Source: Minisyncoccia bacterium (GTDB taxonomy: Bacteria > Patescibacteriota > Minisyncoccia > Phycocordibacterales > UBA9973). Taken from it: DNA of 64,000 nt. Under the pieces are notes generated by a model, which saw only the letters and a list, made by a program, of their open reading frames with translations, was not told where the DNA came from and did not search any database. The stretch covers positions 15,312 to 79,311 of the forward strand of contig JBMOIO010000002.1 in assembly GCA_049317285.1 (NCBI GenBank), given 5' to 3'. Shown piece after piece: positions 1-64,000 of this stretch; position 1 is the first letter of the stretch, and each line of letters begins with the position of its first letter. Both the position numbers and the translations under genes were made by a program.

Positions 1-59
1 TAATAGCAACAGTATAGCATTTAATAACAAAGACCGGCATGGCCGGTCTTTGTTGTGTA

Positions 60-2201
60 CTATTTGCGAGACTCGATGATTGTTGTCGCAACGTTTTGCG
101 GAACAATGTCGTAGCGGAGGAATTCCATCGTAAACGATGCTCGTCCTTCTGTCATGGAGCGAAGGGTTGTCATATATCCGAACATTTCTGAAAGAGGAAC
201 AATCGCGTTGACCACCTGGTTCATACCGCGTGATTCCATTCCTTCGATGATTCCACGGCGAGAAGACATAGAGCCAGTCACATCACCAAAGAATTTTTCA
301 GGAGTTACCACTTCTACCTTCATCATCGGTTCGAGGATCACCGGCTTTGCAGCGTTTGCAGCGTCCGTGATTGCCATTGAAGCTGCGATTTTGAAGGCCA
401 TTTCGTTTGAGTCGACTTCGTGGTAGCTACCGTCGTAGAGTTCAACAGAAACATTTTCCATTTTGAAGCCGGCCAAAATACCGCGGTCCAAGCCTTCCTT
501 GAATCCTTTTTCAATTGGTGGAATGTATTCGCCAGGGATTGCTCCACCTTTAATGGTGTTCACGATTTCAAGCGTACCAATGCGCTTCACATTTTTTGGA
601 AGGTCTTTTGGATCTACTGACTGATCAAGCGGCTTGATCTTGATTTTTACGTGTCCGTAGTTACCCTTACCACCAGACTGTTTGATGTACTTCCCTTCAG
701 CCTGTGCTTCTGCAGTAATCGTTTCGCGGTATGCCACCTGTGGCTTCCCTACGTTTGCTTCCACATTGAACTCGCGCTTCATGCGGTCAACGATGATTTC
801 AAGGTGAAGTTCGCCCATACCGGCGATGATTGTTTCTTCTGTTTCAGGATCGGTCGACACTTTGAAGGTCGGGTCTTCCTGAGCAAGACGGTTGAGCGCA
901 AGGCCCATTTTTTCCTGGTCGGCCTTTGTCTTTGGCTCGATGCGAAGGTTGATCACCGGTTCTGGGAAGGTGATGCGGTCGAGGAGGATTGGTGTCTTTT
1001 CGTCACAGAGCGTGTCGGAAGTGTTTGTTTCCTTCAGACCTACTGCAGCAGCGATTTCTCCTGCAAACACTTTCTTCACTTCTTCGCGCTGATCAGCCTG
1101 CATGCGAACAATACGGCTCATGCGCTCTTTGTTTCCTGTGCGCGGGTTGTATACATACGAGCCTGCTTCAAGCGTCCCTGAGTACACACGGAAGAACACG
1201 AGCTGTCCGACGAACGGGTCAGACATGGACTTAAACGCAAGTGCTGCAAACGGCGCCTTGTCGTCGGCCGGGCAGAGCACTTCTTCGTCAGTGTCAGGAT
1301 TAGTTGCAGACACCGCTTTGATATCGGTAGGGGCTGGAAGGTAGTCAACAACAGCGTCGAGGACAAGCTGAACGCCTTTGTTTTTGAGTGCTGAACCTGC
1401 GTAGACTGGGAAGATATCGTTTGCGATCACCGCTTTGCGGAGAAGCTTCTTGAGTTCTTCGTATGAAGGTTCGTTTCCTTCGAGGTATGCATTCATCATT
1501 GCTTCGTCGTTCTCCACGATGCGCTCAACAAATTCTGCATGGTACTTCTTTGCATCCTCCATCATGTTTTCAGGGATGTCTTTTTCAATCACCTTATTTC
1601 CCATTTCACCTTCGAAGTAAAATGCTTTCATTTTCAAAAGGTCCACTACCCCTTCGTGGTTTTCTTCGAGACCAATCGGAAGCTGTGCGCGCACCGCTTT
1701 CTTTGAAAGACGGTCAAGAATCGTTTTGTATGAGTGCTCAAATGAGGCCCCAGTACGGTCAAGCTTGTTCACAAAACAAATACGAGGAACGTTGGCTTCG
1801 TCAGCATAGCGCCAGTTGGTTTCAGATTGCGGTTCTACACCAGCAACACCGTCAAAGACCACAACAGCGCCGTCGAGTACGCGAAGTGAGCGCTTTACTT
1901 CAACAGTAAAGTCGATGTGTCCTGGAGTATCAATAACATTGAATCGGAAACGAGCGTCTTTTGAGCCGTTTGCGTAGGTAGGGATCCAAGTACAAGACAC
2001 TGCAGCTGCAGTAATAGTGATACCGCGCTCGCGTTCTTGCTCCATCCAGTCAGTAGTGGTTTCACCGTCGTGCACTTCCCCAATCTTGTGGCTCTGCCCT
2101 GTATAGTAGAGCACGCGTTCTGAAGTCGTGGTTTTGCCGGCATCAATGTGTGCGATGATACCGAAGTTTCTTGTTTTTTCGAGTGAATATTCTCGTTCCA
2201 T
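60..2201 (-). CDS. fusA: translation elongation factor G
   Basis: 713 aa; N-terminal GTPase motifs AHIDAGKTT and DTPGH with full-length EF-G-like sequence; lies downstream of rpsL-rpsG. Confidence 0.95.
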   Translation of the reverse strand: MEREYSLEKTRNFGIIAHIDAGKTTTSERVLYYTGQSHKIGEVHDGETTTDWMEQERERGITITAAAVSCTWIPTYANGSKDARFRFNVIDTPGHIDFTVEVKRSLRVLDGAVVVFDGVAGVEPQSETNWRYADEANVPRICFVNKLDRTGASFEHSYKTILDRLSKKAVRAQLPIGLEENHEGVVDLLKMKAFYFEGEMGNKVIEKDIPENMMEDAKKYHAEFVERIVENDEAMMNAYLEGNEPSYEELKKLLRKAVIANDIFPVYAGSALKNKGVQLVLDAVVDYLPAPTDIKAVSATNPDTDEEVLCPADDKAPFAALAFKSMSDPFVGQLVFFRVYSGTLEAGSYVYNPRTGNKERMSRIVRMQADQREEVKKVFAGEIAAAVGLKETNTSDTLCDEKTPILLDRITFPEPVINLRIEPKTKADQEKMGLALNRLAQEDPTFKVSTDPETEETIIAGMGELHLEIIVDRMKREFNVEANVGKPQVAYRETITAEAQAEGKYIKQSGGKGNYGHVKIKIKPLDQSVDPKDLPKNVKRIGTLEIVNTIKGGAIPGEYIPPIEKGFKEGLDRGILAGFKMENVSVELYDGSYHEVDSNEMAFKIAASMAITDAANAAKPVILEPMMKVEVVTPEKFFGDVTGSMSSRRGIIEGMESRGMNQVVNAIVPLSEMFGYMTTLRSMTEGRASFTMEFLRYDIVPQNVATTIIESRK

Positions 2202-2311
2202 ATATATTGTGTGTATTTGTTGTGCTAATGCTTACTTATCCCGATAAATAGAGTGTGCATACTATACCGAGAGATGGCTTTTTTCGCAATAGCAAAGACA
2301 TAATTTACCGA

Positions 2312-2350
2312 AAACAAAAAAACCCACCTGCAATCACTGCTGGTGGGTTT
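2312..2350 (-). terminator. rho-independent terminator/attenuator-like hairpin ~110 nt upstream of fusA
   Basis: plus strand aaaaaaa + acccacctgcaatcactgctggtgggt; read on minus strand this is a GC stem followed by a T-run. Confidence 0.6.
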
Positions 2351-2555
2351 AGCATAAGTTGTACAACTAAAGAATGAGATAATCCCCTTGTTAACCTTTA
2401 ATTAAAACGAGGGCTAATCTTATTTTATTATACCATATATGAAATAAAAAAGCAACCATTTCTAGCTGCTTTTTGTTTTGAGTATAAAAGGATTACCAAG
2501 CAAAGTACGGATTCTCCACTATATAAATAAGACCTGCATACTCCATTTCGCAACT

Positions 2556-2590
2556 GGAAAAACAAAATCCCCTGACGGGGACTTGGTTTT
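2556..2590 (-). terminator. terminator-like hairpin immediately after rpsG stop
   Basis: aaatcccctgacggggactt stem-loop followed on minus strand by aTTTTGTTTTT; stem is short. Confidence 0.5.
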
Positions 2591-3060
2591 TACCAGGCGA
2601 AATGGGCAAATGCTTTGTTGGATTCTGCCATTTTGTGGGTGTCCTTTCGCTTTTTCACTGCATTTCCTTCACCTTTTGCAGCGAGCATGAGCTCGTCGGC
2701 GAGTGCAACCGCGGTCTTCACACCCTTGCGGGCTCTTGCTGAATCGATGATCCATCGCATTGCGAGAGCATTTCGGCGCTCAGTGCGAACTTCGCGAGGA
2801 ACCTGGTAGTTTGCTCCACCAATACGGCGTGAGCGAACTTCCACCAAGGGACCAGCATTTTTCATTGCTGTTTCAAAGGTTTCGAGTGGGTCTTCTACTG
2901 CCTCCTTTTCCTTGATGATAGCCATTGCGCCATAGACCACAGTGCGAGCCGTGTTTTTCTTGCCGTCTTGCATAATGCAGTTAATAAACTTCTCGAGTCT
3001 CTCTGAAGAGTACTTGATGTCAGGCTTTACGATATTTCGATTTGTTACTTTTCTTCGCAT
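2590..3060 (-). CDS. rpsG: 30S ribosomal protein S7
   Basis: 156 aa; matches the S7 family along its length (MRRKVTNRNIV..QDGKKNTA..ANYQVPREVR..WW). Confidence 0.95.
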   Translation of the reverse strand: MRRKVTNRNIVKPDIKYSSERLEKFINCIMQDGKKNTARTVVYGAMAIIKEKEAVEDPLETFETAMKNAGPLVEVRSRRIGGANYQVPREVRTERRNALAMRWIIDSARARKGVKTAVALADELMLAAKGEGNAVKKRKDTHKMAESNKAFAHFAW

Positions 3061-3069
3061 AATACTAGT

Positions 3070-3492
3070 TTATTTCTTTGCTGCCTTAGGAAGCTTGGTA
3101 CCATAGAGTGAGCGACTCTTTCGGCGCTTTTCAATACCCTGAGTGTCTAAGACACCGCGTACTACGTGATAGCGCACACCGATCAAGTCCTTTACGCGGC
3201 CTCCGCGAATCATCACCACTGAGTGTTCCTGAAGGTTGTGCCCTTCGCCGGGGATGTAACCGGTCACTTCCTGACCGTTCGTAAGGCGAATACGCGCAAT
3301 TTTTCGAATCGCAGAGTTCGGCTTCTTTGGAGTAGTAGTGGTCACTTTTGTACAAACCCCACGCTTAAACGGAGACGGATAAAATACCGGCTTGTTGTGG
3401 ATGTGGTTCATACCGCGCGACAAAGCAATCGCTTTTGGCTTGCGACGGACATTTACGCGGGGTCGTTTGATAAGTTGACTGATTCGAGCCAT
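3070..3492 (-). CDS. rpsL: 30S ribosomal protein S12
   Basis: 140 aa; [48 protein letters not shown]. Confidence 0.95.
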
Positions 3493-3531
3493 GTCCGAGC
3501 ATGGTACTACAGGTAGGAAAAAGAATCAAGC

Positions 3532-5496
3532 CTATACGCTGAAACGCTTTCGAAAGAGGCCTGCGCGGGCAGAAAATGGAGCTGTGACAGAACTCGCCCC
3601 CTGCCCCAAAGGTGCACCAGGGTCGGAAACAACTGCGTAAAATACCCCATCAGGCACTGTGAGATACGCTCGCCCAAAAACTGAAGAAAGTGCTTTGGTT
3701 ACTAGGGTATTTGTCTCCTTTTCAAATACAGCAATAAGCTTGCCCGCCACAGGGAGTTCGGCAGTTTTCTCTAAAAATACGCTTGCATAGGAACCAAACA
3801 CTCCTACCCCTCGAAGCACAGCAATAACAACATAGGTAGCACATACTACAAGAGAGAGAAGGCTTGGGAAGAAGATTACATACAACACTGAAGCTAACAA
3901 TCCTATACCAAAAATCAAAAAGGCTACATTGGTGAGCACTACCTCATGGTAGAGCAAGAATTCTTTGATAGGCGTTATACGAGGAGCTGTTACTGCGCCG
4001 CCTTGGACCGGAACATCAAAGGGTTGTGTCGGTTGGTTGTCGCGAATAAGCATCGGCTGACCACTATAGATACTCTCCGAGAGAAGCGGTGCTGCCGATA
4101 CAAGACCGAGCGTAGTATTTTGCGCATCAACCCGGATAGTATACGCACCGTCCGGAACTACTGCACTAAAAGATCCATCGCTTTGTGTGATAACCGTTGC
4201 TGCCACTGCACCGTATGCATTGACCAGTGTCACATGTCCGAGCGCAATCGGCTGATGGGTCACACTGTCATAAACTACTCCCCACGGCTTAACAGCAGGG
4301 GTAATCCCTAGCACAACAAGGAGATTCTGCCATAAGAGGTACGGGAAGAGTAATAACTCTTCTACCCCCGCAATAGGCACAAAAATAAACAAGAGGAGTG
4401 CAAGTGCGACAATAATAGTAAGTCCGACCACTGCAAGACTAAAAAGAATGTTTTGTATAAACGGATTTGTCATCAGTTCAGCAAGCGCGCGGTTCATTGT
4501 ATCGAAAAGCTCTTGCAACCATTGGATAACATGGCGCAAAAATTCAACTATTTGGTCGCGTGCTTCGGGGAGCTCTATCGTGACAATATCGGTAACGGTA
4601 TTGATAATTGGTGTAATAATAGGAATAACGACTGATTCTGGTGTGAAGTCTGGTTCTGATGGCTCAGATTGCCCAGTTTCTGGGGTAGGAGTAGCGGGTC
4701 TAGTAGGTCGTACTGTACCTGGAACTGCAGGAGTAGTAGGGGTTGTCGGTGTCACCGGCAGAGTCTCAAGAGGTGTTGGTACTACTGGCCAATCCTCGTA
4801 ACGATATTCTCCACTTCCTCCATAAATACATTGGGGGTCATCCCTATCAATAAAGCCATCTCCATCATCATCAATACCATTAGTACACTGTGTAAGTGTT
4901 TCGTCAGGATCATCATCGTCATCAGTACGATGGCGCGATGGAAGATAGTCTGTCTGTACGCAGTTTGCAAGAACAGTACAGTTAAACTCAATCCACCCAA
5001 AGTTCTCGCTCCATGCATAGCCGAGATCACCACCATTAACACCGCGGAAGTATCCATCCCCGTCAATTTGCACCTGCGGCACACTACTGTTATTAAATGG
5101 TCCGAAGTTAATCCAACCAGTATTTTCACCCCACGCATAGCCTGAGAGCGTACCTTCTCCTGAAATATCTACGCGAAAGTTTCCATTTGTGGAACTACAA
5201 CCACTTGATGTATCACTACAATTCATGACTATATACCCCGCGAGAGCACCCCATGCATACCCAGAGAGCCCTTCATCGGTAACTCGTATTCCATAGGCGT
5301 CTTGGGTCGTAAATTTTCCAAAGTTTATTCGAGTGTCGCTACTCGTACTCCCAACATCTGGCAAGTTGTAAAGATTAACCAAATAATTTCCACTGTTACG
5401 CGGATCAATCGTACCGTTTATATCTGATGCATAAGCACTCCATCCAATAAATAGTACTGAGAGAATTATAAAGGAGAATGCGAAGCGCAATTTCAT
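3532..5496 (-). CDS. large secreted/membrane surface protein with W-rich repeats, TSP3-like acidic Ca-binding loop, Pro/Thr linker, TM segments and a CarboxypepD_reg-like beta domain
   Basis: start reset to MKLRFAFSFIIL signal peptide (ORF track extends to 5547 and overlaps the M50 gene). Three G[YT]AW(G/S)ENxGWIxF repeats; DDDDDPDETLTQCTNGIDDDGDGFIDRDDPQC; PVTPTTPTTPAVPG linker; several hydrophobic helices; SDGSFSAVVPDGAYTIRVDA. Confidence 0.6.
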   Translation of the reverse strand: MKLRFAFSFIILSVLFIGWSAYASDINGTIDPRNSGNYLVNLYNLPDVGSTSSDTRINFGKFTTQDAYGIRVTDEGLSGYAWGALAGYIVMNCSDTSSGCSSTNGNFRVDISGEGTLSGYAWGENTGWINFGPFNNSSVPQVQIDGDGYFRGVNGGDLGYAWSENFGWIEFNCTVLANCVQTDYLPSRHRTDDDDDPDETLTQCTNGIDDDGDGFIDRDDPQCIYGGSGEYRYEDWPVVPTPLETLPVTPTTPTTPAVPGTVRPTRPATPTPETGQSEPSEPDFTPESVVIPIITPIINTVTDIVTIELPEARDQIVEFLRHVIQWLQELFDTMNRALAELMTNPFIQNILFSLAVVGLTIIVALALLLFIFVPIAGVEELLLFPYLLWQNLLVVLGITPAVKPWGVVYDSVTHQPIALGHVTLVNAYGAVAATVITQSDGSFSAVVPDGAYTIRVDAQNTTLGLVSAAPLLSESIYSGQPMLIRDNQPTQPFDVPVQGGAVTAPRITPIKEFLLYHEVVLTNVAFLIFGIGLLASVLYVIFFPSLLSLVVCATYVVIAVLRGVGVFGSYASVFLEKTAELPVAGKLIAVFEKETNTLVTKALSSVFGRAYLTVPDGVFYAVVSDPGAPLGQGASSVTAPFSARAGLFRKRFSV

Positions 5497-5503
5497 GCTC
5501 GTA

Positions 5504-6145
5504 TTATAACGCAATACCGGTAAGAAGTGAATACAGCGTAAAGGCAAATGGTACTACTAACTTCCATCCGAATAATATAAAGAGTATCAACAGGGGTAGA
5601 CTAAACTCTTCGAGCTTCTGCATGAACGGTTGTGTGCGCCATGGCAATACACAAGAAAGAAATCGAAAGCCGTCGAGTGGGGCAAGTGGAATACTATTAA
5701 AGAGTGCGAGAATAATATTAATAAGAACAATAATGCTCGCAACATCAATCACTGCAATCGAAGTGTATCCAGTGGCGAGCATCACGCGGATCAAAAGACC
5801 AAACACAATTGCAACCAATAAGTTCACAATGATTCCGGCAACTGAGACCTTTGCTTCACTCACGCGCCCCTCGCGAAGATTGTTTGCGTCATACGGCACC
5901 GGCTTTGCCCAGCCGACAACAAATCCAGCATTGGTAAGAATCAGTGCAAGCGGCAAAATCACTGAACCGAGCCAATCAATGTGCTTCAGCGGATTGAGTG
6001 TGATACGGCCCAAGAGGCGCGCGGTCGGGTCGCCTTCGCGCTCTGCCATAAGACCATGGGCGACTTCGTGCACGATAATACTTGCGATCAAAATAAGGAA
6101 GTAAAATATAGAAAGCGGGCCTTGCATGGCACCAGTATACATCAA
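5504..6145 (-). CDS. site-2 protease family (M50) zinc metalloprotease
   Basis: 213 aa polytopic membrane protein with HEVAHG (HExxH) in the first TM and NxxPxxxLDG-like LAPLDG. Confidence 0.8.
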   Translation of the reverse strand: MMYTGAMQGPLSIFYFLILIASIIVHEVAHGLMAEREGDPTARLLGRITLNPLKHIDWLGSVILPLALILTNAGFVVGWAKPVPYDANNLREGRVSEAKVSVAGIIVNLLVAIVFGLLIRVMLATGYTSIAVIDVASIIVLINIILALFNSIPLAPLDGFRFLSCVLPWRTQPFMQKLEEFSLPLLILFILFGWKLVVPFAFTLYSLLTGIAL

Positions 6146-6191
6146 AAGAGGAGTTGCATATCCCCATACCCTATGGTACTATCTCTCCACT

Positions 6192-6437
6192 ATGGCAAAA
6201 GAATGCATCATCACAGGCAAGAGCTCCCAGATGGGCGGAAAATACGCGAACCGCACTCGTGCGACCGTGTTTACCCCGACCGGCAACCACCGCAAGTATG
6301 CAAACCTCCAAAAGAAGCGTGTATACGTGCCTGAAATCGACAAGACCCTCACCCTTACTGTTTCTACTAAAGGCCTCCGTACAATCCAAAAAAACGGTGC
6401 ATACAACGCACTCAAAACAGCTGGAGTCCTCAAATAA
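6192..6437 (+). CDS. rpmB: 50S ribosomal protein L28
   Basis: start reset to MAKECIITGK; L28-like C.ITGK...G...R and L.VS.KG.R.I.K.G motifs. Confidence 0.8.
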   Translation: MAKECIITGKSSQMGGKYANRTRATVFTPTGNHRKYANLQKKRVYVPEIDKTLTLTVSTKGLRTIQKNGAYNALKTAGVLK

Positions 6438-6456
6438 TTGAAGAAGTAGCACAACA

Positions 6457-6490
6457 AAAGACCGCGATTAACGCGGTCTTTTCCATTTTG
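6457..6490 (+). terminator. rho-independent terminator after rpmB
   Basis: aaagaccgcg-attaa-cgcggtcttt 10-bp stem followed by TTCCATTTT. Confidence 0.8.
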
Positions 6491-6956
6491 CCTTTTCTAT
6501 TATATTTTTTTCCATCCACGAGAATTAGGGTGTCTGATTTTATCCGTAGAAAACTGTACGCCGTACAATTTCGCGGAAGGAGTGATTTCTCCGTCAGCAT
6601 TCGTTGCAAATAATTTTCTCCGATGTGAGTTGGTGGAGAACTTTTGTCTTGATTTTCCGTTCATAACCGTAGTATTTTTTTGAAATTATACCCCCAGTAG
6701 TTGATTTGTCAACGAAGAGAAGTCGTGATAGAGTGGGAGCAAATCCCAGACAGTATGAAAATAAAAATTACCCCCTGGAGAGTATTCCTTTCTTCTACAG
6801 TCGTCTCATTTGTTATTGCTTGCTTTACTGTTAAAAAGAAAGAGGTAAGTGTATCGGAACGGTACGTGATTCATCCTATGGGTAACCATGAGGAACCTCA
6901 TACCGAGAGCATGTTCATTTAAGCCTACTCCTTCTCACTAAGGGAAGGAGTGCTTT

Positions 6957-7820
6957 TTATTTCTGCCCCCATTTTATTCCATCAGTCATAAGTGTCACGG
7001 TCCCCTTCTCCTGAGTGCTTATAAAAGGGATGCCAAATTGCTTCAATCGATCTGTTACTTCTTTTGCGGGGTGCCCATAGCGATTAGCAACTCCGGCTGA
7101 AACAAGCCCAAGAATAGGACTTGTCGCCTTAAGAAATTCTGCACTCGTTGAAGTTTTTGAGCCGTGATGCCCAAGCTTCAAAATATCAACATCTACTGAC
7201 GCTTTGTCTCCGACCGAAAGAAAGTGTTCAATGGAGGCAGGAGCATCTCCTGTCAACAGCATACTTGTATTCCCCATCTGCAGTCTCCCGACAATCGATG
7301 CGCTGTTCGTCTCCCAAAAGGTTGTAGCTCTATCGGGAAAGAGTATCTCAAATGATGTCTGTACGCTTGAGTCATTATCAAGCGCGATAGTCATACCCCG
7401 ACGAGCGTAATATGCCGGAATATTTCTTTTTTCCAATTCTGAAAAAAGGGCGCGAAACTGGTCCGTATCGGTCAAAACATTGGAAGTAAGAAACACTCCG
7501 ACACTGTACCGAGAAAGCACGAGCGGAAGTCCTCCAATATGGTCGGCATCAGGGTGAGTCGCAATGACAACATCAATAGTTCTATCCCCCTTCGGCATCA
7601 CGCGCGCAAGCTCTGAGAGGACACTCGCGTCCTTGCCTCCATCAACGAGTATCTGCTTGCCGTTTTTTGCTTGTATCAAAAAACTGTCGCCCTGCCCTAC
7701 ATTGAGCATATACACCTTTGCTAATCCATCGCCCTTTTTCGGAAGTATAAGAATACAATAAAGACCTATGCCCAAAGTGATCAGTGTCATTAGGAGAAGA
7801 GTCTGAGATTTGCGGTCCAT
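6957..7820 (-). CDS. ComEC/Rec2 C-terminal metallo-beta-lactamase domain protein (stand-alone, N-terminal TM anchor)
   Basis: 287 aa; N-terminal TM; MBL motifs HPDADHIGG, LTGD, HHGS. Confidence 0.8.
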   Translation of the reverse strand: MDRKSQTLLLMTLITLGIGLYCILILPKKGDGLAKVYMLNVGQGDSFLIQAKNGKQILVDGGKDASVLSELARVMPKGDRTIDVVIATHPDADHIGGLPLVLSRYSVGVFLTSNVLTDTDQFRALFSELEKRNIPAYYARRGMTIALDNDSSVQTSFEILFPDRATTFWETNSASIVGRLQMGNTSMLLTGDAPASIEHFLSVGDKASVDVDILKLGHHGSKTSTSAEFLKATSPILGLVSAGVANRYGHPAKEVTDRLKQFGIPFISTQEKGTVTLMTDGIKWGQK

Positions 7821-7865
7821 ACTCCATCAGTATAGTATGTATACATAAAATAATTTTTAATCTTT

Positions 7866-8447
7866 ATGTATACAGAACAGACATTTACTACCCCCTCTTT
7901 TGCAAGCCTTACTTCAAACACAATCGAAGAGCACAAGAAGCTCTATGCGGGCTATGTAAAAAACGCAAACCTTGTCCTTGAAAAATTACACTCCTATAAA
8001 GGTGATGAATCAAAGGCGTATGAGACCGCTGAGCTGTACCGTCAATTTTCGTTTGAATTCAATGGCATGCGAAACCACGAATGCTATTTCAAACTACTTG
8101 AAGGTAAAAGTGAGCTCGCTTCTGATAGTGCACTTCTCAACGCCATCAGCGCTCAGTGGGGAGATATGCAGGCATTTAAGGACACATTCCTCACTCTCGC
8201 GCTTACTCGCGGTATCGGCTGGGCAATGCTCTCATACGATAAAACGGCAAAAAATTTGGTACTGCACTGGGTGGATGAACAACACCTTGGACAACTCCAG
8301 GGTACGACAGCGATCATCGCACTTGATATGTGGGAGCACTCCTATGTTGCCGACTATCAACCATCCGGGAAAAAGCAGTATATAGCAGACTTCATTGAGA
8401 ATATGAACTGGGCTCTGGCCGAAGCGTTTTTTTCACACGCGCAATAA
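7866..8447 (+). CDS. Fe/Mn-family superoxide dismutase
   Basis: 193 aa; C-terminal DMWEHSYVADYQ (the D-x-WEH-x-Y metal-ligand motif), N-terminal His in EEHKKLYAGYV, and NHECYF. Confidence 0.75.
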   Translation: MYTEQTFTTPSFASLTSNTIEEHKKLYAGYVKNANLVLEKLHSYKGDESKAYETAELYRQFSFEFNGMRNHECYFKLLEGKSELASDSALLNAISAQWGDMQAFKDTFLTLALTRGIGWAMLSYDKTAKNLVLHWVDEQHLGQLQGTTAIIALDMWEHSYVADYQPSGKKQYIADFIENMNWALAEAFFSHAQ

Positions 8448-9858
8448 ATTCTGCAACCTCTCTCTTAAAGAGCAGGGCGAAAAAAATGATATATATCGCT
8501 ACAACACCCCATGCCGGAAGGCCCGGGGTGTTGTACGTTGGAAGTGCTGAGAGTAATTCGAGCGCTCGAATAACGATTGTTCCTAAAAACGAAAGTACCG
8601 CACCCAGCACACTTGCAAGAGGGCCCAAAAAGGAACTAATAAGAACCATGCTCCCAAACAGCATGACAGCAGGCGTCGCAACGCCAAGGAGAATATTTGC
8701 CGGCACCGCCGAAAGTGGGGCTGTGCCTGCAAAATACATGAGGTAGGGCAACATGAACACCGGCATCAAGACTGCGAGCATCGTAAGTTCGCGAACATTT
8801 ATATACAGAGTTTTTGGAATAAAGAAAAACAGTGTTTCAACTTTTGGTATGACAGTAATCATACACAGCGTTGCAAGAAATGAGAGATGAAAGCCAGGGT
8901 CATAAAAGAGTGTCGTCGGCGACCAAAAGAAAAATACAATAAAGCTAATAAAAAGGGCGCGAAATGCATTGTATTGTTGCAGTGACAGTGTTGCCAACAG
9001 TGCAATAGACCCCATCACTCCTGCCCGAATTGATGCGACCCCCGCCCCACTAACAAGCACAAGAAAAACGATTGCAAAAAATATCAGTACCATGCGCAAG
9101 CGATTTGGGACACCGCGAAGCATCGCTCCGACACACCCCGCCAAGAGGGTGATGTTGTACCCCGAAAGCACGAGGACATGAAGCACTCCTGTCGTGCGGA
9201 ATAGTTCTTCTGTTTCTTTTGGAATACCACCTTGGTATCCAAGGAGCATCCCTGCTGTTATACCGTCTATAGGAAATGAAACGAAACGCGTAAACACCTC
9301 AGCCAAAACATATCGAGTCTGCGTTGCAAATCGTTCTATACTAAAACTTCCACTCCACACAAGGGTGACATCACTTTTATACGTCACCGCCATAATACCT
9401 TTGCTTTCCAGATACTTTTTATACTCAAAAAGCCGACCCGTGTCAGTGACAAAATCTTCAGGGTGCTCCACAATACCTTTGATGCTCACTGTATCCCCCG
9501 GCAAGAGCAAGAGTGTTTCGTACACGGTGACCTGTATTCGCTTGTTAAACAATTCATCGCGCACCACTACACTGGTGCGGTCGAGTTCTTTATTAATTGA
9601 AAGCACGGTTGCTTCAACTACGCGACTTCCGAACATCTCTGGTTGCACCACCGCTTGCCGGCTCCATACCACCAATGCTCCAGTGACACAGAACACTATC
9701 ACTGCGCTTCCTGCAACCACCCCTCTTTTATTTAATACCCAGCACCACACGCACAACCCAAGAACCATACTGACAAGTACTGTATGAAAAAGTGAAAGTC
9801 CCAACACATGGAACACTACTGCACCAATAGTAATAAAACATACGGCGAGCTCTACCAT
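8392..9858 (-). CDS. comEC: ComEC/Rec2 competence protein, polytopic membrane (competence) domain
   Basis: 488 aa; many TM helices; GVLHVLVLSGYNITLLAG resembles the ComEC GxSHLLAISGLH region; N-terminal OB/DUF4131-like part. Confidence 0.8.
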   Translation of the reverse strand: MVELAVCFITIGAVVFHVLGLSLFHTVLVSMVLGLCVWCWVLNKRGVVAGSAVIVFCVTGALVVWSRQAVVQPEMFGSRVVEATVLSINKELDRTSVVVRDELFNKRIQVTVYETLLLLPGDTVSIKGIVEHPEDFVTDTGRLFEYKKYLESKGIMAVTYKSDVTLVWSGSFSIERFATQTRYVLAEVFTRFVSFPIDGITAGMLLGYQGGIPKETEELFRTTGVLHVLVLSGYNITLLAGCVGAMLRGVPNRLRMVLIFFAIVFLVLVSGAGVASIRAGVMGSIALLATLSLQQYNAFRALFISFIVFFFWSPTTLFYDPGFHLSFLATLCMITVIPKVETLFFFIPKTLYINVRELTMLAVLMPVFMLPYLMYFAGTAPLSAVPANILLGVATPAVMLFGSMVLISSFLGPLASVLGAVLSFLGTIVIRALELLSALPTYNTPGLPAWGVVAIYIIFFALLFKREVAEFIARVKKTLRPEPSSYSQ

Positions 9859-9897
9859 AGGTTCACCGTACCAAAATCGATATTAAATTTTCCTCAA

Positions 9898-10629
9898 CTA
9901 GAGAAGGCTTGCAAGTGTATAGTCTTGAATGAGACCAGTCTCCTCGCCTTTTGAAAACACCTTTTTATACTTGGCGCCTTTTTTTCCTTTGACACGAGCT
10001 TCGCACTCGGCCCATGTTTTGTCCGCATATACCTTTCCACCAACAGAAGAGACGTACGAATACGCGGGACCTGTCTCTTTTTTTGTCCCCGGTTTTTTTG
10101 CAGGCTTTTGCACTGACTTTGGCGGAGTATCCATAAGTTGCTGTTCGTATGCTTTCAGAGTTCCGCTAAAAATCGTATGACTGTTTTTCAGTGCGGCTGC
10201 AACTGCAAGCTCGTCGCACCGGTCATTGTATTGGTGCCCGCTATGCCCTTCCACTTTTATAAGTTCAAGTTTTTTTCCAAAGTGATCACGAAGCTCCAAT
10301 AGCGCCTGCCACTGACTTTTGTTTTCAACCGGTTTTTTAGTGGCAGTGAGCCAGCCATTTCTTTTCCATCCGTCGAGCCAACTCTTGAGACCCTTCAAGA
10401 CATAGGTTGAGTCGGCATGCACCAACACTGTCGCATCGGGAAAGTGCTTCTGTACATATTCCAACCCTTTCTCAACTGCCATCAATTCCATTTGGTTATT
10501 GGTCGCAGGGGTAACATTGCCAGCAAGTTCAACCGCCTTTGTATCAGTCATCACTATTGCCGCCCACCCGCCTGGCCCTGGGTTTCCGCGCGACGCGCCG
10601 TCAGTATAAATCGTTACCGTGTTTTTCAT
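9898..10629 (-). CDS. rnhA: ribonuclease HI with C-terminal hybrid-binding (Cauli_VI-like) domain
   Basis: RNase H fold motifs IYTDGAS, ELMAV, VHADS, EGHSGHQYNDRCDELA; C-terminal YSYVSSVGGKVYADKTWAECEARVKGKKGAKYKKVF matches the RNase H1 HBD consensus. Confidence 0.85.
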   Translation of the reverse strand: MKNTVTIYTDGASRGNPGPGGWAAIVMTDTKAVELAGNVTPATNNQMELMAVEKGLEYVQKHFPDATVLVHADSTYVLKGLKSWLDGWKRNGWLTATKKPVENKSQWQALLELRDHFGKKLELIKVEGHSGHQYNDRCDELAVAAALKNSHTIFSGTLKAYEQQLMDTPPKSVQKPAKKPGTKKETGPAYSYVSSVGGKVYADKTWAECEARVKGKKGAKYKKVFSKGEETGLIQDYTLASLL

Positions 10630-10673
10630 GCCTGTAGTATAGCAAATAAAAAAGGCAGACTTACTGCCTTAAT

Positions 10674-11039
10674 TTAAACTTTCATTCCGAAAAAACTCTG
10701 AAGTCTTTTCTTCCTCGCATAGAGATATCCTAGAACATTATATTCTCCAGGATATGATTTAGGACCCGATTTTTCATCACAATAAAGCTGGTATGAAGTC
10801 ACCCCCTCTTCATCAGATGAAACTTCTATAGAATTCTGCATACCGGGGCCAAATTTTCTACTGATCCTAATTTTTTCAATTTTTCCCGTTTCTTCGCATT
10901 GTTCAATAATTTCAAAATGATTCAATTCAGTAAAAGATACAATATCTCTAATATCTTCAGCAATTAATTTTATAAGCTTATTTTGCTTATAAATTACACT
11001 ACTAACGATACCTACTGTATTACTAAGTTCATCTATCAT
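10674..11039 (-). CDS. hypothetical protein (AT-rich island)
   Basis: 121-aa ORF in a segment visibly more AT-rich than its flanks; no recognisable domain. Confidence 0.4.
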   Translation of the reverse strand: MIDELSNTVGIVSSVIYKQNKLIKLIAEDIRDIVSFTELNHFEIIEQCEETGKIEKIRISRKFGPGMQNSIEVSSDEEGVTSYQLYCDEKSGPKSYPGEYNVLGYLYARKKRLQSFFGMKV

Positions 11040-11091
11040 AAGAGCTATAATTAAAAGGTTTAATTTCTCCCTTTATAGCACAAAGTTTACT

Positions 11092-12732
11092 CTAGAGCAC
11101 TTCTCTAATACGAAGTCGCACTCCGCTTCGGAAACCGGGTTCGAGGGTTGCGGTGAAAGAAATAATTTCGCCCGCGGCACACTGTGCACACAATTCATCG
11201 CTCGCAAAAAAGGTAAATGCTGTCATGTTCGCTGTAGCATCCTTCACCACGCATTCCAAATGCTCGCGGGTTTTGCCAAACTTCTTCGCGCTGACAATCG
11301 TTACATCTTTAAACAAAAACAGTGGCTCTGGGTTCCCTACGCCAAACGGCGCGAAGCGCCGAATCACCTGATGGTGGCGAGTAGTCGCAACAGCAAGCGG
11401 CACTTCTATTGGCGTATGCGCAATCACTGCTTTTTCGGTGTCCCCAACTTTAGCGATAGCAAGATTTAGGGATTCTTCCAAAAAGTGCACCTGGTCTTTA
11501 CTCACAGAAAACCCGCCCGCTGCCTGGTGCCCTCCCGCGTGGAGAATCGCGCCTTCAGGAAGCGCTTGAAACAAATACGCTGCGTGGTGGACTGCGATCA
11601 TCCGGCACGAACCCTTCAGCATTCCATCTCCTGCTTCACCCCACACAAAAAAGCTTCGCTCGTATGTTTCTTGAAGTTTATTTGCAACCAACCCTAAGAC
11701 TGCCGGGCGCCACGATGGGTCCCCTATTACTACAATAGCGGGTAGCTCGCGCGTCGAAAGCCGTGCATGCGCTTCTTTTACAATGCGCGCCACCAATAGC
11801 TTTCTTTCGTTGTTTATCTTGTCGAGTTCAGTAACGATAGTCATCGCCTCTGCTCGGTCCTCAGTTGCAAGCAAATTGAATGCGAGCATCGGGCTTCGCA
11901 TACGAGATGCAGCGTTCAGTCTCGGCGCGACAGTAAAGGTCAGATCTGTTTCTGAAAGCGTATCCATCATCAGTCCATTGTTTGCAAAAAGTGTTTTCAA
12001 GCCCACACGGCGGGTCTTCTTCATCACCATCATGCCGTAGGCGACGAGCAATCGGTTTTCAGCAGTCAACGGCACCATGTCCGAAAGTGTTGCAAAACCC
12101 ACCATGTCGAGGAGCCATTTTTCCCAGCCAGCCACTATGCCGTGGTCCTTTCCATATTTTTCTAAAAATGCGCGGACGAGCGTAAAGGCAACTCCGGCAC
12201 CGCAAAGGTCTTGATTTTCATAACTCCCTTTTGCCGGGTGCACCACCGCGTACGCTGCCGGATATTCTGGAAGCGGTGCATGGTGATCAGTCAGGATGAC
12301 ATCTATCCCACGACTCTGCGCGTCGGCAACTTCAGCGAGTGCGGTGATGCCGACATCCACCGTGAGCATCAATGTCACCCGCTGTTTTTGCAGTTCGTTG
12401 ATACCGAGCACACTCACACCATATCCTTCATCATGGCGGTCCGGAATATAGACGCGCACATAGTCTCCCACTCCAAGCGCTTTGAAAAAGTCCAGCAAAA
12501 TTACTGCAGCCGGAATACCATCGCAGTCATAGTCCGCATAAATGCCGATGAATTCTTTCGCATCCACAGCAGTCTTGATGCGCTTAACCGCACGTTCCAT
12601 ATCCTCAAATTTCCACACGTCGCCAAGGGTATATTCAGGAAAAAGAAAAGCTTGCTCCGCTTCTTTAGTAAGACCCATACGGGTAAGTAACATCGCCTGG
12701 AGTTCGTCCGGCGTGGGAGTAGTGGGTTCCAT
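11092..12732 (-). CDS. recJ: single-stranded-DNA-specific exonuclease RecJ
   Basis: 546 aa; DHH family motifs YADYDCDG, TDHH; DHHA1-like C-terminal region. Confidence 0.85.
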   Translation of the reverse strand: MEPTTPTPDELQAMLLTRMGLTKEAEQAFLFPEYTLGDVWKFEDMERAVKRIKTAVDAKEFIGIYADYDCDGIPAAVILLDFFKALGVGDYVRVYIPDRHDEGYGVSVLGINELQKQRVTLMLTVDVGITALAEVADAQSRGIDVILTDHHAPLPEYPAAYAVVHPAKGSYENQDLCGAGVAFTLVRAFLEKYGKDHGIVAGWEKWLLDMVGFATLSDMVPLTAENRLLVAYGMMVMKKTRRVGLKTLFANNGLMMDTLSETDLTFTVAPRLNAASRMRSPMLAFNLLATEDRAEAMTIVTELDKINNERKLLVARIVKEAHARLSTRELPAIVVIGDPSWRPAVLGLVANKLQETYERSFFVWGEAGDGMLKGSCRMIAVHHAAYLFQALPEGAILHAGGHQAAGGFSVSKDQVHFLEESLNLAIAKVGDTEKAVIAHTPIEVPLAVATTRHHQVIRRFAPFGVGNPEPLFLFKDVTIVSAKKFGKTREHLECVVKDATANMTAFTFFASDELCAQCAAGEIISFTATLEPGFRSGVRLRIREVL

Positions 12733-12911
12733 AGAGCCATTATACCACGCTCTATTTTACCAACATCCTGAAGAAAAATACCAATAGTCCTTGAGAACCG
12801 ACTAACGGAGGCTGTCTGAGCCGAGTTGGAACAAAAAATCAGCAGATTTTTATGTGTGCGGTTCGAGAGGAGCTATTGGTATTTTTTGAACAGGAACCCT
12901 ATAATAAAAGC

Positions 12912-13304
12912 ATGAACGACACTATATTTGGCAAAATTATCCGCGGAGAGATACCGGCGACAAAAGTCTACGAAGATGCCGACTGTTTGGCATTTATGGA
13001 TATCAACCCCGTTGCGAAAGGCCATGTACTGTTAATACCAAAAGCGCATTTCGTCTGGATGCAGGATGTTCCCGATGAGATTCTTGCACCCCTCTTTGTG
13101 CAAGCAAAGCGATTAATGACCGCTATGAAAGAATCTTTGGAGTGCGACTATGTACAAGTATCGGTCGTCGGAAAAGATGTTCCGCATTTTCATATCCACC
13201 TCATTCCTCGCTATATGGATGATGAATTGCACGGATGGCGCACCGGCACCTATGAAGAAGGAGAGGTAAACCACTTTGCAGAAAAAATAGCCACTGCACT
13301 GTAA
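12912..13304 (+). CDS. HIT family protein
   Basis: start reset to MNDTIFGKII; histidine triad HFHIHLIP. Confidence 0.85.
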   Translation: MNDTIFGKIIRGEIPATKVYEDADCLAFMDINPVAKGHVLLIPKAHFVWMQDVPDEILAPLFVQAKRLMTAMKESLECDYVQVSVVGKDVPHFHIHLIPRYMDDELHGWRTGTYEEGEVNHFAEKIATAL

Positions 13305-13340
13305 AATAAAAATTCCCAAGGTTTAAAAGCTTGGGAATTT

Positions 13341-14480
13341 TTATTTTAGCGCCTCTATGCCAGGAAGGGTTCCGTTTGCGAGATAGTCGAGGGTTGCTCC
13401 TCCGCCTGTTGAGACAAAGATTCGTTTTGAGGTAGTGTCAGTGAGAATTTTCTCGAGTGCAGCTCCGGTATCCCCGCCCCCAATGACTGCAGTCGCTTTT
13501 GAAGCAACAATTGCTTCAGCGAGAGAAACAGTTCCTTTCGTAAACCCTTTTTCATACCAGCCAGTCGGGCCGTTCCATACGACAAGCTTTGCCTTTTCTA
13601 TTTTTTCTGCAATGAGTGCAATACTCTGGGGACCGATATCAGCAATAATGTCGCCCGCTTCCACTTCGTCCGGTGTCAGCGTTACCTTTTTTGTACCTCG
13701 AGCGACAATAACATCAATTGGTAATAATAGTTTTGGATTACCTAAGAGCGGTTTAATCGCTTTGTCATATCCTTCTTCTACTACTGACTTCCCTACAAGA
13801 AATCCTGCTGTCTTGTAGAAATTATTTAAAATTGCTCCACCAATAACAACATTGTCCGCTGTTTCAGCAAAGCGTTTCAGAAGTGGAATTTTTGTACTGA
13901 ATTTTGCACCACCGAGAATAAAAAGAAAGGGGTGTTTTGGATTTTTGACCACCGAAGAAAGCGCTGTCACTTCGACTTGCAACTGCATTCCAGCATACGC
14001 TGTAAGGATTTTAGGGATACCAACGATTGACGCATGCTTTCGATGAGACACCGAGAACGCATCGTTTACATACGCGTCGCCATATGAGGCAAGCACTTTT
14101 GCAAAAGCCTGTTGAACCTTTTTGTCGCCAGTCTCTTCCCCCTCATACCGTCGAATATTTTCAAAAAGAATCACTGTCCCTTTTGGAACTTCTGCCACTA
14201 TTTCATGCGTTCGCTTGTCCGCAAGGTCGCTTGTAATAAACACTACTCTGTAGCGCTTTGAAAGAACTCTTGCGATAGGGCGCAAGCTTTCTGTACCGTC
14301 GCCTAAGTGCGCAAGAAGAATCGGAGCCCCTCCTTTTTTCAATACTGTATCAATAGTACGATACGACGCTTCTATACGGCGGGTGTCGGCAACTTTTCCG
14401 TTTTTTAGAGGAACATTAAAGTCCACACGAATCAGTACTCGCTTGTTTTTTATATTGGAAATTTTTTGCACTGAAATCAT
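13341..14480 (-). CDS. pgk: phosphoglycerate kinase
   Basis: start reset to MISVQKISNIKNKRVLIRVDFNVP; PGK N- and C-domain motifs. Confidence 0.9.
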   Translation of the reverse strand: MISVQKISNIKNKRVLIRVDFNVPLKNGKVADTRRIEASYRTIDTVLKKGGAPILLAHLGDGTESLRPIARVLSKRYRVVFITSDLADKRTHEIVAEVPKGTVILFENIRRYEGEETGDKKVQQAFAKVLASYGDAYVNDAFSVSHRKHASIVGIPKILTAYAGMQLQVEVTALSSVVKNPKHPFLFILGGAKFSTKIPLLKRFAETADNVVIGGAILNNFYKTAGFLVGKSVVEEGYDKAIKPLLGNPKLLLPIDVIVARGTKKVTLTPDEVEAGDIIADIGPQSIALIAEKIEKAKLVVWNGPTGWYEKGFTKGTVSLAEAIVASKATAVIGGGDTGAALEKILTDTTSKRIFVSTGGGATLDYLANGTLPGIEALK

Positions 14481-14493
14481 ATGTATTAAAAAG

Positions 14494-15246
14494 TTACTGC
14501 AGAGATTTTGCGAGTATGCCAAAGCGCTTTGCGTCGAGGCTCACCCGCCCCACCAAGAGCCCCTGCACGGTGCCTTCAACAACAAACTGTTTTGCATTGT
14601 GTTCGTTGACTGATCCGCCGTATAAAATGGTGATACCTGCTGCAAATTTTTCTCCATGAACATCGCGAATAAGTTTACGAATATAAATCACCATCTCTCG
14701 GCATTCGGCCGGTGTTGCTTCGCGCTTTGCATTTTTACCAATCGCCCAAATAGGCTCATACGCAATAACAATAGTCTTAAATGCAGCCTTTGATACACTT
14801 GAAAGGAGGAGGTCGAGCTGGTCTTTCACTATACTCAAATACCACCCCTGTGCATCGCGCTCGCGCTCTCCAATGCAAACGATCGGGGTGATTTTTTTCT
14901 CCAATAACCGCACTACCTGCGCCTGTACTATCTCGTTGGTTTCTCCGCGCTCCCGACTCTCGGAATGCCCGACAATGCAGTACTCGGCTCCTACCCCCTT
15001 TAGTTGAGCTGCACTGACCAAACCAGTATGAGGAGCTTCAGTTTCAACAGAAACACTCTGCGCTCCAACCATAAGCGGTACATGCGCAAGCTTGAGCACT
15101 GGGGCTAAGTGTACAAATGAAGGGCACACCACTACTTTCACCCCTTTTTTATAGGTGCGCGCAAAGAGTGCTGTTTTTTTTGCCAGTTCGAGTGCTTGTG
15201 CGAGCTTTTCGGGGGCCATTTTCCAGTTTCCGACCAGTAGTATCAT
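14494..15246 (-). CDS. tpiA: triosephosphate isomerase
   Basis: 250 aa; VGNWKM, GHSERR-like GHSESRE, IVCIGE, AYEPIWAIG, GGSV. Confidence 0.9.
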   Translation of the reverse strand: MILLVGNWKMAPEKLAQALELAKKTALFARTYKKGVKVVVCPSFVHLAPVLKLAHVPLMVGAQSVSVETEAPHTGLVSAAQLKGVGAEYCIVGHSESRERGETNEIVQAQVVRLLEKKITPIVCIGERERDAQGWYLSIVKDQLDLLLSSVSKAAFKTIVIAYEPIWAIGKNAKREATPAECREMVIYIRKLIRDVHGEKFAAGITILYGGSVNEHNAKQFVVEGTVQGLLVGRVSLDAKRFGILAKSLQ

Positions 15247-15267
15247 GAGCGTAGTATAGCAGATTTT

Positions 15268-17043
15268 CTATATCTCTTTCCATGTCTCAATATTCCATGA
15301 CCCGCTCGGACCGCTTGAAAAATTCATATTGGCAAGCCCTGATTCATAGGTGACTGTTGTTGAACCGCTGAGTGTAATAGATCTGCCCGTTGCCTGTTTT
15401 GCTCGAGCGCTCCCACTAAAGGAAACAGTGCCGTTTTGTGCGACAAGAACAACCGCTCCTGCACTCCCACTAATATCGATTGCTCTTGCACCGCCACACG
15501 AAGAACTGATCGGGCAATCTGAAAGAGAGATGACTAAAATATAACTTCCCGCTGTCCCAGATCCGCTTACCGGCGAACTTCCAGCGATGGTCACAGTACC
15601 GTCCACAATGATAACTCCACTCGACGAGCCATAGGCGCTTGAAAGTCGTAAGATTCCTGAACCGTTCACTACCAAGTTTCCAGTGACCCATAGTGTACCA
15701 GTGACGTTGAGGATTCCACTCCCTCCAACCGTCAAGTTTCCATTGATTTTTTTAGGACCAATACTTTGTGTTGAAGAACCGCCAACAGAAACACTTGAAG
15801 AAGTCCCTCCGAGCAGTGCCTCTTCTTGCCACGCTTCAATATTACCGTCTGATACCGGCCACGCAGAGGGCGCAGGCACGGCTTGTGTGGTGTTGCAGGC
15901 TTTATTGTTCCCCGTACCGCTTTGGCAATACAAGGTACCAGGAGCAGTCACGTTATCAATAGTTTGCGCACTGGCGTTTCCGGTGCCACTTGTACCGATA
16001 CGCAGCCGATTGAACTGACTGTCGCCATAAATGCGCGATGTTTGTCCTCCGACATAAAGGGAAAAATAACTATCGAGTGTACTTGGCGTAGTGGCGGACC
16101 ATGTTGCGCCGTAGCGACCTATCTTTGTACTACCATTTGCATAGCCGTTCGTATTTGCACCCACTGTATAGTAGTTGGTTGAAGAATTGGCCGCATCGAT
16201 CACGAGCCAATAGGTGGTGCCGGGAGTAAGGCTTGGATTACTTGCGAACTGCACGTTTACCCACCCATACGCAGTTGTGACCAGGGACGCAGAAAGTGCA
16301 CCAGAAGCAATCGTAGTAGCTCCGGGAGACCCGGCTGTCTCTGAGACAATGCGAACCGTTGCATTTGCGGGAACACCAGTCTTTTTTATGTAAAACTGTA
16401 CCTTACTGATAGGAGTGTCAGTAGCAACTGTAAAACTTTGTGCGAGGTCTTGCGTAGCGGTCGCATTCCCAAAAATAATAGAAGACGGGGGTGTGCCAGT
16501 AGAGCCATTTGACTGCTCTGCAGTAAGCGCTTCCCCATTTGCGGCATATACAGAACCTGTCACAAAGGTGCTGGAAGTTCCGTACACATCTCCGTTTGAA
16601 TAAATACTACCGTTGATACCAGAACTCCCCGACATTGAAATCCCTCCAAGACCGACTTGTAAGCCATAGTTAAATGCAGCCCCAACGCCCTGTGAGACAA
16701 CCATGGACACTGTACGATTTCTGTCGCGTGCGTCCCCGACAGATTCAATCTGTTTCTGCCCACCCGAAAGATCCGTGACACTTGTTGTTGTTTCGCTTGT
16801 TCCGAGCACCAGCGTATCACTGCTTGAAACCTGCATTCCGCTTCGCAGACGGTACAGCACATCCTCTACACCGCTCTCTGCAATAAAATAACTCTGCTTG
16901 GACTGGAGCGAGTCTTCCGCAATGCGATTTGCGTGGAGTACTGGCACAACGAGACCAAGTGCAATAGAGAGCGAGAGTGCAACAAAAAGCACCATGGTAA
17001 TAATCAGAACACTTCCTTGTTTGTTGGAGATTGTTTTTTTCAT
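15268..17043 (-). CDS. PilX-like type IV pilus assembly / pilus-tip protein, large S/T/G-rich ectodomain
   Basis: N-terminus KQGSVLIITMVLFVALSLSIALG...ANRIAEDSL resembles PilX_N; followed by ~550 aa Ser/Thr/Gly/Asn-rich beta-type sequence. Confidence 0.55.
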   Translation of the reverse strand: MKKTISNKQGSVLIITMVLFVALSLSIALGLVVPVLHANRIAEDSLQSKQSYFIAESGVEDVLYRLRSGMQVSSSDTLVLGTSETTTSVTDLSGGQKQIESVGDARDRNRTVSMVVSQGVGAAFNYGLQVGLGGISMSGSSGINGSIYSNGDVYGTSSTFVTGSVYAANGEALTAEQSNGSTGTPPSSIIFGNATATQDLAQSFTVATDTPISKVQFYIKKTGVPANATVRIVSETAGSPGATTIASGALSASLVTTAYGWVNVQFASNPSLTPGTTYWLVIDAANSSTNYYTVGANTNGYANGSTKIGRYGATWSATTPSTLDSYFSLYVGGQTSRIYGDSQFNRLRIGTSGTGNASAQTIDNVTAPGTLYCQSGTGNNKACNTTQAVPAPSAWPVSDGNIEAWQEEALLGGTSSSVSVGGSSTQSIGPKKINGNLTVGGSGILNVTGTLWVTGNLVVNGSGILRLSSAYGSSSGVIIVDGTVTIAGSSPVSGSGTAGSYILVISLSDCPISSSCGGARAIDISGSAGAVVLVAQNGTVSFSGSARAKQATGRSITLSGSTTVTYESGLANMNFSSGPSGSWNIETWKEI

Positions 17044-17044
17044 A

Positions 17045-17593
17045 TTATTGACTACGCAACAGCACGGTTGAATAAAATGACGCTGTTCTCACTACTCCGC
17101 CAGTTGTTGCGAGCGTGAGCTCTACTTTTACCCCCTCTCCGGCCGGTGTCGTAATTCGGCGGAACACCATAGCTGAGACAGTCACTTGGTTTGTCGAAAG
17201 AATACCAGTAGTACTGTTTTCGGTTATAGTTACTGCGCCATTAGAAACACCAAATACGACCGGTGTTCCAGCATTGAGAAGAGTAATAGCCCCGGGGTGC
17301 TGGCCAAATGTTCCACTCGAAATACTCTCGGCGTCGCGCACTTCGCGAGTAATTCGCTCAATAATGAGTTCTCCGTTGTTCTGTAGGCGCCGAAAGCTCG
17401 CGGCATTTGCATAGGTTCGCATCAGCACCACAAGCGAATGGACTAGTAGTACAGAAATCATCGCAAAGAGCGCAATATAAATCAGCAATTCAAGCAATGA
17501 GTACCCCGCAGCCCCCCTTCCTGAAAGGCGAGAGAGTTCATTGTTTTTTTTCCAGAAGGCGGACAACCCTTTGTTATTATGTCTATGCTTCAT
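17045..17593 (-). CDS. type IV prepilin-like minor pilin
   Basis: class III signal ...GAAG/YSLLELLIYIALFAM. Confidence 0.65.
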   Translation of the reverse strand: MKHRHNNKGLSAFWKKNNELSRLSGRGAAGYSLLELLIYIALFAMISVLLVHSLVVLMRTYANAASFRRLQNNGELIIERITREVRDAESISSGTFGQHPGAITLLNAGTPVVFGVSNGAVTITENSTTGILSTNQVTVSAMVFRRITTPAGEGVKVELTLATTGGVVRTASFYSTVLLRSQ

Positions 17594-17594
17594 A

Positions 17595-18128
17595 CTATTC
17601 TCTGATATTGCTTATATAAAATGCCAATGCCTTTGTCTGTGTTCCGGAAGATGCCGACCAGGAAACAGTGACTGTCACAAGCTTTGTCCCGGAGTCCAAG
17701 GTTCCGGTTGCAGAAATATCATCAGAGGCATCACGAGAAACAGCGGAGAGAACAACCGTGCGCGTAAAGCGGTCGACTACACCCGGAGTTTCCGTAAGTG
17801 TCCATACAGTCCCATTGTATGACAAATAGTAAGGAGTGCCTGGGGTAAGGGCGGCAATACTACTCCAGGACGCGTCACGAATCGATTTTGTTGCCTCGGC
17901 TCCCTCTTCAAGTAAGTACGACACTTGCGTACGCTCAAGTGCACGCTTCGAGACTTCAACCGTGTTTTGTATAGAGCCGATAAGGAGAATCAGCACCACC
18001 GCGATAATAGACGAGGCTATAATTACTTCTATAAGAAAAAATCCCGCCTTCGCCGCGCCATAGCCCGAAAGGGCGGAGGCGGGCTTTGTTCGGCTTCGGC
18101 GCGGCAAGCCGCGTGGATAAAAATTCAT
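17595..18128 (-). CDS. type IV prepilin-like minor pilin
   Basis: KAG/FFLIEVIIASSIIAVVL prepilin N-terminus. Confidence 0.65.
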   Translation of the reverse strand: MNFYPRGLPRRSRTKPASALSGYGAAKAGFFLIEVIIASSIIAVVLILLIGSIQNTVEVSKRALERTQVSYLLEEGAEATKSIRDASWSSIAALTPGTPYYLSYNGTVWTLTETPGVVDRFTRTVVLSAVSRDASDDISATGTLDSGTKLVTVTVSWSASSGTQTKALAFYISNIRE

Positions 18129-18136
18129 AAATCAAT

Positions 18137-18589
18137 TTAGTTTCTCGCAACAGTTCCGTTAGCAGTAACGGTAATAGTGCGGGTCGTGCTGCTTGGTAAT
18201 TGCAATTGCAGTGTACCATGCTGTGCAGTTGTTCCTCGCAATCGATCAAATGTTATTTCGGAGCCGCCACCAAAAAGCGCAACAGTTCCGAGTACTACTG
18301 GAGACTCGTAAAGAAAAATTTGATTCGTGCCGGACGTACTTTGATATGTTGATCCTTGAAAGAGGATTGCACGATCCGACTCGAAACGCACACCGTAGTT
18401 GGTGTTGTTAGTTCCTGCAAGTGTCTTTGCACGCGCTTCATTGATTACGGTGAGCACTGCATTGGTCGTATTTTGGAGCGCTTGTTCGCGTCTGAAACGG
18501 ATAACAGGGAGACTTATAACACCCACCAATACTGCGAGAATGGTCAGGACAATCAAAAGCTCGATAATAGTAAAACCTTTTGTGCTCAT
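18137..18589 (-). CDS. type IV pilin (prepilin N-methylation-type N-terminus)
   Basis: MSTKG/FTIIELLIVLTILAVL. Confidence 0.75.
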   Translation of the reverse strand: MSTKGFTIIELLIVLTILAVLVGVISLPVIRFRREQALQNTTNAVLTVINEARAKTLAGTNNTNYGVRFESDRAILFQGSTYQSTSGTNQIFLYESPVVLGTVALFGGGSEITFDRLRGTTAQHGTLQLQLPSSTTRTITVTANGTVARN

Positions 18590-18590
18590 A

Positions 18591-19796
18591 TTATTGAATA
18601 CTATCCATTAGCGAATACATTGGGGAGAGCATCGAGATTGCAAAAAATCCCACTGCCCCTCCGATAAAGATCATCAGTACCGGTTCAATAATAGTTGAAA
18701 GGTCTTTTGTTTTTGCATCAACTTCGGCTTCGTAAAATACAGCAATATCGAGAAGCATACTTGCAAGCTTCCCTGTTTCTTCCCCGACCGCCACCATCTC
18801 GCCGACCATCACCGGATAGAGATTCGTGTGCCGCTGCAGTACACTCGACATTGTTTCTCCCTTTTCGACCTGACTCTCAATTTCCGCAAGCACGGCCTTA
18901 TAGTAACTGTTTTGCAGCACATCCTTCGTAATACCGAGGGCCCGAGAAATACTCACTCCTGCAATCAGTAGGGATGAAAGGGTGCGGGCAGTGCGGGCGG
19001 CATTTACTTCCTGCACTAATACTCCCACAACTGGAATGCGAGTACTACTATAGTCTAAAAAGGTGCGAACTGCTGGGCGTTTCAGTGCGAAATACCCACC
19101 AGTCACTATCAGGGAAATACCAAGGAGGAGAAGGCCGATATGATTTGATATCATATCTGATACCCATACCACAATACGAGTTGAAGTAGGCAGATCCACA
19201 TTCAACTCCTTAAAGGTCTTTGTCAGTACAGGAACAATATAAATAAACATCAGTATGCCAATAATAAATATCGCGACAATAATAATTGCCGGATACATGA
19301 GTGCACTTTTGACCTTGCGGTTGAGATTGTAGCTCTTTTCAAGGTTCCCGCCGACCTCCATCAATGCTTCAGGTAATCCTCCTGACTCTTCTCCTGCCTT
19401 TACCATCGCAATAAAAAGACTTGAGAAAGTATTGGGGAACTTTGAAAGTGCGCTTGAAAAAGTCTCTCCATTATCAATACTTGCAATCAATGATTCAAAA
19501 ATTGTTTTAAAATAGCTGTTAGTGGTCTGTTTTTTCAAGACAACCAATGCTCGGGCAAGTGGAAGTCCTGCACGAAGCATGCCTGCGAGATTCTTTGTAA
19601 AAATAATCTTCTCACTGAGCTTAACCCGCTTCATCATACCGTCAAGCGTAAATGTTTTCTTCTTTTTTTCTACAACAGTGATAGGTGTAAGCCCCATCTC
19701 GCGCAGTGTAATTATCGCCTCGGTTTTACTGGACTCTTCTATCACCCCTTCGGTCATTGCGCCGGTTGCATTTCGAGCCGTATAAGAAAATACCAT
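18591..19796 (-). CDS. pilC: type IV pilus assembly platform protein PilC (GspF family)
   Basis: 401 aa; two GspF repeats; three TM segments. Confidence 0.85.
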   Translation of the reverse strand: MVFSYTARNATGAMTEGVIEESSKTEAIITLREMGLTPITVVEKKKKTFTLDGMMKRVKLSEKIIFTKNLAGMLRAGLPLARALVVLKKQTTNSYFKTIFESLIASIDNGETFSSALSKFPNTFSSLFIAMVKAGEESGGLPEALMEVGGNLEKSYNLNRKVKSALMYPAIIIVAIFIIGILMFIYIVPVLTKTFKELNVDLPTSTRIVVWVSDMISNHIGLLLLGISLIVTGGYFALKRPAVRTFLDYSSTRIPVVGVLVQEVNAARTARTLSSLLIAGVSISRALGITKDVLQNSYYKAVLAEIESQVEKGETMSSVLQRHTNLYPVMVGEMVAVGEETGKLASMLLDIAVFYEAEVDAKTKDLSTIIEPVLMIFIGGAVGFFAISMLSPMYSLMDSIQ

Positions 19797-19839
19797 ACAG
19801 TCAGTGTAACAAGGAGTGGGGTACTATGCTACCAGAGTA

Positions 19840-21585
19840 CTACTCGCTGACAACACGCAACACATCATCAATCGTTGTTTTTCCATGAACCGCTTGGAAT
19901 ATGCCGTCTTCGAGCATGGTCATCATCCCCTCTTTTTTTGCTTGTGCTTCCACTTCGTCGGCGGTACCATTGCGCAAAATGATTTCCTTAATGGCGGGCG
20001 TCACTTTCATTGCTTCGTGAATACCAATACGCCCTTTGTAGCCGTCTTCACTTTCTTCTGAAGGTTTTGGTTTATAAAAAGGAATCTTCTCCCATGGCGT
20101 TCCCTTTTCAATAACATTCTCGGATTCGAGAAACCCTCGCATTCGGTCGAGATCGAGAACATGCGTGAGTGAGGCTATTTCAGACGCTGAAAGAAAATAC
20201 TGCTCTTTAGCGGTAGTAAGTCGGCGCACTAACCGCTGGGCCAAAATTGCTTTTGCGGTCGAGACGATGAGAAACGGCTCAACACCCATATCAATCAAGC
20301 GCGGAATAGCGCCTGCGGCCGAATTGGTGTGGATAGTCGAGAGCACTAAGTGTCCGGTCAGAGCTGCGTTTACAGCAAGGTCTGCCGTTTCGCCGTCTCG
20401 CACCTCACCAACCATAATAATATTCGGATCCTGACGAAGTAGTGCGCGCAAACCGTTTGCAAACGTCATACCAATATCTGCCTTTACTTGCGTTTGATTG
20501 ATGCGTGGCATTTGGTATTCGATTGGGTCTTCGACTGTAGAAATATTTACTTCGGGGGTATTTAAAATATCCAACAATGTATAGAGTGTTGTTGTCTTAC
20601 CGCTCCCTGTCGGACCGGAAGCCAAAATGATGCCTGAGTGCTGACGCAATGCTTCATGAATCGCTTCAAGTCCGCTTCCATGAAAGCCAAGTCCCTCGAG
20701 CGTGAATCCGTGTGTACTCTCGCGCAAAATACGAATAACAGCTTTTTCACCATAGTAGGTAGGGATAGTGGACACGCGAAACGATACAGGCGCCTCGTCG
20801 AGCACTATTTTAAAGCGCCCATCCTGGGGCAAGCGCTTTTCATCGAGCTTGAGGTTTGAAAGCACTTTGATGCGCGCAGTAATCGCGGGCGCCGCCCCTT
20901 TCGGAAGCGTCATTGCATCGTGCAAGATACCGTCGATGCGGTAGCGGATAATCATTTCATTCTCCCCGGGCTCCATATGAATGTCCGATGCGCCTTGCAT
21001 GATTGCATGAGAAATAAGCGAGTCAACAATTTTGATTACCGGCAAGTCTTCTGCAAGCGCCTTGAGGTCTCCTTCAGATGCGTCAGCTTTTGCTTCAGGA
21101 ACAGCGTTCAGTGAAAGCGCTTCCTTTTGAATAATAGCCCCGAACTCCGCCTGCAGGCTTTTTCGGTACTGCTGCAAAACTGCCTTGATGGTCTCAGTGT
21201 CGGTGAGACGCGGCAAGATACGCAGCCCCGTTTTCTTTTTTATAAAGTCGATTACCGGCAGGTTGTCGATATCGAGGACCGCAATCTCCAAGTCGCTCCC
21301 CGACTTTTTGTACGCGACAATGTTATATCTACGCGCAATGGACTCCGGAATAAGCGCGAGAATGTCCGGGTCGAGACGCTCTTTCGTAAGCCCGATAAAC
21401 GGAATACCGAGTACATACGCTTCAAGGCGCTTGATTTCACTCTCCTTCACCTTTCCTTCGGTCAAAAGAAAATCTGAAAGCGATTGTGCGGTATTTTTCC
21501 GACGGTCATACGCTTCGATGTCGCCGAGGCTTGCAATGTTTGCATCGAGCACTAAATTGCGGAGTTTTGCTTGGTCGATTACCAT
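19840..21585 (-). CDS. pilB: type IV pilus assembly ATPase PilB (GspE family)
   Basis: 581 aa; Walker A GPTGSGKTTTLY, Asp box, Walker B, His box; N-terminal GspII_E domain. Confidence 0.9.
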   Translation of the reverse strand: MVIDQAKLRNLVLDANIASLGDIEAYDRRKNTAQSLSDFLLTEGKVKESEIKRLEAYVLGIPFIGLTKERLDPDILALIPESIARRYNIVAYKKSGSDLEIAVLDIDNLPVIDFIKKKTGLRILPRLTDTETIKAVLQQYRKSLQAEFGAIIQKEALSLNAVPEAKADASEGDLKALAEDLPVIKIVDSLISHAIMQGASDIHMEPGENEMIIRYRIDGILHDAMTLPKGAAPAITARIKVLSNLKLDEKRLPQDGRFKIVLDEAPVSFRVSTIPTYYGEKAVIRILRESTHGFTLEGLGFHGSGLEAIHEALRQHSGIILASGPTGSGKTTTLYTLLDILNTPEVNISTVEDPIEYQMPRINQTQVKADIGMTFANGLRALLRQDPNIIMVGEVRDGETADLAVNAALTGHLVLSTIHTNSAAGAIPRLIDMGVEPFLIVSTAKAILAQRLVRRLTTAKEQYFLSASEIASLTHVLDLDRMRGFLESENVIEKGTPWEKIPFYKPKPSEESEDGYKGRIGIHEAMKVTPAIKEIILRNGTADEVEAQAKKEGMMTMLEDGIFQAVHGKTTIDDVLRVVSE

Positions 21586-21671
21586 TCCTTACAGTATAGC
21601 AACAACAGTGGTTGTATGCGCAATAAAAAATTGCTTCTTATATAAATATAAGAAGCAATTTAAAAAAAATA

Positions 21672-22085
21672 CTATTTACCGAATGTTGCGCGTGCCCTTG
21701 TAGCGGCAGTGAGGACCATCGAGGTTTCAGTCAGTGTGGTGACATCATAGACATCCGGACTATCAACATCAACATCGATTTGTGTTTCATTGGCCATAAA
21801 CTTCCATTTACGATTTTTGACTGTTGCACCCTTTGCTATAGTAAGTGCTCCGCCCGTTTTGAACGTCCATACTTCGGCTGTGCCGAAATTATAATTAACC
21901 CATACACCATTCGAAAATTCTTCAACCTTGAGCAGTTTCCATGGCGTTGGGATAATGAGCTCGGTTTTTGTTTTTACAACAGGGGTCGTAGTATCCGGCT
22001 TTGTCGTATTGTCTTTACCACATGAAGCAATACCAACAAACAGTGCGATAAGGATGATCCATCCTTTGTTTAAAAGAGCTTTCAT
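21672..22085 (-). CDS. putative lipoprotein
   Basis: signal peptide with lipobox VGIASCG; 137 aa beta-rich. Confidence 0.5.
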   Translation of the reverse strand: MKALLNKGWIILIALFVGIASCGKDNTTKPDTTTPVVKTKTELIIPTPWKLLKVEEFSNGVWVNYNFGTAEVWTFKTGGALTIAKGATVKNRKWKFMANETQIDVDVDSPDVYDVTTLTETSMVLTAATRARATFGK

Positions 22086-22214
22086 ATTTATTTGTTTAAG
22101 TGTGAGAAATTAACGTTTTTTGAAGTCTAATAGAGATTCACCTATTTGTCAAGATTTTTTTGACTTTCTTCCAGCAATCAAAAACACCCCTGCTCGGGGT
22201 GTTTTTATATAGCA

Positions 22215-23474
22215 CTAGTCCTGAAAAATAATAAGGTTTGTCGCACTGTTGATATGGAAGTAGACGTATTCATCAGTTGCACCTCCGAAAGTGCGCTCTC
22301 GTGCTGCCCGCCCCTTAATCTTCCCATAAAACTCAATTGTGTCCCCTACATTTAGCGTTCGGCCATATGACTGATAGCTCACACTATAGGGCATTGTCGT
22401 ATACGGATCATCTTTTGCATCACGCCCGAAAGTCCAATTCCAATTACCCTCCTTGCAGGTATAGTTTGCCCAAGAGTATCCAGGAAAAGGATTATTATAT
22501 CCACCCTCATTACATTCTGTAAAGAAGTATGATCCTGCATTTGCCGTATCAAAATCCCCTTCCCACGCTACGCCCGATGGAAATTGAATAGGATCAGGAA
22601 GCGGATTAAAGGTTCCATTACTCTTATAGTCCCCCGGAGTAGGGAGCTTTGTTTCAACGCCGTTGATGTTTACATAAAAATCTACCCAGATACTAAACCG
22701 AGTGCGCTCAGTATCGCGAACAGTCAATTGTCCAGAGGAAGAAAAGTTAATATTGTATACACCCGCCTCTGTTACAGTCAGTACTTTACCACTCGCTCCT
22801 GGAGAAAGAGAGGTTGGGTGATAGGTTGAAATAGTACTACAGGTAGGACTAAGCATGCTTAAAGAAAACTTCATCAGGTTTGGATTGTAATTTTTGGTGG
22901 TGGGGAGTTCCCAAATCGCATTTGCAATATTGTGTGTCAACAGACATCTATTCCCTACAACTTGTTCTGTACAGTTCCCTGTCTTTATATTGCGCACATG
23001 CCCAAAAGGAACTGTTTCTTGGTTACCCGAAATGTTTCTGCACATATCTGGTACACAGAGGTTTATCACCCCATTAGCATCAGCACATAGCGCCTTGTTA
23101 CTGTCATTTGCCACGCGCTGATTTTGAATATAGCTATTTGCCAAAATATTTCCACTTACCGCAATGTTTCCCACTACACCACCAGCAGTACTTCCTACAG
23201 CAACAGTTGAATTAGTGTCTACAGGAGTACCTCCGCGCACCACACCTTGAAGCGAAAGCGTTTGCTCAAAAGAACTGTTTTGAGAAACAAGAAAATCTTG
23301 CACAGAAAGTCCACCGCTTTTTATCTGTGCAGGACCAACATGAACAGGGAGCGATTTATTTCCCGCATACAGATCAGCCGATGGAGCTGCCCACTGAGCA
23401 GTAACAGAAACACCAAAGGCAAATACGAGTCCGAAGGCGATATATTTAAGATTGGTGAGAAGTGTTTTTTTCAT
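22215..23474 (-). CDS. secreted G/S/T/N-rich surface protein, paralog 3 of a tandem family
   Basis: Sec signal MKKTLLTNLKYIAFGLVFAFG; shares the N-terminal region and the C(A)D..G...LC cysteine motif with the two upstream genes. Confidence 0.55.
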   Translation of the reverse strand: MKKTLLTNLKYIAFGLVFAFGVSVTAQWAAPSADLYAGNKSLPVHVGPAQIKSGGLSVQDFLVSQNSSFEQTLSLQGVVRGGTPVDTNSTVAVGSTAGGVVGNIAVSGNILANSYIQNQRVANDSNKALCADANGVINLCVPDMCRNISGNQETVPFGHVRNIKTGNCTEQVVGNRCLLTHNIANAIWELPTTKNYNPNLMKFSLSMLSPTCSTISTYHPTSLSPGASGKVLTVTEAGVYNINFSSSGQLTVRDTERTRFSIWVDFYVNINGVETKLPTPGDYKSNGTFNPLPDPIQFPSGVAWEGDFDTANAGSYFFTECNEGGYNNPFPGYSWANYTCKEGNWNWTFGRDAKDDPYTTMPYSVSYQSYGRTLNVGDTIEFYGKIKGRAARERTFGGATDEYVYFHINSATNLIIFQD

Positions 23475-23477
23475 AAA

Positions 23478-24233
23478 TTATTGGCAGCTGTTAAAGGTGA
23501 TGATAAACGATGGACTATCTTCGCTAAGTCCAAAGGCAGTCGCATTGTCGGAGAACGGGATTGGTGTTCCTGTATCTAAACACATCCAATTCATTGCAGT
23601 AATAGTATAACTTCCCAACGATACAACTGTCGGAACTGTGGTGTTGTTCACTGTATAGATTTGACCAGTAGCATTGTTTCGAATAGTAACAGCATCTCCT
23701 ACTTGGTTTGGTCTAAAAGAAATCAATACAGATCCCATTGGTTCTAGTGCTCCTGTCTCTGTAGTCCACACTGCAGGATCACACAACACAAGCGTTCCTG
23801 TTTCGTCGGCACATACTGCACCATCAGTAGGATTTGCGAGCGGATTGCTTTGCACCGTGTAATTAGTATTTGCCACGCCTCCTGAAACGGCAACATGTGT
23901 TGGCACTTCGACATTAGGACCTCCAAAACGAACAGTTCCTACTGTCGTACCAGGTGCACCCCCACGAAGCCCTCCTGTGAAGAAGGTTGTTCCATCAATC
24001 TGTGCGTTTGCAAGCGCGATAAACCATTCACCTATCGAAAGCGAGCCTGCCTTCACCTGATCAGTACTATTCACGTACACTGGTGTTGAGGCGTTATTGT
24101 TGGGGAATGAAGCACTCGGGCCGGAATAGGAATTGGTGAGCCCACCCCATGACGCATGTGCATAGCTTGCCCCCATAGCAAGAACAAGACCGAGAGCGAT
24201 GAATTTTAAATTAGTGAGAAGTGTTTTTTTCAT
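23478..24233 (-). CDS. secreted surface protein, paralog 2 of the tandem family
   Basis: MKKTLLTNLKFIALGLVLAMG signal; GGLRGGAPG; VCADETGTLVLC; C-terminal ITFNSCQ. Confidence 0.55.
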   Translation of the reverse strand: MKKTLLTNLKFIALGLVLAMGASYAHASWGGLTNSYSGPSASFPNNNASTPVYVNSTDQVKAGSLSIGEWFIALANAQIDGTTFFTGGLRGGAPGTTVGTVRFGGPNVEVPTHVAVSGGVANTNYTVQSNPLANPTDGAVCADETGTLVLCDPAVWTTETGALEPMGSVLISFRPNQVGDAVTIRNNATGQIYTVNNTTVPTVVSLGSYTITAMNWMCLDTGTPIPFSDNATAFGLSEDSPSFIITFNSCQ

Positions 24234-24242
24234 AAAAATAAT

Positions 24243-24986
24243 TTAACAGCTAAAGTTAAAGGTGATGGTGTATGAATCTCCGTCATTGAGAACAAAATCT
24301 GTTCCTCCTCCCCGGGTCATAACAGGGTCGTTTGTAGTGGTACACACTATATCCGTATTGGTGATGGTATAACTACCAATCGGCACCACTTTTCCAGTTG
24401 AAATGCCCATAGTGAATCCTGGAGCCATATCAAGTCTGTGCAACGATCCATCATTATTATTATTCACCATCACAAACGTACCAGTCTGCTGGGAGCCCTC
24501 AATATAAAAGTCTAGAGAGGCGCTTGGGGTTGCAGCCACAGGTGCCGGTGCAGCGGGGGCAGTAGAAGGAGAAGTGCAAAGGAAAAATGTTCCGTCTGCA
24601 TTAGCGCACACCGGTTTTTTCCCACCACCACTGACAAGAGAGTTTGACTGTATTGTTCCAAGAGTGCTGATAGAGCCGTTTATAGTAGTATTCACCCCGT
24701 AGCTACTGTTACCAATCGCAACCGTGTTTGATCCATCGCTCTGAATGTTGCCCCCTGTCACAACTCCTCCAGCAAATGTTTCTTGACTGAACAAAGCGTT
24801 TCCTCGAGCCTGAAATGTTGTTGTAGAAAATCCTCCTGCTTTATCTTGACTAAGCGCGCTCGTATTGATTGGTGCATCAGTGTTTGCGCCAAATGCTCCT
24901 GTTGTTGGAGGAGTGTAGGCTGAAACAGCGCCGGCAATGCCGAGAGCGAGACCAAGAGCGATAAGGCGGTAATGGATGAGTTTCAT
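24243..24986 (-). CDS. secreted surface protein, paralog 1 of the tandem family
   Basis: Sec signal; VCANADGTFFLC; C-terminal ITFNFSC; 10-nt spacing to next gene. Confidence 0.55.
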   Translation of the reverse strand: MKLIHYRLIALGLALGIAGAVSAYTPPTTGAFGANTDAPINTSALSQDKAGGFSTTTFQARGNALFSQETFAGGVVTGGNIQSDGSNTVAIGNSSYGVNTTINGSISTLGTIQSNSLVSGGGKKPVCANADGTFFLCTSPSTAPAAPAPVAATPSASLDFYIEGSQQTGTFVMVNNNNDGSLHRLDMAPGFTMGISTGKVVPIGSYTITNTDIVCTTTNDPVMTRGGGTDFVLNDGDSYTITFNFSC

Positions 24987-24987
24987 A

Positions 24988-25323
24988 TTAGTTATTTAAA
25001 CTGTTAAGCATTTGTAGTCGATCGCTGGGCGTTGTTTTTGTCGGAGACGAAGTTGCTCCGAGTACGCTCCCTTGAGCAAAGACCTGCTCAGGAGTCTTGT
25101 TCACCGGAAGAGAAGACTCAGAAAGTGAGCGAAGTGCCTCTTCAGGACTGAGTGCCTTATCCTTTTGTTCCATGAAATACCATACCGCTAACCCAACAAC
25201 AATAACGATACATATAATAGCCACTGCTGTGCGTTGTTTTTTCTGTTCATAACCACTGAGAACCGCATGTTCTTCAAGAACGCGTGGATTGTAGTTATTG
25301 TTTTGTACTGCGGTAGATTCCAT
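24988..25323 (-). CDS. small single-pass membrane protein
   Basis: 111 aa; one TM (VAIICIVIVVGLAVWYF). Confidence 0.4.
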   Translation of the reverse strand: MESTAVQNNNYNPRVLEEHAVLSGYEQKKQRTAVAIICIVIVVGLAVWYFMEQKDKALSPEEALRSLSESSLPVNKTPEQVFAQGSVLGATSSPTKTTPSDRLQMLNSLNN

Positions 25324-25336
25324 GACAATAAGTATA

Positions 25337-26605
25337 CTAAAATTCTATGAATATCGGCTTTTTTACCGCTACGCATGCACCCTGTGGGTTAACTGTCATA
25401 TTAGTAGGGATGCTAAGTTGTACATCCGCAATATTTGGACACCAGTCCGTAGTAAGGTCAGGGTAACCAATCGGCACGCATTGACTGCTTTCGTTTATCG
25501 TATATCCAGCTGGTGCTGCAAGTTGTACACCAATAATATTCGGGCAGACATCACCGACCCCTCCATCGCCCGGAGGGGTGCCGCCTCCTCCAGTACCATT
25601 AGGACAGCTGTTGTTTACTGGTGTCGCTCCGTCTGGGCAACGCTTAGTAATCTGAGTACAAGAAGAGTCTGTACAGTCTGGGCAAATACCGTTAGAAGGT
25701 TTTGGTGCACCATTTGGACAGAAGAGATTTTTCTGTGTTGGGGTACAGTTACCAGTTACCAGGTCAATGACCAGTGTCGAAGGAAGGTTGTTTCTGAAAT
25801 ACGCCTGATACGGTGGCTGACAGGCTGCACCTAGTCCACCTGGTGGAACACATTGCCCATTGGTGTCTATTGTATAACTAGGAGGAAGTGCATTTTTCTT
25901 TATGTGAGTGTATGGACTGTTAGGACAATACTGTGTTGCAAGAAGACAGTTTCCGTCAGTGTCCCGAGTGAGCCCTTGTTGGGTGAGGTATGCTTGGTCT
26001 TGATTCCCTGCAATATCAAGACAGAGGTCCACAGTCGGTGTTGTCGTTATCTTTGCATCACCTTGAACCGCGATCCAGCCAAGCACCTCAGAGCCCCAAA
26101 TGGAGCCATTAATACTGCGCGTTGTTCCGTTGAGTGCCCCAAGAGTGAGTCCGTATCCGCTTCCGGAGAGCGAAAGGAACCCATCCCAGCCTCCTAAATA
26201 AGCATTATCCGCCAGAGCACCACTGCAACCAGAAGCAAAAACAGAGCAGGCGCGTGCCCATCCCTCGACAGTAGAGGTCACAGTATTAAGGCGTGCTCCC
26301 GCTGTACATCCGCTTGTCGGACAACCAGCATCGTTAAATGTAATCCAGCCAATATTGGAAGACCACGCAGTACCAGAAACTGTTCCTGTTATCGGATCAA
26401 TCGTTACGCCATAGGTATACCCTGTACAAGTATTAGAGTCCGCTGCGTCAGTACAGTTGTTGAGCGATATCCACCCGGTATTTGAAGACCACATGCTTCC
26501 GCTTGCATTATTATTGGTACCCGCGCGCAAAGAAGACGCAGTGAACAATACAATGGCGGTTACAACAGTGAGTGCAATGAAAAGTACTTTAGTGCGAGTC
26601 TTCAT
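25337..26605 (-). CDS. secreted Cys-rich protein with W-rich repeats and C-terminal KKPIFIEF tail
   Basis: signal peptide; four xWSSNxGWIxxN-type repeats; Cys-rich C-terminal half; terminal ...VCPNIIGVQLAAPAGYTI...KKPIFIEF. Confidence 0.6.
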   Translation of the reverse strand: MKTRTKVLFIALTVVTAIVLFTASSLRAGTNNNASGSMWSSNTGWISLNNCTDAADSNTCTGYTYGVTIDPITGTVSGTAWSSNIGWITFNDAGCPTSGCTAGARLNTVTSTVEGWARACSVFASGCSGALADNAYLGGWDGFLSLSGSGYGLTLGALNGTTRSINGSIWGSEVLGWIAVQGDAKITTTPTVDLCLDIAGNQDQAYLTQQGLTRDTDGNCLLATQYCPNSPYTHIKKNALPPSYTIDTNGQCVPPGGLGAACQPPYQAYFRNNLPSTLVIDLVTGNCTPTQKNLFCPNGAPKPSNGICPDCTDSSCTQITKRCPDGATPVNNSCPNGTGGGGTPPGDGGVGDVCPNIIGVQLAAPAGYTINESSQCVPIGYPDLTTDWCPNIADVQLSIPTNMTVNPQGACVAVKKPIFIEF

Positions 26606-26685
26606 GAATACATAGAGTATAGTGCACATGCGACAACACGCGCAAGGAGTTATCCCGTGTTATGTAAAGAAAAATTGAAAGAACA

Positions 26686-27582
26686 TTAAAACTCAGTAAA
26701 GATCGGTTTCTTTTTATTGAAAATAAAACTCGAATAAGAACTACCGTTACATGCAGCCTGTCCTCCTGTTACTGTGCCAGGTACAATAATATCAGTCGCT
26801 ACTTCCCATGTATCCCCTCCGCGAGGAACTAGTGTTACTGTTTTTGTACTTGCGCCCCATGTGACAGTACATGTTCCACTACCACCAATATGAGTGATGA
26901 CAATTCGTTTTGTTGATCCGCTCGGAGCGGTTGGTGGAGTACCAGGGTCGACAGGAATAGCCGGGTCATACGGCGGATCTACATGTAGCACTGTTGTCTG
27001 AATACAATTTCCTCCTGAAAATGAGTACCCTGCAGGAATCGCTGTTTGTGTGCCAGAAAGATTAGGACATACATCTGTTACTGGAGGACACGCAGCGGTA
27101 CTGCATGCTTGAGATTCAACTGCACTTCCCACACACGGAGCACCTCCGTTTAATGGTGGAGTACAGGTGCGAGTACGAGTCTGCGTGCCTGTTTGTCCGC
27201 AGGCGTTTACACTGCAATCACTCCATGGCCCCCATGGGCCCCAGAAACCATCAACAGGAGTCAATGGGCACGCAGCGGTACTGCATGGTTGAGACTCAAC
27301 CGAGTCTCCCACACAAGGAGCACCTCCGTTTAATGGTGGAGTACAGGTGCGAGTACGAGTCTGCGTGCCTGTTTGTCCGCATGCACTTACACTACAGTCA
27401 CTCCATGGTCCCCATGGACCCCATGATCCGTCGACAGGAGTTGGCGGAACAACAGTGTATTCGATCGAGAAATTAAAATACTCCCACGCCGCATTAGCGC
27501 GCTCTGGAATTGCAAACGAACAAACTGCAATGAGTACAAGAGTGGTAAAAAAGAGTGCGAGTTTTTGTTTCATAATATGCAT
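26686..27582 (-). CDS. secreted protein with two tandem thrombospondin type-1 (TSP1) repeats and C-terminal KKPIFTEF tail
   Basis: signal peptide; twice WGPWGPWSDCSVxACGQTGTQTRTRTCTPPLNGGAPCVG..VESQxCSTAAC, matching the TSR layout WxxWxxW / CSxxCG / RxRxC / GGxxC / 6 Cys; terminal NKKKPIFTEF. Confidence 0.75.
   Translation of the reverse strand: MHIMKQKLALFFTTLVLIAVCSFAIPERANAAWEYFNFSIEYTVVPPTPVDGSWGPWGPWSDCSVSACGQTGTQTRTRTCTPPLNGGAPCVGDSVESQPCSTAACPLTPVDGFWGPWGPWSDCSVNACGQTGTQTRTRTCTPPLNGGAPCVGSAVESQACSTAACPPVTDVCPNLSGTQTAIPAGYSFSGGNCIQTTVLHVDPPYDPAIPVDPGTPPTAPSGSTKRIVITHIGGSGTCTVTWGASTKTVTLVPRGGDTWEVATDIIVPGTVTGGQAACNGSSYSSFIFNKKKPIFTEF
27082..27441 (-). repeat. 2 x 180-bp near-identical tandem repeat encoding the two TSP1 modules
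   Basis: copies begin at 27089 and 27269 on the plus strand; ~90% identical with a ~66-nt perfect core; antisense ORF 27105..27476 echoes it. Confidence 0.85.
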
Positions 27583-27589
27583 AGTTCTA

Positions 27590-29563
27590 TTAACATCTAA
27601 ATTGCGGCCAAACCTCAACTTCAGTTGAAGTTGTTGAAAAGCACTGCGAATCTATATTCGGAGGAAACAACCCGGCGTAAGGTGTTGACGGTCCGTACTC
27701 TTCTATACAGCTTTCACCTGCAGGAATAGTGACCTCTTTTGTTTCAAAACCAATAAATGAAGCATAGAACCTCCATCGCGCCGTAAATGTTACAGGGTTC
27801 GGGAGAGTGTATGTCTGTGGCGGATATGGGTCCCCAATATTCCACTCTTGTGCAAGACAGATACGAATAAGTCTTTTATAGTTACCCCAAAATCCACATG
27901 AACCCGGAATACATCCAAATGAGGATCCAACAGGGTCATGGGTGTACACCATCCCTGAGGCAGGTATCTTTTGTACGGCGTCTTGTACCTTTATCCCTCC
28001 CTTAAAGCTCGCTGAAAAGACCCCTGCAGAGGCTTGCGCTGTACCAATCGTTGCTGTCCCAAAAAGACTTCCACCGGAAGAAATACTGTTTTCACCTATA
28101 ATCGAAACTAGTGCTCCATTTACACCTCCTTCAAGCGAAGCAGTGTCGACATTCGTTGATTCTGATTGAATCGATGTCGTAACAGAAATGGTTTCATTTT
28201 GCTGATACGAGCTTTTGTTGGTATTTATTGTGAAATGAAGCGGGCCGTTTGCCGAACCCTGAATCGTATACGTTGCCGCAGAAGCAGTAGAAGTAATTCC
28301 CCAAGCAAATAAGAAGAGGAGAAGAGCAATGGTATTTACTGTCGCACTATTATTAGCAGCCTGCTTTTTCTTGATATACCACAGTACTGCACCCAAGAGT
28401 GCAAGTACTCCAAGAACCAATAGTGCGATAGTGCCCCATTTTACGGGACGCTTCACTGAAGTAGTCTCAAATACAACAGACATATCATCAAATACTTCCC
28501 CTGTTGCGTCCTTCAATACAAGTGTCACTTCTGGATTGTAACAAGCATTAAGAATAGGAATCTCTATTGTAGAAAAGACGCTTCCTTCATCAAGTACAAG
28601 CAGAGATTCATATGCCGCAGCACAGCTTCGCCCTGTATCGCTCTTTATTACTACATTCGCCACTATTTCCTTTGTAGTAGCAGACCACAAAAGAGAAAGT
28701 CGCGCGGTTTCATTTTTAATATAAAAATCCTTATCAAGAGTCATATTGGCAATCTTTGCGGTCGGACCAGCAACAGTGTATGGAAAAGATATCATGCCAG
28801 ACGCACCATCAAGCGTGACAGTAAGGTTATATAACCCCGCTTTCTCGCTACGAGGAAGCGTAAGGATGAGCGGCTGTTCTGGCTGTTCAGAGAGTGCAAT
28901 TGCTCCAGTATCTCCTCCTACAACTGCAATCTCTTCACCAAATGCACTCCCTTCGCGGGTTATATAGCGAGGAGTAACAGAAAGGGGGGCTCCTGTCGGG
29001 TTTTTTATTACGCACAAAAGCCGAAACGATTCTTCTGGCAAAAGAATAACGTTTGCGTGGGGTATATACCCCGTCGCAGTGACAGGTTTCACTTCAGTTC
29101 TGCAAGAGAGAGGGTCGATGGAGACGCCGTTTTCTGATGCAACAAGCGTTACTTCTCCTGCAACTGTTATTCCGAACAGAAAACCGCTTTGGTTTCGGGC
29201 GCGCACGAGAACCGTATAGGATCCATCGAGGGTTGTGGGTACATCATAAATAACTTCGCGTGAAAGAGAGCTATTCGGGGCAAGTGTCAAAATTTCTTCA
29301 TATATTTTCTCGTCAACAAGGGTCTGCTTACCCCCTTCATTACTCACTAAGCTCACGCTATAGCGAACATCGGACTGCATCCCTTCACCGTTGTTGAGCT
29401 CAAACCCGACCGTAATCTCTCCTCCTTCATACGAGAGTACTCGCGCGTTTTGAATATTAACCGAGGCAACCTTGACCGGTCCATTTTCTGATACTTGCGC
29501 ACTTGCCACTATAGGGAAGAGCGCGAGTGCAGCGAGAAGAAATGAAAATAGATAGCGATTCAT
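27590..29563 (-). CDS. large surface protein, two extracytoplasmic domains separated by a TM hairpin
   Basis: start reset to MNRYLFSFLLAALALFPIVASA; central WGTIALLVLGVLALLGAVLWYIKKKQ and IALLLFLFAWGITSTASA hydrophobic segments. Confidence 0.5.
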   Translation of the reverse strand: MNRYLFSFLLAALALFPIVASAQVSENGPVKVASVNIQNARVLSYEGGEITVGFELNNGEGMQSDVRYSVSLVSNEGGKQTLVDEKIYEEILTLAPNSSLSREVIYDVPTTLDGSYTVLVRARNQSGFLFGITVAGEVTLVASENGVSIDPLSCRTEVKPVTATGYIPHANVILLPEESFRLLCVIKNPTGAPLSVTPRYITREGSAFGEEIAVVGGDTGAIALSEQPEQPLILTLPRSEKAGLYNLTVTLDGASGMISFPYTVAGPTAKIANMTLDKDFYIKNETARLSLLWSATTKEIVANVVIKSDTGRSCAAAYESLLVLDEGSVFSTIEIPILNACYNPEVTLVLKDATGEVFDDMSVVFETTSVKRPVKWGTIALLVLGVLALLGAVLWYIKKKQAANNSATVNTIALLLFLFAWGITSTASAATYTIQGSANGPLHFTINTNKSSYQQNETISVTTSIQSESTNVDTASLEGGVNGALVSIIGENSISSGGSLFGTATIGTAQASAGVFSASFKGGIKVQDAVQKIPASGMVYTHDPVGSSFGCIPGSCGFWGNYKRLIRICLAQEWNIGDPYPPQTYTLPNPVTFTARWRFYASFIGFETKEVTIPAGESCIEEYGPSTPYAGLFPPNIDSQCFSTTSTEVEVWPQFRC

Positions 29564-29674
29564 AAAAATAAAAATTGTATTACAATTCAGTATACCTAAC
29601 TTAATCCTACTATAACAACAAGTTATACCCATATATAAAAAACCTCTTTGCTATAAAGCAAAGAGGTTGGAGGA

Positions 29675-30418
29675 TTATGGTACAGGAATAAGCACTCGCT
29701 GATCTCTATATGTCCATATACCAACTCCTGGAGTACCCTGTGCCGGTCGCTCAAGGAGGAGTGTTTCATTAGAAAATGAAGCGCTGTACTCCACTCCCTC
29801 AATCCAAAGCAGAAACTTACCTTCGTGATTTCGAAATTTCCAGGGAGTGGTCCCTATTGGAATTTCAGAACATGCCGGATTTGGTGAACGGCTTCGGTGG
29901 TACCGTTTATCAAGATAAAAAGTTCGGACCATTCCCCATTCGCAGCTAGTTGATGCTGTAATGGCAATTTTTTGCTCAGATCCACCAGCAGTCTCAACTT
30001 TCCAGTAGTATTCGGCAGTGGTTTTCCAGGAAGCGGCGTCTTTATTTCTCAACAACAGCAACATGTTTTGATCAGGCAATGCAACTGAAACCTTTACAGT
30101 GCTAGTAGTGGTACCTCCGGGACCGGTTGCAGAAAATACTATGCTGGTATCGCGCTTCAGAGCACGCAACATGAATGAGCCACTAACCTTTCCAATATCC
30201 TCACTGGCACGTCCTGGCCAGGACACACTGATTCCGTCTGAAATAAACGAAACTTTTGTGCTATCGCCGTACCCTACCATTGAAGGCTCGACTGAGACTG
30301 TCATGCTTGGTTTTGGAAGGACAGGAGGAGGGGGAGCAACAGGATTAACCGGTTCAATATGCTCGGGTTTACAACTCATAACGACTATCACTACGAGAAG
30401 CAAGTACTTTTTTTTCAT
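29675..30418 (-). CDS. putative lipoprotein
   Basis: MKKKYLLLVVIVVMSCK signal/lipobox-like, Pro-rich linker. Confidence 0.45.
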   Translation of the reverse strand: MKKKYLLLVVIVVMSCKPEHIEPVNPVAPPPPVLPKPSMTVSVEPSMVGYGDSTKVSFISDGISVSWPGRASEDIGKVSGSFMLRALKRDTSIVFSATGPGGTTTSTVKVSVALPDQNMLLLLRNKDAASWKTTAEYYWKVETAGGSEQKIAITASTSCEWGMVRTFYLDKRYHRSRSPNPACSEIPIGTTPWKFRNHEGKFLLWIEGVEYSASFSNETLLLERPAQGTPGVGIWTYRDQRVLIPVP

Positions 30419-30638
30419 CGTTATATGATTTTAATGACTTTTTTTCAGTATGTCACACCTTTTTAAAAAAGCAATAGTTTTTCCCTCCTATAGCAACAAG
30501 AAGAAGGTTTCTTAAAAATTGTTTTTAATTTCTTGCGTCCTCAGGACAGTATGCTATACATATATATGTACATGTCCCGAGCGCACCTTTGTGGCATTTT
30601 TAGTAACAATTAAATAACCAACTAAATAAAATAGACAT
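30419..30638. promoter_or_regulatory. divergent promoter region (lipoprotein gene / nusA)
   Basis: 220-bp AT-rich intergenic stretch between divergent genes with several TATA-like boxes; no motif assigned. Confidence 0.3.
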
Positions 30639-31946
30639 ATGTTAGACATCAAAGCATTGAAACTGGCACTAGAACAACTAGAAACCGAACGCCGCATCGG
30701 GCGCGACAAGCTTGTCGACGCAATCGAGCAGTCACTCGCAGCAGCCTATAAAAAGGAATATGGCAAAAAAGGACAGGTCATCCGCGCGATGATCGACCTT
30801 GACGCGGGAGCTGTATCGTTTGAACAGGTAAAAACTGTTGTAGACGACACACTCGTGCGCTTTTTGGCTGAAGACGAAGAAATCGCCGAAGACGACACTG
30901 ATATGCGCGAGCGCTTCAATGAAGAGAAGCACATCCTTCTTGACGACGCACAGATGATCAAGGCCGGCGCCACTATCGGCGACGAATTGGTCTTCACCCT
31001 TGAACCAAAGGACGACTTTGGCCGCATTGCAGCGCAAACTGCAAAGCAGGTGATCATGCAGCGTATCCGCGAAGCAGAACGCACTAGTATCATGGAAGAG
31101 TTTGGTGGAAAAGAGGGCGACATCATCTCAGGCTATATTCAAAAGGTTGACCGAGGAAGTGTGTTTGTCGACTTTAACCGTGCGACCGGTATTATCCCAA
31201 TCAGTGAACAAATTCCCGGTGAGCGCTATGTTCGTGGTGCTCGCATCCGCGCGTATTTGTACCATGTCGAAGACACTCCTCGCGGAATCACCCTTCGCCT
31301 CTCTCGCACTCATCCTAAATTCCTCGAAAAGCTTTTTGCGCTTGAAAGCCCAGAAGTTGCAAGTGGTGTTGTTGAAATCAAAGCAATCGCTCGTGAACCA
31401 GGCAGTCGATCAAAAATCGCTGTATGGACAGAGGATGCAAACATTGATCCAGTCGGGTCATGTGTAGGCCAAAAAGGCGTGCGCGTATCGACCGTGATGA
31501 ATGAGCTCGGTGGCGAAAAAATCGATATTATCGAATGGTCTCCTGAGACAGCAGAGTTTGTACAAAAGTCCCTCTCTCCAGCGCGCGTACTTGACCTTGA
31601 GCTCAACGACGAAGAGCATAAAGTGAGCGTAGAGGTAACTCCCGACCAGCTCTCTCTCGCAATCGGAAAAGGTGGACAAAATGTACGCCTTGCAGCAAAG
31701 CTTACTGGCTGGAAGATTGATATCAAAGGCTCTGAAGCAGAGGTAGCAGAAGAAAACGAGAGTACTGAGGGTGACGACTTTGTTTCATTGAAAGACCTCG
31801 CTGGAACAACTTCAGAAGAATCTTCTCCCGTCTCCGACGAGGCACAGGAAGAAGCTGTGGAAGATACTGCAGTAGAAACTGAAACAGTTGAAGAAACCGC
31901 TACCGAAGAAGTTCCTGAAGTAACAGAAGAAGAATCAAAAGAATAG
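30639..31946 (+). CDS. nusA: transcription termination/antitermination factor NusA with acidic C-terminal tail
   Basis: NusA N-terminal domain, S1 and KH (GSCVGQKGVRV) domains; Glu-rich tail. Confidence 0.9.
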   Translation: MLDIKALKLALEQLETERRIGRDKLVDAIEQSLAAAYKKEYGKKGQVIRAMIDLDAGAVSFEQVKTVVDDTLVRFLAEDEEIAEDDTDMRERFNEEKHILLDDAQMIKAGATIGDELVFTLEPKDDFGRIAAQTAKQVIMQRIREAERTSIMEEFGGKEGDIISGYIQKVDRGSVFVDFNRATGIIPISEQIPGERYVRGARIRAYLYHVEDTPRGITLRLSRTHPKFLEKLFALESPEVASGVVEIKAIAREPGSRSKIAVWTEDANIDPVGSCVGQKGVRVSTVMNELGGEKIDIIEWSPETAEFVQKSLSPARVLDLELNDEEHKVSVEVTPDQLSLAIGKGGQNVRLAAKLTGWKIDIKGSEAEVAEENESTEGDDFVSLKDLAGTTSEESSPVSDEAQEEAVEDTAVETETVEETATEEVPEVTEEESKE

Positions 31947-31947
31947 T

Positions 31948-32478
31948 ATGAATTTACTTCACGAAATTACTGCCGGAAACAATGTGCCTGACATTATCAA
32001 TTGTATAATTGAAATTCCAAAAGGCTCAAAAAACAAATACGAAATCGACAAGGAAACCGGCCTCATCATGCTCGACCGTGCAATGCACACTTCACAAGAC
32101 TATCCGTTTGACTACGGCTTCATGCCACAGAGTCACTGGGAAGATGGCGACCCGCTTGATGTAGTCGTCCTTACTACCTACCCGCTTGCGCCCGGCATCT
32201 TGGTAAAAGTTCGCCCGGTCGGCATCGTCAACATGATCGACGACGGCGACTCTGACGCAAAAATTATTGCCGTACCAGAGAAAGACCCGCGATGGGACGA
32301 TGTGCAAGACCTCAGTGATGTAAACAAACACACCGTCAAAGAAATCGAACACTTCTTCCTGACCTATAAACAAATTCAAAAGAAGGCCGTTTCAATCGAT
32401 AGTATTGGAAACAAAGCCGACGCTCAGGCTGCAATCCTCAAGAGCCAAGAACTCTACAAAGAAAAGTTTCAGAAATAA
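31948..32478 (+). CDS. ppa: inorganic pyrophosphatase (family I)
   Basis: DPLDVVVL, DDGDSDAKIIAV. Confidence 0.9.
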   Translation: MNLLHEITAGNNVPDIINCIIEIPKGSKNKYEIDKETGLIMLDRAMHTSQDYPFDYGFMPQSHWEDGDPLDVVVLTTYPLAPGILVKVRPVGIVNMIDDGDSDAKIIAVPEKDPRWDDVQDLSDVNKHTVKEIEHFFLTYKQIQKKAVSIDSIGNKADAQAAILKSQELYKEKFQK

Positions 32479-32493
32479 TCGAAAAAATATACT

Positions 32494-32529
32494 GTAGCAA
32501 AAAACTCCCGAAAGGGATTTTTTTGCTAC
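32494..32529. terminator. bidirectional terminator between ppa and the DGR RT
   Basis: gtagcaaaaaa..ctcccgaaaggg..ttttttgctac nested hairpin with T/A runs on both sides. Confidence 0.6.
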
Positions 32530-32541
32530 CAATCCATATTA

Positions 32542-33513
32542 TTAGATTCGCATTCTTTGTCTGATTTCATACGTATCACCATGCATCAACAATCCGCGAT
32601 ACGAGTTAACCGTTTCCGACTTAGGATATCCCTTAAGCTTTTTGAATATCTTTCTCTTTGTGGTGGTTCGTATTTGACGATGATAGGGAAAATGTATCCA
32701 CCCAAGAAAATCGACACCTGTTGCGAATGTCTTGATGTACACTTTGTGCTCGTGCATTTGAAGCTTTAACTTTTCATTCAAGAAAGCATGGATTTTTTGA
32801 AGAATGCCTTCCAAGTATTCCTTTGTACTGGACAGTATGACAAAATCATCCGCATAGCGGATATAGTATGTTACTCGAAGCCCCTGCTTCATGAACATAT
32901 CAAATTCATGCATGTATACATTTACCAACAATTGAGAAGTAAGGTTTCCGAGCGGTAACCCCACTCCTTCTCTCGTCGTATGAAAACTTGAGGTAACTTC
33001 CCGGATGAGCCACAACAGTTCTTCATCCTCAACATGACGCTTCAAAATTAAAACAAGTATTTCATGATCGATACTTGCAAAGAATTTCTTGATGTCACAC
33101 TTGAGTACATAACATGTCCTCGTATTGTTCTTTGAAACCCTCAGGGCAAATTCCTGAAAACGATCAATTGCTCTGTGAGTTCCCTTGTTCACACGACATG
33201 AAAACGAGTCATGAATGAATCTCTGTTCAAAATAAGGATAAAGCGTCTTATATATTAAATGATGTAACAGTCTGTCTCGGACAATCGCCTTGTGGATATT
33301 CCGAGGCTTTGGGTCAGAGATATTAAAAGCCCAGTATGGCGCATGAGTGTACGTCCGACGGTGAAGCAAGGTGTGCAAGTCGACCAGGTTGTCCGAAAGT
33401 TTCGCCTGGTATTGTATGACATCTTTTTTATGTCGCTTTCCACGAAGAAAACGCTCCCAGGTAACAAGGAGGTTTTCCATCGATATGATATCTTTGTATT
33501 TATGAATCAGCAT
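32542..33513 (-). CDS. diversity-generating retroelement reverse transcriptase
   Basis: 323 aa; RT motifs 1-7 including YIRYADDFVIL and the DGR-specific LPLGNLTSQL (I/LGxxxSQ) in place of the group II QGxxxSP. Confidence 0.9.
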   Translation of the reverse strand: MLIHKYKDIISMENLLVTWERFLRGKRHKKDVIQYQAKLSDNLVDLHTLLHRRTYTHAPYWAFNISDPKPRNIHKAIVRDRLLHHLIYKTLYPYFEQRFIHDSFSCRVNKGTHRAIDRFQEFALRVSKNNTRTCYVLKCDIKKFFASIDHEILVLILKRHVEDEELLWLIREVTSSFHTTREGVGLPLGNLTSQLLVNVYMHEFDMFMKQGLRVTYYIRYADDFVILSSTKEYLEGILQKIHAFLNEKLKLQMHEHKVYIKTFATGVDFLGWIHFPYHRQIRTTTKRKIFKKLKGYPKSETVNSYRGLLMHGDTYEIRQRMRI

Positions 33514-33531
33514 ACATCAACCAATATCACA

Positions 33532-33544
33532 CCCCCCCCCCCCC
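33532..33544. repeat. C13/G13 homopolymeric tract
   Basis: 13 consecutive C on plus strand, 19 nt upstream of the RT start codon and inside the 5' region of the Avd-like frame. Confidence 0.9.
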
Positions 33545-33560
33545 GACACAAACTCCTCTT

Positions 33561-33908
33561 GTCCTTGTCAGAGCGAAGGAAAGTTATGAAGTTTGGCATA
33601 AGCACTTAGTAAACATAAACCGTGTAGACAGATACACCATCGGTGCAAAAATTGACGAGGTATTTCTTTCCTTGCTTGAAAATATTTTTAGAGGTATCTA
33701 TGCTCACGACAAATTTGAGAAGTTATCTGTGGTATCACAGTCACTCGGGAAAAATGATTTATTGAAATTCTTCTTGCAGATCGGTTGGGAACAAAAAGTT
33801 GTTGACCATAAAATCTATGGTGCTTTAATCCTTAAACTTGATGAAGTAGGACGAATGCTCAACGGCTGGAAGAAAAATCTTCAAGAAAAAACTCCCACTA
33901 ACAAGTAG
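33561..33908 (+). CDS. Avd-like four-helix-bundle protein (23S rRNA IVS-protein / bAvd family); start codon uncertain
   Basis: frame continuous from ~33546 to 33908 (..ESYEVWHKHLVNINRVDRY..IGWEQKVVDHKIYGALILKLDEVGRMLNGWKKNLQ); ORF track gives only 33672..33908 from a TTG; no in-frame ATG; opposite strand to RT, TR and target. Confidence 0.45.
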   Translation, partial: VLVRAKESYEVWHKHLVNINRVDRYTIGAKIDEVFLSLLENIFRGIYAHDKFEKLSVVSQSLGKNDLLKFFLQIGWEQKVVDHKIYGALILKLDEVGRMLNGWKKNLQEKTPTNK

Positions 33909-33928
33909 TGAGAGAAATCAAATAAGTA

Positions 33929-34046
33929 GCAGAAGCAAAGGATGCAGTTGTCAGAATTCCAAGTCTTGGAGAAGTTCCCGAGGTTGAAGTTCCAGTCACC
34001 GTCCGAGTTGCGGTTCACGTTAGGCACCCTGTGGTTGCCATCCGAG
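33929..34046 (-). repeat. DGR template repeat (TR)
   Basis: ~118 bp homologous to the 3' end of the target gene; minus-strand sense is AAC-codon rich (..GNH..PNVNRNS..WNFNLGNFS..WNSDNC..). Confidence 0.85.
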
Positions 34047-34298
34047 TACACGCAAGCAGTGTACGATGGGTCATCCGTCCCACCGAAACCAGCGCGTGCC
34101 AATTTCTGCATTTTACTTGGAGCAACAATAGTTCTATCGAGCTCACGGACGCATCGCACCGACTAATTTGTTTTTTCATAAGAGGAGGTACCGAACTGCA
34201 AAGACATACCCGACAGTTTCTCACGAATACCCCTTACGAGATTTCGATGCCATGAAGCCGTAACCACATGATCGTATCTACTATCCTTGTGCAGTATA

Positions 34299-34331
34299 AA
34301 TAAAAAAGGGCCTTTGCAAAAGCAAAGGCCC
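34299..34331 (-). terminator. strong hairpin + T-run downstream of the DGR target gene (terminator and/or DGR target-proximal hairpin)
   Basis: gggcctttgc-aaaa-gcaaaggccc 10-bp GC stem; minus strand is followed by TTTTTTATTTAT; lies ~60 nt 3' of VR. Confidence 0.75.
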
Positions 34332-34384
34332 AGTAAAGGTTCAAAGGAACAAATAACATGTTTATGTGGCAAATGACCAAAGGT

Positions 34385-35107
34385 CTATTTGTCGCAGAAG
34401 CAAAGGATGCAGTCGCCAGAACCCCAAGGCCCGGAGAAGTACCCGAGGCCGAAGCCCCAGCCACCGCCCGAGCCGCGGTACACGTCAGGCACCCTGTGGT
34501 CGCCAACCGAGTCGCTCCATAATGTGTCTTTTTCATCGAAGGAAACCGTCCATTTTTCTACCGGAAATTCATCCGCCTTAAGGTCTTGTGCCAGAGTTAA
34601 ACCCTGACCGCCGACCAGAATGGCGCGCTGTTTTTTCAGGAAGTTCATGCAGTCTTCGCTCGATACCGTTTCCAGAACAGGGAAGATTTTTACAAGATAG
34701 GTTTTTCCGGGCTCCAGTTTGTTCGTAGCGTTCTCATAATTCGAACTTTTTAATGCATCATTGTAATGATAAGTCGTTTTCAGCTTTTTTGTCTTTTTAC
34801 CGAACTGGTCGATCTGTTTGTCATCATCATAATCCATTGGAACGGTCAGATCGAATTCAACAAGAGCCGGACCAAACCGTTGATCGATAACGGCAAGCTT
34901 TTTGAGCTTTCCGATAACAAATTCTTTGAAGCCGTTTTGCAGCAAGTCACCTTTTTCAATGATTTCCTGCGCTTCTTCTTTTGAAAAGTTGAAGGTTTCG
35001 AGATCAATGGCGCTTATGCCATCTTCGAGGAAACGTCTAAGGAAACGTCTAATTTGTTTGCGTTGTCCATCTGTCATTAATTCCGGGTGCGTGATCTGGT
35101 TAGTCAT
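34385..35107 (-). CDS. DGR target protein with C-terminal variable region
   Basis: 240 aa; the C-terminal 40 aa (..GDHRVPDVYRGSGGGWGFGLGYFSGPWGSGDCILCFCDK) correspond to TR with substitutions only at template A positions. Confidence 0.85.
   Translation of the reverse strand: MTNQITHPELMTDGQRKQIRRFLRRFLEDGISAIDLETFNFSKEEAQEIIEKGDLLQNGFKEFVIGKLKKLAVIDQRFGPALVEFDLTVPMDYDDDKQIDQFGKKTKKLKTTYHYNDALKSSNYENATNKLEPGKTYLVKIFPVLETVSSEDCMNFLKKQRAILVGGQGLTLAQDLKADEFPVEKWTVSFDEKDTLWSDSVGDHRVPDVYRGSGGGWGFGLGYFSGPWGSGDCILCFCDK
34394..34512 (-). repeat. DGR variable repeat (VR)
   Basis: ~21 mismatches to TR over ~118 bp, every one at a plus-strand T of TR (A in sense orientation); 19-nt invariant 3' end. 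Confidence 0.85.
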
Positions 35108-35305
35108 CGCGATAGTGTTTTAAATGAGCTAGTCGGTTTATCTGCCGAAACAGGAATAAGTATCCCTTATCTGAATATATGATAACATATATATTAATAA
35201 TGTCAATAATTGTTAAATGGGGTATATTACATAACAATTCCGGGGCTTTGCAAGTAATACCCTTCCCTTTGGGTCGTCTCTATGCTATAAATACGTATAT
35301 ATAGT

Positions 35306-35767
35306 ATGAAATACCTTATTACTACATTCGCGCTCGTTATTGGCCTTATGGCACCTACTGCCGTAAGTCTCGCGCAAACAACCCAAAGTGCACCTGCGCC
35401 GACGCTTTTTGATGTCAATGCAAACGCACCTCTTTCAGTTCGCAAGACCTTTGTCGAGACCAACCTCCGCGACCTTTTGGCACAACTGAGCGATATTCAT
35501 GCGCGTGTGCAAACTGCAAGCAACCGTCTTGCAAAAAACGATATCGACGTAAACGCTTCGAATACAAGTCTCACGATGGCTCACGCCGCTCTTTTGACTG
35601 CAAAAACAAACCTCGACATTTTTGCACAAACCCCTCTCACTGAGAGCCCTACTACTGTCGCAACCCTTCGCGCACAAGCAAAAGCTGCTGAAGACTCTCT
35701 TAAAACCGCTCGCGCAAGCCTGATTGAAAGCATTGCTGCACTTAAGCTTACGCTTAACTCACAATAA
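35306..35767 (+). CDS. secreted alpha-helical hypothetical protein
   Basis: signal peptide MKYLITTFALVIGLMAPTAVSLA; Ala/Leu-rich. Confidence 0.4.
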   Translation: MKYLITTFALVIGLMAPTAVSLAQTTQSAPAPTLFDVNANAPLSVRKTFVETNLRDLLAQLSDIHARVQTASNRLAKNDIDVNASNTSLTMAHAALLTAKTNLDIFAQTPLTESPTTVATLRAQAKAAEDSLKTARASLIESIAALKLTLNSQ

Positions 35768-35783
35768 GGTATACTGAGAGAAC

Positions 35784-36065
35784 ATGGATAATACAACTCT
35801 CGGACAAACCTCTTTCGAACATATCCCGCAAGAACTCTTGCACCCAAAACGCAAAACAAATCGCCTATGGACCTTGGTGCTTATTCTTGTCGTTCTCGCT
35901 CTCTTTGGCACCTTTTGGTACATCAAACGGGGCGAAATCATGGCAAGTCCCGCAACTATTGTTTCTGTCAGTACTCCTACACCAGCACAGCCACCAGTGA
36001 GCATGAACGACCTTGAGAGTGACCTAGTCAACACCGCTATTCCAGAATTTCACGAAGTGTTCTAG
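35784..36065 (+). CDS. small single-pass membrane protein
   Basis: 93 aa; one TM (LWTLVLILVVLALFGTFWYI). Confidence 0.35.
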   Translation: MDNTTLGQTSFEHIPQELLHPKRKTNRLWTLVLILVVLALFGTFWYIKRGEIMASPATIVSVSTPTPAQPPVSMNDLESDLVNTAIPEFHEVF

Positions 36066-36118
36066 CAAACTTTCCTTCACTCGTCAGAGCGGGGTGCTTG
36101 TGTTAGAATGCCCCCACT

Positions 36119-37171
36119 ATGGCAAACAATATAGAGAAACAATACACAATCGAAACAACCAAACTTCCTGGCAGTCTTGTAGAAATGAAAGGCGAGCTGT
36201 CGTGGGAAGCTTTTTCAGCATTTGAAACAAAGACCTTTACTGATATCTCAAACAATCTCGCGGTGGACGGATTCCGCAAAGGAAATGTTCCTGAAGCGGT
36301 AGCAAAGAAGCATATCGACGACGACATGCTGTTGGCTGAAATGGCTCAGCGCGCTATGGAGCACTACTATCCTGAAATCGTAAAAGAGCAAAAGCTCGAC
36401 CTTATCGGCCGCCCTGATCTTTCTATCACCAAGCTCGCTCGCGGAAATGCATTAGGTTTTACGATTCGCGCAGCAGTACTCCCCGACATCACGCTTCCTG
36501 ACTACAAGGCGCTTGCAAAAAAAGCGTCTGCAGTTGAAACAGTTGAAGCGACTGAAGAAGATATCGACAAAGTTGTTGAAGACCTTCGCCATATGCGCGC
36601 ATACGGACATGTACACAAAGGAGAAGATGCGAGCGCTCATGGACACACCGAAGAGCTCCCTGAAGTAAACGATGAATTTGCAAAATCATTTGGAAGCTTT
36701 GAAACTGTTGCATCCATGCGCGAAAAGATTCGCGAAAACATCACCCGAGAAAAAGGACAAGAAGCGCAAGACAAGCGCCGTATCGCTATCATGGAGAGCA
36801 TCATTGCCGAGACTTCGTTTGATGTTCCTGACCTCGTATTAAAAAGCGAACAAGAGAAGATGCTTGCACAGATTGAAGCGGATGTAGCACGAGCCGGCTT
36901 TACCCTCGACGCATACCTTACGCAAAGCCAGAAAACAAAAGAAGGATTACTCGACGAGTTCAAGCCTGAAGCCCAGAAGCGGGCGCGCTTCCAGCTCGTA
37001 ATCAATGCAATCGCTCGCGACGCAAAGATTATGCCAACTGATGAAGAAGTAGAAAAAGAAGCGGACCGCATGATAGCGACCTACCCCGGTGCCGACAAGG
37101 CGCGCGCCATGGCGTATGCCGACATGTTGCTTACCAACGAGCAGACACTCTCCCTTTTAGAGAAGCAATAA
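36119..37171 (+). CDS. tig: trigger factor (short form, PPIase domain apparently absent)
   Basis: N-terminal ribosome-binding signature GFRKGNVP; followed by clpP as in tig-clpP operons; 350 aa versus ~430 typical. Confidence 0.75.
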   Translation: MANNIEKQYTIETTKLPGSLVEMKGELSWEAFSAFETKTFTDISNNLAVDGFRKGNVPEAVAKKHIDDDMLLAEMAQRAMEHYYPEIVKEQKLDLIGRPDLSITKLARGNALGFTIRAAVLPDITLPDYKALAKKASAVETVEATEEDIDKVVEDLRHMRAYGHVHKGEDASAHGHTEELPEVNDEFAKSFGSFETVASMREKIRENITREKGQEAQDKRRIAIMESIIAETSFDVPDLVLKSEQEKMLAQIEADVARAGFTLDAYLTQSQKTKEGLLDEFKPEAQKRARFQLVINAIARDAKIMPTDEEVEKEADRMIATYPGADKARAMAYADMLLTNEQTLSLLEKQ

Positions 37172-37173
37172 AG

Positions 37174-37203
37174 AAATCCCCGCATAGAGCGGGGATTTTT
37201 GTT
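37174..37203. terminator. bidirectional rho-independent terminator
   Basis: aaatccccgc-ataga-gcggggattt 10-bp stem flanked by A/T runs, between convergent tig and 37202..37459. Confidence 0.85.
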
Positions 37204-37459
37204 AACTGATTTCAATAACAGCAGTACTTTCAAATACCAAGTGCTTGGTATTTTTCCGAACTTCCTCAAAAAATTCAGCAAATTTAATTCCGTGTGGATA
37301 ATCTTTTTCTCGTAACTTCGTAGCAATTTCTTTTGTTGAAACAATAAAATTTCCTTTCTTTTTTTGGGCAACAACCTTGAGATTATTAAGCCAAGAAAAA
37401 GGGAGCGGTGGCCCAACAACATTCGTAGGGCGACCGTCGGTTTTAATTTGAATGTTCAT
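37202..37459 (-). CDS. hypothetical protein
   Basis: 85-aa ORF; no recognised motif. Confidence 0.35.
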   Translation of the reverse strand: MNIQIKTDGRPTNVVGPPLPFSWLNNLKVVAQKKKGNFIVSTKEIATKLREKDYPHGIKFAEFFEEVRKNTKHLVFESTAVIEIS

Positions 37460-37600
37460 GGTGCGAGTTTTTTCAACTATACCACCATCAATCTTTTAGT
37501 CAATATGGCTTCCGATTTTTCATAAAACTCGGTATAGTGTCAGTATCAGCATTCAGTCATTGTCGTATTCCCTTTTTAAGCTTTAATTTATTTTTACATT

Positions 37601-38191
37601 ATGTTAATCCCCACCGTTATCGAAAAAACAGTCGGCGGCGAGCGTGCCTACGACATTTACTCCCGTCTTTTAAAAGACCGTATCATTTTCCTCGGAGGAC
37701 CTATTGACGACCATGTCGCAAACCTCGTCATTGCCCAACTCCTCTTCCTTACCAACGAAGACCCGAAAAAAGATATCTATTTATATATCAACTCTCCAGG
37801 CGGTGTTATCACCTCTGGTATGGCAATCTATGACACCATGCAATTCATCAAGCCGGATGTCGCGACCATCTGTATCGGCATGGCTGCATCAATGGGGGCG
37901 TTTCTTCTTGCGGGCGGAGCAAAAGGTAAGCGCTTTGCACTTCCTAATTCTGAAATCATGATCCACCAACCGTCCGGCGGCGCAGAGGGCCAGGCAACAG
38001 ACATTGAAATCAGCGCGAAGCGTATTCTTAAAATGCGTTCAAAACTCAACGAGATCATGGCAAAGAACACCGGGCAAAAAATCAGCAAGATTGAGCTTGA
38101 TGTTGAGCGCGACTTCTTCATGGAAGCTGATGAGGCAGTTACCTACGGTATTGTTGACTCTGTCATTACAAAACCAAGCCAGATAGCATAA
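37601..38191 (+). CDS. clpP: ATP-dependent Clp protease proteolytic subunit
   Basis: [14 protein letters not shown], catalytic Ser in [17 protein letters not shown]. Confidence 0.95.
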
Positions 38192-38203
38192 AGCAATCCT
38201 CCT

Positions 38204-39691
38204 ATGGATACCGTATTTATAGCGCTCGGCATGTTTCTTGCCGGAGGACTGTTGGGGTACATGCTCCGCACCGTACTATTGGTGATTACTAAAAATACGC
38301 TAGAGCGCACTGTTTCAGAAAAACTCTTGCAGGCACGGGAAAGTGCGCAAAGCATTCTCGATGAAGCGCACGCAAAAAGCGAACATATTGCCGAGCATGC
38401 ACGAGCACTCGAAGAGCGGCTCGCGGGGCGGGAAATTCTTTTGGATACCCGAACACTTGAACTTGATGAGCGCACTCGTGTACTTGAAGAAAAATCAGAA
38501 GAACTTGCAGAAGACCAAGCGACAGTGAGCGCTCTTATTGAAGAGCAGCAAGAAGAACTCTCTACTATTGCAGACATGACTCCTCTACAAGCACGCGAAG
38601 CATTGCTCCGCGATATCGAAGAGATGCATCAGCACGACCTATCAGTGCGCATGCACAAGCTCGACTATATCCTCAGCGACACACTTGCCGAGCGAGCAAA
38701 AAATATTCTCACCACAGCAATCCAACGTCTTGCCGTACCGACAACAACCGCACTCCTCTCTTCAAACGTAAAAGTTGAAAACGATGAAATCAAAGGAAAA
38801 ATTATCGGAAAGGAAGGGCGGAACATCAAAGCGTTTGAGCGAGCAAGCGGAGTAGAGCTCTTGGTCGACGATATGCCCGGCGCAATTATTGTCTCCTGCT
38901 TTGACCCGGTGCGCCGAGCGATTGCAGTAGACGCGCTCGAAACACTTCTCAAAGATGGTCGCATCCAACCCGCGCGCATTGAAGAAGAAATAGAAGCTGC
39001 GAAACATCGGATTCACGACAGTATTAAAAATCGTGGAGCAGAAGCAGTGTACGAGCTCGGCATCGCGAGCTTTGATCCGCGACTGGTCGCAATTATCGGG
39101 CGTCTTCATTTTCGCACGAGCTACGGACAAAATGTATTACAGCACTCAATCGAGATGGCACACCTCGCCTCCATGTTGGCTGCTGAAATTGGTGCCGACC
39201 CGTACATCGCAAAAGCAGCTGCGCTCGTGCACGATATCGGAAAAGCACTTGATCATGAATTCGAAGGAACACATGTAGAGATCGGCATCAAAGTACTGCG
39301 CAGGTTCAATACCGATGAGCGCATTATTACCGCTATGAAAAGCCATCACGACGACACCCCACACGAAACCCTCGAAGCAGTGATCGTGCAAACCGCTGAC
39401 ATGATTTCTGGTTCACGCCCCGGCGCACGCCGCGACACAGCCGAAGCCTATCTAAAACGTCTGAGCGAACTTGAAGGACTTGCGGGGCGATTTGAAGGAG
39501 TAGAAAAAGTCTATGCGCTCCAAGCCGGGCGCGAAATCCGCATCTTTGTGCACCCTGAGAATGTTTCAGACCTTGCCGCAAAGCGCCTTGCACGCGATAT
39601 TGCGTTTACTATCGAAACCGAACTCCGATACCCGGGCACTATCAAAGTCACCATCATTCGCGAAACCCGCATCACCGACTACGCGAGATAA
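38204..39691 (+). CDS. rny: ribonuclease Y
   Basis: N-terminal TM, coiled coil, KH domain (IGKEGRNIKAFE), HD domain (HDIGKA...). Confidence 0.9.
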   Translation: MDTVFIALGMFLAGGLLGYMLRTVLLVITKNTLERTVSEKLLQARESAQSILDEAHAKSEHIAEHARALEERLAGREILLDTRTLELDERTRVLEEKSEELAEDQATVSALIEEQQEELSTIADMTPLQAREALLRDIEEMHQHDLSVRMHKLDYILSDTLAERAKNILTTAIQRLAVPTTTALLSSNVKVENDEIKGKIIGKEGRNIKAFERASGVELLVDDMPGAIIVSCFDPVRRAIAVDALETLLKDGRIQPARIEEEIEAAKHRIHDSIKNRGAEAVYELGIASFDPRLVAIIGRLHFRTSYGQNVLQHSIEMAHLASMLAAEIGADPYIAKAAALVHDIGKALDHEFEGTHVEIGIKVLRRFNTDERIITAMKSHHDDTPHETLEAVIVQTADMISGSRPGARRDTAEAYLKRLSELEGLAGRFEGVEKVYALQAGREIRIFVHPENVSDLAAKRLARDIAFTIETELRYPGTIKVTIIRETRITDYAR

Positions 39692-39823
39692 GTGTTACAC
39701 ACAGCATAAAGCCACTATCGTTACACAAATGATAGTGGTTTTATCTTTTCTTTAGAATTTCTTCATGAAACCTTCATCTCACAACAGATACGAACACTAA
39801 GAATGGAGGCGATTTAAGAGAAG

Positions 39824-42562
39824 GTGCGGTACAATATACGCATGCCTCCACACGGAAACGATACAGAAAAGTTCACTACCCCTTCAGCTGAACTTGCGCA
39901 CCTCAGTGACCGCGCTCACAAAGAGTACATTCTCCAAAATGAAGCGCACAAAACACTTGAGGATGCTGCACGCGCTTCAGTCGAGTCTTATGCTCGCGCT
40001 GAAGCGCGCGACTTTTTACACGAAACAACTGTTCTTCCAAAACACGAAACAGAAAGTCTTGTGCTCAAACTCAAGCCCGAAGCTCATGACACAAAAATGG
40101 AAGAGCTCTTTGGCATCATGCTCTCCAAAGGAGTAAAGAATGCGCTCGACGTGGTAAAACAGATGAACGACTCACATCTCGAAGACGACTTCCATCGATT
40201 CTTGGTGCAGTATCTCCACACGATCGGCGCATTGCCCGGAATAAAAGAATCCTCTTCACTCTACAAAGAACTCGAACACTCACTCTTCACTGTCACTCTT
40301 CCACCGCGAACCGACACTGCTGACTTCAAATCATTCATCCAGGCGATGAAGCAATTTTATGCTGGCATGCTTGCCTTGTGCGAAAATTCAAAATCATACT
40401 ACACGCTCGAACTTGCCGTACAAAACCATGGGCGCGATATTGCACTCTATGCTTCTGTTCCTCGCGTACACGAACAGACATTTGAAAAACTCGTGAGCTC
40501 CTACTACCCTGGAGCGAGTATTGAAGAAGTAGTCGACGACTACAATATTTTCACCATCGAAGGAAACGGTATTGCGGCTTCAACTGCGCAGTTGAGCGAG
40601 CCCGCGATTTTTCCGCTCGCAAGCGATGAGTCATTTTCTCATGACCCCCTTGTCGCACTCATCGGCTCACTTTCAAAACTAGAACAACAAGGCGAAGGCG
40701 CAGCTATTCAGGTCACTATCGCGGCAGACACAGCAAACAGCAACCGCCTCTATACTTCCATCATTGACGCGGCACAACAGGGCGATGTTGAAGTAAAAAA
40801 ACAGTACAAAGAACTGACCGAAGGAATGCTCACCAGTCTCGGCAAAGGAGTGCTTTCATTTTTCACTACAGATACTCCAAAAGAATCAGACTCAACAAAA
40901 GAAAAAGTTGTCGATACCCGAGGTATTGAACTTGCGCGGATAAAAAATCAAAGCCAATCCTTGAAAGCGGGCATCCGCATTATTACCGCCGCGCCGACAC
41001 TTCTTCGCGCACAAGCGATGCTTTCTTCAATAAAAACATCGTTTGCACAATATGCATTGGTTGAGAGTAATTCAATCAAATGGAACGACATTGCAACAGC
41101 CCGCATTCATGCTGTTGCACGCGACTTTTCATTCCGCACCATCAATGATGCTGAGCTGATGACACTTTCAGTCAACGAACTCGCGACACTCTTTCACTTC
41201 CCTGTCGGCCTTACTGCCGCAAGCGAATTGAAAGAAGTCACAACCGCAAGCGCACCCGCTCCAAGTACTATGCAAAATAGCGGCGGCGTCTACCTCGGCA
41301 CCAACACTTATCGCGGCACCACTACCGATATTTTTCTTTCAAAAGAAGACCGGGTCCGCCACTGCTATGTCGTCGGTCAGACCGGTACCGGTAAGACCAC
41401 CATTTTAAAAAACATGGTGATACAGGATATTAAAAACGGCAACGGCGTGTGCTTCATCGACCCGCACGGAAGCGACCTGCAAGATATTCTTGCAAACATC
41501 CCCCCTGAGCGACTCGACGATGTCATCTACTTTGACCCGGCATACACCGAGCGCCCGATGGGGCTCAATATGCTCGAATACGATGTGCGCTTCCCTGAGC
41601 AAAAGATTTTTGTTATCAACGAACTGATGGGTATCTTCAACAAGCTCTTTGACATGAAAACAGCGGGCGGCCCGATGTTTGAGCAGTACTTCAGAAACTC
41701 GGCCGGACTTGTCATGGAAGACCCCGAAAGCGGTTCCACCCTCCTTGAAATCGGGCGCGTCCTTTCCAATAAAGCATTCCGGGAAATGAAACTTTCGAAA
41801 TGCAAAAACCCGATTATCAAACAGTTCTGGGAAAATGCAGAGAAAACCACCGGCGAAGCATCCTTGGCAAACTTTGTGCCCTACATCACCAACAAGTTCG
41901 ACGTCTTTATTTCAAACGACATCATGCGCCCAGTGATTGCACAGCAACACAGTGTGTTGAACTTCCGTGACATCATGGACAACAAAAAAATTCTTTTGGT
42001 AAATCTCTCCAAAGGGCGCCTGGGCGACATCAACTCGCACCTCATCGGTCTCGTCCTCGTCGGCAAGCTCACGATGGCAGCACTCTCCCGTGTGGACATG
42101 GTCGGCCGCGGACCGATCAACGACTTCTACCTCTACATCGATGAGTTCCAAAATGTGACCACTGACTCGATTGCGACCATTCTCTCTGAAGCCCGCAAAT
42201 ACCGCCTCGCGCTCACTGTCGCTCACCAGTACATTGAACAGCTCGAAGAAAACATCAAAGACGCAGTGTTCGGAAATGTGGGCTCTATGATCATCTACCG
42301 TGTCTCCCCTGAAAATGCGGCAATGTTTGAAAAGCAATTGTCGCCGACATTTACACCAAACGATATCCTCACCCTCCAAAACTTTAATGCTATCGCAAAA
42401 ATATTGGTAAATGGTGTTCCGGAAAAGCCGTTCAACCTCCGCATTCCTCCCCCACCAGTCGGAAACATGGAGATCACCGAAAAGGTCAAACAACTCTCAT
42501 ACCTCAAATACGGCCGCCCTCGCGCCGAAGTCGAAGCCGAAATCTTCGCACGGTATAAATAG
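39824..42562 (+). CDS. soluble P-loop ATPase with TraD/VirD4/TraG-type (T4SS coupling-protein-like) C-terminal half and a ~500-aa unknown N-terminal domain
   Basis: Walker A VVGQTGTGKTT; Walker B/TraG-D_C-like FYLYIDEFQNV...ARKYRLALTVAHQYIEQL...GSMIIYRVSPENA; no TM segments. Confidence 0.6.
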   Translation: MRYNIRMPPHGNDTEKFTTPSAELAHLSDRAHKEYILQNEAHKTLEDAARASVESYARAEARDFLHETTVLPKHETESLVLKLKPEAHDTKMEELFGIMLSKGVKNALDVVKQMNDSHLEDDFHRFLVQYLHTIGALPGIKESSSLYKELEHSLFTVTLPPRTDTADFKSFIQAMKQFYAGMLALCENSKSYYTLELAVQNHGRDIALYASVPRVHEQTFEKLVSSYYPGASIEEVVDDYNIFTIEGNGIAASTAQLSEPAIFPLASDESFSHDPLVALIGSLSKLEQQGEGAAIQVTIAADTANSNRLYTSIIDAAQQGDVEVKKQYKELTEGMLTSLGKGVLSFFTTDTPKESDSTKEKVVDTRGIELARIKNQSQSLKAGIRIITAAPTLLRAQAMLSSIKTSFAQYALVESNSIKWNDIATARIHAVARDFSFRTINDAELMTLSVNELATLFHFPVGLTAASELKEVTTASAPAPSTMQNSGGVYLGTNTYRGTTTDIFLSKEDRVRHCYVVGQTGTGKTTILKNMVIQDIKNGNGVCFIDPHGSDLQDILANIPPERLDDVIYFDPAYTERPMGLNMLEYDVRFPEQKIFVINELMGIFNKLFDMKTAGGPMFEQYFRNSAGLVMEDPESGSTLLEIGRVLSNKAFREMKLSKCKNPIIKQFWENAEKTTGEASLANFVPYITNKFDVFISNDIMRPVIAQQHSVLNFRDIMDNKKILLVNLSKGRLGDINSHLIGLVLVGKLTMAALSRVDMVGRGPINDFYLYIDEFQNVTTDSIATILSEARKYRLALTVAHQYIEQLEENIKDAVFGNVGSMIIYRVSPENAAMFEKQLSPTFTPNDILTLQNFNAIAKILVNGVPEKPFNLRIPPPPVGNMEITEKVKQLSYLKYGRPRAEVEAEIFARYK

Positions 42563-42604
42563 AAAACAAAAAGAGTCCTCCTGCAAGGGCTCTTTTTGTT
42601 TTAG

Positions 42605-43354
42605 GTGCGCTATACTATCACTATGAATATATTTGAAGGATTTTTTGGCTCAAAAAAAGAGCGTGTTTCAGAAGAAAACGAAGTAGCGACAGCAGTAGAA
42701 GAAACTGCTTCCGCACCAAAAACACTTGAATCAATACAAGAGGCAAAAGAGTCCCTTGCCGAGCTTTCCGAGAAGCGCCAAGAAGTCCTTGAAAAACACC
42801 GCGACACTACAGAACAACTCGCATCCCTAGGAGTTCGTGAAATCGAAAAAGATGGCCACGCACGGACCGAAACCTATAACGAAATGCTTAACCCTATCGA
42901 AGCAGAGCTCGCCGCCATCAGTGCCGAGATTGGCGAAAAGCGCGCGGAGTTTGATCTGGAGCCTTCCCGAGCGACAATGCTCGAAGACCGTATGCGCCGA
43001 TTGGAAGAGTTGAAAGTCCAAGAAGAAGCGCAATTTGCCGAGACTGAGGTTTCGAAACAAATCGCCACATATAATAAAGAAATTGATGCGCTCACTGAAG
43101 AAATCGCGACACTGGGCAATAAAAGAATCAGTGGTGACCTTAGGATAACAGAGGCGGAACTGCTCCAAAAAAAGGAGATTGAACGAAATGACATAGACCA
43201 GAAAAAATCAGATCTCTATCGTGATGACAAAATAGCCAACGCTCATACTGAGCGCCTGCAGAAAATTCAGGAATTGAGTACTATCACCTATTTTACCAAG
43301 AAAAACGCCGAAGATGCCTCGTACGACGAAAACGGGCAAATGAGAATTAAGTAA
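42605..43354 (+). CDS. coiled-coil hypothetical protein
   Basis: 249 aa, Glu/Lys/Ala-rich heptad-like sequence. Confidence 0.4.
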   Translation: MRYTITMNIFEGFFGSKKERVSEENEVATAVEETASAPKTLESIQEAKESLAELSEKRQEVLEKHRDTTEQLASLGVREIEKDGHARTETYNEMLNPIEAELAAISAEIGEKRAEFDLEPSRATMLEDRMRRLEELKVQEEAQFAETEVSKQIATYNKEIDALTEEIATLGNKRISGDLRITEAELLQKKEIERNDIDQKKSDLYRDDKIANAHTERLQKIQELSTITYFTKKNAEDASYDENGQMRIK

Positions 43355-43360
43355 TAAAAG

Positions 43361-43390
43361 AAACCGCAACGAATATCGTTGCGGTTTTTA
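43361..43390. terminator. bidirectional rho-independent terminator
   Basis: ccgcaacg-aatat-cgttgcgg followed by TTTTT; between convergent genes. Confidence 0.8.
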
Positions 43391-43403
43391 GTTGAGTTCG
43401 GTG

Positions 43404-43886
43404 TTAATTTAATTGAAGGTCCATGATAAATCCATTAGGCTTTGCCTTAGTAAGAAATGTGGTGTTTATTTTTTCCCAATCATTCTTCTCGGCTTTATTG
43501 TGTATCACCCAGCACTGCAGATCATGGCGATCAATCCGCTCAATCATAAGACCCTGGATCCTGGATCGTAATAGTTCCTCCGCACTGACCGGGCCGATAG
43601 CAATTGTTTCAATGCCCAATTTTTCCATCAAATTGTAGAGTTTTCGAGGACTGATGCCGTACTCCATCAATTCGGTAATGCGAGTTGCTATTATATGCGC
43701 GAGGTATTCGTGATTCGAGTGCTTTACAAGCTCGCTCATTCCTTTCTTGAATACATACCGCTCAATCTCCAAATCTTTCATTGCCTGAAGTTTCATTTTT
43801 TCTCTCTTGGAGGCTATGCGAGAGATGGCATAGATAATTCCCATAGCACCAGCTATAGAAATTATGATTGTTATTAGCGACATCAA
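43404..43886 (-). CDS. membrane-anchored hypothetical protein
   Basis: N-terminal TM MMSLITIIISIAGAMGIIYAI; 160 aa. Confidence 0.4.
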   Translation of the reverse strand: MMSLITIIISIAGAMGIIYAISRIASKREKMKLQAMKDLEIERYVFKKGMSELVKHSNHEYLAHIIATRITELMEYGISPRKLYNLMEKLGIETIAIGPVSAEELLRSRIQGLMIERIDRHDLQCWVIHNKAEKNDWEKINTTFLTKAKPNGFIMDLQLN

Positions 43887-44046
43887 TGTACTTTTCTTAT
43901 ATATATTATAGCAAATTATATATAAAATGTCAAGGTTTGCACTGAAAATCCCTTGCTATATAATGGTGGAAGCTTAAAGCCTTGGCTTTTGGCGCACTGA
44001 TGAATTTAGCAGCAGCACATTTAAAGGAGTAATCCTCGTACATACT

Positions 44047-44319
44047 ATGAACAAACAAGCCCTCGTTGAACTCATTCACGGCAAAATCGGCGGTACGAAA
44101 GTACAGGCTGAAGAAGTTGTGGAGAGTCTGATCGACGCAATCGTAAGTACATTGAAGAAAGGTGACGAAGTTTCTATTGCAGGACTCGGTATCTTCTCAG
44201 TGAAGCCTCGTGCAGCTCGCACTGCTCGCAACCCAAAGACAGGCGAACCAGTGAAAGTTGCCGCTACACGCGTACCAAAATTCCGCGCAGCAAAGGCACT
44301 GAAAGACGCAGTGAAATAA
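44047..44319 (+). CDS. hup: DNA-binding protein HU
   Basis: 90 aa; GLGIFSVKPRAARTARNPKTGEPVKVAATRVPKFRAAKALK. Confidence 0.9.
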   Translation: MNKQALVELIHGKIGGTKVQAEEVVESLIDAIVSTLKKGDEVSIAGLGIFSVKPRAARTARNPKTGEPVKVAATRVPKFRAAKALKDAVK

Positions 44320-44458
44320 GCTCTTCTTTTTTCACACACTGTTCCCACTTACAAAAAGCACCACAGTTATGTGGTGCTTTTTGCGTGAGGCCTTACAGGT
44401 ATTGACTATTTAAAGGAGAGGAGTAGGATAGGGAGAAATTTAAAACTAAATAAACTAT

Positions 44459-44833
44459 ATGAAAGTTCTGTTCTTAAACCCTGAGGCCCTGCCACCGAAG
44501 CAGGCAGATTTTCGTCACGCAATGGTTGGACAATTTAAAGCCACCTGCTCTCTCCAATTCCTTCAAGGAAAAGACTACACCCCCGACAAGGTAATCACTA
44601 CTTTGAAAGAGAAAAAGTGTGGGGAAATAGTATTTTTCAAAAGCCCTCAACAAAAAGCAGAAGAACTGCTACCAATGTTGCAAAAGAAGTTTACTACAAA
44701 GAAGTTTACTTTTTCAGAAAGAATTGTTGAATGGGAAAGAAAAAACATTCCCTGTGTTTCATTAATGATTAGCGAAAAACCAAAAAAGGAAGAAGTTTCC
44801 CAGAACGAAGAGTCGAAGCTCGTAGTGGCCTAA
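44459..44833 (+). CDS. hypothetical protein
   Basis: 124-aa ORF, Lys-rich; no recognised domain. Confidence 0.35.
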   Translation: MKVLFLNPEALPPKQADFRHAMVGQFKATCSLQFLQGKDYTPDKVITTLKEKKCGEIVFFKSPQQKAEELLPMLQKKFTTKKFTFSERIVEWERKNIPCVSLMISEKPKKEEVSQNEESKLVVA

Positions 44834-44844
44834 GGCCCAGAAAA

Positions 44845-44878
44845 CGGATATGCAGTATATGCATATCCGGTTTTTTTA
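44845..44878 (+). terminator. rho-independent terminator
   Basis: cggatatgca-gtata-tgcatatccg 10-bp stem + TTTTTTT. Confidence 0.8.
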
Positions 44879-44881
44879 TTT

Positions 44882-44899
44882 GTGCGGGATAAGGGAGTT
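44882..44899. repeat. 18-nt direct repeat identical to the 3' end of tRNA-Gly(TCC) (45088..45105)
   Basis: tgtgcgggataagggagt occurs at 44882 and again at 45088 as the T-arm/acceptor 3' strand of the tRNA. Confidence 0.8.
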
Positions 44900-45086
44900 G
44901 GTCACAAATCACTAAGCATAATTCTTCGCTCCGCTCGAATTCTGCAAAGTGTTCGCGACCCCGGCTCGCTTGCCTAAAGGCATAGCTCCGCCTTTCTCCT
45001 CCCCCGAAAGCCACGCAGGTGGCTTTCTTTAAATCCCTGCATTACATAAAAAGACCAGGAAACAAATCCTGGTCTTTTTATGTATG

Positions 45087-45157
45087 TGCGGGATAAGGGA
45101 GTCGAACCCTTCACCTCAGTTTGGAAAACTGATATTTTACCGATAAACTAATCCCGC
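45087..45157 (-). tRNA. tRNA-Gly (anticodon TCC)
   Basis: cloverleaf: acceptor gcgggat/atcccgc, anticodon loop ttTCCaa, T-loop ttcgact; no encoded CCA. Confidence 0.85.
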
Positions 45158-45234
45158 TTTGTTTTACTATCCTATCAGATTGGCCTCATACAATCAATAA
45201 ACCCCCTATCACGATAGTTCGCGAGGGGGTTTTA

Positions 45235-45471
45235 TCATTTCATAGCAATAAGATACTGCTCTCCGCTTTTTGAAGCGACTAGTCCAAGAATCAATGGTTC
45301 TGAGGAGTTCTTGCGACTCTCTGCTTCCTCTGTACCATCTTTTACAATGACCAAGCAAAAGGGTCCGTTCTCATAAGAAGAGACATTTAAAGACTCCTGT
45401 TCCATCAATTCGATGCGAGCCTGCACTTGTGTTTCCTGGTCGGGTGATAAAGTAAATAGTTGAGTAAGCAT
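45235..45471 (-). CDS. hypothetical protein
   Basis: 78-aa ORF; no recognised motif. Confidence 0.3.
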   Translation of the reverse strand: MLTQLFTLSPDQETQVQARIELMEQESLNVSSYENGPFCLVIVKDGTEEAESRKNSSEPLILGLVASKSGEQYLIAMK

Positions 45472-45644
45472 ATAAAAGTTCTAAATTCTTAATTATTATA
45501 TAGTTTTTTCAGTATTTGTCAAATACTCTTCGTACTGTTTTCTCATTTCTTTGAGGTAAACCGTATCGTTAGGTAAAATCTTTCGCACCTCTACGCCATT
45601 CTCCATCTCATATGAGGCATAGATTTCATTCTCTGTTTCATCAG

Positions 45645-46181
45645 TCATATATGACGGTGATAAATCTTCATCTGATGCATTTTTTGTACAAAAACTTCAA
45701 GCTTGTTGAAAAACTCTGTTGCATTAAAGTCAGCTGGCAACCTGTCTCTATTAGGGAGCGCTTCTTCAACTGTACAACCATTAATGTATTCCATTACAAT
45801 AACATGGTCTTTCACAAGCGCTCGCTTCCCTCCCTCCATTTTCACTTTCATAGGAGAGACGATGGTTGCAAACGCCTTTGGTACACGAACTTCCGTTCCA
45901 TTATTTTGGAGGGCAGCAAGATACTCAATTTCAACATCGATATCATTATTTCCCGGGAGCATATTATGAACATGCTTAAAGCAAAGCCCTGTAGTTTCGT
46001 CAGGATACTTGTACACTTCCGCCGTCTTACCAAAGCCAACCTTGTTTTCTTCGGTAAAGATTCTTTCTGCAAAAGCACACAAGGTTTCCTTATAGGCTTC
46101 CTCTTCAAGGGTTGGGAAGGCACGGTCGAGTTCTTCTTTATTATAAACTTCAATGTCTCCCTTAAAGGATTCCATAGTCAT
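45645..46181 (-). CDS. protein-kinase-fold-like protein, apparently truncated after the catalytic-loop region
   Basis: start reset to MTMESF (ORF track start overlaps tRNA-Pro); kinase N-lobe-like features, hinge VMEYINGCTVEE, ends at IYHRHI. Confidence 0.35.
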   Translation of the reverse strand: MTMESFKGDIEVYNKEELDRAFPTLEEEAYKETLCAFAERIFTEENKVGFGKTAEVYKYPDETTGLCFKHVHNMLPGNNDIDVEIEYLAALQNNGTEVRVPKAFATIVSPMKVKMEGGKRALVKDHVIVMEYINGCTVEEALPNRDRLPADFNATEFFNKLEVFVQKMHQMKIYHRHI

Positions 46182-46185
46182 AGTG

Positions 46186-46258
46186 TCGGGATGCAGGGAT
46201 TCGAACCCTGAGTCACCTCTTCCCAAAAGAGGCATGTTAGCCGTTACACCACATCCCG
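46186..46258 (-). tRNA. tRNA-Pro (anticodon TGG)
   Basis: acceptor cgggatg/catcccg, anticodon stem cctct/agagg with loop ttTGGga, T-arm cagggttcgaatccctg. Confidence 0.8.
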
Positions 46259-46301
46259 ATGCGTTTTGTATAGTAGCAGAAAGTCCTCTGTAAATAAAGG
46301 G

Positions 46302-46721
46302 TCAGGTAACATCCAAGAACTCTATCTGCACTTCCCCACCCTCTTGGATAGGAAGCTTCACGATCAATGCCTTGGCTCTGTATTCTTTAATCGTATTCAT
46401 CAGGCAATAATACTCCACTGATATCAGAAATTTTCTAATCTTGGCATTTGTCATATTCTCGGCCGGATTGAACCAGCTCCCAAGCCGGGCAGTTTTTACC
46501 TCATAAAAGTAATAGATCCCCCTCTTTTTTGCGACAATATCAATCTCGCCGTATTTATTCGCTCTATTGCGCTCAACAATGCTAAATCCTTGTTTTATAA
46601 GATATGCCACCGCACTACTCTCACCCCTTTCCCCTATTTTTTGTGTTTTTGAGGTAAATTGCCTGATCATTACACTATCAGCATATACCTCCGTACATAA
46701 AGAAAGTATCAAATCGGACAA
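46302..46721 (-). CDS. YraN/UPF0102 family endonuclease
   Basis: GERGESSAVAYLIKQGFSIVERNRANKYGEIDIVA...EVK; PD-(D/E)xK-like. Confidence 0.8.
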   Translation of the reverse strand: MSDLILSLCTEVYADSVMIRQFTSKTQKIGERGESSAVAYLIKQGFSIVERNRANKYGEIDIVAKKRGIYYFYEVKTARLGSWFNPAENMTNAKIRKFLISVEYYCLMNTIKEYRAKALIVKLPIQEGGEVQIEFLDVT

Positions 46722-46898
46722 CTAACAGCCACCGTATCGGCCGTCCGTTATCCCACTTGTGCACACACTTATCCACAGTTCTGTCAAAAAATGAGTGTTT
46801 TCAGTCCGTTTCTGACAATAAAAGACTGAAATTGTCTAAAGGACCGATATGAATCGGGTAAAACAAAAAGACTCCTTCCTGGAGTCTTTTTGTTTTTG

Positions 46899-46969
46899 TG
46901 CGGCTACAGGGAATCGAACCCTGGTCTCGTCCTTGGCAAGGACGCATTCTACCACTAAACCATAACCGC
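46899..46969 (-). tRNA. tRNA-Gly (anticodon GCC)
   Basis: acceptor gcggtta/tagccgc, anticodon arm cgtcc-ttGCCaa-ggacg, T-arm cagggttcgattccctg. Confidence 0.85.
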
Positions 46970-47010
46970 GTACGGAAATCAGTATACATGAAATATAGTG
47001 ATTTCCAATG

Positions 47011-47082
47011 TGCACCTGCCAGGATTCGAACCTGGAACAACTGCTTCGAAGGCAGGCATGATATCCATTTCACTACAAGTGC
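47011..47082 (-). tRNA. tRNA-Arg (anticodon TCG)
   Basis: acceptor gcacttg/caggtgc, anticodon loop ctTCGaa, T-arm ccaggttcgaatcctgg. Confidence 0.75.
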
Positions 47083-47097
47083 AACAAGCTATTTATA

Positions 47098-47769
47098 CTA
47101 TATTTTTACCGTCTTTACCATAGACTCTTTCCACGCCAGCACGGTATGTAAATGATGGATACCATTTACATACATTCTCAAACACCCTTTATATGTAGGG
47201 TTTTTCTTTATTTGATGAACTGTCGGCTTATAGATAGTTTTTTGAAACTGATTTGAATCTATACCCAATTGCTGTACCCAAAAAGCTTCCAGATTTTCTT
47301 CTTTATAGCAGTCGTGTATAAAAAGTCTTATTCTTATTGACTCTTTTGGCACTTGTAGATATTTTTGCATCCACTGATACATAAGCACAATCATTTCTGT
47401 ATCTGAATTAATAAAACTGAATATACCGTCACGTTTTGACCCTTCTGCCCAATACAGACAAAGCCCCATCATGAAATCTATCTTACCTGAATGCTGATTA
47501 TATGAATCATACGCCCTATCTTTTATAACGATGTCTCGTGCTAATCGCTTGCTTCTGTTTACTTCTGCCCCCTTTGCCCTCCCAACCCCTTGGCGAATAC
47601 TTATTTTTTCATATAGTACTTTTTCTTGTTCAGTAGTAAGCTCAAGACGCTTTAGCCATCCTGACAGCGTTCCTTTTGCTACAGGAACTTCTTTCATAAT
47701 TTCAGAGTATGAAAACCCCTGCATTCTTAGTTGTATAGCCCTTGCTTTATTTTGAACGTTCGATTTCAT
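47098..47769 (-). CDS. HTH-domain protein with possible LAGLIDADG-like motif (homing-endonuclease-like?)
   Basis: N-terminal transposase-type HTH (RAIQLRMQGFSYSEIMKEV..GTLSGWLK); MMGLCLYWAEGSKRDG weakly resembles a LAGLIDADG block; abuts the tRNA cluster. Confidence 0.35.
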   Translation of the reverse strand: MKSNVQNKARAIQLRMQGFSYSEIMKEVPVAKGTLSGWLKRLELTTEQEKVLYEKISIRQGVGRAKGAEVNRSKRLARDIVIKDRAYDSYNQHSGKIDFMMGLCLYWAEGSKRDGIFSFINSDTEMIVLMYQWMQKYLQVPKESIRIRLFIHDCYKEENLEAFWVQQLGIDSNQFQKTIYKPTVHQIKKNPTYKGCLRMYVNGIHHLHTVLAWKESMVKTVKI

Positions 47770-47818
47770 GTATGTAACAATTGTATACTCTTTTGCAAGT
47801 AGGTGCTACTATAAAAAC

Positions 47819-49351
47819 ATGAGTCCGACAGAAACAATTCCCCCGTTTGTTTCATATGTAACACAAACCCTCCAAAAAGCGGGTTTTGAGGCGTACCTGG
47901 TCGGTGGATGCGTCCGCGACCGACTTATGGGTAAAACCCCTAAAGACTGGGATATCACCACCAACGCTCGCCCCGAACAGGTCCAAGAAGTGTTTATTTC
48001 CTATAAAACAGTGTATGAAAACGACTTTGGCACGGTGACAGTGTTAAACATGGCCGTAAATGCAGAAGATCGTGTTACATATGAAACACCTGTGTCCAGC
48101 GAAGCCTTGGCGAAGTTGGAGGACTTAGATAACCAGGTACAAGTCACCACTTACCGATCTGAAGGAAACTATGGCGATAATCGCCATCCTGACAGTGTTA
48201 CCTATGAAACAGAGCTCTTAAAAGACCTCGAACGCCGAGACTTTACTATGAACGCTATTGCTTGGGACCCTATAAAGGACACAATAATTGACCCTTATAA
48301 AGGACAAAACGATATAAAAGACAAAATTGTCAGATGTGTCCTTAATGCCACTACTCGCTTTGAAGAAGACGCGCTTCGCATGATGCGAGCAGTACGGTTT
48401 TCCACAGTCCTCGACTTTGCTATTGCGAGCGACACAATGACCGCTCTCACTGCCCAATCAGAGCGCATCGAGGCTGTTTCCGAGGAGCGTATCCGAGACG
48501 AATTCATTAAAATTATCCTTTCCGAACGCCCAGCTCTTGGCGTGGACTTGCTTGAAAAAACAAGACTTTTAAAGCATTTTCTCCCTGAAATGATTGAAGG
48601 AATTGGGTGTGAGCAAAAAGGTGCCCATATCTATGATGTCTACAATCACCTTCTCCACGCCCTACAGCACGCTGCCGATAAGGGTTTTCCACTAGAAATT
48701 CGCCTTGCAGCCTTGTTTCACGATATCGGCAAGCCTGCCACTCGCCGTTTCGACCCAAAAAAGGATAAATATACGTTTTTTGGCCATGAAGTGGTGGGTG
48801 CGCGCATGACAAAGAAGATCCTGGAGCGCTTTAACTTTTCACGTGTAACAATCAACCTGGTCGTTTCACTCATTCGAAACCATATGTTCTTCTCGGATAC
48901 CGAGCAAATCACCCTCTCTGCGGTACGCCGGATTATCCAAAAAGTGACTCCTGAGCATATTTGGGACCTGATGAGGACCCGTGAATGCGACCGTGTGGGG
49001 ATGAAAAAGGCGGAAGCTCCATACCGTCTGCGCAAATACCATGCCATGATTGATGAAGTGCTCCACGACCCTATTTCAGTAGCTCAGCTTGCCATTAACG
49101 GCGAATACCTGATATCTGTGTTACACATGAAACCAGGTCCTCGTATGGGCTGGATATTGCACGCCTTACTGGAAGAAGTCCTCGAAAACCCAGAACTCAA
49201 TACTGTGGACCTCCTCACCGAACGAGTTCTCGACCTGGGCGAACAAGACGACACTACCCTCAAAGCCCTCGGCGAGAAAGGGAAAGAAAAAAAGGATGAA
49301 CTCGAGCAGGAAGAAATTAAGATACTTCGCACAAAACACCGAGTGAAATAG
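47819..49351 (+). CDS. cca: CCA-adding tRNA nucleotidyltransferase with HD domain
   Basis: start reset to MSPTE; head-domain GGCVRDRLMGKTPKDWDITT, RRDFTMNAIA; HD motif LFHDIGKP; ~30-aa insertion in the head domain. Confidence 0.85.
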   Translation: MSPTETIPPFVSYVTQTLQKAGFEAYLVGGCVRDRLMGKTPKDWDITTNARPEQVQEVFISYKTVYENDFGTVTVLNMAVNAEDRVTYETPVSSEALAKLEDLDNQVQVTTYRSEGNYGDNRHPDSVTYETELLKDLERRDFTMNAIAWDPIKDTIIDPYKGQNDIKDKIVRCVLNATTRFEEDALRMMRAVRFSTVLDFAIASDTMTALTAQSERIEAVSEERIRDEFIKIILSERPALGVDLLEKTRLLKHFLPEMIEGIGCEQKGAHIYDVYNHLLHALQHAADKGFPLEIRLAALFHDIGKPATRRFDPKKDKYTFFGHEVVGARMTKKILERFNFSRVTINLVVSLIRNHMFFSDTEQITLSAVRRIIQKVTPEHIWDLMRTRECDRVGMKKAEAPYRLRKYHAMIDEVLHDPISVAQLAINGEYLISVLHMKPGPRMGWILHALLEEVLENPELNTVDLLTERVLDLGEQDDTTLKALGEKGKEKKDELEQEEIKILRTKHRVK

Positions 49352-49508
49352 CGTTACATACCTGTCCAGCGGAGCGATAGCGAAGTCGGGTGAAACACAA
49401 CGTCAAAAAATACCCTAGAATAAGGCTATTTTTTGATTGGAAATGATCAGTGTTTCATGTGTACCAATTCCCCTTGCAGTACTTTACACTTTACTGTAAA
49501 GTGTAACT

Positions 49509-49829
49509 ATGGAAAAGGCGGCGTACTATGAGATAGCAACATACTTGAAATATGCTGACAGAGCTGTTTCACCGCATGAGCTCTCCGTCATTCTCGGCAA
49601 AAGCCGGGTTACCATCCAAGCATCCCTCAAGCGACTCCTGAAAAATGGTTGGGTGGTAAAAGAAGGTTCGTCACCCCATACCTTCTATAGAGGAGTAGAA
49701 ATACACCCTATGCCGAAAACCGGACAAGAAGGGGAAATAACAATCGAAGATATTCGGGGGGTATGTAAAATAGGTCTGATCGAGGACTTTGTACTGAGGA
49801 CTAATAAAATACGGCAAAACCCTTTGTAG
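49509..49829 (+). CDS. winged-helix DNA-binding protein (putative transcriptional regulator)
   Basis: 106 aa; HELSVILGKSRVTIQASLKRLLKNGWV wHTH. Confidence 0.5.
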   Translation: MEKAAYYEIATYLKYADRAVSPHELSVILGKSRVTIQASLKRLLKNGWVVKEGSSPHTFYRGVEIHPMPKTGQEGEITIEDIRGVCKIGLIEDFVLRTNKIRQNPL

Positions 49830-50056
49830 TTTGCAAAACAAGGGGTTTTTGTGTACGCTTGAGAAAATACATGTAAACCCATCTCTATGTTTAAGGATTC
49901 TAAAAGTTCTGCAAAATTTGCGGCGGCAAATCTTGTGGCGCCAAGCGCTACAAAAAAACAAAAAGAAAAACTGGTAAAACGTCGGTTTGGGAAGAGAAAT
50001 TGTGGGTAAAGAATTACAAACAGGCAAAAAGTCGTGGAACATTCCACGGCTTTTTA

Positions 50057-50824
50057 TTATAGTTCTATACCAAGCAGAAGAGGGCAGTGGTCGCTTCCGT
50101 AGTACTCCTTGAGCGTTTGCACCTCCTTCACACTACTTTTCAATACCGAAGAGACAAAGAAGTAGTCAATGCGCCAGCCGACATTGCGCTCGCGTGATGC
50201 GGTCTTTTGGTCCCAGTAGGTATAGACATCTTTCATTTCTGGATAAAGGAGGCGGAAGGTATCAATCCAGCCGTGATCTGTCAGCTTGTCCATCCACGCG
50301 CGCTCAATAGGGAGGAAGCCTGTATTCATAACGTTTTGTGCCGGGCGAGCAAGGTCGATTTCATTGTGCGCCGTATTTATATCCCCACAAAAAATCACCG
50401 GCTTCTTTTTCTGCAAACCTTCACTATACAAAAGGAATTGATCATAAAAACGGAGCTTGTAGTCCAACCGCTCCGGACCCCCTCCGCCGTTGGGGAAGTA
50501 GCAGGTTATCAAATAGAATGTTTCGTACTCAGCGGTGATACACCGCCCCTCGTCGTCGAGCCCTAGAAGCCCAATACCATAGACGACATTCAGAGGTGTT
50601 TGCTTGGTATAAATGGCGACACCACTGTAGCCCTTTTTTACGGTAGGCCAGGCAAAGTATGCATCATAGCCGAAGACATGCAGTACTTCGTCAGGGAGCT
50701 GTTCCGGAGTGGCCTTTGTCTCCTGTAGGCACACAATGTCTGGATCAAGGTCGGCAAATAGGGGGTCAAAAAAACCTTGTTTGTAAGTGGCACGAATGCC
50801 GTTGGTATTCCACGAGATGATTTT
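50057..50824 (-). CDS. xth: exodeoxyribonuclease III (AP endonuclease)
   Basis: start reset to MKIISWNTNG; LQETK, WRIDY, GSDHCP. Confidence 0.9.
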   Translation of the reverse strand, partial: KIISWNTNGIRATYKQGFFDPLFADLDPDIVCLQETKATPEQLPDEVLHVFGYDAYFAWPTVKKGYSGVAIYTKQTPLNVVYGIGLLGLDDEGRCITAEYETFYLITCYFPNGGGGPERLDYKLRFYDQFLLYSEGLQKKKPVIFCGDINTAHNEIDLARPAQNVMNTGFLPIERAWMDKLTDHGWIDTFRLLYPEMKDVYTYWDQKTASRERNVGWRIDYFFVSSVLKSSVKEVQTLKEYYGSDHCPLLLGIEL

Positions 50825-51363
50825 CATAAAGAGAGTATAGCATCCGCCTACGCTATGCTCTGGCGAGACAAGAAAAAAAGCCACTTTGGGAAAAAGCAGC
50901 TTTTTGAATATCGTAAAATGTGCGAAAAGAAAGTATCTATGAATATATAATTCGAATGAATGAGGGCAGGAGGTGACTCCTGGAAGAGGGTACTATTGAT
51001 ATGTCAAAGACCGTATGAGTACATAATACTCCTGATACGAAATGCTCGCAAGGGGATAACTCTCAAAAAGAAGTGAGGGCTTGACATATTCTCTCAAAAG
51101 AGGAGAATGCACTAAAACAACCTTCGGGTAAAAATTGAAAAAATGAAAAAGAATAAACGAAAAATCCTTCGTATCCTTGTAGGGGGTATGCGAAAATTCG
51201 GGGGAATGGTATCGTTTCGAGTGGTTCAACCCACTATTCCAATTAAAAAAAGTAGAGGAAACGATAAAAAAGAGAAAGCTCTCAGTATAGAGAGTATTGT
51301 GATAGGCGCCAAAGCGGGGATGCTTACCAATACACAATAGAGACGAGGAGGGTTGTGAGAAGG

Positions 51364-51397
51364 AAGGCCATGAGCAAATGCTCATGGCCTTATTTTA
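51364..51397 (+). terminator. rho-independent terminator-like hairpin in noncoding gap
   Basis: aggccatgagc-aaat-gctcatggcct + TATTTTATTTATT. Confidence 0.6.
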
Positions 51398-51498
51398 TTT
51401 ATTGCTATTTTACCGTTTGTTTACCTTTTGCTATGAACCCCATAGCAAAATCCGATACCAAATGCAGAAGGGATTTTGCAACGGGGCAAGACTTTTTG

Positions 51499-52404
51499 TT
51501 ATCTCTTGGTGTGAAATTTCTTATGTACTTCTCTTAATTGCTGATCTGTCACATGGGTATAGACCTGTGTTGTCGAAATATTGGCGTGCCCGAGCATCAT
51601 CTGTACGCTTCGAATATCCGCACCGTTTGAAAGCAAGTCGGTAGCAAAGGAGTGGCGCAATACATGGGGCGTTACTTTTTTTGAAATACCAGCCTTGGTG
51701 GCGCACTCGCGGACAATACGCTCGATAGAGCGCGGAGTGAGGCGTGCCGCCGGGGAATTTCTGGCAATATTGATAAACATCGCGTCCTCCATGTCTTTGC
51801 GCGCTTTCAAGTACGCTCGTATTGCATCCTTTGCTTCATTCGAAAGAAAGACCACGCGAATTTTTTCACCTTTTCCGCGGATAGAAAACTCGTCTTTTGC
51901 GAGATCTAGGTCGCGGTTGAGCGAACAGAGTTCTGCTAGACGAAGTCCAGTCGAGAAAAAAAGTTCGAGTAGTGCGCGATCTCGAAGCCCTTTGGTGGTG
52001 GCAAGGTCGGGAGATTTGATGAGACGGTTCAGCTCATCAACTGAAATGAGGTCGAGGTGCCGGGCACCTACTTTGGCGAGCTCAATTGCGTCAGGAGTCA
52101 GTGCATCGATACCGCGCTTTCTGCAGTATTTGAGAAATGAGCGAAGCGCAATAAGGTGGTAGTTTTGGGTATTTTTCTTCATCGTACCGGGAGTTTGGCC
52201 TTTTATTTTTGCTCCCGCTGCACGGTTCAGCGTCAGACGAAATTCCCGCAAGCGGTCTTCGGTGATATCGCTCACATTTTTCGCCTTCATTTCCTTAAAT
52301 GCGCGCTCTAAATACTGCTCATAGTTGCGTACTGTGAGCAAACTACGGCCTTTTTCTATTTCGATATATTCGAGAAACTGCCGTTTGGCGGTGTGTATAT
52401 CCAT
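51499..52404 (-). CDS. tyrosine recombinase XerC/XerD family
   Basis: start reset to MDIHTAKRQFLEYIEIEKGRS; C-terminal catalytic RHSFAT...GH..I..TQ.YTH. Confidence 0.85.
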   Translation of the reverse strand: MDIHTAKRQFLEYIEIEKGRSLLTVRNYEQYLERAFKEMKAKNVSDITEDRLREFRLTLNRAAGAKIKGQTPGTMKKNTQNYHLIALRSFLKYCRKRGIDALTPDAIELAKVGARHLDLISVDELNRLIKSPDLATTKGLRDRALLELFFSTGLRLAELCSLNRDLDLAKDEFSIRGKGEKIRVVFLSNEAKDAIRAYLKARKDMEDAMFINIARNSPAARLTPRSIERIVRECATKAGISKKVTPHVLRHSFATDLLSNGADIRSVQMMLGHANISTTQVYTHVTDQQLREVHKKFHTKR

Positions 52405-52554
52405 TACCTGTACAGTATAGCTCAGAACTTGAAATGACCCCTTCCTCTGTGATACCATTGGGACAGGGAGAAAAACTATTACCGCAAGTGGTCGCTCCGA
52501 GGTATTCTCGGAGGCCACTTGCTTTTTTAAAAACCCTGTGCTATAGTAAAAGCC

Positions 52555-52815
52555 ATGTTAACGTCAAAGAAAAAACAAGCAGTAATCAAAAAACACCAAG
52601 TGCACGCAACCGACACTGGGAGCAAGATTGTGCAGGTGGGCATGCTTTCAAAGCGTATTGATGTTCTCGCTGACCATTTGAAGAAGCACAAGGGTGACAA
52701 CCACTCTCGTCGCGGACTCATCAAGATGGTTGCAGACCGTCGCGGACACCTCAAGGTGCTCGAAAAGAGTAACCCAGGCCAACACCAAGAGGCTCTCAAG
52801 ATCGTAAAAGGCTAA
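52555..52815 (+). CDS. rpsO: 30S ribosomal protein S15
   Basis: HKGDNHSRRGLIKMVADRRGHLKVL. Confidence 0.85.
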   Translation: MLTSKKKQAVIKKHQVHATDTGSKIVQVGMLSKRIDVLADHLKKHKGDNHSRRGLIKMVADRRGHLKVLEKSNPGQHQEALKIVKG

Positions 52816-52878
52816 CCCCTACCATCGTCCCTACAAAATACCGCGTACTACGCGGTATTTTGTTATATACTTACCACT

Positions 52879-53385
52879 ATGGCAATCATAAAACAAAAAG
52901 ATCAGCGCGTTGGGGTATTTATTGATACACAAAACCTCTACCACACCGCGAAACACATTTATAAACGAAAAGTAAACTTTGCCAATGTTGTGAAGGATGT
53001 TGTGGCCGGTCGCACGCTAGTGCGAAGCATTGCCTACGTGATCACCACTGAAAACGAAGACGAAAAAGCATTTTTAAACGCACTGACAAAAGCGGGGATA
53101 GAAACAAAATCAAAAGACCTCCAAATTTTCTATGATGGCAGCAAGAAAGCGGACTGGGATACAGGACTTGCGATCGATGTTGTTTCCATGGCGGCAAAGC
53201 TCGATGTCGTGATTATTCTCTCCGGTGACGGAGACTTTGCACCCTTGTGCGAATACTTGCGCTTCCACGGCGTACAGGTTGAAGCGGCAACGTTTGGGCA
53301 GTCTGCTTCAGCTATGCTCAAAGAAGTAGTTGACGACTTCTACGACCTCTCCAGCAATTCAAAAAAATACTTGCTCGGCTATTAA
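52879..53385 (+). CDS. NYN-domain (LabA/DUF88) putative ribonuclease
   Basis: RVGVFIDTQNLY...ILSGDGDF acidic-residue pattern. Confidence 0.7.
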   Translation: MAIIKQKDQRVGVFIDTQNLYHTAKHIYKRKVNFANVVKDVVAGRTLVRSIAYVITTENEDEKAFLNALTKAGIETKSKDLQIFYDGSKKADWDTGLAIDVVSMAAKLDVVIILSGDGDFAPLCEYLRFHGVQVEAATFGQSASAMLKEVVDDFYDLSSNSKKYLLGY

Positions 53386-53396
53386 CACGCAATTGA

Positions 53397-54398
53397 ATGG
53401 AAGAAGAACATAAACAATCGACCCCAAACACCGCCCCAGTGGATCCTGTTATACCAACAGGTGTTTCTCCTGTGCCTCTCGCTGAACAACCAGTAGTAGC
53501 TCCAGCAGTAACTACAGCTATCGAACCTGGCGTACCAGAAGTGCCACCAGAACCTCTTGTTCCAATCCCTGAACACCAAGTGCTTGTACATACCTACGAA
53601 GACGACCTTGCGCGATCAATGAATGTTTCAGATGCAAAGGTGGTGCAAGAACTTCTCACTTCAGCGCGAGAACGCGAAGGTGTATTGAAAGAAGAAGTGC
53701 AAAAGCGAAAGGCGAGGGGGTGGTATACCACTGGTGCGATTATTCTTATCCTTGCCGCCCTTGCATCAGCAGGGTACGGCGTGTATCACTACCTGCGCCT
53801 CACTGTACCAGTACAACAGAGCGTATCGATTGGAGTATTCCCAAGCACAGCTCCAGTAGATGCAAGCACGACAACAATTGAAGCAGTTATTGCGGCGTTT
53901 GAGGCAGATACAACTCTCATTGATGACAAGCCGTATCTTGTAGACCTTGTTAGTGACGAAAAAGCACAGGTACTCTTGAACAATGCTCAATTATTTTCTT
54001 TTATCGGAGCCGCTCCGACTGAGCCGTTTGCAACTTCTCTTGGTGTTATCCGCCTAGGCGTGATGAATACAGCAAACGGTACGGTGCCGTTTCTTATTGC
54101 GTCGCTTCCAAACCCGGAGATTGCGAACAAAGAGTTTCTTATTGCCGAAACAAAACTCCTTTTTATGTTTTCCAAAGCATTAAATATTAGCACTGCGACA
54201 ATAGCACCGGAAACAAGCCAGGAATTTGTCGGCGAATACCGCTACAACCTCCCGGTCCGAGTACTCTATACGGCTAATACCGTAGGTGTTCGAGGTCTTA
54301 CAATGCTCTACGGCTCTGCGACCGACAACATTGTTGTTATTACCACAACCCCTGAAATCCTCAAGGCCATTTACGACACTATCATCCGCCAGCAATAA
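53397..54398 (+). CDS. membrane-anchored hypothetical protein with Pro-rich N-terminus
   Basis: single TM (WYTTGAIILILAALASAGYGVYHYL); 333 aa. Confidence 0.4.
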   Translation: MEEEHKQSTPNTAPVDPVIPTGVSPVPLAEQPVVAPAVTTAIEPGVPEVPPEPLVPIPEHQVLVHTYEDDLARSMNVSDAKVVQELLTSAREREGVLKEEVQKRKARGWYTTGAIILILAALASAGYGVYHYLRLTVPVQQSVSIGVFPSTAPVDASTTTIEAVIAAFEADTTLIDDKPYLVDLVSDEKAQVLLNNAQLFSFIGAAPTEPFATSLGVIRLGVMNTANGTVPFLIASLPNPEIANKEFLIAETKLLFMFSKALNISTATIAPETSQEFVGEYRYNLPVRVLYTANTVGVRGLTMLYGSATDNIVVITTTPEILKAIYDTIIRQQ

Positions 54399-54447
54399 GG
54401 GGATACTGCTCCTTGTACTTTCGCACCATCGTGCTAGTATACGAAGT

Positions 54448-54804
54448 ATGAAAAATACCGACCATTACAAAACAGTCCTTTTGGCCGAAAAGCAGACCCT
54501 CGAAGAGGAGCTTGGCGGTATTGCGCTTTTTAATACTGAAACCAACATTTGGGAAGCGACTCCTGACCAAGAGCTCATGGGGGAGATCGATGACAATGAT
54601 GCAGCTGACCGATTCGAAGACTTTGAAGGCCGAAGCGGTATGGTAACAACACTTCAGACCCGCCTCACTGACGTGAACAATGCGCTCGAAAAAATCGAGA
54701 ACGGAACATTCGGCACCTGCGAAGTCTCTGGCGAAAAGATCGAAGAAGACCGCCTCAATGCAAACCCAGCTGCGCGCACCAGCAAGGCGCACATGAACAA
54801 CTAA
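54448..54804 (+). CDS. DksA/TraR-family C4 zinc-finger protein
   Basis: start reset to MKNTDHYK (ORF track start 54286 overlaps the previous gene); GTFGTCEVSGEKIEEDRLNANPAA. Confidence 0.7.
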   Translation: MKNTDHYKTVLLAEKQTLEEELGGIALFNTETNIWEATPDQELMGEIDDNDAADRFEDFEGRSGMVTTLQTRLTDVNNALEKIENGTFGTCEVSGEKIEEDRLNANPAARTSKAHMNN

Positions 54805-54956
54805 TAAATCTGTCACTGAAAATCCCCAGATACTATCTGGGGATTTTCAGTACCCAATACTCAAAATAAGCGATAGCATATTTTTGAGTATTGTTTTTTT
54901 GATTACTAGTACACTTTCTTCATTTTTATTTCATACGCGCTCTCTATACTGTAGTA

Positions 54957-56462
54957 ATGGCATTTGCTTCCATTCAAAGCGCGCAGATCACCGGGCTTGG
55001 CGCACAAGGAGTCATTGTTGAAGTCGACATTAGCAGAGGGTTGTACCTCTTTCAAATTGTGGGCCTGCCCGACAAGGCGGTAGAAGAGAGCCGCGAGCGA
55101 GTGATCAGTGCGCTACGAAACAATCTTGAAAAAAACCCCAAGAGCGAAAACCACAAAGTTATCGTTTCCTTGTCACCAGCAGAACTCAAAAAAGAAGGGG
55201 CGTACTTCGACCTTGCGATTGCTGTTGGCTACCTTGTTGCAACCGAACATATAACAGCTGACACTGCGGACAAGCTCTTTATGGGAGAGCTTTCACTCAG
55301 TGGTGAGGTCCGGCCAGTACGAGGACTTCTTTCGATTGCACTATGGGCGAAAAACAGTGGCATTACAGAATTATTTATACCACAAGCAAATGAAAGCGAA
55401 GCGGCATTGATTGAAGGACTTACCTTTTATCTCGTACCGACCATCAAGGCGCTTGTATTTCATCTCGCGGGCGAGCAGCAACTTTCAACCGTAGTGTTTG
55501 ATACAACACGAGCTACCACCAATACAGTGCGAACAGATTTTGGCGATGTGCGCGGACAGCCGGGTGCAAAGCGCGCACTGACGATTGCAGCAGCGGGAGG
55601 GCACAATATCGTCTTGTATGGCCCACCAGGAACCGGCAAGACAATGCTCGCAAAAGCATTTCACGGCATTATGCCAGACCTTACCAACGAACACTTTTTA
55701 GAAGTTGCCATGATCTATTCTTCTGTCGGACTAGTTGGCGACGCACTCCACGGGAGACCTCCTCTGCGTGCACCGCACCATAGCGCAAGCCATGTTGCGA
55801 TTATCGGCGGTGGTTCAACAATCCGCCCAGGAGATATCACGATGGCTCACCGAGGACTCTTGTATCTTGATGAATTCCCGGAATTTGATAGGCGGGTGAT
55901 TGAAGCACTGCGCGAACCATTGGAAGAGGGAAGTATCACTGTTGCTCGAGCCAAAGGCTCGGTACGGTATCCCGCAAAATTTATCCTGCTTGCCGCCATG
56001 AATCCGTGCCCGTGCGGATACCGCGGAAGCGGCGTCAAACCGTGTTCGTGCAGTGGTGTTGAGATAGCGCGCTATAAAAAGAAATTGTCAGGGCCGATTA
56101 TCGACCGCATAGATCTCTGGGTCCCCGTTCATCATGTCGAATACGAAACATTGCACGAGAGTAATACGCTTTCCGAGAGTGAAACTATTAAAAAGACTAT
56201 TGAAGCACTTCGCGCCAAACAATATACCCGTCTTAATAAACTCAACTGCGACCTTTCGACTACTGAGGTGCAATCGAAAAGCAATTTGTCAGCCGAAGCA
56301 AAAACGATTCTTCAGCGTTCTGCTGAAACGCTCAAGCTCTCACCACGCGTGTATTTGCGCACCATCAAAGTAGCACGCACGATAGCGGATATGGAGAGGA
56401 GCAACACTATCGAACCGCCCCACATCCTCGAAGCCCTGCAATACCGCCCGAAGTTTGAGTAA
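54957..56462 (+). CDS. YifB/ComM family Mg-chelatase-like AAA+ ATPase
   Basis: N-terminal Lon-like domain; Walker A YGPPGTGKTMLA; Cys-rich segment CPCGYRGSGVKPCSC. Confidence 0.85.
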   Translation: MAFASIQSAQITGLGAQGVIVEVDISRGLYLFQIVGLPDKAVEESRERVISALRNNLEKNPKSENHKVIVSLSPAELKKEGAYFDLAIAVGYLVATEHITADTADKLFMGELSLSGEVRPVRGLLSIALWAKNSGITELFIPQANESEAALIEGLTFYLVPTIKALVFHLAGEQQLSTVVFDTTRATTNTVRTDFGDVRGQPGAKRALTIAAAGGHNIVLYGPPGTGKTMLAKAFHGIMPDLTNEHFLEVAMIYSSVGLVGDALHGRPPLRAPHHSASHVAIIGGGSTIRPGDITMAHRGLLYLDEFPEFDRRVIEALREPLEEGSITVARAKGSVRYPAKFILLAAMNPCPCGYRGSGVKPCSCSGVEIARYKKKLSGPIIDRIDLWVPVHHVEYETLHESNTLSESETIKKTIEALRAKQYTRLNKLNCDLSTTEVQSKSNLSAEAKTILQRSAETLKLSPRVYLRTIKVARTIADMERSNTIEPPHILEALQYRPKFE

Positions 56463-56504
56463 CAAGAACTAAAAAACCCGAGCATGTGCTCGGATTTTTA
56501 TGTA

Positions 56505-57554
56505 CTAGAAATGAGTGCCGACTTTGTATTTTGTAAACGGGTTTGTTGCCCCGCGAACTTCAAAGTGTAAGTGCGGTCCGGTACTGCGACCAGTGTTTCC
56601 GCTTTTACCAATAACCTCGCCTGTATTCACTTCATCACCAACAGAGACACTTACTTTTGAGAGGTGGGCATAGAGCGTTTGAGTGCCGTTTGAGTGCTTG
56701 ATAACAATATAATTACCGTATCCACCATTGTACGCCCCGTTCCCCCTTGCAATAATCACTTCACCCTTCATTGAAGCTACTACAGTTGTTCCGATTGGAG
56801 CACCAAAGTCAACCGAGTTCGCACCGTGAAATCCTTGGGTGAGGACACTGCCCGGAATAGGAAGCTTGTATGCTGAGGAGGAAGTTGTTGTCGTCTTCTT
56901 GTCGTCATTCTTTCCGGCAGTATTTTTTGCGACTGCCTTTACTGCAGCCTTTGCCTCGGTTTTAGTAGGAGCTGTTGCAATTGGCTCGCCGTTCGGAATG
57001 ATGATATCCATACCGACCTTCAAATCACTTGCTTCTTCAATGCCGTTATAGTCGAGAATTTCACGAGTATCCGCGTCGTACTTCTTTGCAATACCACTCG
57101 CTGTGTCGCCCTTTTTCACTTTGTACTGCACGCCGGTGACAGGCAGAATAGTGAGCTTGTCACCTACCTTAATAGTGCCTTTAGTGCCGAGATTGTTTGC
57201 CCAGCGAATAGTGTTAACCGAAACGCGGAACTCTTCTGCAATACCGCCAATAGTGTCTCCACTTTTTACCGTATAGACAATAATAGGGTGGCTGTCGTCG
57301 GGAAGCTTTTCATCAAGAGGGGCGAGCGGGGTCGCGTCTTCATTGATTCCGCCAATATTCTCTAAAGAAACACTCTCGTCTTTTACTTGTGTAAATACGG
57401 AAGCACTGACAGAGCTGATAATCTGACTGGAGAGGCTGTGTGCCATCCCTGCATTTACTGCAAGGAGGAGTATGAGTGATAGGGTGCGCTTGCGCGATCT
57501 ACCGATGGGGTCGTCTAACAACATATGGTTATGAGAGAAATGATAGCAGGCCAA
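56505..57554 (-). CDS. LysM-domain M23 family peptidase
   Basis: two LysM repeats (YTVKSGDTIGGIA; YKVKKGDTASGIA); M23 motifs HxxxD-like GANSVDF and SGNTGRSTGPHLHFE; alternative start MLLDDP at 57524. Confidence 0.85.
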   Translation of the reverse strand: MACYHFSHNHMLLDDPIGRSRKRTLSLILLLAVNAGMAHSLSSQIISSVSASVFTQVKDESVSLENIGGINEDATPLAPLDEKLPDDSHPIIVYTVKSGDTIGGIAEEFRVSVNTIRWANNLGTKGTIKVGDKLTILPVTGVQYKVKKGDTASGIAKKYDADTREILDYNGIEEASDLKVGMDIIIPNGEPIATAPTKTEAKAAVKAVAKNTAGKNDDKKTTTTSSSAYKLPIPGSVLTQGFHGANSVDFGAPIGTTVVASMKGEVIIARGNGAYNGGYGNYIVIKHSNGTQTLYAHLSKVSVSVGDEVNTGEVIGKSGNTGRSTGPHLHFEVRGATNPFTKYKVGTHF

Positions 57555-57730
57555 AAGAGCGGTTTTTGATTAGATAATTTAATTCTCTTTGTGTCAACTA
57601 TTTTATCCAAAAAAACCCTTGTTTTAAGGCATAATTGACAATTTCTCTGAATCAAAGCACTGTAAAACAACGCAAAAACCATTGAAAATACTAGGTATTC
57701 TCTCCACCTAAAGAGAGATTTTTACCCGCA

Positions 57731-59689
57731 ATGGTTTCGAAGAAAACACGGCGGGTCTGTTACACTAAGGGAACTATGGATTTCACTGAAGGGCTCAATG
57801 ATTCGCAAAAGCGCGCAGTGCTTACAACAGAGGGGCCGCTTTTGATTGTTGCAGGAGCGGGGGCGGGGAAAACCAAAACAGTGGTTCACCGCATTTGCCA
57901 CATCATCACAACAGGGGTCGCACCTTCATCAGTGTTGGCGGTGACATTCACCAACAAGGCGGCAAAAGAAATGCGCGAGCGCGTCCACTCTCTTATCCAA
58001 GAAGTGCCGTTTATTGTCCGTGGAGAAGGGTTGCCGTTTGTGAGCACCTTTCACTCCCTTGGCGTATTTCTTCTGCGCAAATTCGGCGCGTATGACGGAC
58101 AAATCAAACGCTTCACCATTTTAGACGACGGCGACACCAACACACTTATTAAAGAGTGCCTTTCATACTTCGGACTTGACCCTAAAATGCACGACCCGCG
58201 CGGGATTAAAAACACTATCAGCCGAAGTGCGAATGCGCTCTTGGACCCCGATCAATTAATTAACAGCAGCAACCCGAATCACCGAATGGCAGGGCAGATA
58301 TGGAAACGCTACAAAGCGCAGAAGCGCGAACAAAAAGTATTGGACTTCGATGACCTCCTTTTGGAGAGCGTAAAACTTCTGGAAGAAAACAAGGAGGCGC
58401 GTTCCTGGTGCCATGAAACCTGGAGCCATATTCATGTCGACGAGTACCAAGACACCAACGAAGTGCAGTACCGGATTGCGACAGCACTTGCGGCAGATAA
58501 AAAAAATATCTGCGTTGTCGGCGACAGCGACCAGAGTATTTATTCATGGCGCGGAGCAAACATTAAAAATATTTTGGAATTTGAGCGCGACTATCCAGAA
58601 GCAACCACTGTACTTCTAGAAGAAAACTACCGCTCCACCAAAACAGTGATTGCAGTAGCAAACGAAATGATCAATAAAAATACCTACCGCACAGCAAAAA
58701 CGCTTTTCACTAACAATGCAGAAGGTGAGAAGATTTCTCTCTATGGTGCGTATGATGAAAACGACGAAGCGCAGTTTATTGTGGAGCGCGCAGTGGAAGA
58801 AATGGACAAGGGAGTTCCCGCGCAAGACATTGCCGTACTGTTTCGCACCAACTTCCAATCGCGTATTTTGGAAGAAGCATTTCTTTCTATGGGCATCCCG
58901 TATCAAGTGCTCGGTGTTCGCTTTTTTGAACGCAAAGAAGTGAAAGATGTGTTGTCGTATTTGCGCGCAGCACTCAACCCCGAGAGCCTCCTTGATATCA
59001 AGCGCACGATCAATACGCCTGCACGCGGTATCGGAAAAGTGACTGTTGCAAAAATCTTCTCGGGCGAGCGCGACACACTCTCGGGAAAAGTGCGCCTCTC
59101 TGTCGACAACTTTTTCAAACTGTTGGAATCTATTCGCAAATACATTGAGCTTCACAGTGTTTCAGAAACAATTCGCTACATTATTAATGAAAGCGGTATG
59201 GTCGCATCATATAAGGGCGAAGCTGATGGGGAAGAGCGCCTAGAAAACCTCGAAGAGCTGGTAACACTCGGCCTTCGTTATGATTCTTTCGGTGCAGAAG
59301 AGGGATTGGAAAAGCTCTTGGAGGACGCAACACTGATGAGCGACCAAGATAACCTCGAGGCGGCGAAAGGGGTGAAGCTCATGACCATTCACGCAGCGAA
59401 GGGACTGGAATTCAATGTGGTCTTTGTGACCGGACTTGAGTTCGGTTTGTTTCCCCATGAGCGCGACCAAAAACTCACTGGAAGCGACGCCGAAGAAGAG
59501 CGCCGGCTCATGTATGTAGCGCTCACCCGAGCGCGCGCAAAGCTCTACTTAACCTATGCAAGCATGCGCACTATCTATGGTATGCGCGATGTCAGGCTTC
59601 CGAGTGAATTCATCAGCGACATTCCGGACGAATTCATCGAACGCGAGAGCCGGAGCGGGGAAGCCGGGTTTACAACAGTGTATCTGTAG
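57731..59689 (+). CDS. UvrD/PcrA/Rep-family ATP-dependent DNA helicase
   Basis: Walker A AGAGAGKTKT; helicase motifs; possible alternative start MDFTEGLN at 57776. Confidence 0.9.
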   Translation: MVSKKTRRVCYTKGTMDFTEGLNDSQKRAVLTTEGPLLIVAGAGAGKTKTVVHRICHIITTGVAPSSVLAVTFTNKAAKEMRERVHSLIQEVPFIVRGEGLPFVSTFHSLGVFLLRKFGAYDGQIKRFTILDDGDTNTLIKECLSYFGLDPKMHDPRGIKNTISRSANALLDPDQLINSSNPNHRMAGQIWKRYKAQKREQKVLDFDDLLLESVKLLEENKEARSWCHETWSHIHVDEYQDTNEVQYRIATALAADKKNICVVGDSDQSIYSWRGANIKNILEFERDYPEATTVLLEENYRSTKTVIAVANEMINKNTYRTAKTLFTNNAEGEKISLYGAYDENDEAQFIVERAVEEMDKGVPAQDIAVLFRTNFQSRILEEAFLSMGIPYQVLGVRFFERKEVKDVLSYLRAALNPESLLDIKRTINTPARGIGKVTVAKIFSGERDTLSGKVRLSVDNFFKLLESIRKYIELHSVSETIRYIINESGMVASYKGEADGEERLENLEELVTLGLRYDSFGAEEGLEKLLEDATLMSDQDNLEAAKGVKLMTIHAAKGLEFNVVFVTGLEFGLFPHERDQKLTGSDAEEERRLMYVALTRARAKLYLTYASMRTIYGMRDVRLPSEFISDIPDEFIERESRSGEAGFTTVYL

Positions 59690-59786
59690 TAAAAAGTTTT
59701 CCACTCTCTACACTCCTTGCTTGACATTGACAAAATGGTGTAGTTTGGTATACTTAGTATAGAAACAAACATTAATAAAAAAATAT

Positions 59787-60260
59787 ATGGAAAAATTAGT
59801 TACTCGTATTTTTTCTGTGCAAGGCCCAGTAAAATACACTATTGCTATGCTTATTCTCTTGTTGGTTTCCAACATTTCTTATTCACAACCAATGCTTGCT
59901 AGCGCTGTTGAAGCAGTAACTGTTTCAACAAAAACAACCAAAGCGCCTGGTATTTATGGGGAAGAACTATATGTCACTGAAAGTGGTGTAGAAATTAAGA
60001 AAGGGCAGGAAGTGAAATTGATTAAGGCATCGTTAGGATGGGGCTTTAAATCAATTGCAAATTATGACATTATCTTTAAAAAACCGGCCGACAAGAGTCA
60101 TTTACTGGCTAAGTATGAAGACTACAAAGCTGTGATTGAAGATATTAAAGAATACAAATCTGCTCCTGGAATTGCCTATGCAAAAATACGAATAAATAGT
60201 TTACAGTATGTTATTCGAATTGAAATGGCTCTCCGTGAAAAAGAAGTTGAATTTCTTTAA
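59787..60260 (+). CDS. secreted hypothetical protein
   Basis: N-terminal hydrophobic signal-like segment; locally AT-rich. Confidence 0.35.
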   Translation: MEKLVTRIFSVQGPVKYTIAMLILLLVSNISYSQPMLASAVEAVTVSTKTTKAPGIYGEELYVTESGVEIKKGQEVKLIKASLGWGFKSIANYDIIFKKPADKSHLLAKYEDYKAVIEDIKEYKSAPGIAYAKIRINSLQYVIRIEMALREKEVEFL

Positions 60261-60338
60261 AATTCTCAAAAATCTACTAATTACCTCTTATTGCATTGCA
60301 ATAAGAGGTTTTTTATTTGCTTGCTGTATACTTTGCGC

Positions 60339-61202
60339 ATGAAAGCAAAGAAGTCCCTTGGTCAACATTTCCTCAAATCCGAAAAGGCGTTGTCCCAAAT
60401 AGTCGATGCAAGTGACCCAGCTGCGAATGACATTATTTTAGAAATCGGCCCCGGCCACGGCGTCCTTACAGAGCGCCTATTATCTTTTGCAGGAAAAGTC
60501 ATAGCGGTTGAAAAAGACAAAGACCTTATTCCAGTATTAGAAGAACGATTTGCCGATGCAATCGCAAAGGGGAAGCTTGAGATACTCCATAAGGATATTT
60601 TAGAATTTGATCCGGAGCTTTTTTCGTTTTATAAAGACCACCCATATAAGCTCGTTGCCAATATTCCATACTATATAACGGGCGCCATTATCGAGAAATT
60701 TTTAAGCACACCGTATCTGCCGGAGCGTATGGTTCTTTTGATGCAGAAAGAGGTTGCCGAGCGCATCATTGCCCGCCAGCCCTCCGGGAGCGGGCAAGCC
60801 CGCGATAAAAAAGAAAGTATTCTCTCTATTGCAGTGAAGGCCTATGGTATACCAAAGATAGTGGGGAAGGTCGCACCCGGATCTTTTGTGCCCCCACCTA
60901 CTGTGGACTCTGCTATTCTTTTAATAGAAAATATTTCTCGAGACTTTTTTATCGACCCGACAACAAAATCGGTGCTGTGCAACGAAGCGCTGTTTTTCAA
61001 AGTACTCAAAGGAGTATTTGGAAAAAAGAGAAAACAAATCGGCGGATCGCTTGCAGAACTCTTTAATGATAAAGAACTTGCACTGCGCGCCTTAGAGGAT
61101 TCATCTATCGACTCAAAGACTCGCCCAGAGGATATCGCGCTTGCAACATGGAAAATACTCACTCAAGCACTAGAGAAAAGAGGGTGTGGCGTTGTACAAT
61201 AG
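60339..61202 (+). CDS. rsmA: 16S rRNA (adenine1518/1519-N6)-dimethyltransferase
   Basis: start reset to MKAKKSLGQHFL; SAM motif LEIGPGHGVLT. Confidence 0.9.
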   Translation: MKAKKSLGQHFLKSEKALSQIVDASDPAANDIILEIGPGHGVLTERLLSFAGKVIAVEKDKDLIPVLEERFADAIAKGKLEILHKDILEFDPELFSFYKDHPYKLVANIPYYITGAIIEKFLSTPYLPERMVLLMQKEVAERIIARQPSGSGQARDKKESILSIAVKAYGIPKIVGKVAPGSFVPPPTVDSAILLIENISRDFFIDPTTKSVLCNEALFFKVLKGVFGKKRKQIGGSLAELFNDKELALRALEDSSIDSKTRPEDIALATWKILTQALEKRGCGVVQ

Positions 61203-61208
61203 TACATA

Positions 61209-62096
61209 GTGAATACACCCTCTCTTCCAAGCAAGCAATTTTTAATCCGGGGCGGCATTGCCACAGGTATTGTTGTAATTATTTTAGTAGTGCAGACTAA
61301 CTGGTTCCAAGGCCTATTCAATAGAAAGGGGACACTTAGTGTAACTGATATAACAATAGGAGACTTGGTTGCTCAAGACTCCAATCAAAACGGCATTCCC
61401 GACTGGGAAGAAAAGCTTTGGGGGCTTGACCCGACAGAGCTCTACACAGGCGACATGTCCAACAGGGAAATCATCGACAATAAAAAGAGAGCGCTCGGAC
61501 TCACCGTCCAAGAGGATGCCGAGCTCAACGAAACTGACCGCCTGGCACGAGAACTCTTTAGTATTACAGCGGCAATAGGGAATTCGGGGCAATCGAGTAC
61601 TGAAGCCTTAAGTACTACCGCAGCCCAGCTCGGCGCTTCTGTTGACCGAAAAGATATCATTGACCCGTATACCCTTCGAAGCATCAAAACAATCCCGACC
61701 TCTCGACAATCCCTTGTTACCTATAAAAATACTGCTGAGAAAATTTTGGATACGTACTCCGTGGAGCAGGCTGACTTTCGCGTAGTGGTCGAAGGCCTCG
61801 AAACAGGAGACTTTACCCGGCTTCCTGAACTTGAAGCAACAGCCGTCTCCTATAAACAGCTTGCAAAAGAGATGGCAGGGATTTCAGCGCCGATTGGCGT
61901 GGCTCAGCACCACCTCGATATAGTCAACAGCTTTGCGGGCATTGCAAACTCCTTTATATACCTTAAAGAGATGGATTCCAACAGTATTGAAGGATTCAAG
62001 GGAATTGCGCTCTATAAAAACAATGCACTTCGACTTGAAAGCGCGGCCGAAGATTTGAACCTTTATTTGACAGAATACGGTATACTACAGCCATAA
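61209..62096 (+). CDS. membrane-anchored hypothetical protein
   Basis: single N-terminal TM (GIATGIVVIILVVQ); 295 aa. Confidence 0.4.
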   Translation: MNTPSLPSKQFLIRGGIATGIVVIILVVQTNWFQGLFNRKGTLSVTDITIGDLVAQDSNQNGIPDWEEKLWGLDPTELYTGDMSNREIIDNKKRALGLTVQEDAELNETDRLARELFSITAAIGNSGQSSTEALSTTAAQLGASVDRKDIIDPYTLRSIKTIPTSRQSLVTYKNTAEKILDTYSVEQADFRVVVEGLETGDFTRLPELEATAVSYKQLAKEMAGISAPIGVAQHHLDIVNSFAGIANSFIYLKEMDSNSIEGFKGIALYKNNALRLESAAEDLNLYLTEYGILQP

Positions 62097-62100
62097 CTTT

Positions 62101-64000
62101 ATGCGAAAACATTTTCTCCTTTTTAGCATCATTCTTTCATTTGCACTTCCGCCAGTGCTTGCTCAAGCGCAAGCAAACTGTAGTATTATTTCGCCCGAGA
62201 ACTATCAGCAATGCTGTATCGATATCCAACCTATTGATACAACACAATGCGATGCATCGATTGGTCTTGATAACCCAGACAATAACCCTATTCTAGTTGT
62301 CCCAACCAAACCAACAGCGACACAGGCGCTCTATCGCTATAACCCTTCAATAAGTATTGGGATTGGGGACAGTTCATTTAATGGTGTGCGCTTTACTGGG
62401 GTGGGTGCAGCAGTATTAAGTTGTGCACTGGGAAGTAATGCTATTCGAGGTATTATTAATAACACCATTAATAACACAATAAGTAGTGTTGCTGATGCAA
62501 AAATCCCTGTTGTTTCTAGTATTGCAAGCTTTTTTAGAGGAGCAAAGGCTACTATTGAAGGAGAGCAAGCTGGGCAGCCTGTCAGTGATGCTACAGCTCG
62601 AGCGCGTTTAAAAACCCTTGAAACAAAAGAGCAGTGTTGGGACAAACTTGCCCGTGCCGCCGCACAGCAGGCAGTACAACAAATGACAGTAAAGACGATG
62701 AACTGGGTGAACACCGGCTTTGACGGCAATCCGCTCTATGTCCGCGACATCGACTCCTACCTCAAGTCTATTCGCAACCAGCAGCTTGTTACCTATTTTC
62801 AACAAGCACAGGGGAGCGATCCAATATTCGGAAATGCACTTCGATCAATCATCACCCAACAAGTCACTGGTAGGGGTGGCGTGAATGAGCGCGTTTGTGT
62901 CGAGTACTCAAACCAAGGACCGGTAGGGAGTGGGAACGGAGCAGGGTTAACAGGACAATCAACCTGTATACGCTATGGCACCACCGCCGGATTTGGCGGG
63001 AGCTCGATGAATACTCCGCAAGCCCGCGCATACAACGACTTTTTAGGAGACTTTACCCAAGGCGGATGGAGCGCGATGCTCAATACGAGCAATAATCCGC
63101 TTTCAGCACTCTTTAGTGCGACCGACAGACTCAGTACTACCATCAGAACACAGCAGGAAAACATCAAGAGTGAACTCCAGCGCAACAGTGGCTATTTGGA
63201 TATAAAGAGATGTGTAGAATGGCTAAACCAAGCACAAGTAACCAGTGGGAATGGTACAGGACTTTCAAAAGAACCAGTGTGTGGCCGATACGAAACCACA
63301 ACACCGGGTTCAACTATTGCGCAACAAGTGAGCACAGTGACTAGCTCTCCAATCCGACAAGCCGAACTTGCAGACGAATTAAACGAAGCAGTGGGAGCAT
63401 TCTTTGACTCACTTCTTAATAGACTCTTCTCGCGCGACAGTGGTCTTGCCGGCTTGAAAGGCGGAGCGATGAATGGCTTAGGGGGGACAAACCTGGGAAG
63501 CAATGTCGTACTCGACTACAACGGTGACCCTTTTTCGACAACAGGCACCAATGCCTTTGACCTTCCAGGATTCTTAACTGGAGTGGACACCAATTTTGAT
63601 ATTAGTCGCCCTCAACAACTGCGTGCAATTCTTCAAGCACAGCACACCTTCCTTAACCGAAGTAAAGATGTTGCTGTTGTTGCAGCACGGGGGCTTCCTG
63701 TCCTCGGGAGACTTGACTACTGTGTCCCTGGACCAAACCCTGCGTGGCGAAACGGGTTCGGTGAAAACCTAACACTCTTTACTGGTGCATTTAAATTTGT
63801 CGGTATCTCAAAGTACGATGTTGTTGCCCGCTCGTATGTTGCAACAGATCCTATTTCTGAAGAACAAAAAACAATTTATGGAACAGGGGTGTTCAGTCGA
63901 CAAATTGATACACGCGCAGCGCGCGATGAAAATGAAAACTACTCCGGCATTGGCTTTGATTTTCTTGGAGAGCCGACAGACAACGACATTGTTCAGTATT
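62101..64000 (+). CDS. large secreted hypothetical protein (3'-partial; runs off window end)
   Basis: not in the supplied ORF track; ATG at 62101 followed by >630 stop-free codons; signal peptide MRKHFLLFSIILSFALPPVLAQA; G/S/T/N/Q-rich. Confidence 0.6.
   Translation, partial: MRKHFLLFSIILSFALPPVLAQAQANCSIISPENYQQCCIDIQPIDTTQCDASIGLDNPDNNPILVVPTKPTATQALYRYNPSISIGIGDSSFNGVRFTGVGAAVLSCALGSNAIRGIINNTINNTISSVADAKIPVVSSIASFFRGAKATIEGEQAGQPVSDATARARLKTLETKEQCWDKLARAAAQQAVQQMTVKTMNWVNTGFDGNPLYVRDIDSYLKSIRNQQLVTYFQQAQGSDPIFGNALRSIITQQVTGRGGVNERVCVEYSNQGPVGSGNGAGLTGQSTCIRYGTTAGFGGSSMNTPQARAYNDFLGDFTQGGWSAMLNTSNNPLSALFSATDRLSTTIRTQQENIKSELQRNSGYLDIKRCVEWLNQAQVTSGNGTGLSKEPVCGRYETTTPGSTIAQQVSTVTSSPIRQAELADELNEAVGAFFDSLLNRLFSRDSGLAGLKGGAMNGLGGTNLGSNVVLDYNGDPFSTTGTNAFDLPGFLTGVDTNFDISRPQQLRAILQAQHTFLNRSKDVAVVAARGLPVLGRLDYCVPGPNPAWRNGFGENLTLFTGAFKFVGISKYDVVARSYVATDPISEEQKTIYGTGVFSRQIDTRAARDENENYSGIGFDFLGEPTDNDIVQY

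What the first reader, a model, noticed from the sequence alone, without database searches (positions are those of the whole stretch)
39824..43354. Soluble TraD/VirD4-type ATPase with a 500-aa unassignable N-terminal domain plus a downstream coiled-coil protein: candidate uncharacterised two-gene system
The C-terminal half has Walker A GQTGTGKTT and the TraG-D_C/T4SS-DNA-transfer signature (YIDEFQNV...RKYRLALTVAHQ...IIYRVSP). There are no TM helices and no adjacent T4SS or pilus genes. The N-terminal 500 aa match nothing I recognise. HerA/TraD-like ATPases coupled to novel effector domains are a recurring theme in DNA-translocation and anti-phage systems, and the 249-aa coiled-coil partner is co-directional 42 nt downstream.
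Basis: partly seen in the sequence, partly recalled or inferred. Interest (0 to 1): 0.6.

Follow-up and report, generated by a model that had tools for sequence, protein, structure and literature searches.

The report
Orphan conjugation-type ATPase with fused partner

Summary
Both ORFs and all quoted motifs are present. The true starts are probably ATG 39842 (906 aa) and ATG 42623 (243 aa). ORF A has no TM helix and no T4SS genes nearby.

The two-gene reading fails. ORF B is absent from 80 of 80 species-level relatives. It is separated from A by two genes in a 91%-identical relative and missing in an 82% one. A strong hairpin terminator lies between A and B.

ORF A belongs to a large Patescibacteria family, annotated as Pfam DUF8128 plus a T4CP-type P-loop domain. 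It sits among housekeeping genes: trigger factor, ClpP and RNase Y here, and secY-adk-map / ndk in about 40 other species.

A confident AlphaFold model shows DUF8128 resembles the N-terminal domain of VirB4. The C-terminal domain superposes on TrwB/VirD4.

The new point concerns residues 10-134. They are homologous to a separate small gene that lies immediately upstream of TM-anchored ~800-aa relatives (hhalign 97.5%, E 8e-12). So the window carries a fused, anchor-less form of a real "small partner + ATPase" pair.

Function is untested. My best inference is a housekeeping polymer (probably DNA) translocase derived from conjugation machinery. A defence role is not supported.

The parts
39842..42562 (+). 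Gene A: 906-aa soluble DUF8128 + T4CP-type ATPase (the ORF is open from GTG 39824; the called start is ATG 39842)
39869..40243 (+). Residues 10-134: helical N-terminal module (motif KG[IV]xNAL...PHxxDDFHRFLVxY), homologous to the separate small ORF found immediately upstream of the TM-anchored relatives; i.e. a fused partner
   Evidence: hhalign 94.8% / E 5e-8 and 97.5% / E 7.9e-12 over 124 columns; HMM dichotomy in 83 loci
40259..41206 (+). Residues ~140-455: DUF8128 (PF26449), an alpha/beta domain whose predicted fold resembles the N-terminal domain of VirB4/TrwK
   Evidence: AF2 pLDDT 86, pTM 0.79; Foldseek PDB top 13 hits all TrwK/VirB4, E 1e-6 to 5e-4; BFVD Bacillus phage G gp156 E 3e-17; precomputed Pfam
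41279..42559 (+). Residues ~480-906: TrwB/VirD4-like P-loop motor domain with a helical insert (residues ~586-700)
   Evidence: Pfam and NCBIfam hits; Foldseek TrwB TMt 0.64-0.69, rmsd ~5 A
41375..41398 (+). Walker A GQTGTGKT (G512-T519; G512, Q513, T514, G515, G517, K518 invariant in 95 sequences)
42134..42154 (+). Walker B region YIDEFQN (D767, E768 invariant). It is followed by SEARKYRL...AHQ (R785, K786, Q796 invariant)
42563..42602 (+). Perfect 17-bp hairpin flanked by an A run and a U run (terminator-like in both directions) between A and B
   Evidence: dG -22.8 kcal/mol, z -5.2, 0 of 200 shuffles reach it
42623..43354 (+). ORF B: 243-aa Glu-rich hypothetical protein. Adjacent to A but NOT a conserved partner; listed only because the finding included it

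Best explanation
Gene A is the fused, anchor-less form of a vertically inherited ATPase that is widespread in Patescibacteria and belongs to the VirB4/VirD4 branch of the FtsK-HerA superfamily. It has three modules. Residues 10-134 are a small helical partner protein. Residues ~140-455 are DUF8128, a domain resembling the VirB4 N-terminal domain. Residues ~480-906 are a TrwB/VirD4-like P-loop motor with all catalytic residues conserved. In other Patescibacteria orders the first module is a separate 115-181-aa gene. It lies immediately upstream of a ~780-850-aa protein that carries one N-terminal TM helix before DUF8128. In the window's lineage the two genes fused and the TM helix was lost. These points are shown: the domain identities, the fusion, the conservation, the housekeeping neighbourhoods, and the lack of any link to ORF B. 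The following is inferred: the protein forms a ring (hexamer) that uses ATP to translocate or remodel a polymer, most probably DNA, with DUF8128 and the fused partner acting as a docking or regulatory module. On this reading it serves a constitutive cellular role derived from monoderm conjugation machinery (nucleic-acid uptake, processing or segregation), not conjugation or phage defence.
For: Family and conservation: 240 listed homologues at 47-100% identity, all from Patescibacteria sources where named, and 80 of 80 GTDB species loci are Patescibacteria. Walker A, Walker B, R785/K786 and Q796 are invariant in 95 sequences. Fold: the N-terminal model has pLDDT 86, and all top 13 PDB hits are TrwK/VirB4. 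For the full-length model the best hits are whole VirB4 chains (E 1.8e-14, ~900 aligned columns), followed by TrwB at TMt 0.64-0.69. Fusion: hhalign of 31 small upstream ORFs against 95 full-length proteins gives 97.5%, E 7.9e-12, with small-protein residues 14-141 matching A residues 10-134. In 83 loci, 29 proteins carry the module internally and have no TM helix (KD19 <= 1.25), whereas 31 TM-bearing proteins have it as a separate gene, 28 of them directly upstream within 0-181 nt on the same strand. Context: the window and its close relatives have NusA, PPase, trigger factor, ClpP and RNase Y before A and HU after it. About 40 other species have rpsH...secY-adk-(AA_kinase)-map before A, and ndk-(CYTH)-(HD)-beta-CASP nuclease-SLOG after it. 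Only 1 of 164 loci has a second ATPase-domain paralogue within 6 kb. Literature: 5,713 VirD4-like T4CP homologues were found in 2,918 Patescibacteria genomes, only 148 of them near virB4. The homologue in Ca. S. epibionticum was not essential although the T4SS genes were, and the authors raise exaptation (PMC12102498). The same DUF8128 + ATPase architecture occurs in Bacillus phages, which have no T4SS (PHROG 5156, E 1.5e-77).
Against: No experiment bears on function. The substrate (DNA, protein or other) is a guess based on the superfamily. TM-scores to VirB4 are low (0.3), so the similarity of the N-terminal domain rests on Foldseek E-values and the consistency of the hits, not on a tight superposition. 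In a B. subtilis plasmid a distant homologue (23% identity) sits beside a relaxase-like gene and Tcp-type transfer genes, so a T4SS-linked role is plausible for the family. I could not check whether the window's genome encodes a T4SS elsewhere. Gene order in small, compact genomes is weak evidence for function.
Confidence: 0.55

Rival explanations
1. It is the working coupling protein (T4CP) of a Patescibacteria T4SS encoded elsewhere in the genome. It would dock on the channel in trans and feed substrates (DNA or proteins) to it during epibiotic growth.
For: The motor domain is TrwB-like. Pfam T4CP families score just over threshold. A distant B. subtilis plasmid homologue lies next to a relaxase-like gene and TcpE/VirB4-like genes. 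T4CP genes are often distant from virB4 (PMC12102498). The VirB4-NTD-like domain could contact VirB3- or VirB8-like parts.
Against: No TM anchor. There are no T4SS genes in 164 loci or in the 64-kb window. Relaxases are almost absent from Patescibacteria, and the S. epibionticum T4CP homologue was dispensable while the T4SS was essential. Phage homologues work without a T4SS.
Confidence: 0.25
2. It is an FtsK/HerA-like chromosome segregation or DNA-repair translocase that acts on the cell's own DNA.
For: It belongs to the same superfamily; HerA and HerA-NurA are among the structural hits. It is a core gene in housekeeping operons. A XerC/D-like recombinase gene lies in the same window.
Against: There is no FtsK gamma or HerA HAS-barrel domain and no NurA-like neighbour. 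At least some Patescibacteria (TM7x) already have FtsK (papers). The ancestral form has a VirB4-type N-terminal domain and a single TM helix, unlike FtsK.
Confidence: 0.1
3. One reading: a two-gene anti-phage or conflict system made of the ATPase plus the downstream coiled-coil protein.
For: HerA/VirD4-like ATPases occur in defence systems. PADLOC mad8 matches at 9.5e-15 over the P-loop core. ORF B has a weak Abi_C hit below threshold (E 0.004). A DGR lies 5 kb upstream.
Against: B is not conserved with A (0 of 80 loci), and a terminator lies between them. The flanks are housekeeping genes, not a defence island. A shows 43-100% identity across a whole bacterial class, with synteny that tracks relatedness, which is unlike the patchy distribution of defence genes.
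Confidence: 0.03
4. It is a decaying remnant of an integrated conjugative element or prophage.
For: It has homologues on plasmids and in phages. An RT gene and a tyrosine recombinase gene are in the window.
Against: The reading frame is intact and the catalytic residues are invariant in 95 sequences. GC content is the same as the flanks. The chromosomal position is conserved across species. The RT belongs to a DGR, not to a mobile element carrying A.
Confidence: 0.03

Closest known systems
TrwB / VirD4 type IV coupling proteins (R388 TrwB, PDB 1E9S/1GKI; Cagbeta 8DOL; DotL 6SZ9)
   Same: The C-terminal 430 residues share the fold (Foldseek TMt 0.64-0.69, rmsd ~5 A). Walker A, Walker B and the RK...HQ motifs are shared. 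Pfam TrwB_AAD_bind, TraG-D_C and T4SS-DNA_transf score above threshold. There is a helical insert between Walker A and Walker B.
   Different: No TM domain. There is an extra ~480-residue N-terminal region. No relaxase or T4SS genes are nearby. It is a chromosomal core gene. NCBIfam TraD models score 41-60 bits against cut-offs of 366-648. Sequence matches to TrwB in the PDB cover only the Walker A stretch (E 1.7e-4).
VirB4 / TrwK (R388; PDB 7O42, 7O43, 8RTD)
   Same: Two-domain layout with the Walker A motif about 500 residues in. The DUF8128 model's best PDB matches are the VirB4 N-terminal domain. The full-length model's best hits are whole VirB4 chains (E 1.8e-14).
   Different: TM-scores are only ~0.3. 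TIGR00929 VirB4_CagE scores 24 bits against a cut-off of 643. The motor domain is closer to T4CPs than to VirB4. There are no VirB3/B6/B8 neighbours.
Pfam PF26449 (DUF8128) proteins; NCBI 'TraM recognition domain-containing protein' / 'type IV secretory system conjugative DNA transfer family protein' of Patescibacteria
   Same: This is the family the window's protein belongs to. The identical protein is already in GenBank under the second name.
   Different: Those names say nothing about the VirB4-NTD-like fold, the split and fused forms, or the loss of the TM helix. Function is unknown, and no paper in the library mentions DUF8128.
PHROG 5156, Bacillus phage proteins (phage G gp156, TP-84, SPO1-like 'VirD4 component-like') and the Bacillus subtilis plasmid 'DUF87 domain-containing protein'
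   Same: The same DUF8128-like + ATPase architecture over residues ~141-904 (PHROG 5156 E 1.5e-77; tblastn 21-26% identity over 70-79% of the query; fold E 3e-17).
   Different: They lack the N-terminal partner module. They are carried by mobile elements. The plasmid copy sits beside a relaxase-like gene and transfer genes. All are uncharacterised.
CagZ-Cagbeta (a small helical regulator bound to a T4CP; PDB 8DOL)
   Same: This is an analogy only: a small all-helical protein paired with a T4CP-type ATPase, as in the split form of this family.
   Different: No homology was tested or claimed, and the binding site is unknown here.

Membership tests
VirD4/TrwB-type coupling protein (T4CP) | P-loop nucleotide-binding domain with the T4CP sequence signature | tested here: met
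   Pfam TrwB_AAD_bind 26.8 bits (cut-off 20.5), TraG-D_C 22.4 (22), T4SS-DNA_transf 20.2 (20.1). Fold TMt 0.64-0.69 to TrwB.
VirD4/TrwB-type coupling protein (T4CP) | N-terminal transmembrane anchor | tested here: not met
   Highest KD19 is 1.53, inside the ATPase core. Split-form relatives have one N-terminal TM helix.
VirD4/TrwB-type coupling protein (T4CP) | Curated equivalog or subfamily model (NCBIfam TraD, CD1115) | tested here: not met
   SXT_TraD 59.6 bits vs 366; TOL_TraD 40.8 vs 648; CD1115 31.9 vs 250.
VirD4/TrwB-type coupling protein (T4CP) | Genetic linkage to a relaxase and/or mating-pair-formation genes | tested here: not met
   None in the window or in 163 related loci.
VirD4/TrwB-type coupling protein (T4CP) | Recruits substrates to a T4SS channel | not testable with these tools
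   Needs genetics or biochemistry.
VirB4 | N-terminal domain plus C-terminal ATPase domain, ~800 aa | tested here: met
   Foldseek matches: N-domain E 1e-6, full length E 1.8e-14 over ~900 columns. TM-scores are only ~0.3.
VirB4 | Curated VirB4 models (TIGR00929; NF045975) | tested here: not met
   24.4 bits vs 643; 29.9 vs 590.
VirB4 | Encoded with VirB3/VirB6/VirB8-type membrane components | tested here: not met
   Neighbours are housekeeping genes.
Pfam DUF8128 (PF26449) | Match to the family model | tested here: inconclusive
   The precomputed annotation lists PF26449 for the identical protein and for most homologues. The local Pfam copy gave no hit on residues 1-494 even at E 10, probably because it lacks the model.
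Known anti-phage defence systems (PADLOC) | Match to a system's proteins plus the system's partner genes | tested here: not met
   Only P-loop-level hits (mad8, HerA). ORF B and ORF C have no meaningful hit. There are no partner genes.
HerA / FtsK translocases | HAS-barrel (HerA) or alpha/beta/gamma motor with multi-TM N-terminus (FtsK) | tested here: not met
   HerA_C 13 bits and FtsK_SpoIIIE 14.7 bits, both below cut-off and covering the Walker A region only. HerA structural hits rank below VirB4 and TrwB.

The most novel reading that the evidence does not exclude
Patescibacteria have turned a conjugation-type motor into a core, T4SS-independent housekeeping machine. This could be the cytoplasmic engine for importing or processing foreign nucleic acid that these nucleotide-auxotrophic cells live on. 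The small partner protein would be its adaptor, and in Paceibacteria it has become a free cytoplasmic enzyme by fusing with the adaptor and losing the membrane anchor. The recurrent position between adk/UMP-kinase-like/map and ndk/CYTH/HD/beta-CASP nuclease/SLOG genes would then reflect a nucleotide-salvage module.
Probability: 0.25. Interest if true: 0.75.

Novelty: new variant of a known kind. Interest (0 to 1): 0.45.

Why it matters
Patescibacteria carry about two VirD4-like genes per genome, almost never next to a T4SS, and nobody knows what they do (PMC12102498). This work adds three points for one large subfamily.

- It has a domain map: a VirB4-like N-terminal domain plus a TrwB-like motor.
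- It has a conserved protein partner, revealed by a gene fusion.
- There is a natural experiment in which the membrane anchor was lost.

Together these make the question testable. One can ask whether the partner binds the ATPase, whether DNA stimulates the ATPase, and whether presence of the gene tracks the T4SS, ComEC or neither. The result also removes a false lead, namely a defence pair with ORF B.

Tried and rejected
1. ORF B as a partner. tblastn against 80 species loci and four close relatives shows it is not conserved.
2. A defence role. PADLOC gives only P-loop hits.
3. A T4SS hidden at the window's end near ksgA, since the 2025 paper reports virB4 near ksgA. The 295-, 787-, 367- and 1220-aa genes after ksgA have no Walker A motif. 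They have signal-peptide-like N-termini and no family hits, so they are not VirB4.
4. A second paralogue in the window. None was found.
5. The other small upstream ORFs of a third ATPase subtype (cluster 13) and clusters 93, 67 and 14. None is homologous to the partner module (hhalign probability <3%).
6. The ~800- and ~1100-aa proteins and the small proteins upstream of TM-type genes. NCBIfam finds no family for them, and I did not scan them against Pfam myself. The small DUF5663 proteins nearby come from the precomputed Pfam annotation.
8. A profile search of PDB sequences gave only Walker-A-level hits.
9. The literature has no paper mentioning DUF8128.
Full report
OBSERVATION. Gene calls on the identical public contig begin at in-frame ATGs. 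A runs 39842-42562 (906 aa; GenBank MFZ4500081.1, [quoted passage not shown], Minisyncoccia MAG). B runs 42623-43354 (243 aa; hypothetical). All quoted motifs are present.

A has no hydrophobic segment that could span a membrane (highest KD19 1.53, inside the P-loop core). Its C-terminal half just passes the Pfam thresholds for TrwB_AAD_bind, DUF87, TraG-D_C and T4SS-DNA_transf. It hits NCBIfam TraD, VirD4 and VirB4 models far below their cut-offs.

The window is a Patescibacteria chromosome segment. Around A lie NusA, pyrophosphatase, a reverse transcriptase, trigger factor, ClpP and RNase Y. After A come B, a small membrane protein on the other strand, HU, the CCA-adding enzyme, a Xer-like recombinase and S15. 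A type IV pilus cluster lies at 14-25 kb. There is no second VirB4/VirD4-like ATPase in the window. The large genes after ksgA at the window's end are secreted proteins without P-loops.

THE A-B PAIR IS NOT A SYSTEM. I fetched 80 species-representative loci encoding relatives of A. All are Patescibacteria, mostly Paceibacteria groups such as Nomura-, Taylor-, Kaiser-, Yonath- and Zambryskibacteria. B is detectable in none of them.
- In a relative with 91% identity in A, a B homologue (86% identity) is present but two other genes lie between it and A.
- In an 82% relative, B is absent and HU follows A after one opposite-strand gene.
- In the two closest GTDB species (64-66% identity), HU directly follows or precedes A.

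Between A and B lies a perfect 17-bp hairpin flanked by A and U runs (dG -22.8 kcal/mol, z -5.2). B's ATG is preceded by a TATACT -10-like hexamer. B therefore looks like a lineage-specific gene in a variable spot between A and HU.

WHAT A IS. A belongs to a large, well-conserved family. Two searches each listed their best 120 homologues, at 65-100% and 47-58% identity. Nearly all are ~900-930 aa and most carry the precomputed Pfam domain PF26449, DUF8128. The N-terminal 484 residues alone match 690 cluster representatives at 50% identity.

In 95 aligned sequences the following are invariant: Walker A (G512, Q513, T514, G515, G517, K518), Walker B (D767, E768), R785/K786 and Q796. This points to an active enzyme under purifying selection.

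An AlphaFold2 model of residues 1-484 is confident (pLDDT 86, pTM 0.79). Its 13 best PDB matches are all TrwK/VirB4 of plasmid R388 (E 1e-6 to 5e-4), although TM-scores are only ~0.33. The next hits are unrelated ferredoxin-like proteins at E > 3e-3. The full-length model (pLDDT 84) matches whole VirB4 chains best (E 1.8e-14, ~900 aligned columns). Its C-terminal domain then matches TrwB at TMt 0.64-0.69 and rmsd ~5 A, followed by Cagbeta, DotL and HerA.

So the protein has the two-domain layout of VirB4 with a motor domain closer to coupling proteins. By sequence it is far from every solved structure.

A HIDDEN PARTNER. Aligning distant relatives showed that ~800-aa members replace A's first ~140 residues with a single N-terminal TM helix. 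These TM-type proteins occur in other Patescibacteria groups, including Moran-, Portnoy- and Azambacteria. In three such loci, a 123-139-aa ORF lies directly upstream. Its C-terminal motif (KGV..AV....Y.LDEFHD.L.D.LY) resembles A's KGVKNALDVV...HLEDDFHRFLVQYL. Profile-profile comparison confirmed this at 94.8%, E 5e-8.

I then analysed 83 loci: those three plus 80 fetched with the TM-type profile. An iterated HMM of the module gives a clean split.
- 29 proteins of ~900-1035 aa carry the module internally, mostly at about residues 70-145, and lack any TM helix (KD19 <= 1.25).
- 31 loci have the module as a separate 115-210-aa gene (one BLAST cluster). In 28 of them it lies directly upstream, same strand, gap 0-181 nt, of a ~780-850-aa protein. 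For 23 of the 24 whose N-terminus I could score, that protein starts with a TM helix (KD19 mostly > 2); the exception is probably a mis-called start.

With 31 small proteins against 95 full-length proteins, hhalign gives 97.5%, E 7.9e-12 over 124 columns. The whole small protein (residues 14-141) aligns to A residues 10-134. This is a Rosetta-stone fusion. A conserved two-gene unit does exist in the family (small helical partner + anchored ATPase). In the window's lineage the two have fused into one soluble polypeptide. Some TM-type subgroups have other, non-homologous small upstream ORFs.

CONTEXT AND DISTRIBUTION. The neighbours of the fused form are housekeeping genes everywhere. In about 40 of the 80 species loci, A follows rpsH-rplF-rplR-rpsE-rplO-secY-adk-(amino-acid-kinase-family)-map. 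It precedes ndk, CYTH, HD, a beta-CASP metallo-beta-lactamase nuclease and a SLOG protein, with rplT/infC beyond them. TM-type genes sit near GtrA-like and dnaX genes, glycosyltransferases and DUF5663 proteins. Only 1 of 164 loci has a second ATPase-domain paralogue within 6 kb. No relaxase or recognisable T4SS gene was seen.

Outside Patescibacteria, distant homologues covering DUF8128 plus the ATPase (21-26% identity) occur on Bacillus, Clostridium and Streptomyces plasmids. In a 64-kb B. subtilis plasmid the homologue lies directly before a replication-relaxation gene and Tcp-type transfer genes. They also occur in Bacillus and Geobacillus phages. PHROG 5156 (unknown function) matches residues 141-904 at E 1.5e-77. 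Phage G gp156 matches the N-domain fold at E 3e-17.

LITERATURE. Quinonero-Coronel et al. 2025 (PMC12102498) counted 5,713 VirD4-type T4CP homologues in 2,918 Patescibacteria genomes, only 148 of them near virB4. They found very few relaxases. They noted that the T4CP homologue of Ca. S. epibionticum was dispensable in Tn-seq while the T4SS genes were essential, and they raised possible exaptation. No paper in the library mentions DUF8128. Orphan T4CP-like genes in this phylum are therefore already known. The VirB4-like N-terminal domain, the split/fused partner and the anchor loss are, as far as I could find, undescribed.

MECHANISM (inferred). By homology with VirB4, VirD4, FtsK and HerA rings, the protein most likely forms a hexamer that couples ATP hydrolysis to moving or remodelling a polymer, with DNA the default candidate. 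DUF8128 and the partner module would provide docking or regulation, as the VirB4 N-terminal domain contacts VirB3/VirB8 and as CagZ regulates Cagbeta (analogies only). Constitutive, core-gene contexts, the lack of T4SS linkage, the loss of the anchor and the phage homologues all favour a T4SS-independent cellular role. The plasmid homologue and the folds keep a trans-acting T4CP role alive as the main rival. Defence and mobile-element-remnant readings are poorly supported.

VERDICT. It is a new variant of a known kind, of moderate interest.

Noticed in passing
window 32542-35107 (- strand): A diversity-generating retroelement. The reverse transcriptase gene (RVT_1) is at 32542-33513. A 122-nt template repeat is at 33926-34047, and its variable copy at 34391-34512 forms the 3' end of a 240-aa ORF (34385-35107). 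Of 21 mismatches, 20 are at adenines of the template.
   Followed up: partly
window 14494-24986 (- strand): A type IV pilus or competence-pilus cluster: PilB-like ATPase (19840-21585), PilC-like platform protein (18591-19796), prepilin-like genes, and several unannotated genes, adjacent to tpi and pgk.
   Followed up: no
window 54957-56462 (+): A ComM/YifB-type Mg-chelatase-like AAA+ protein (competence-associated helicase family), followed by a LysM-M23 peptidase gene and a UvrD-type helicase gene.
   Followed up: no
window 61209-64000 (+), continuing in L003 16253-21506: After ksgA comes a run of large genes (295, 787, 367, >1220 aa) with signal-peptide or TM-like N-termini, no Walker A and no family hits. 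They are probably surface or secreted proteins. I checked them because virB4 is often near ksgA in Paceibacteria; they are not VirB4.
   Followed up: yes
L117, L123, L142, L143, L163, L165, L168 (about 6 kb into each locus): A third subtype of the TM-type DUF8128 ATPase (795-935 aa) has a different conserved ~165-aa upstream ORF with a C-terminal WLxIIPGINKFFL motif. Two of these seven loci (L117, L165) also have a conserved ~200-aa downstream ORF; the same downstream ORF follows related ATPases in L116, L118, L146 and L164, where the upstream ORF is missing. Neither ORF is homologous to the partner module.
   Followed up: partly
L086 (B. subtilis plasmid NZ_OX419568.1) 6111-8852: A 913-aa 'DUF87 domain-containing protein' with the same DUF8128-like + ATPase layout and no obvious TM helix. 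It lies directly upstream of a replication-relaxation family gene and Tcp-type transfer genes, i.e. in the coupling-protein position of a putative conjugation module, on a plasmid typed as non-mobilizable.
   Followed up: partly
window 39810-39845 and 42600-42625: Both A and B have a -10-like hexamer (TACAAT, TATACT) ending 7 nt before the ATG, within a shared GGTGCG.TA.A.TAT...ATG context, and no clear Shine-Dalgarno sequence. This suggests very short-leader or leaderless transcripts.
   Followed up: no
L088 7121-7429; L089 6444-6755 and 7033-7347: Small DUF5663 proteins (~102 aa), sometimes duplicated, recur just upstream of the partner + TM-type ATPase pair in 6 loci (in a 7th they lie downstream), often after an ~800-aa protein with no Pfam family on record.
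   Followed up: no
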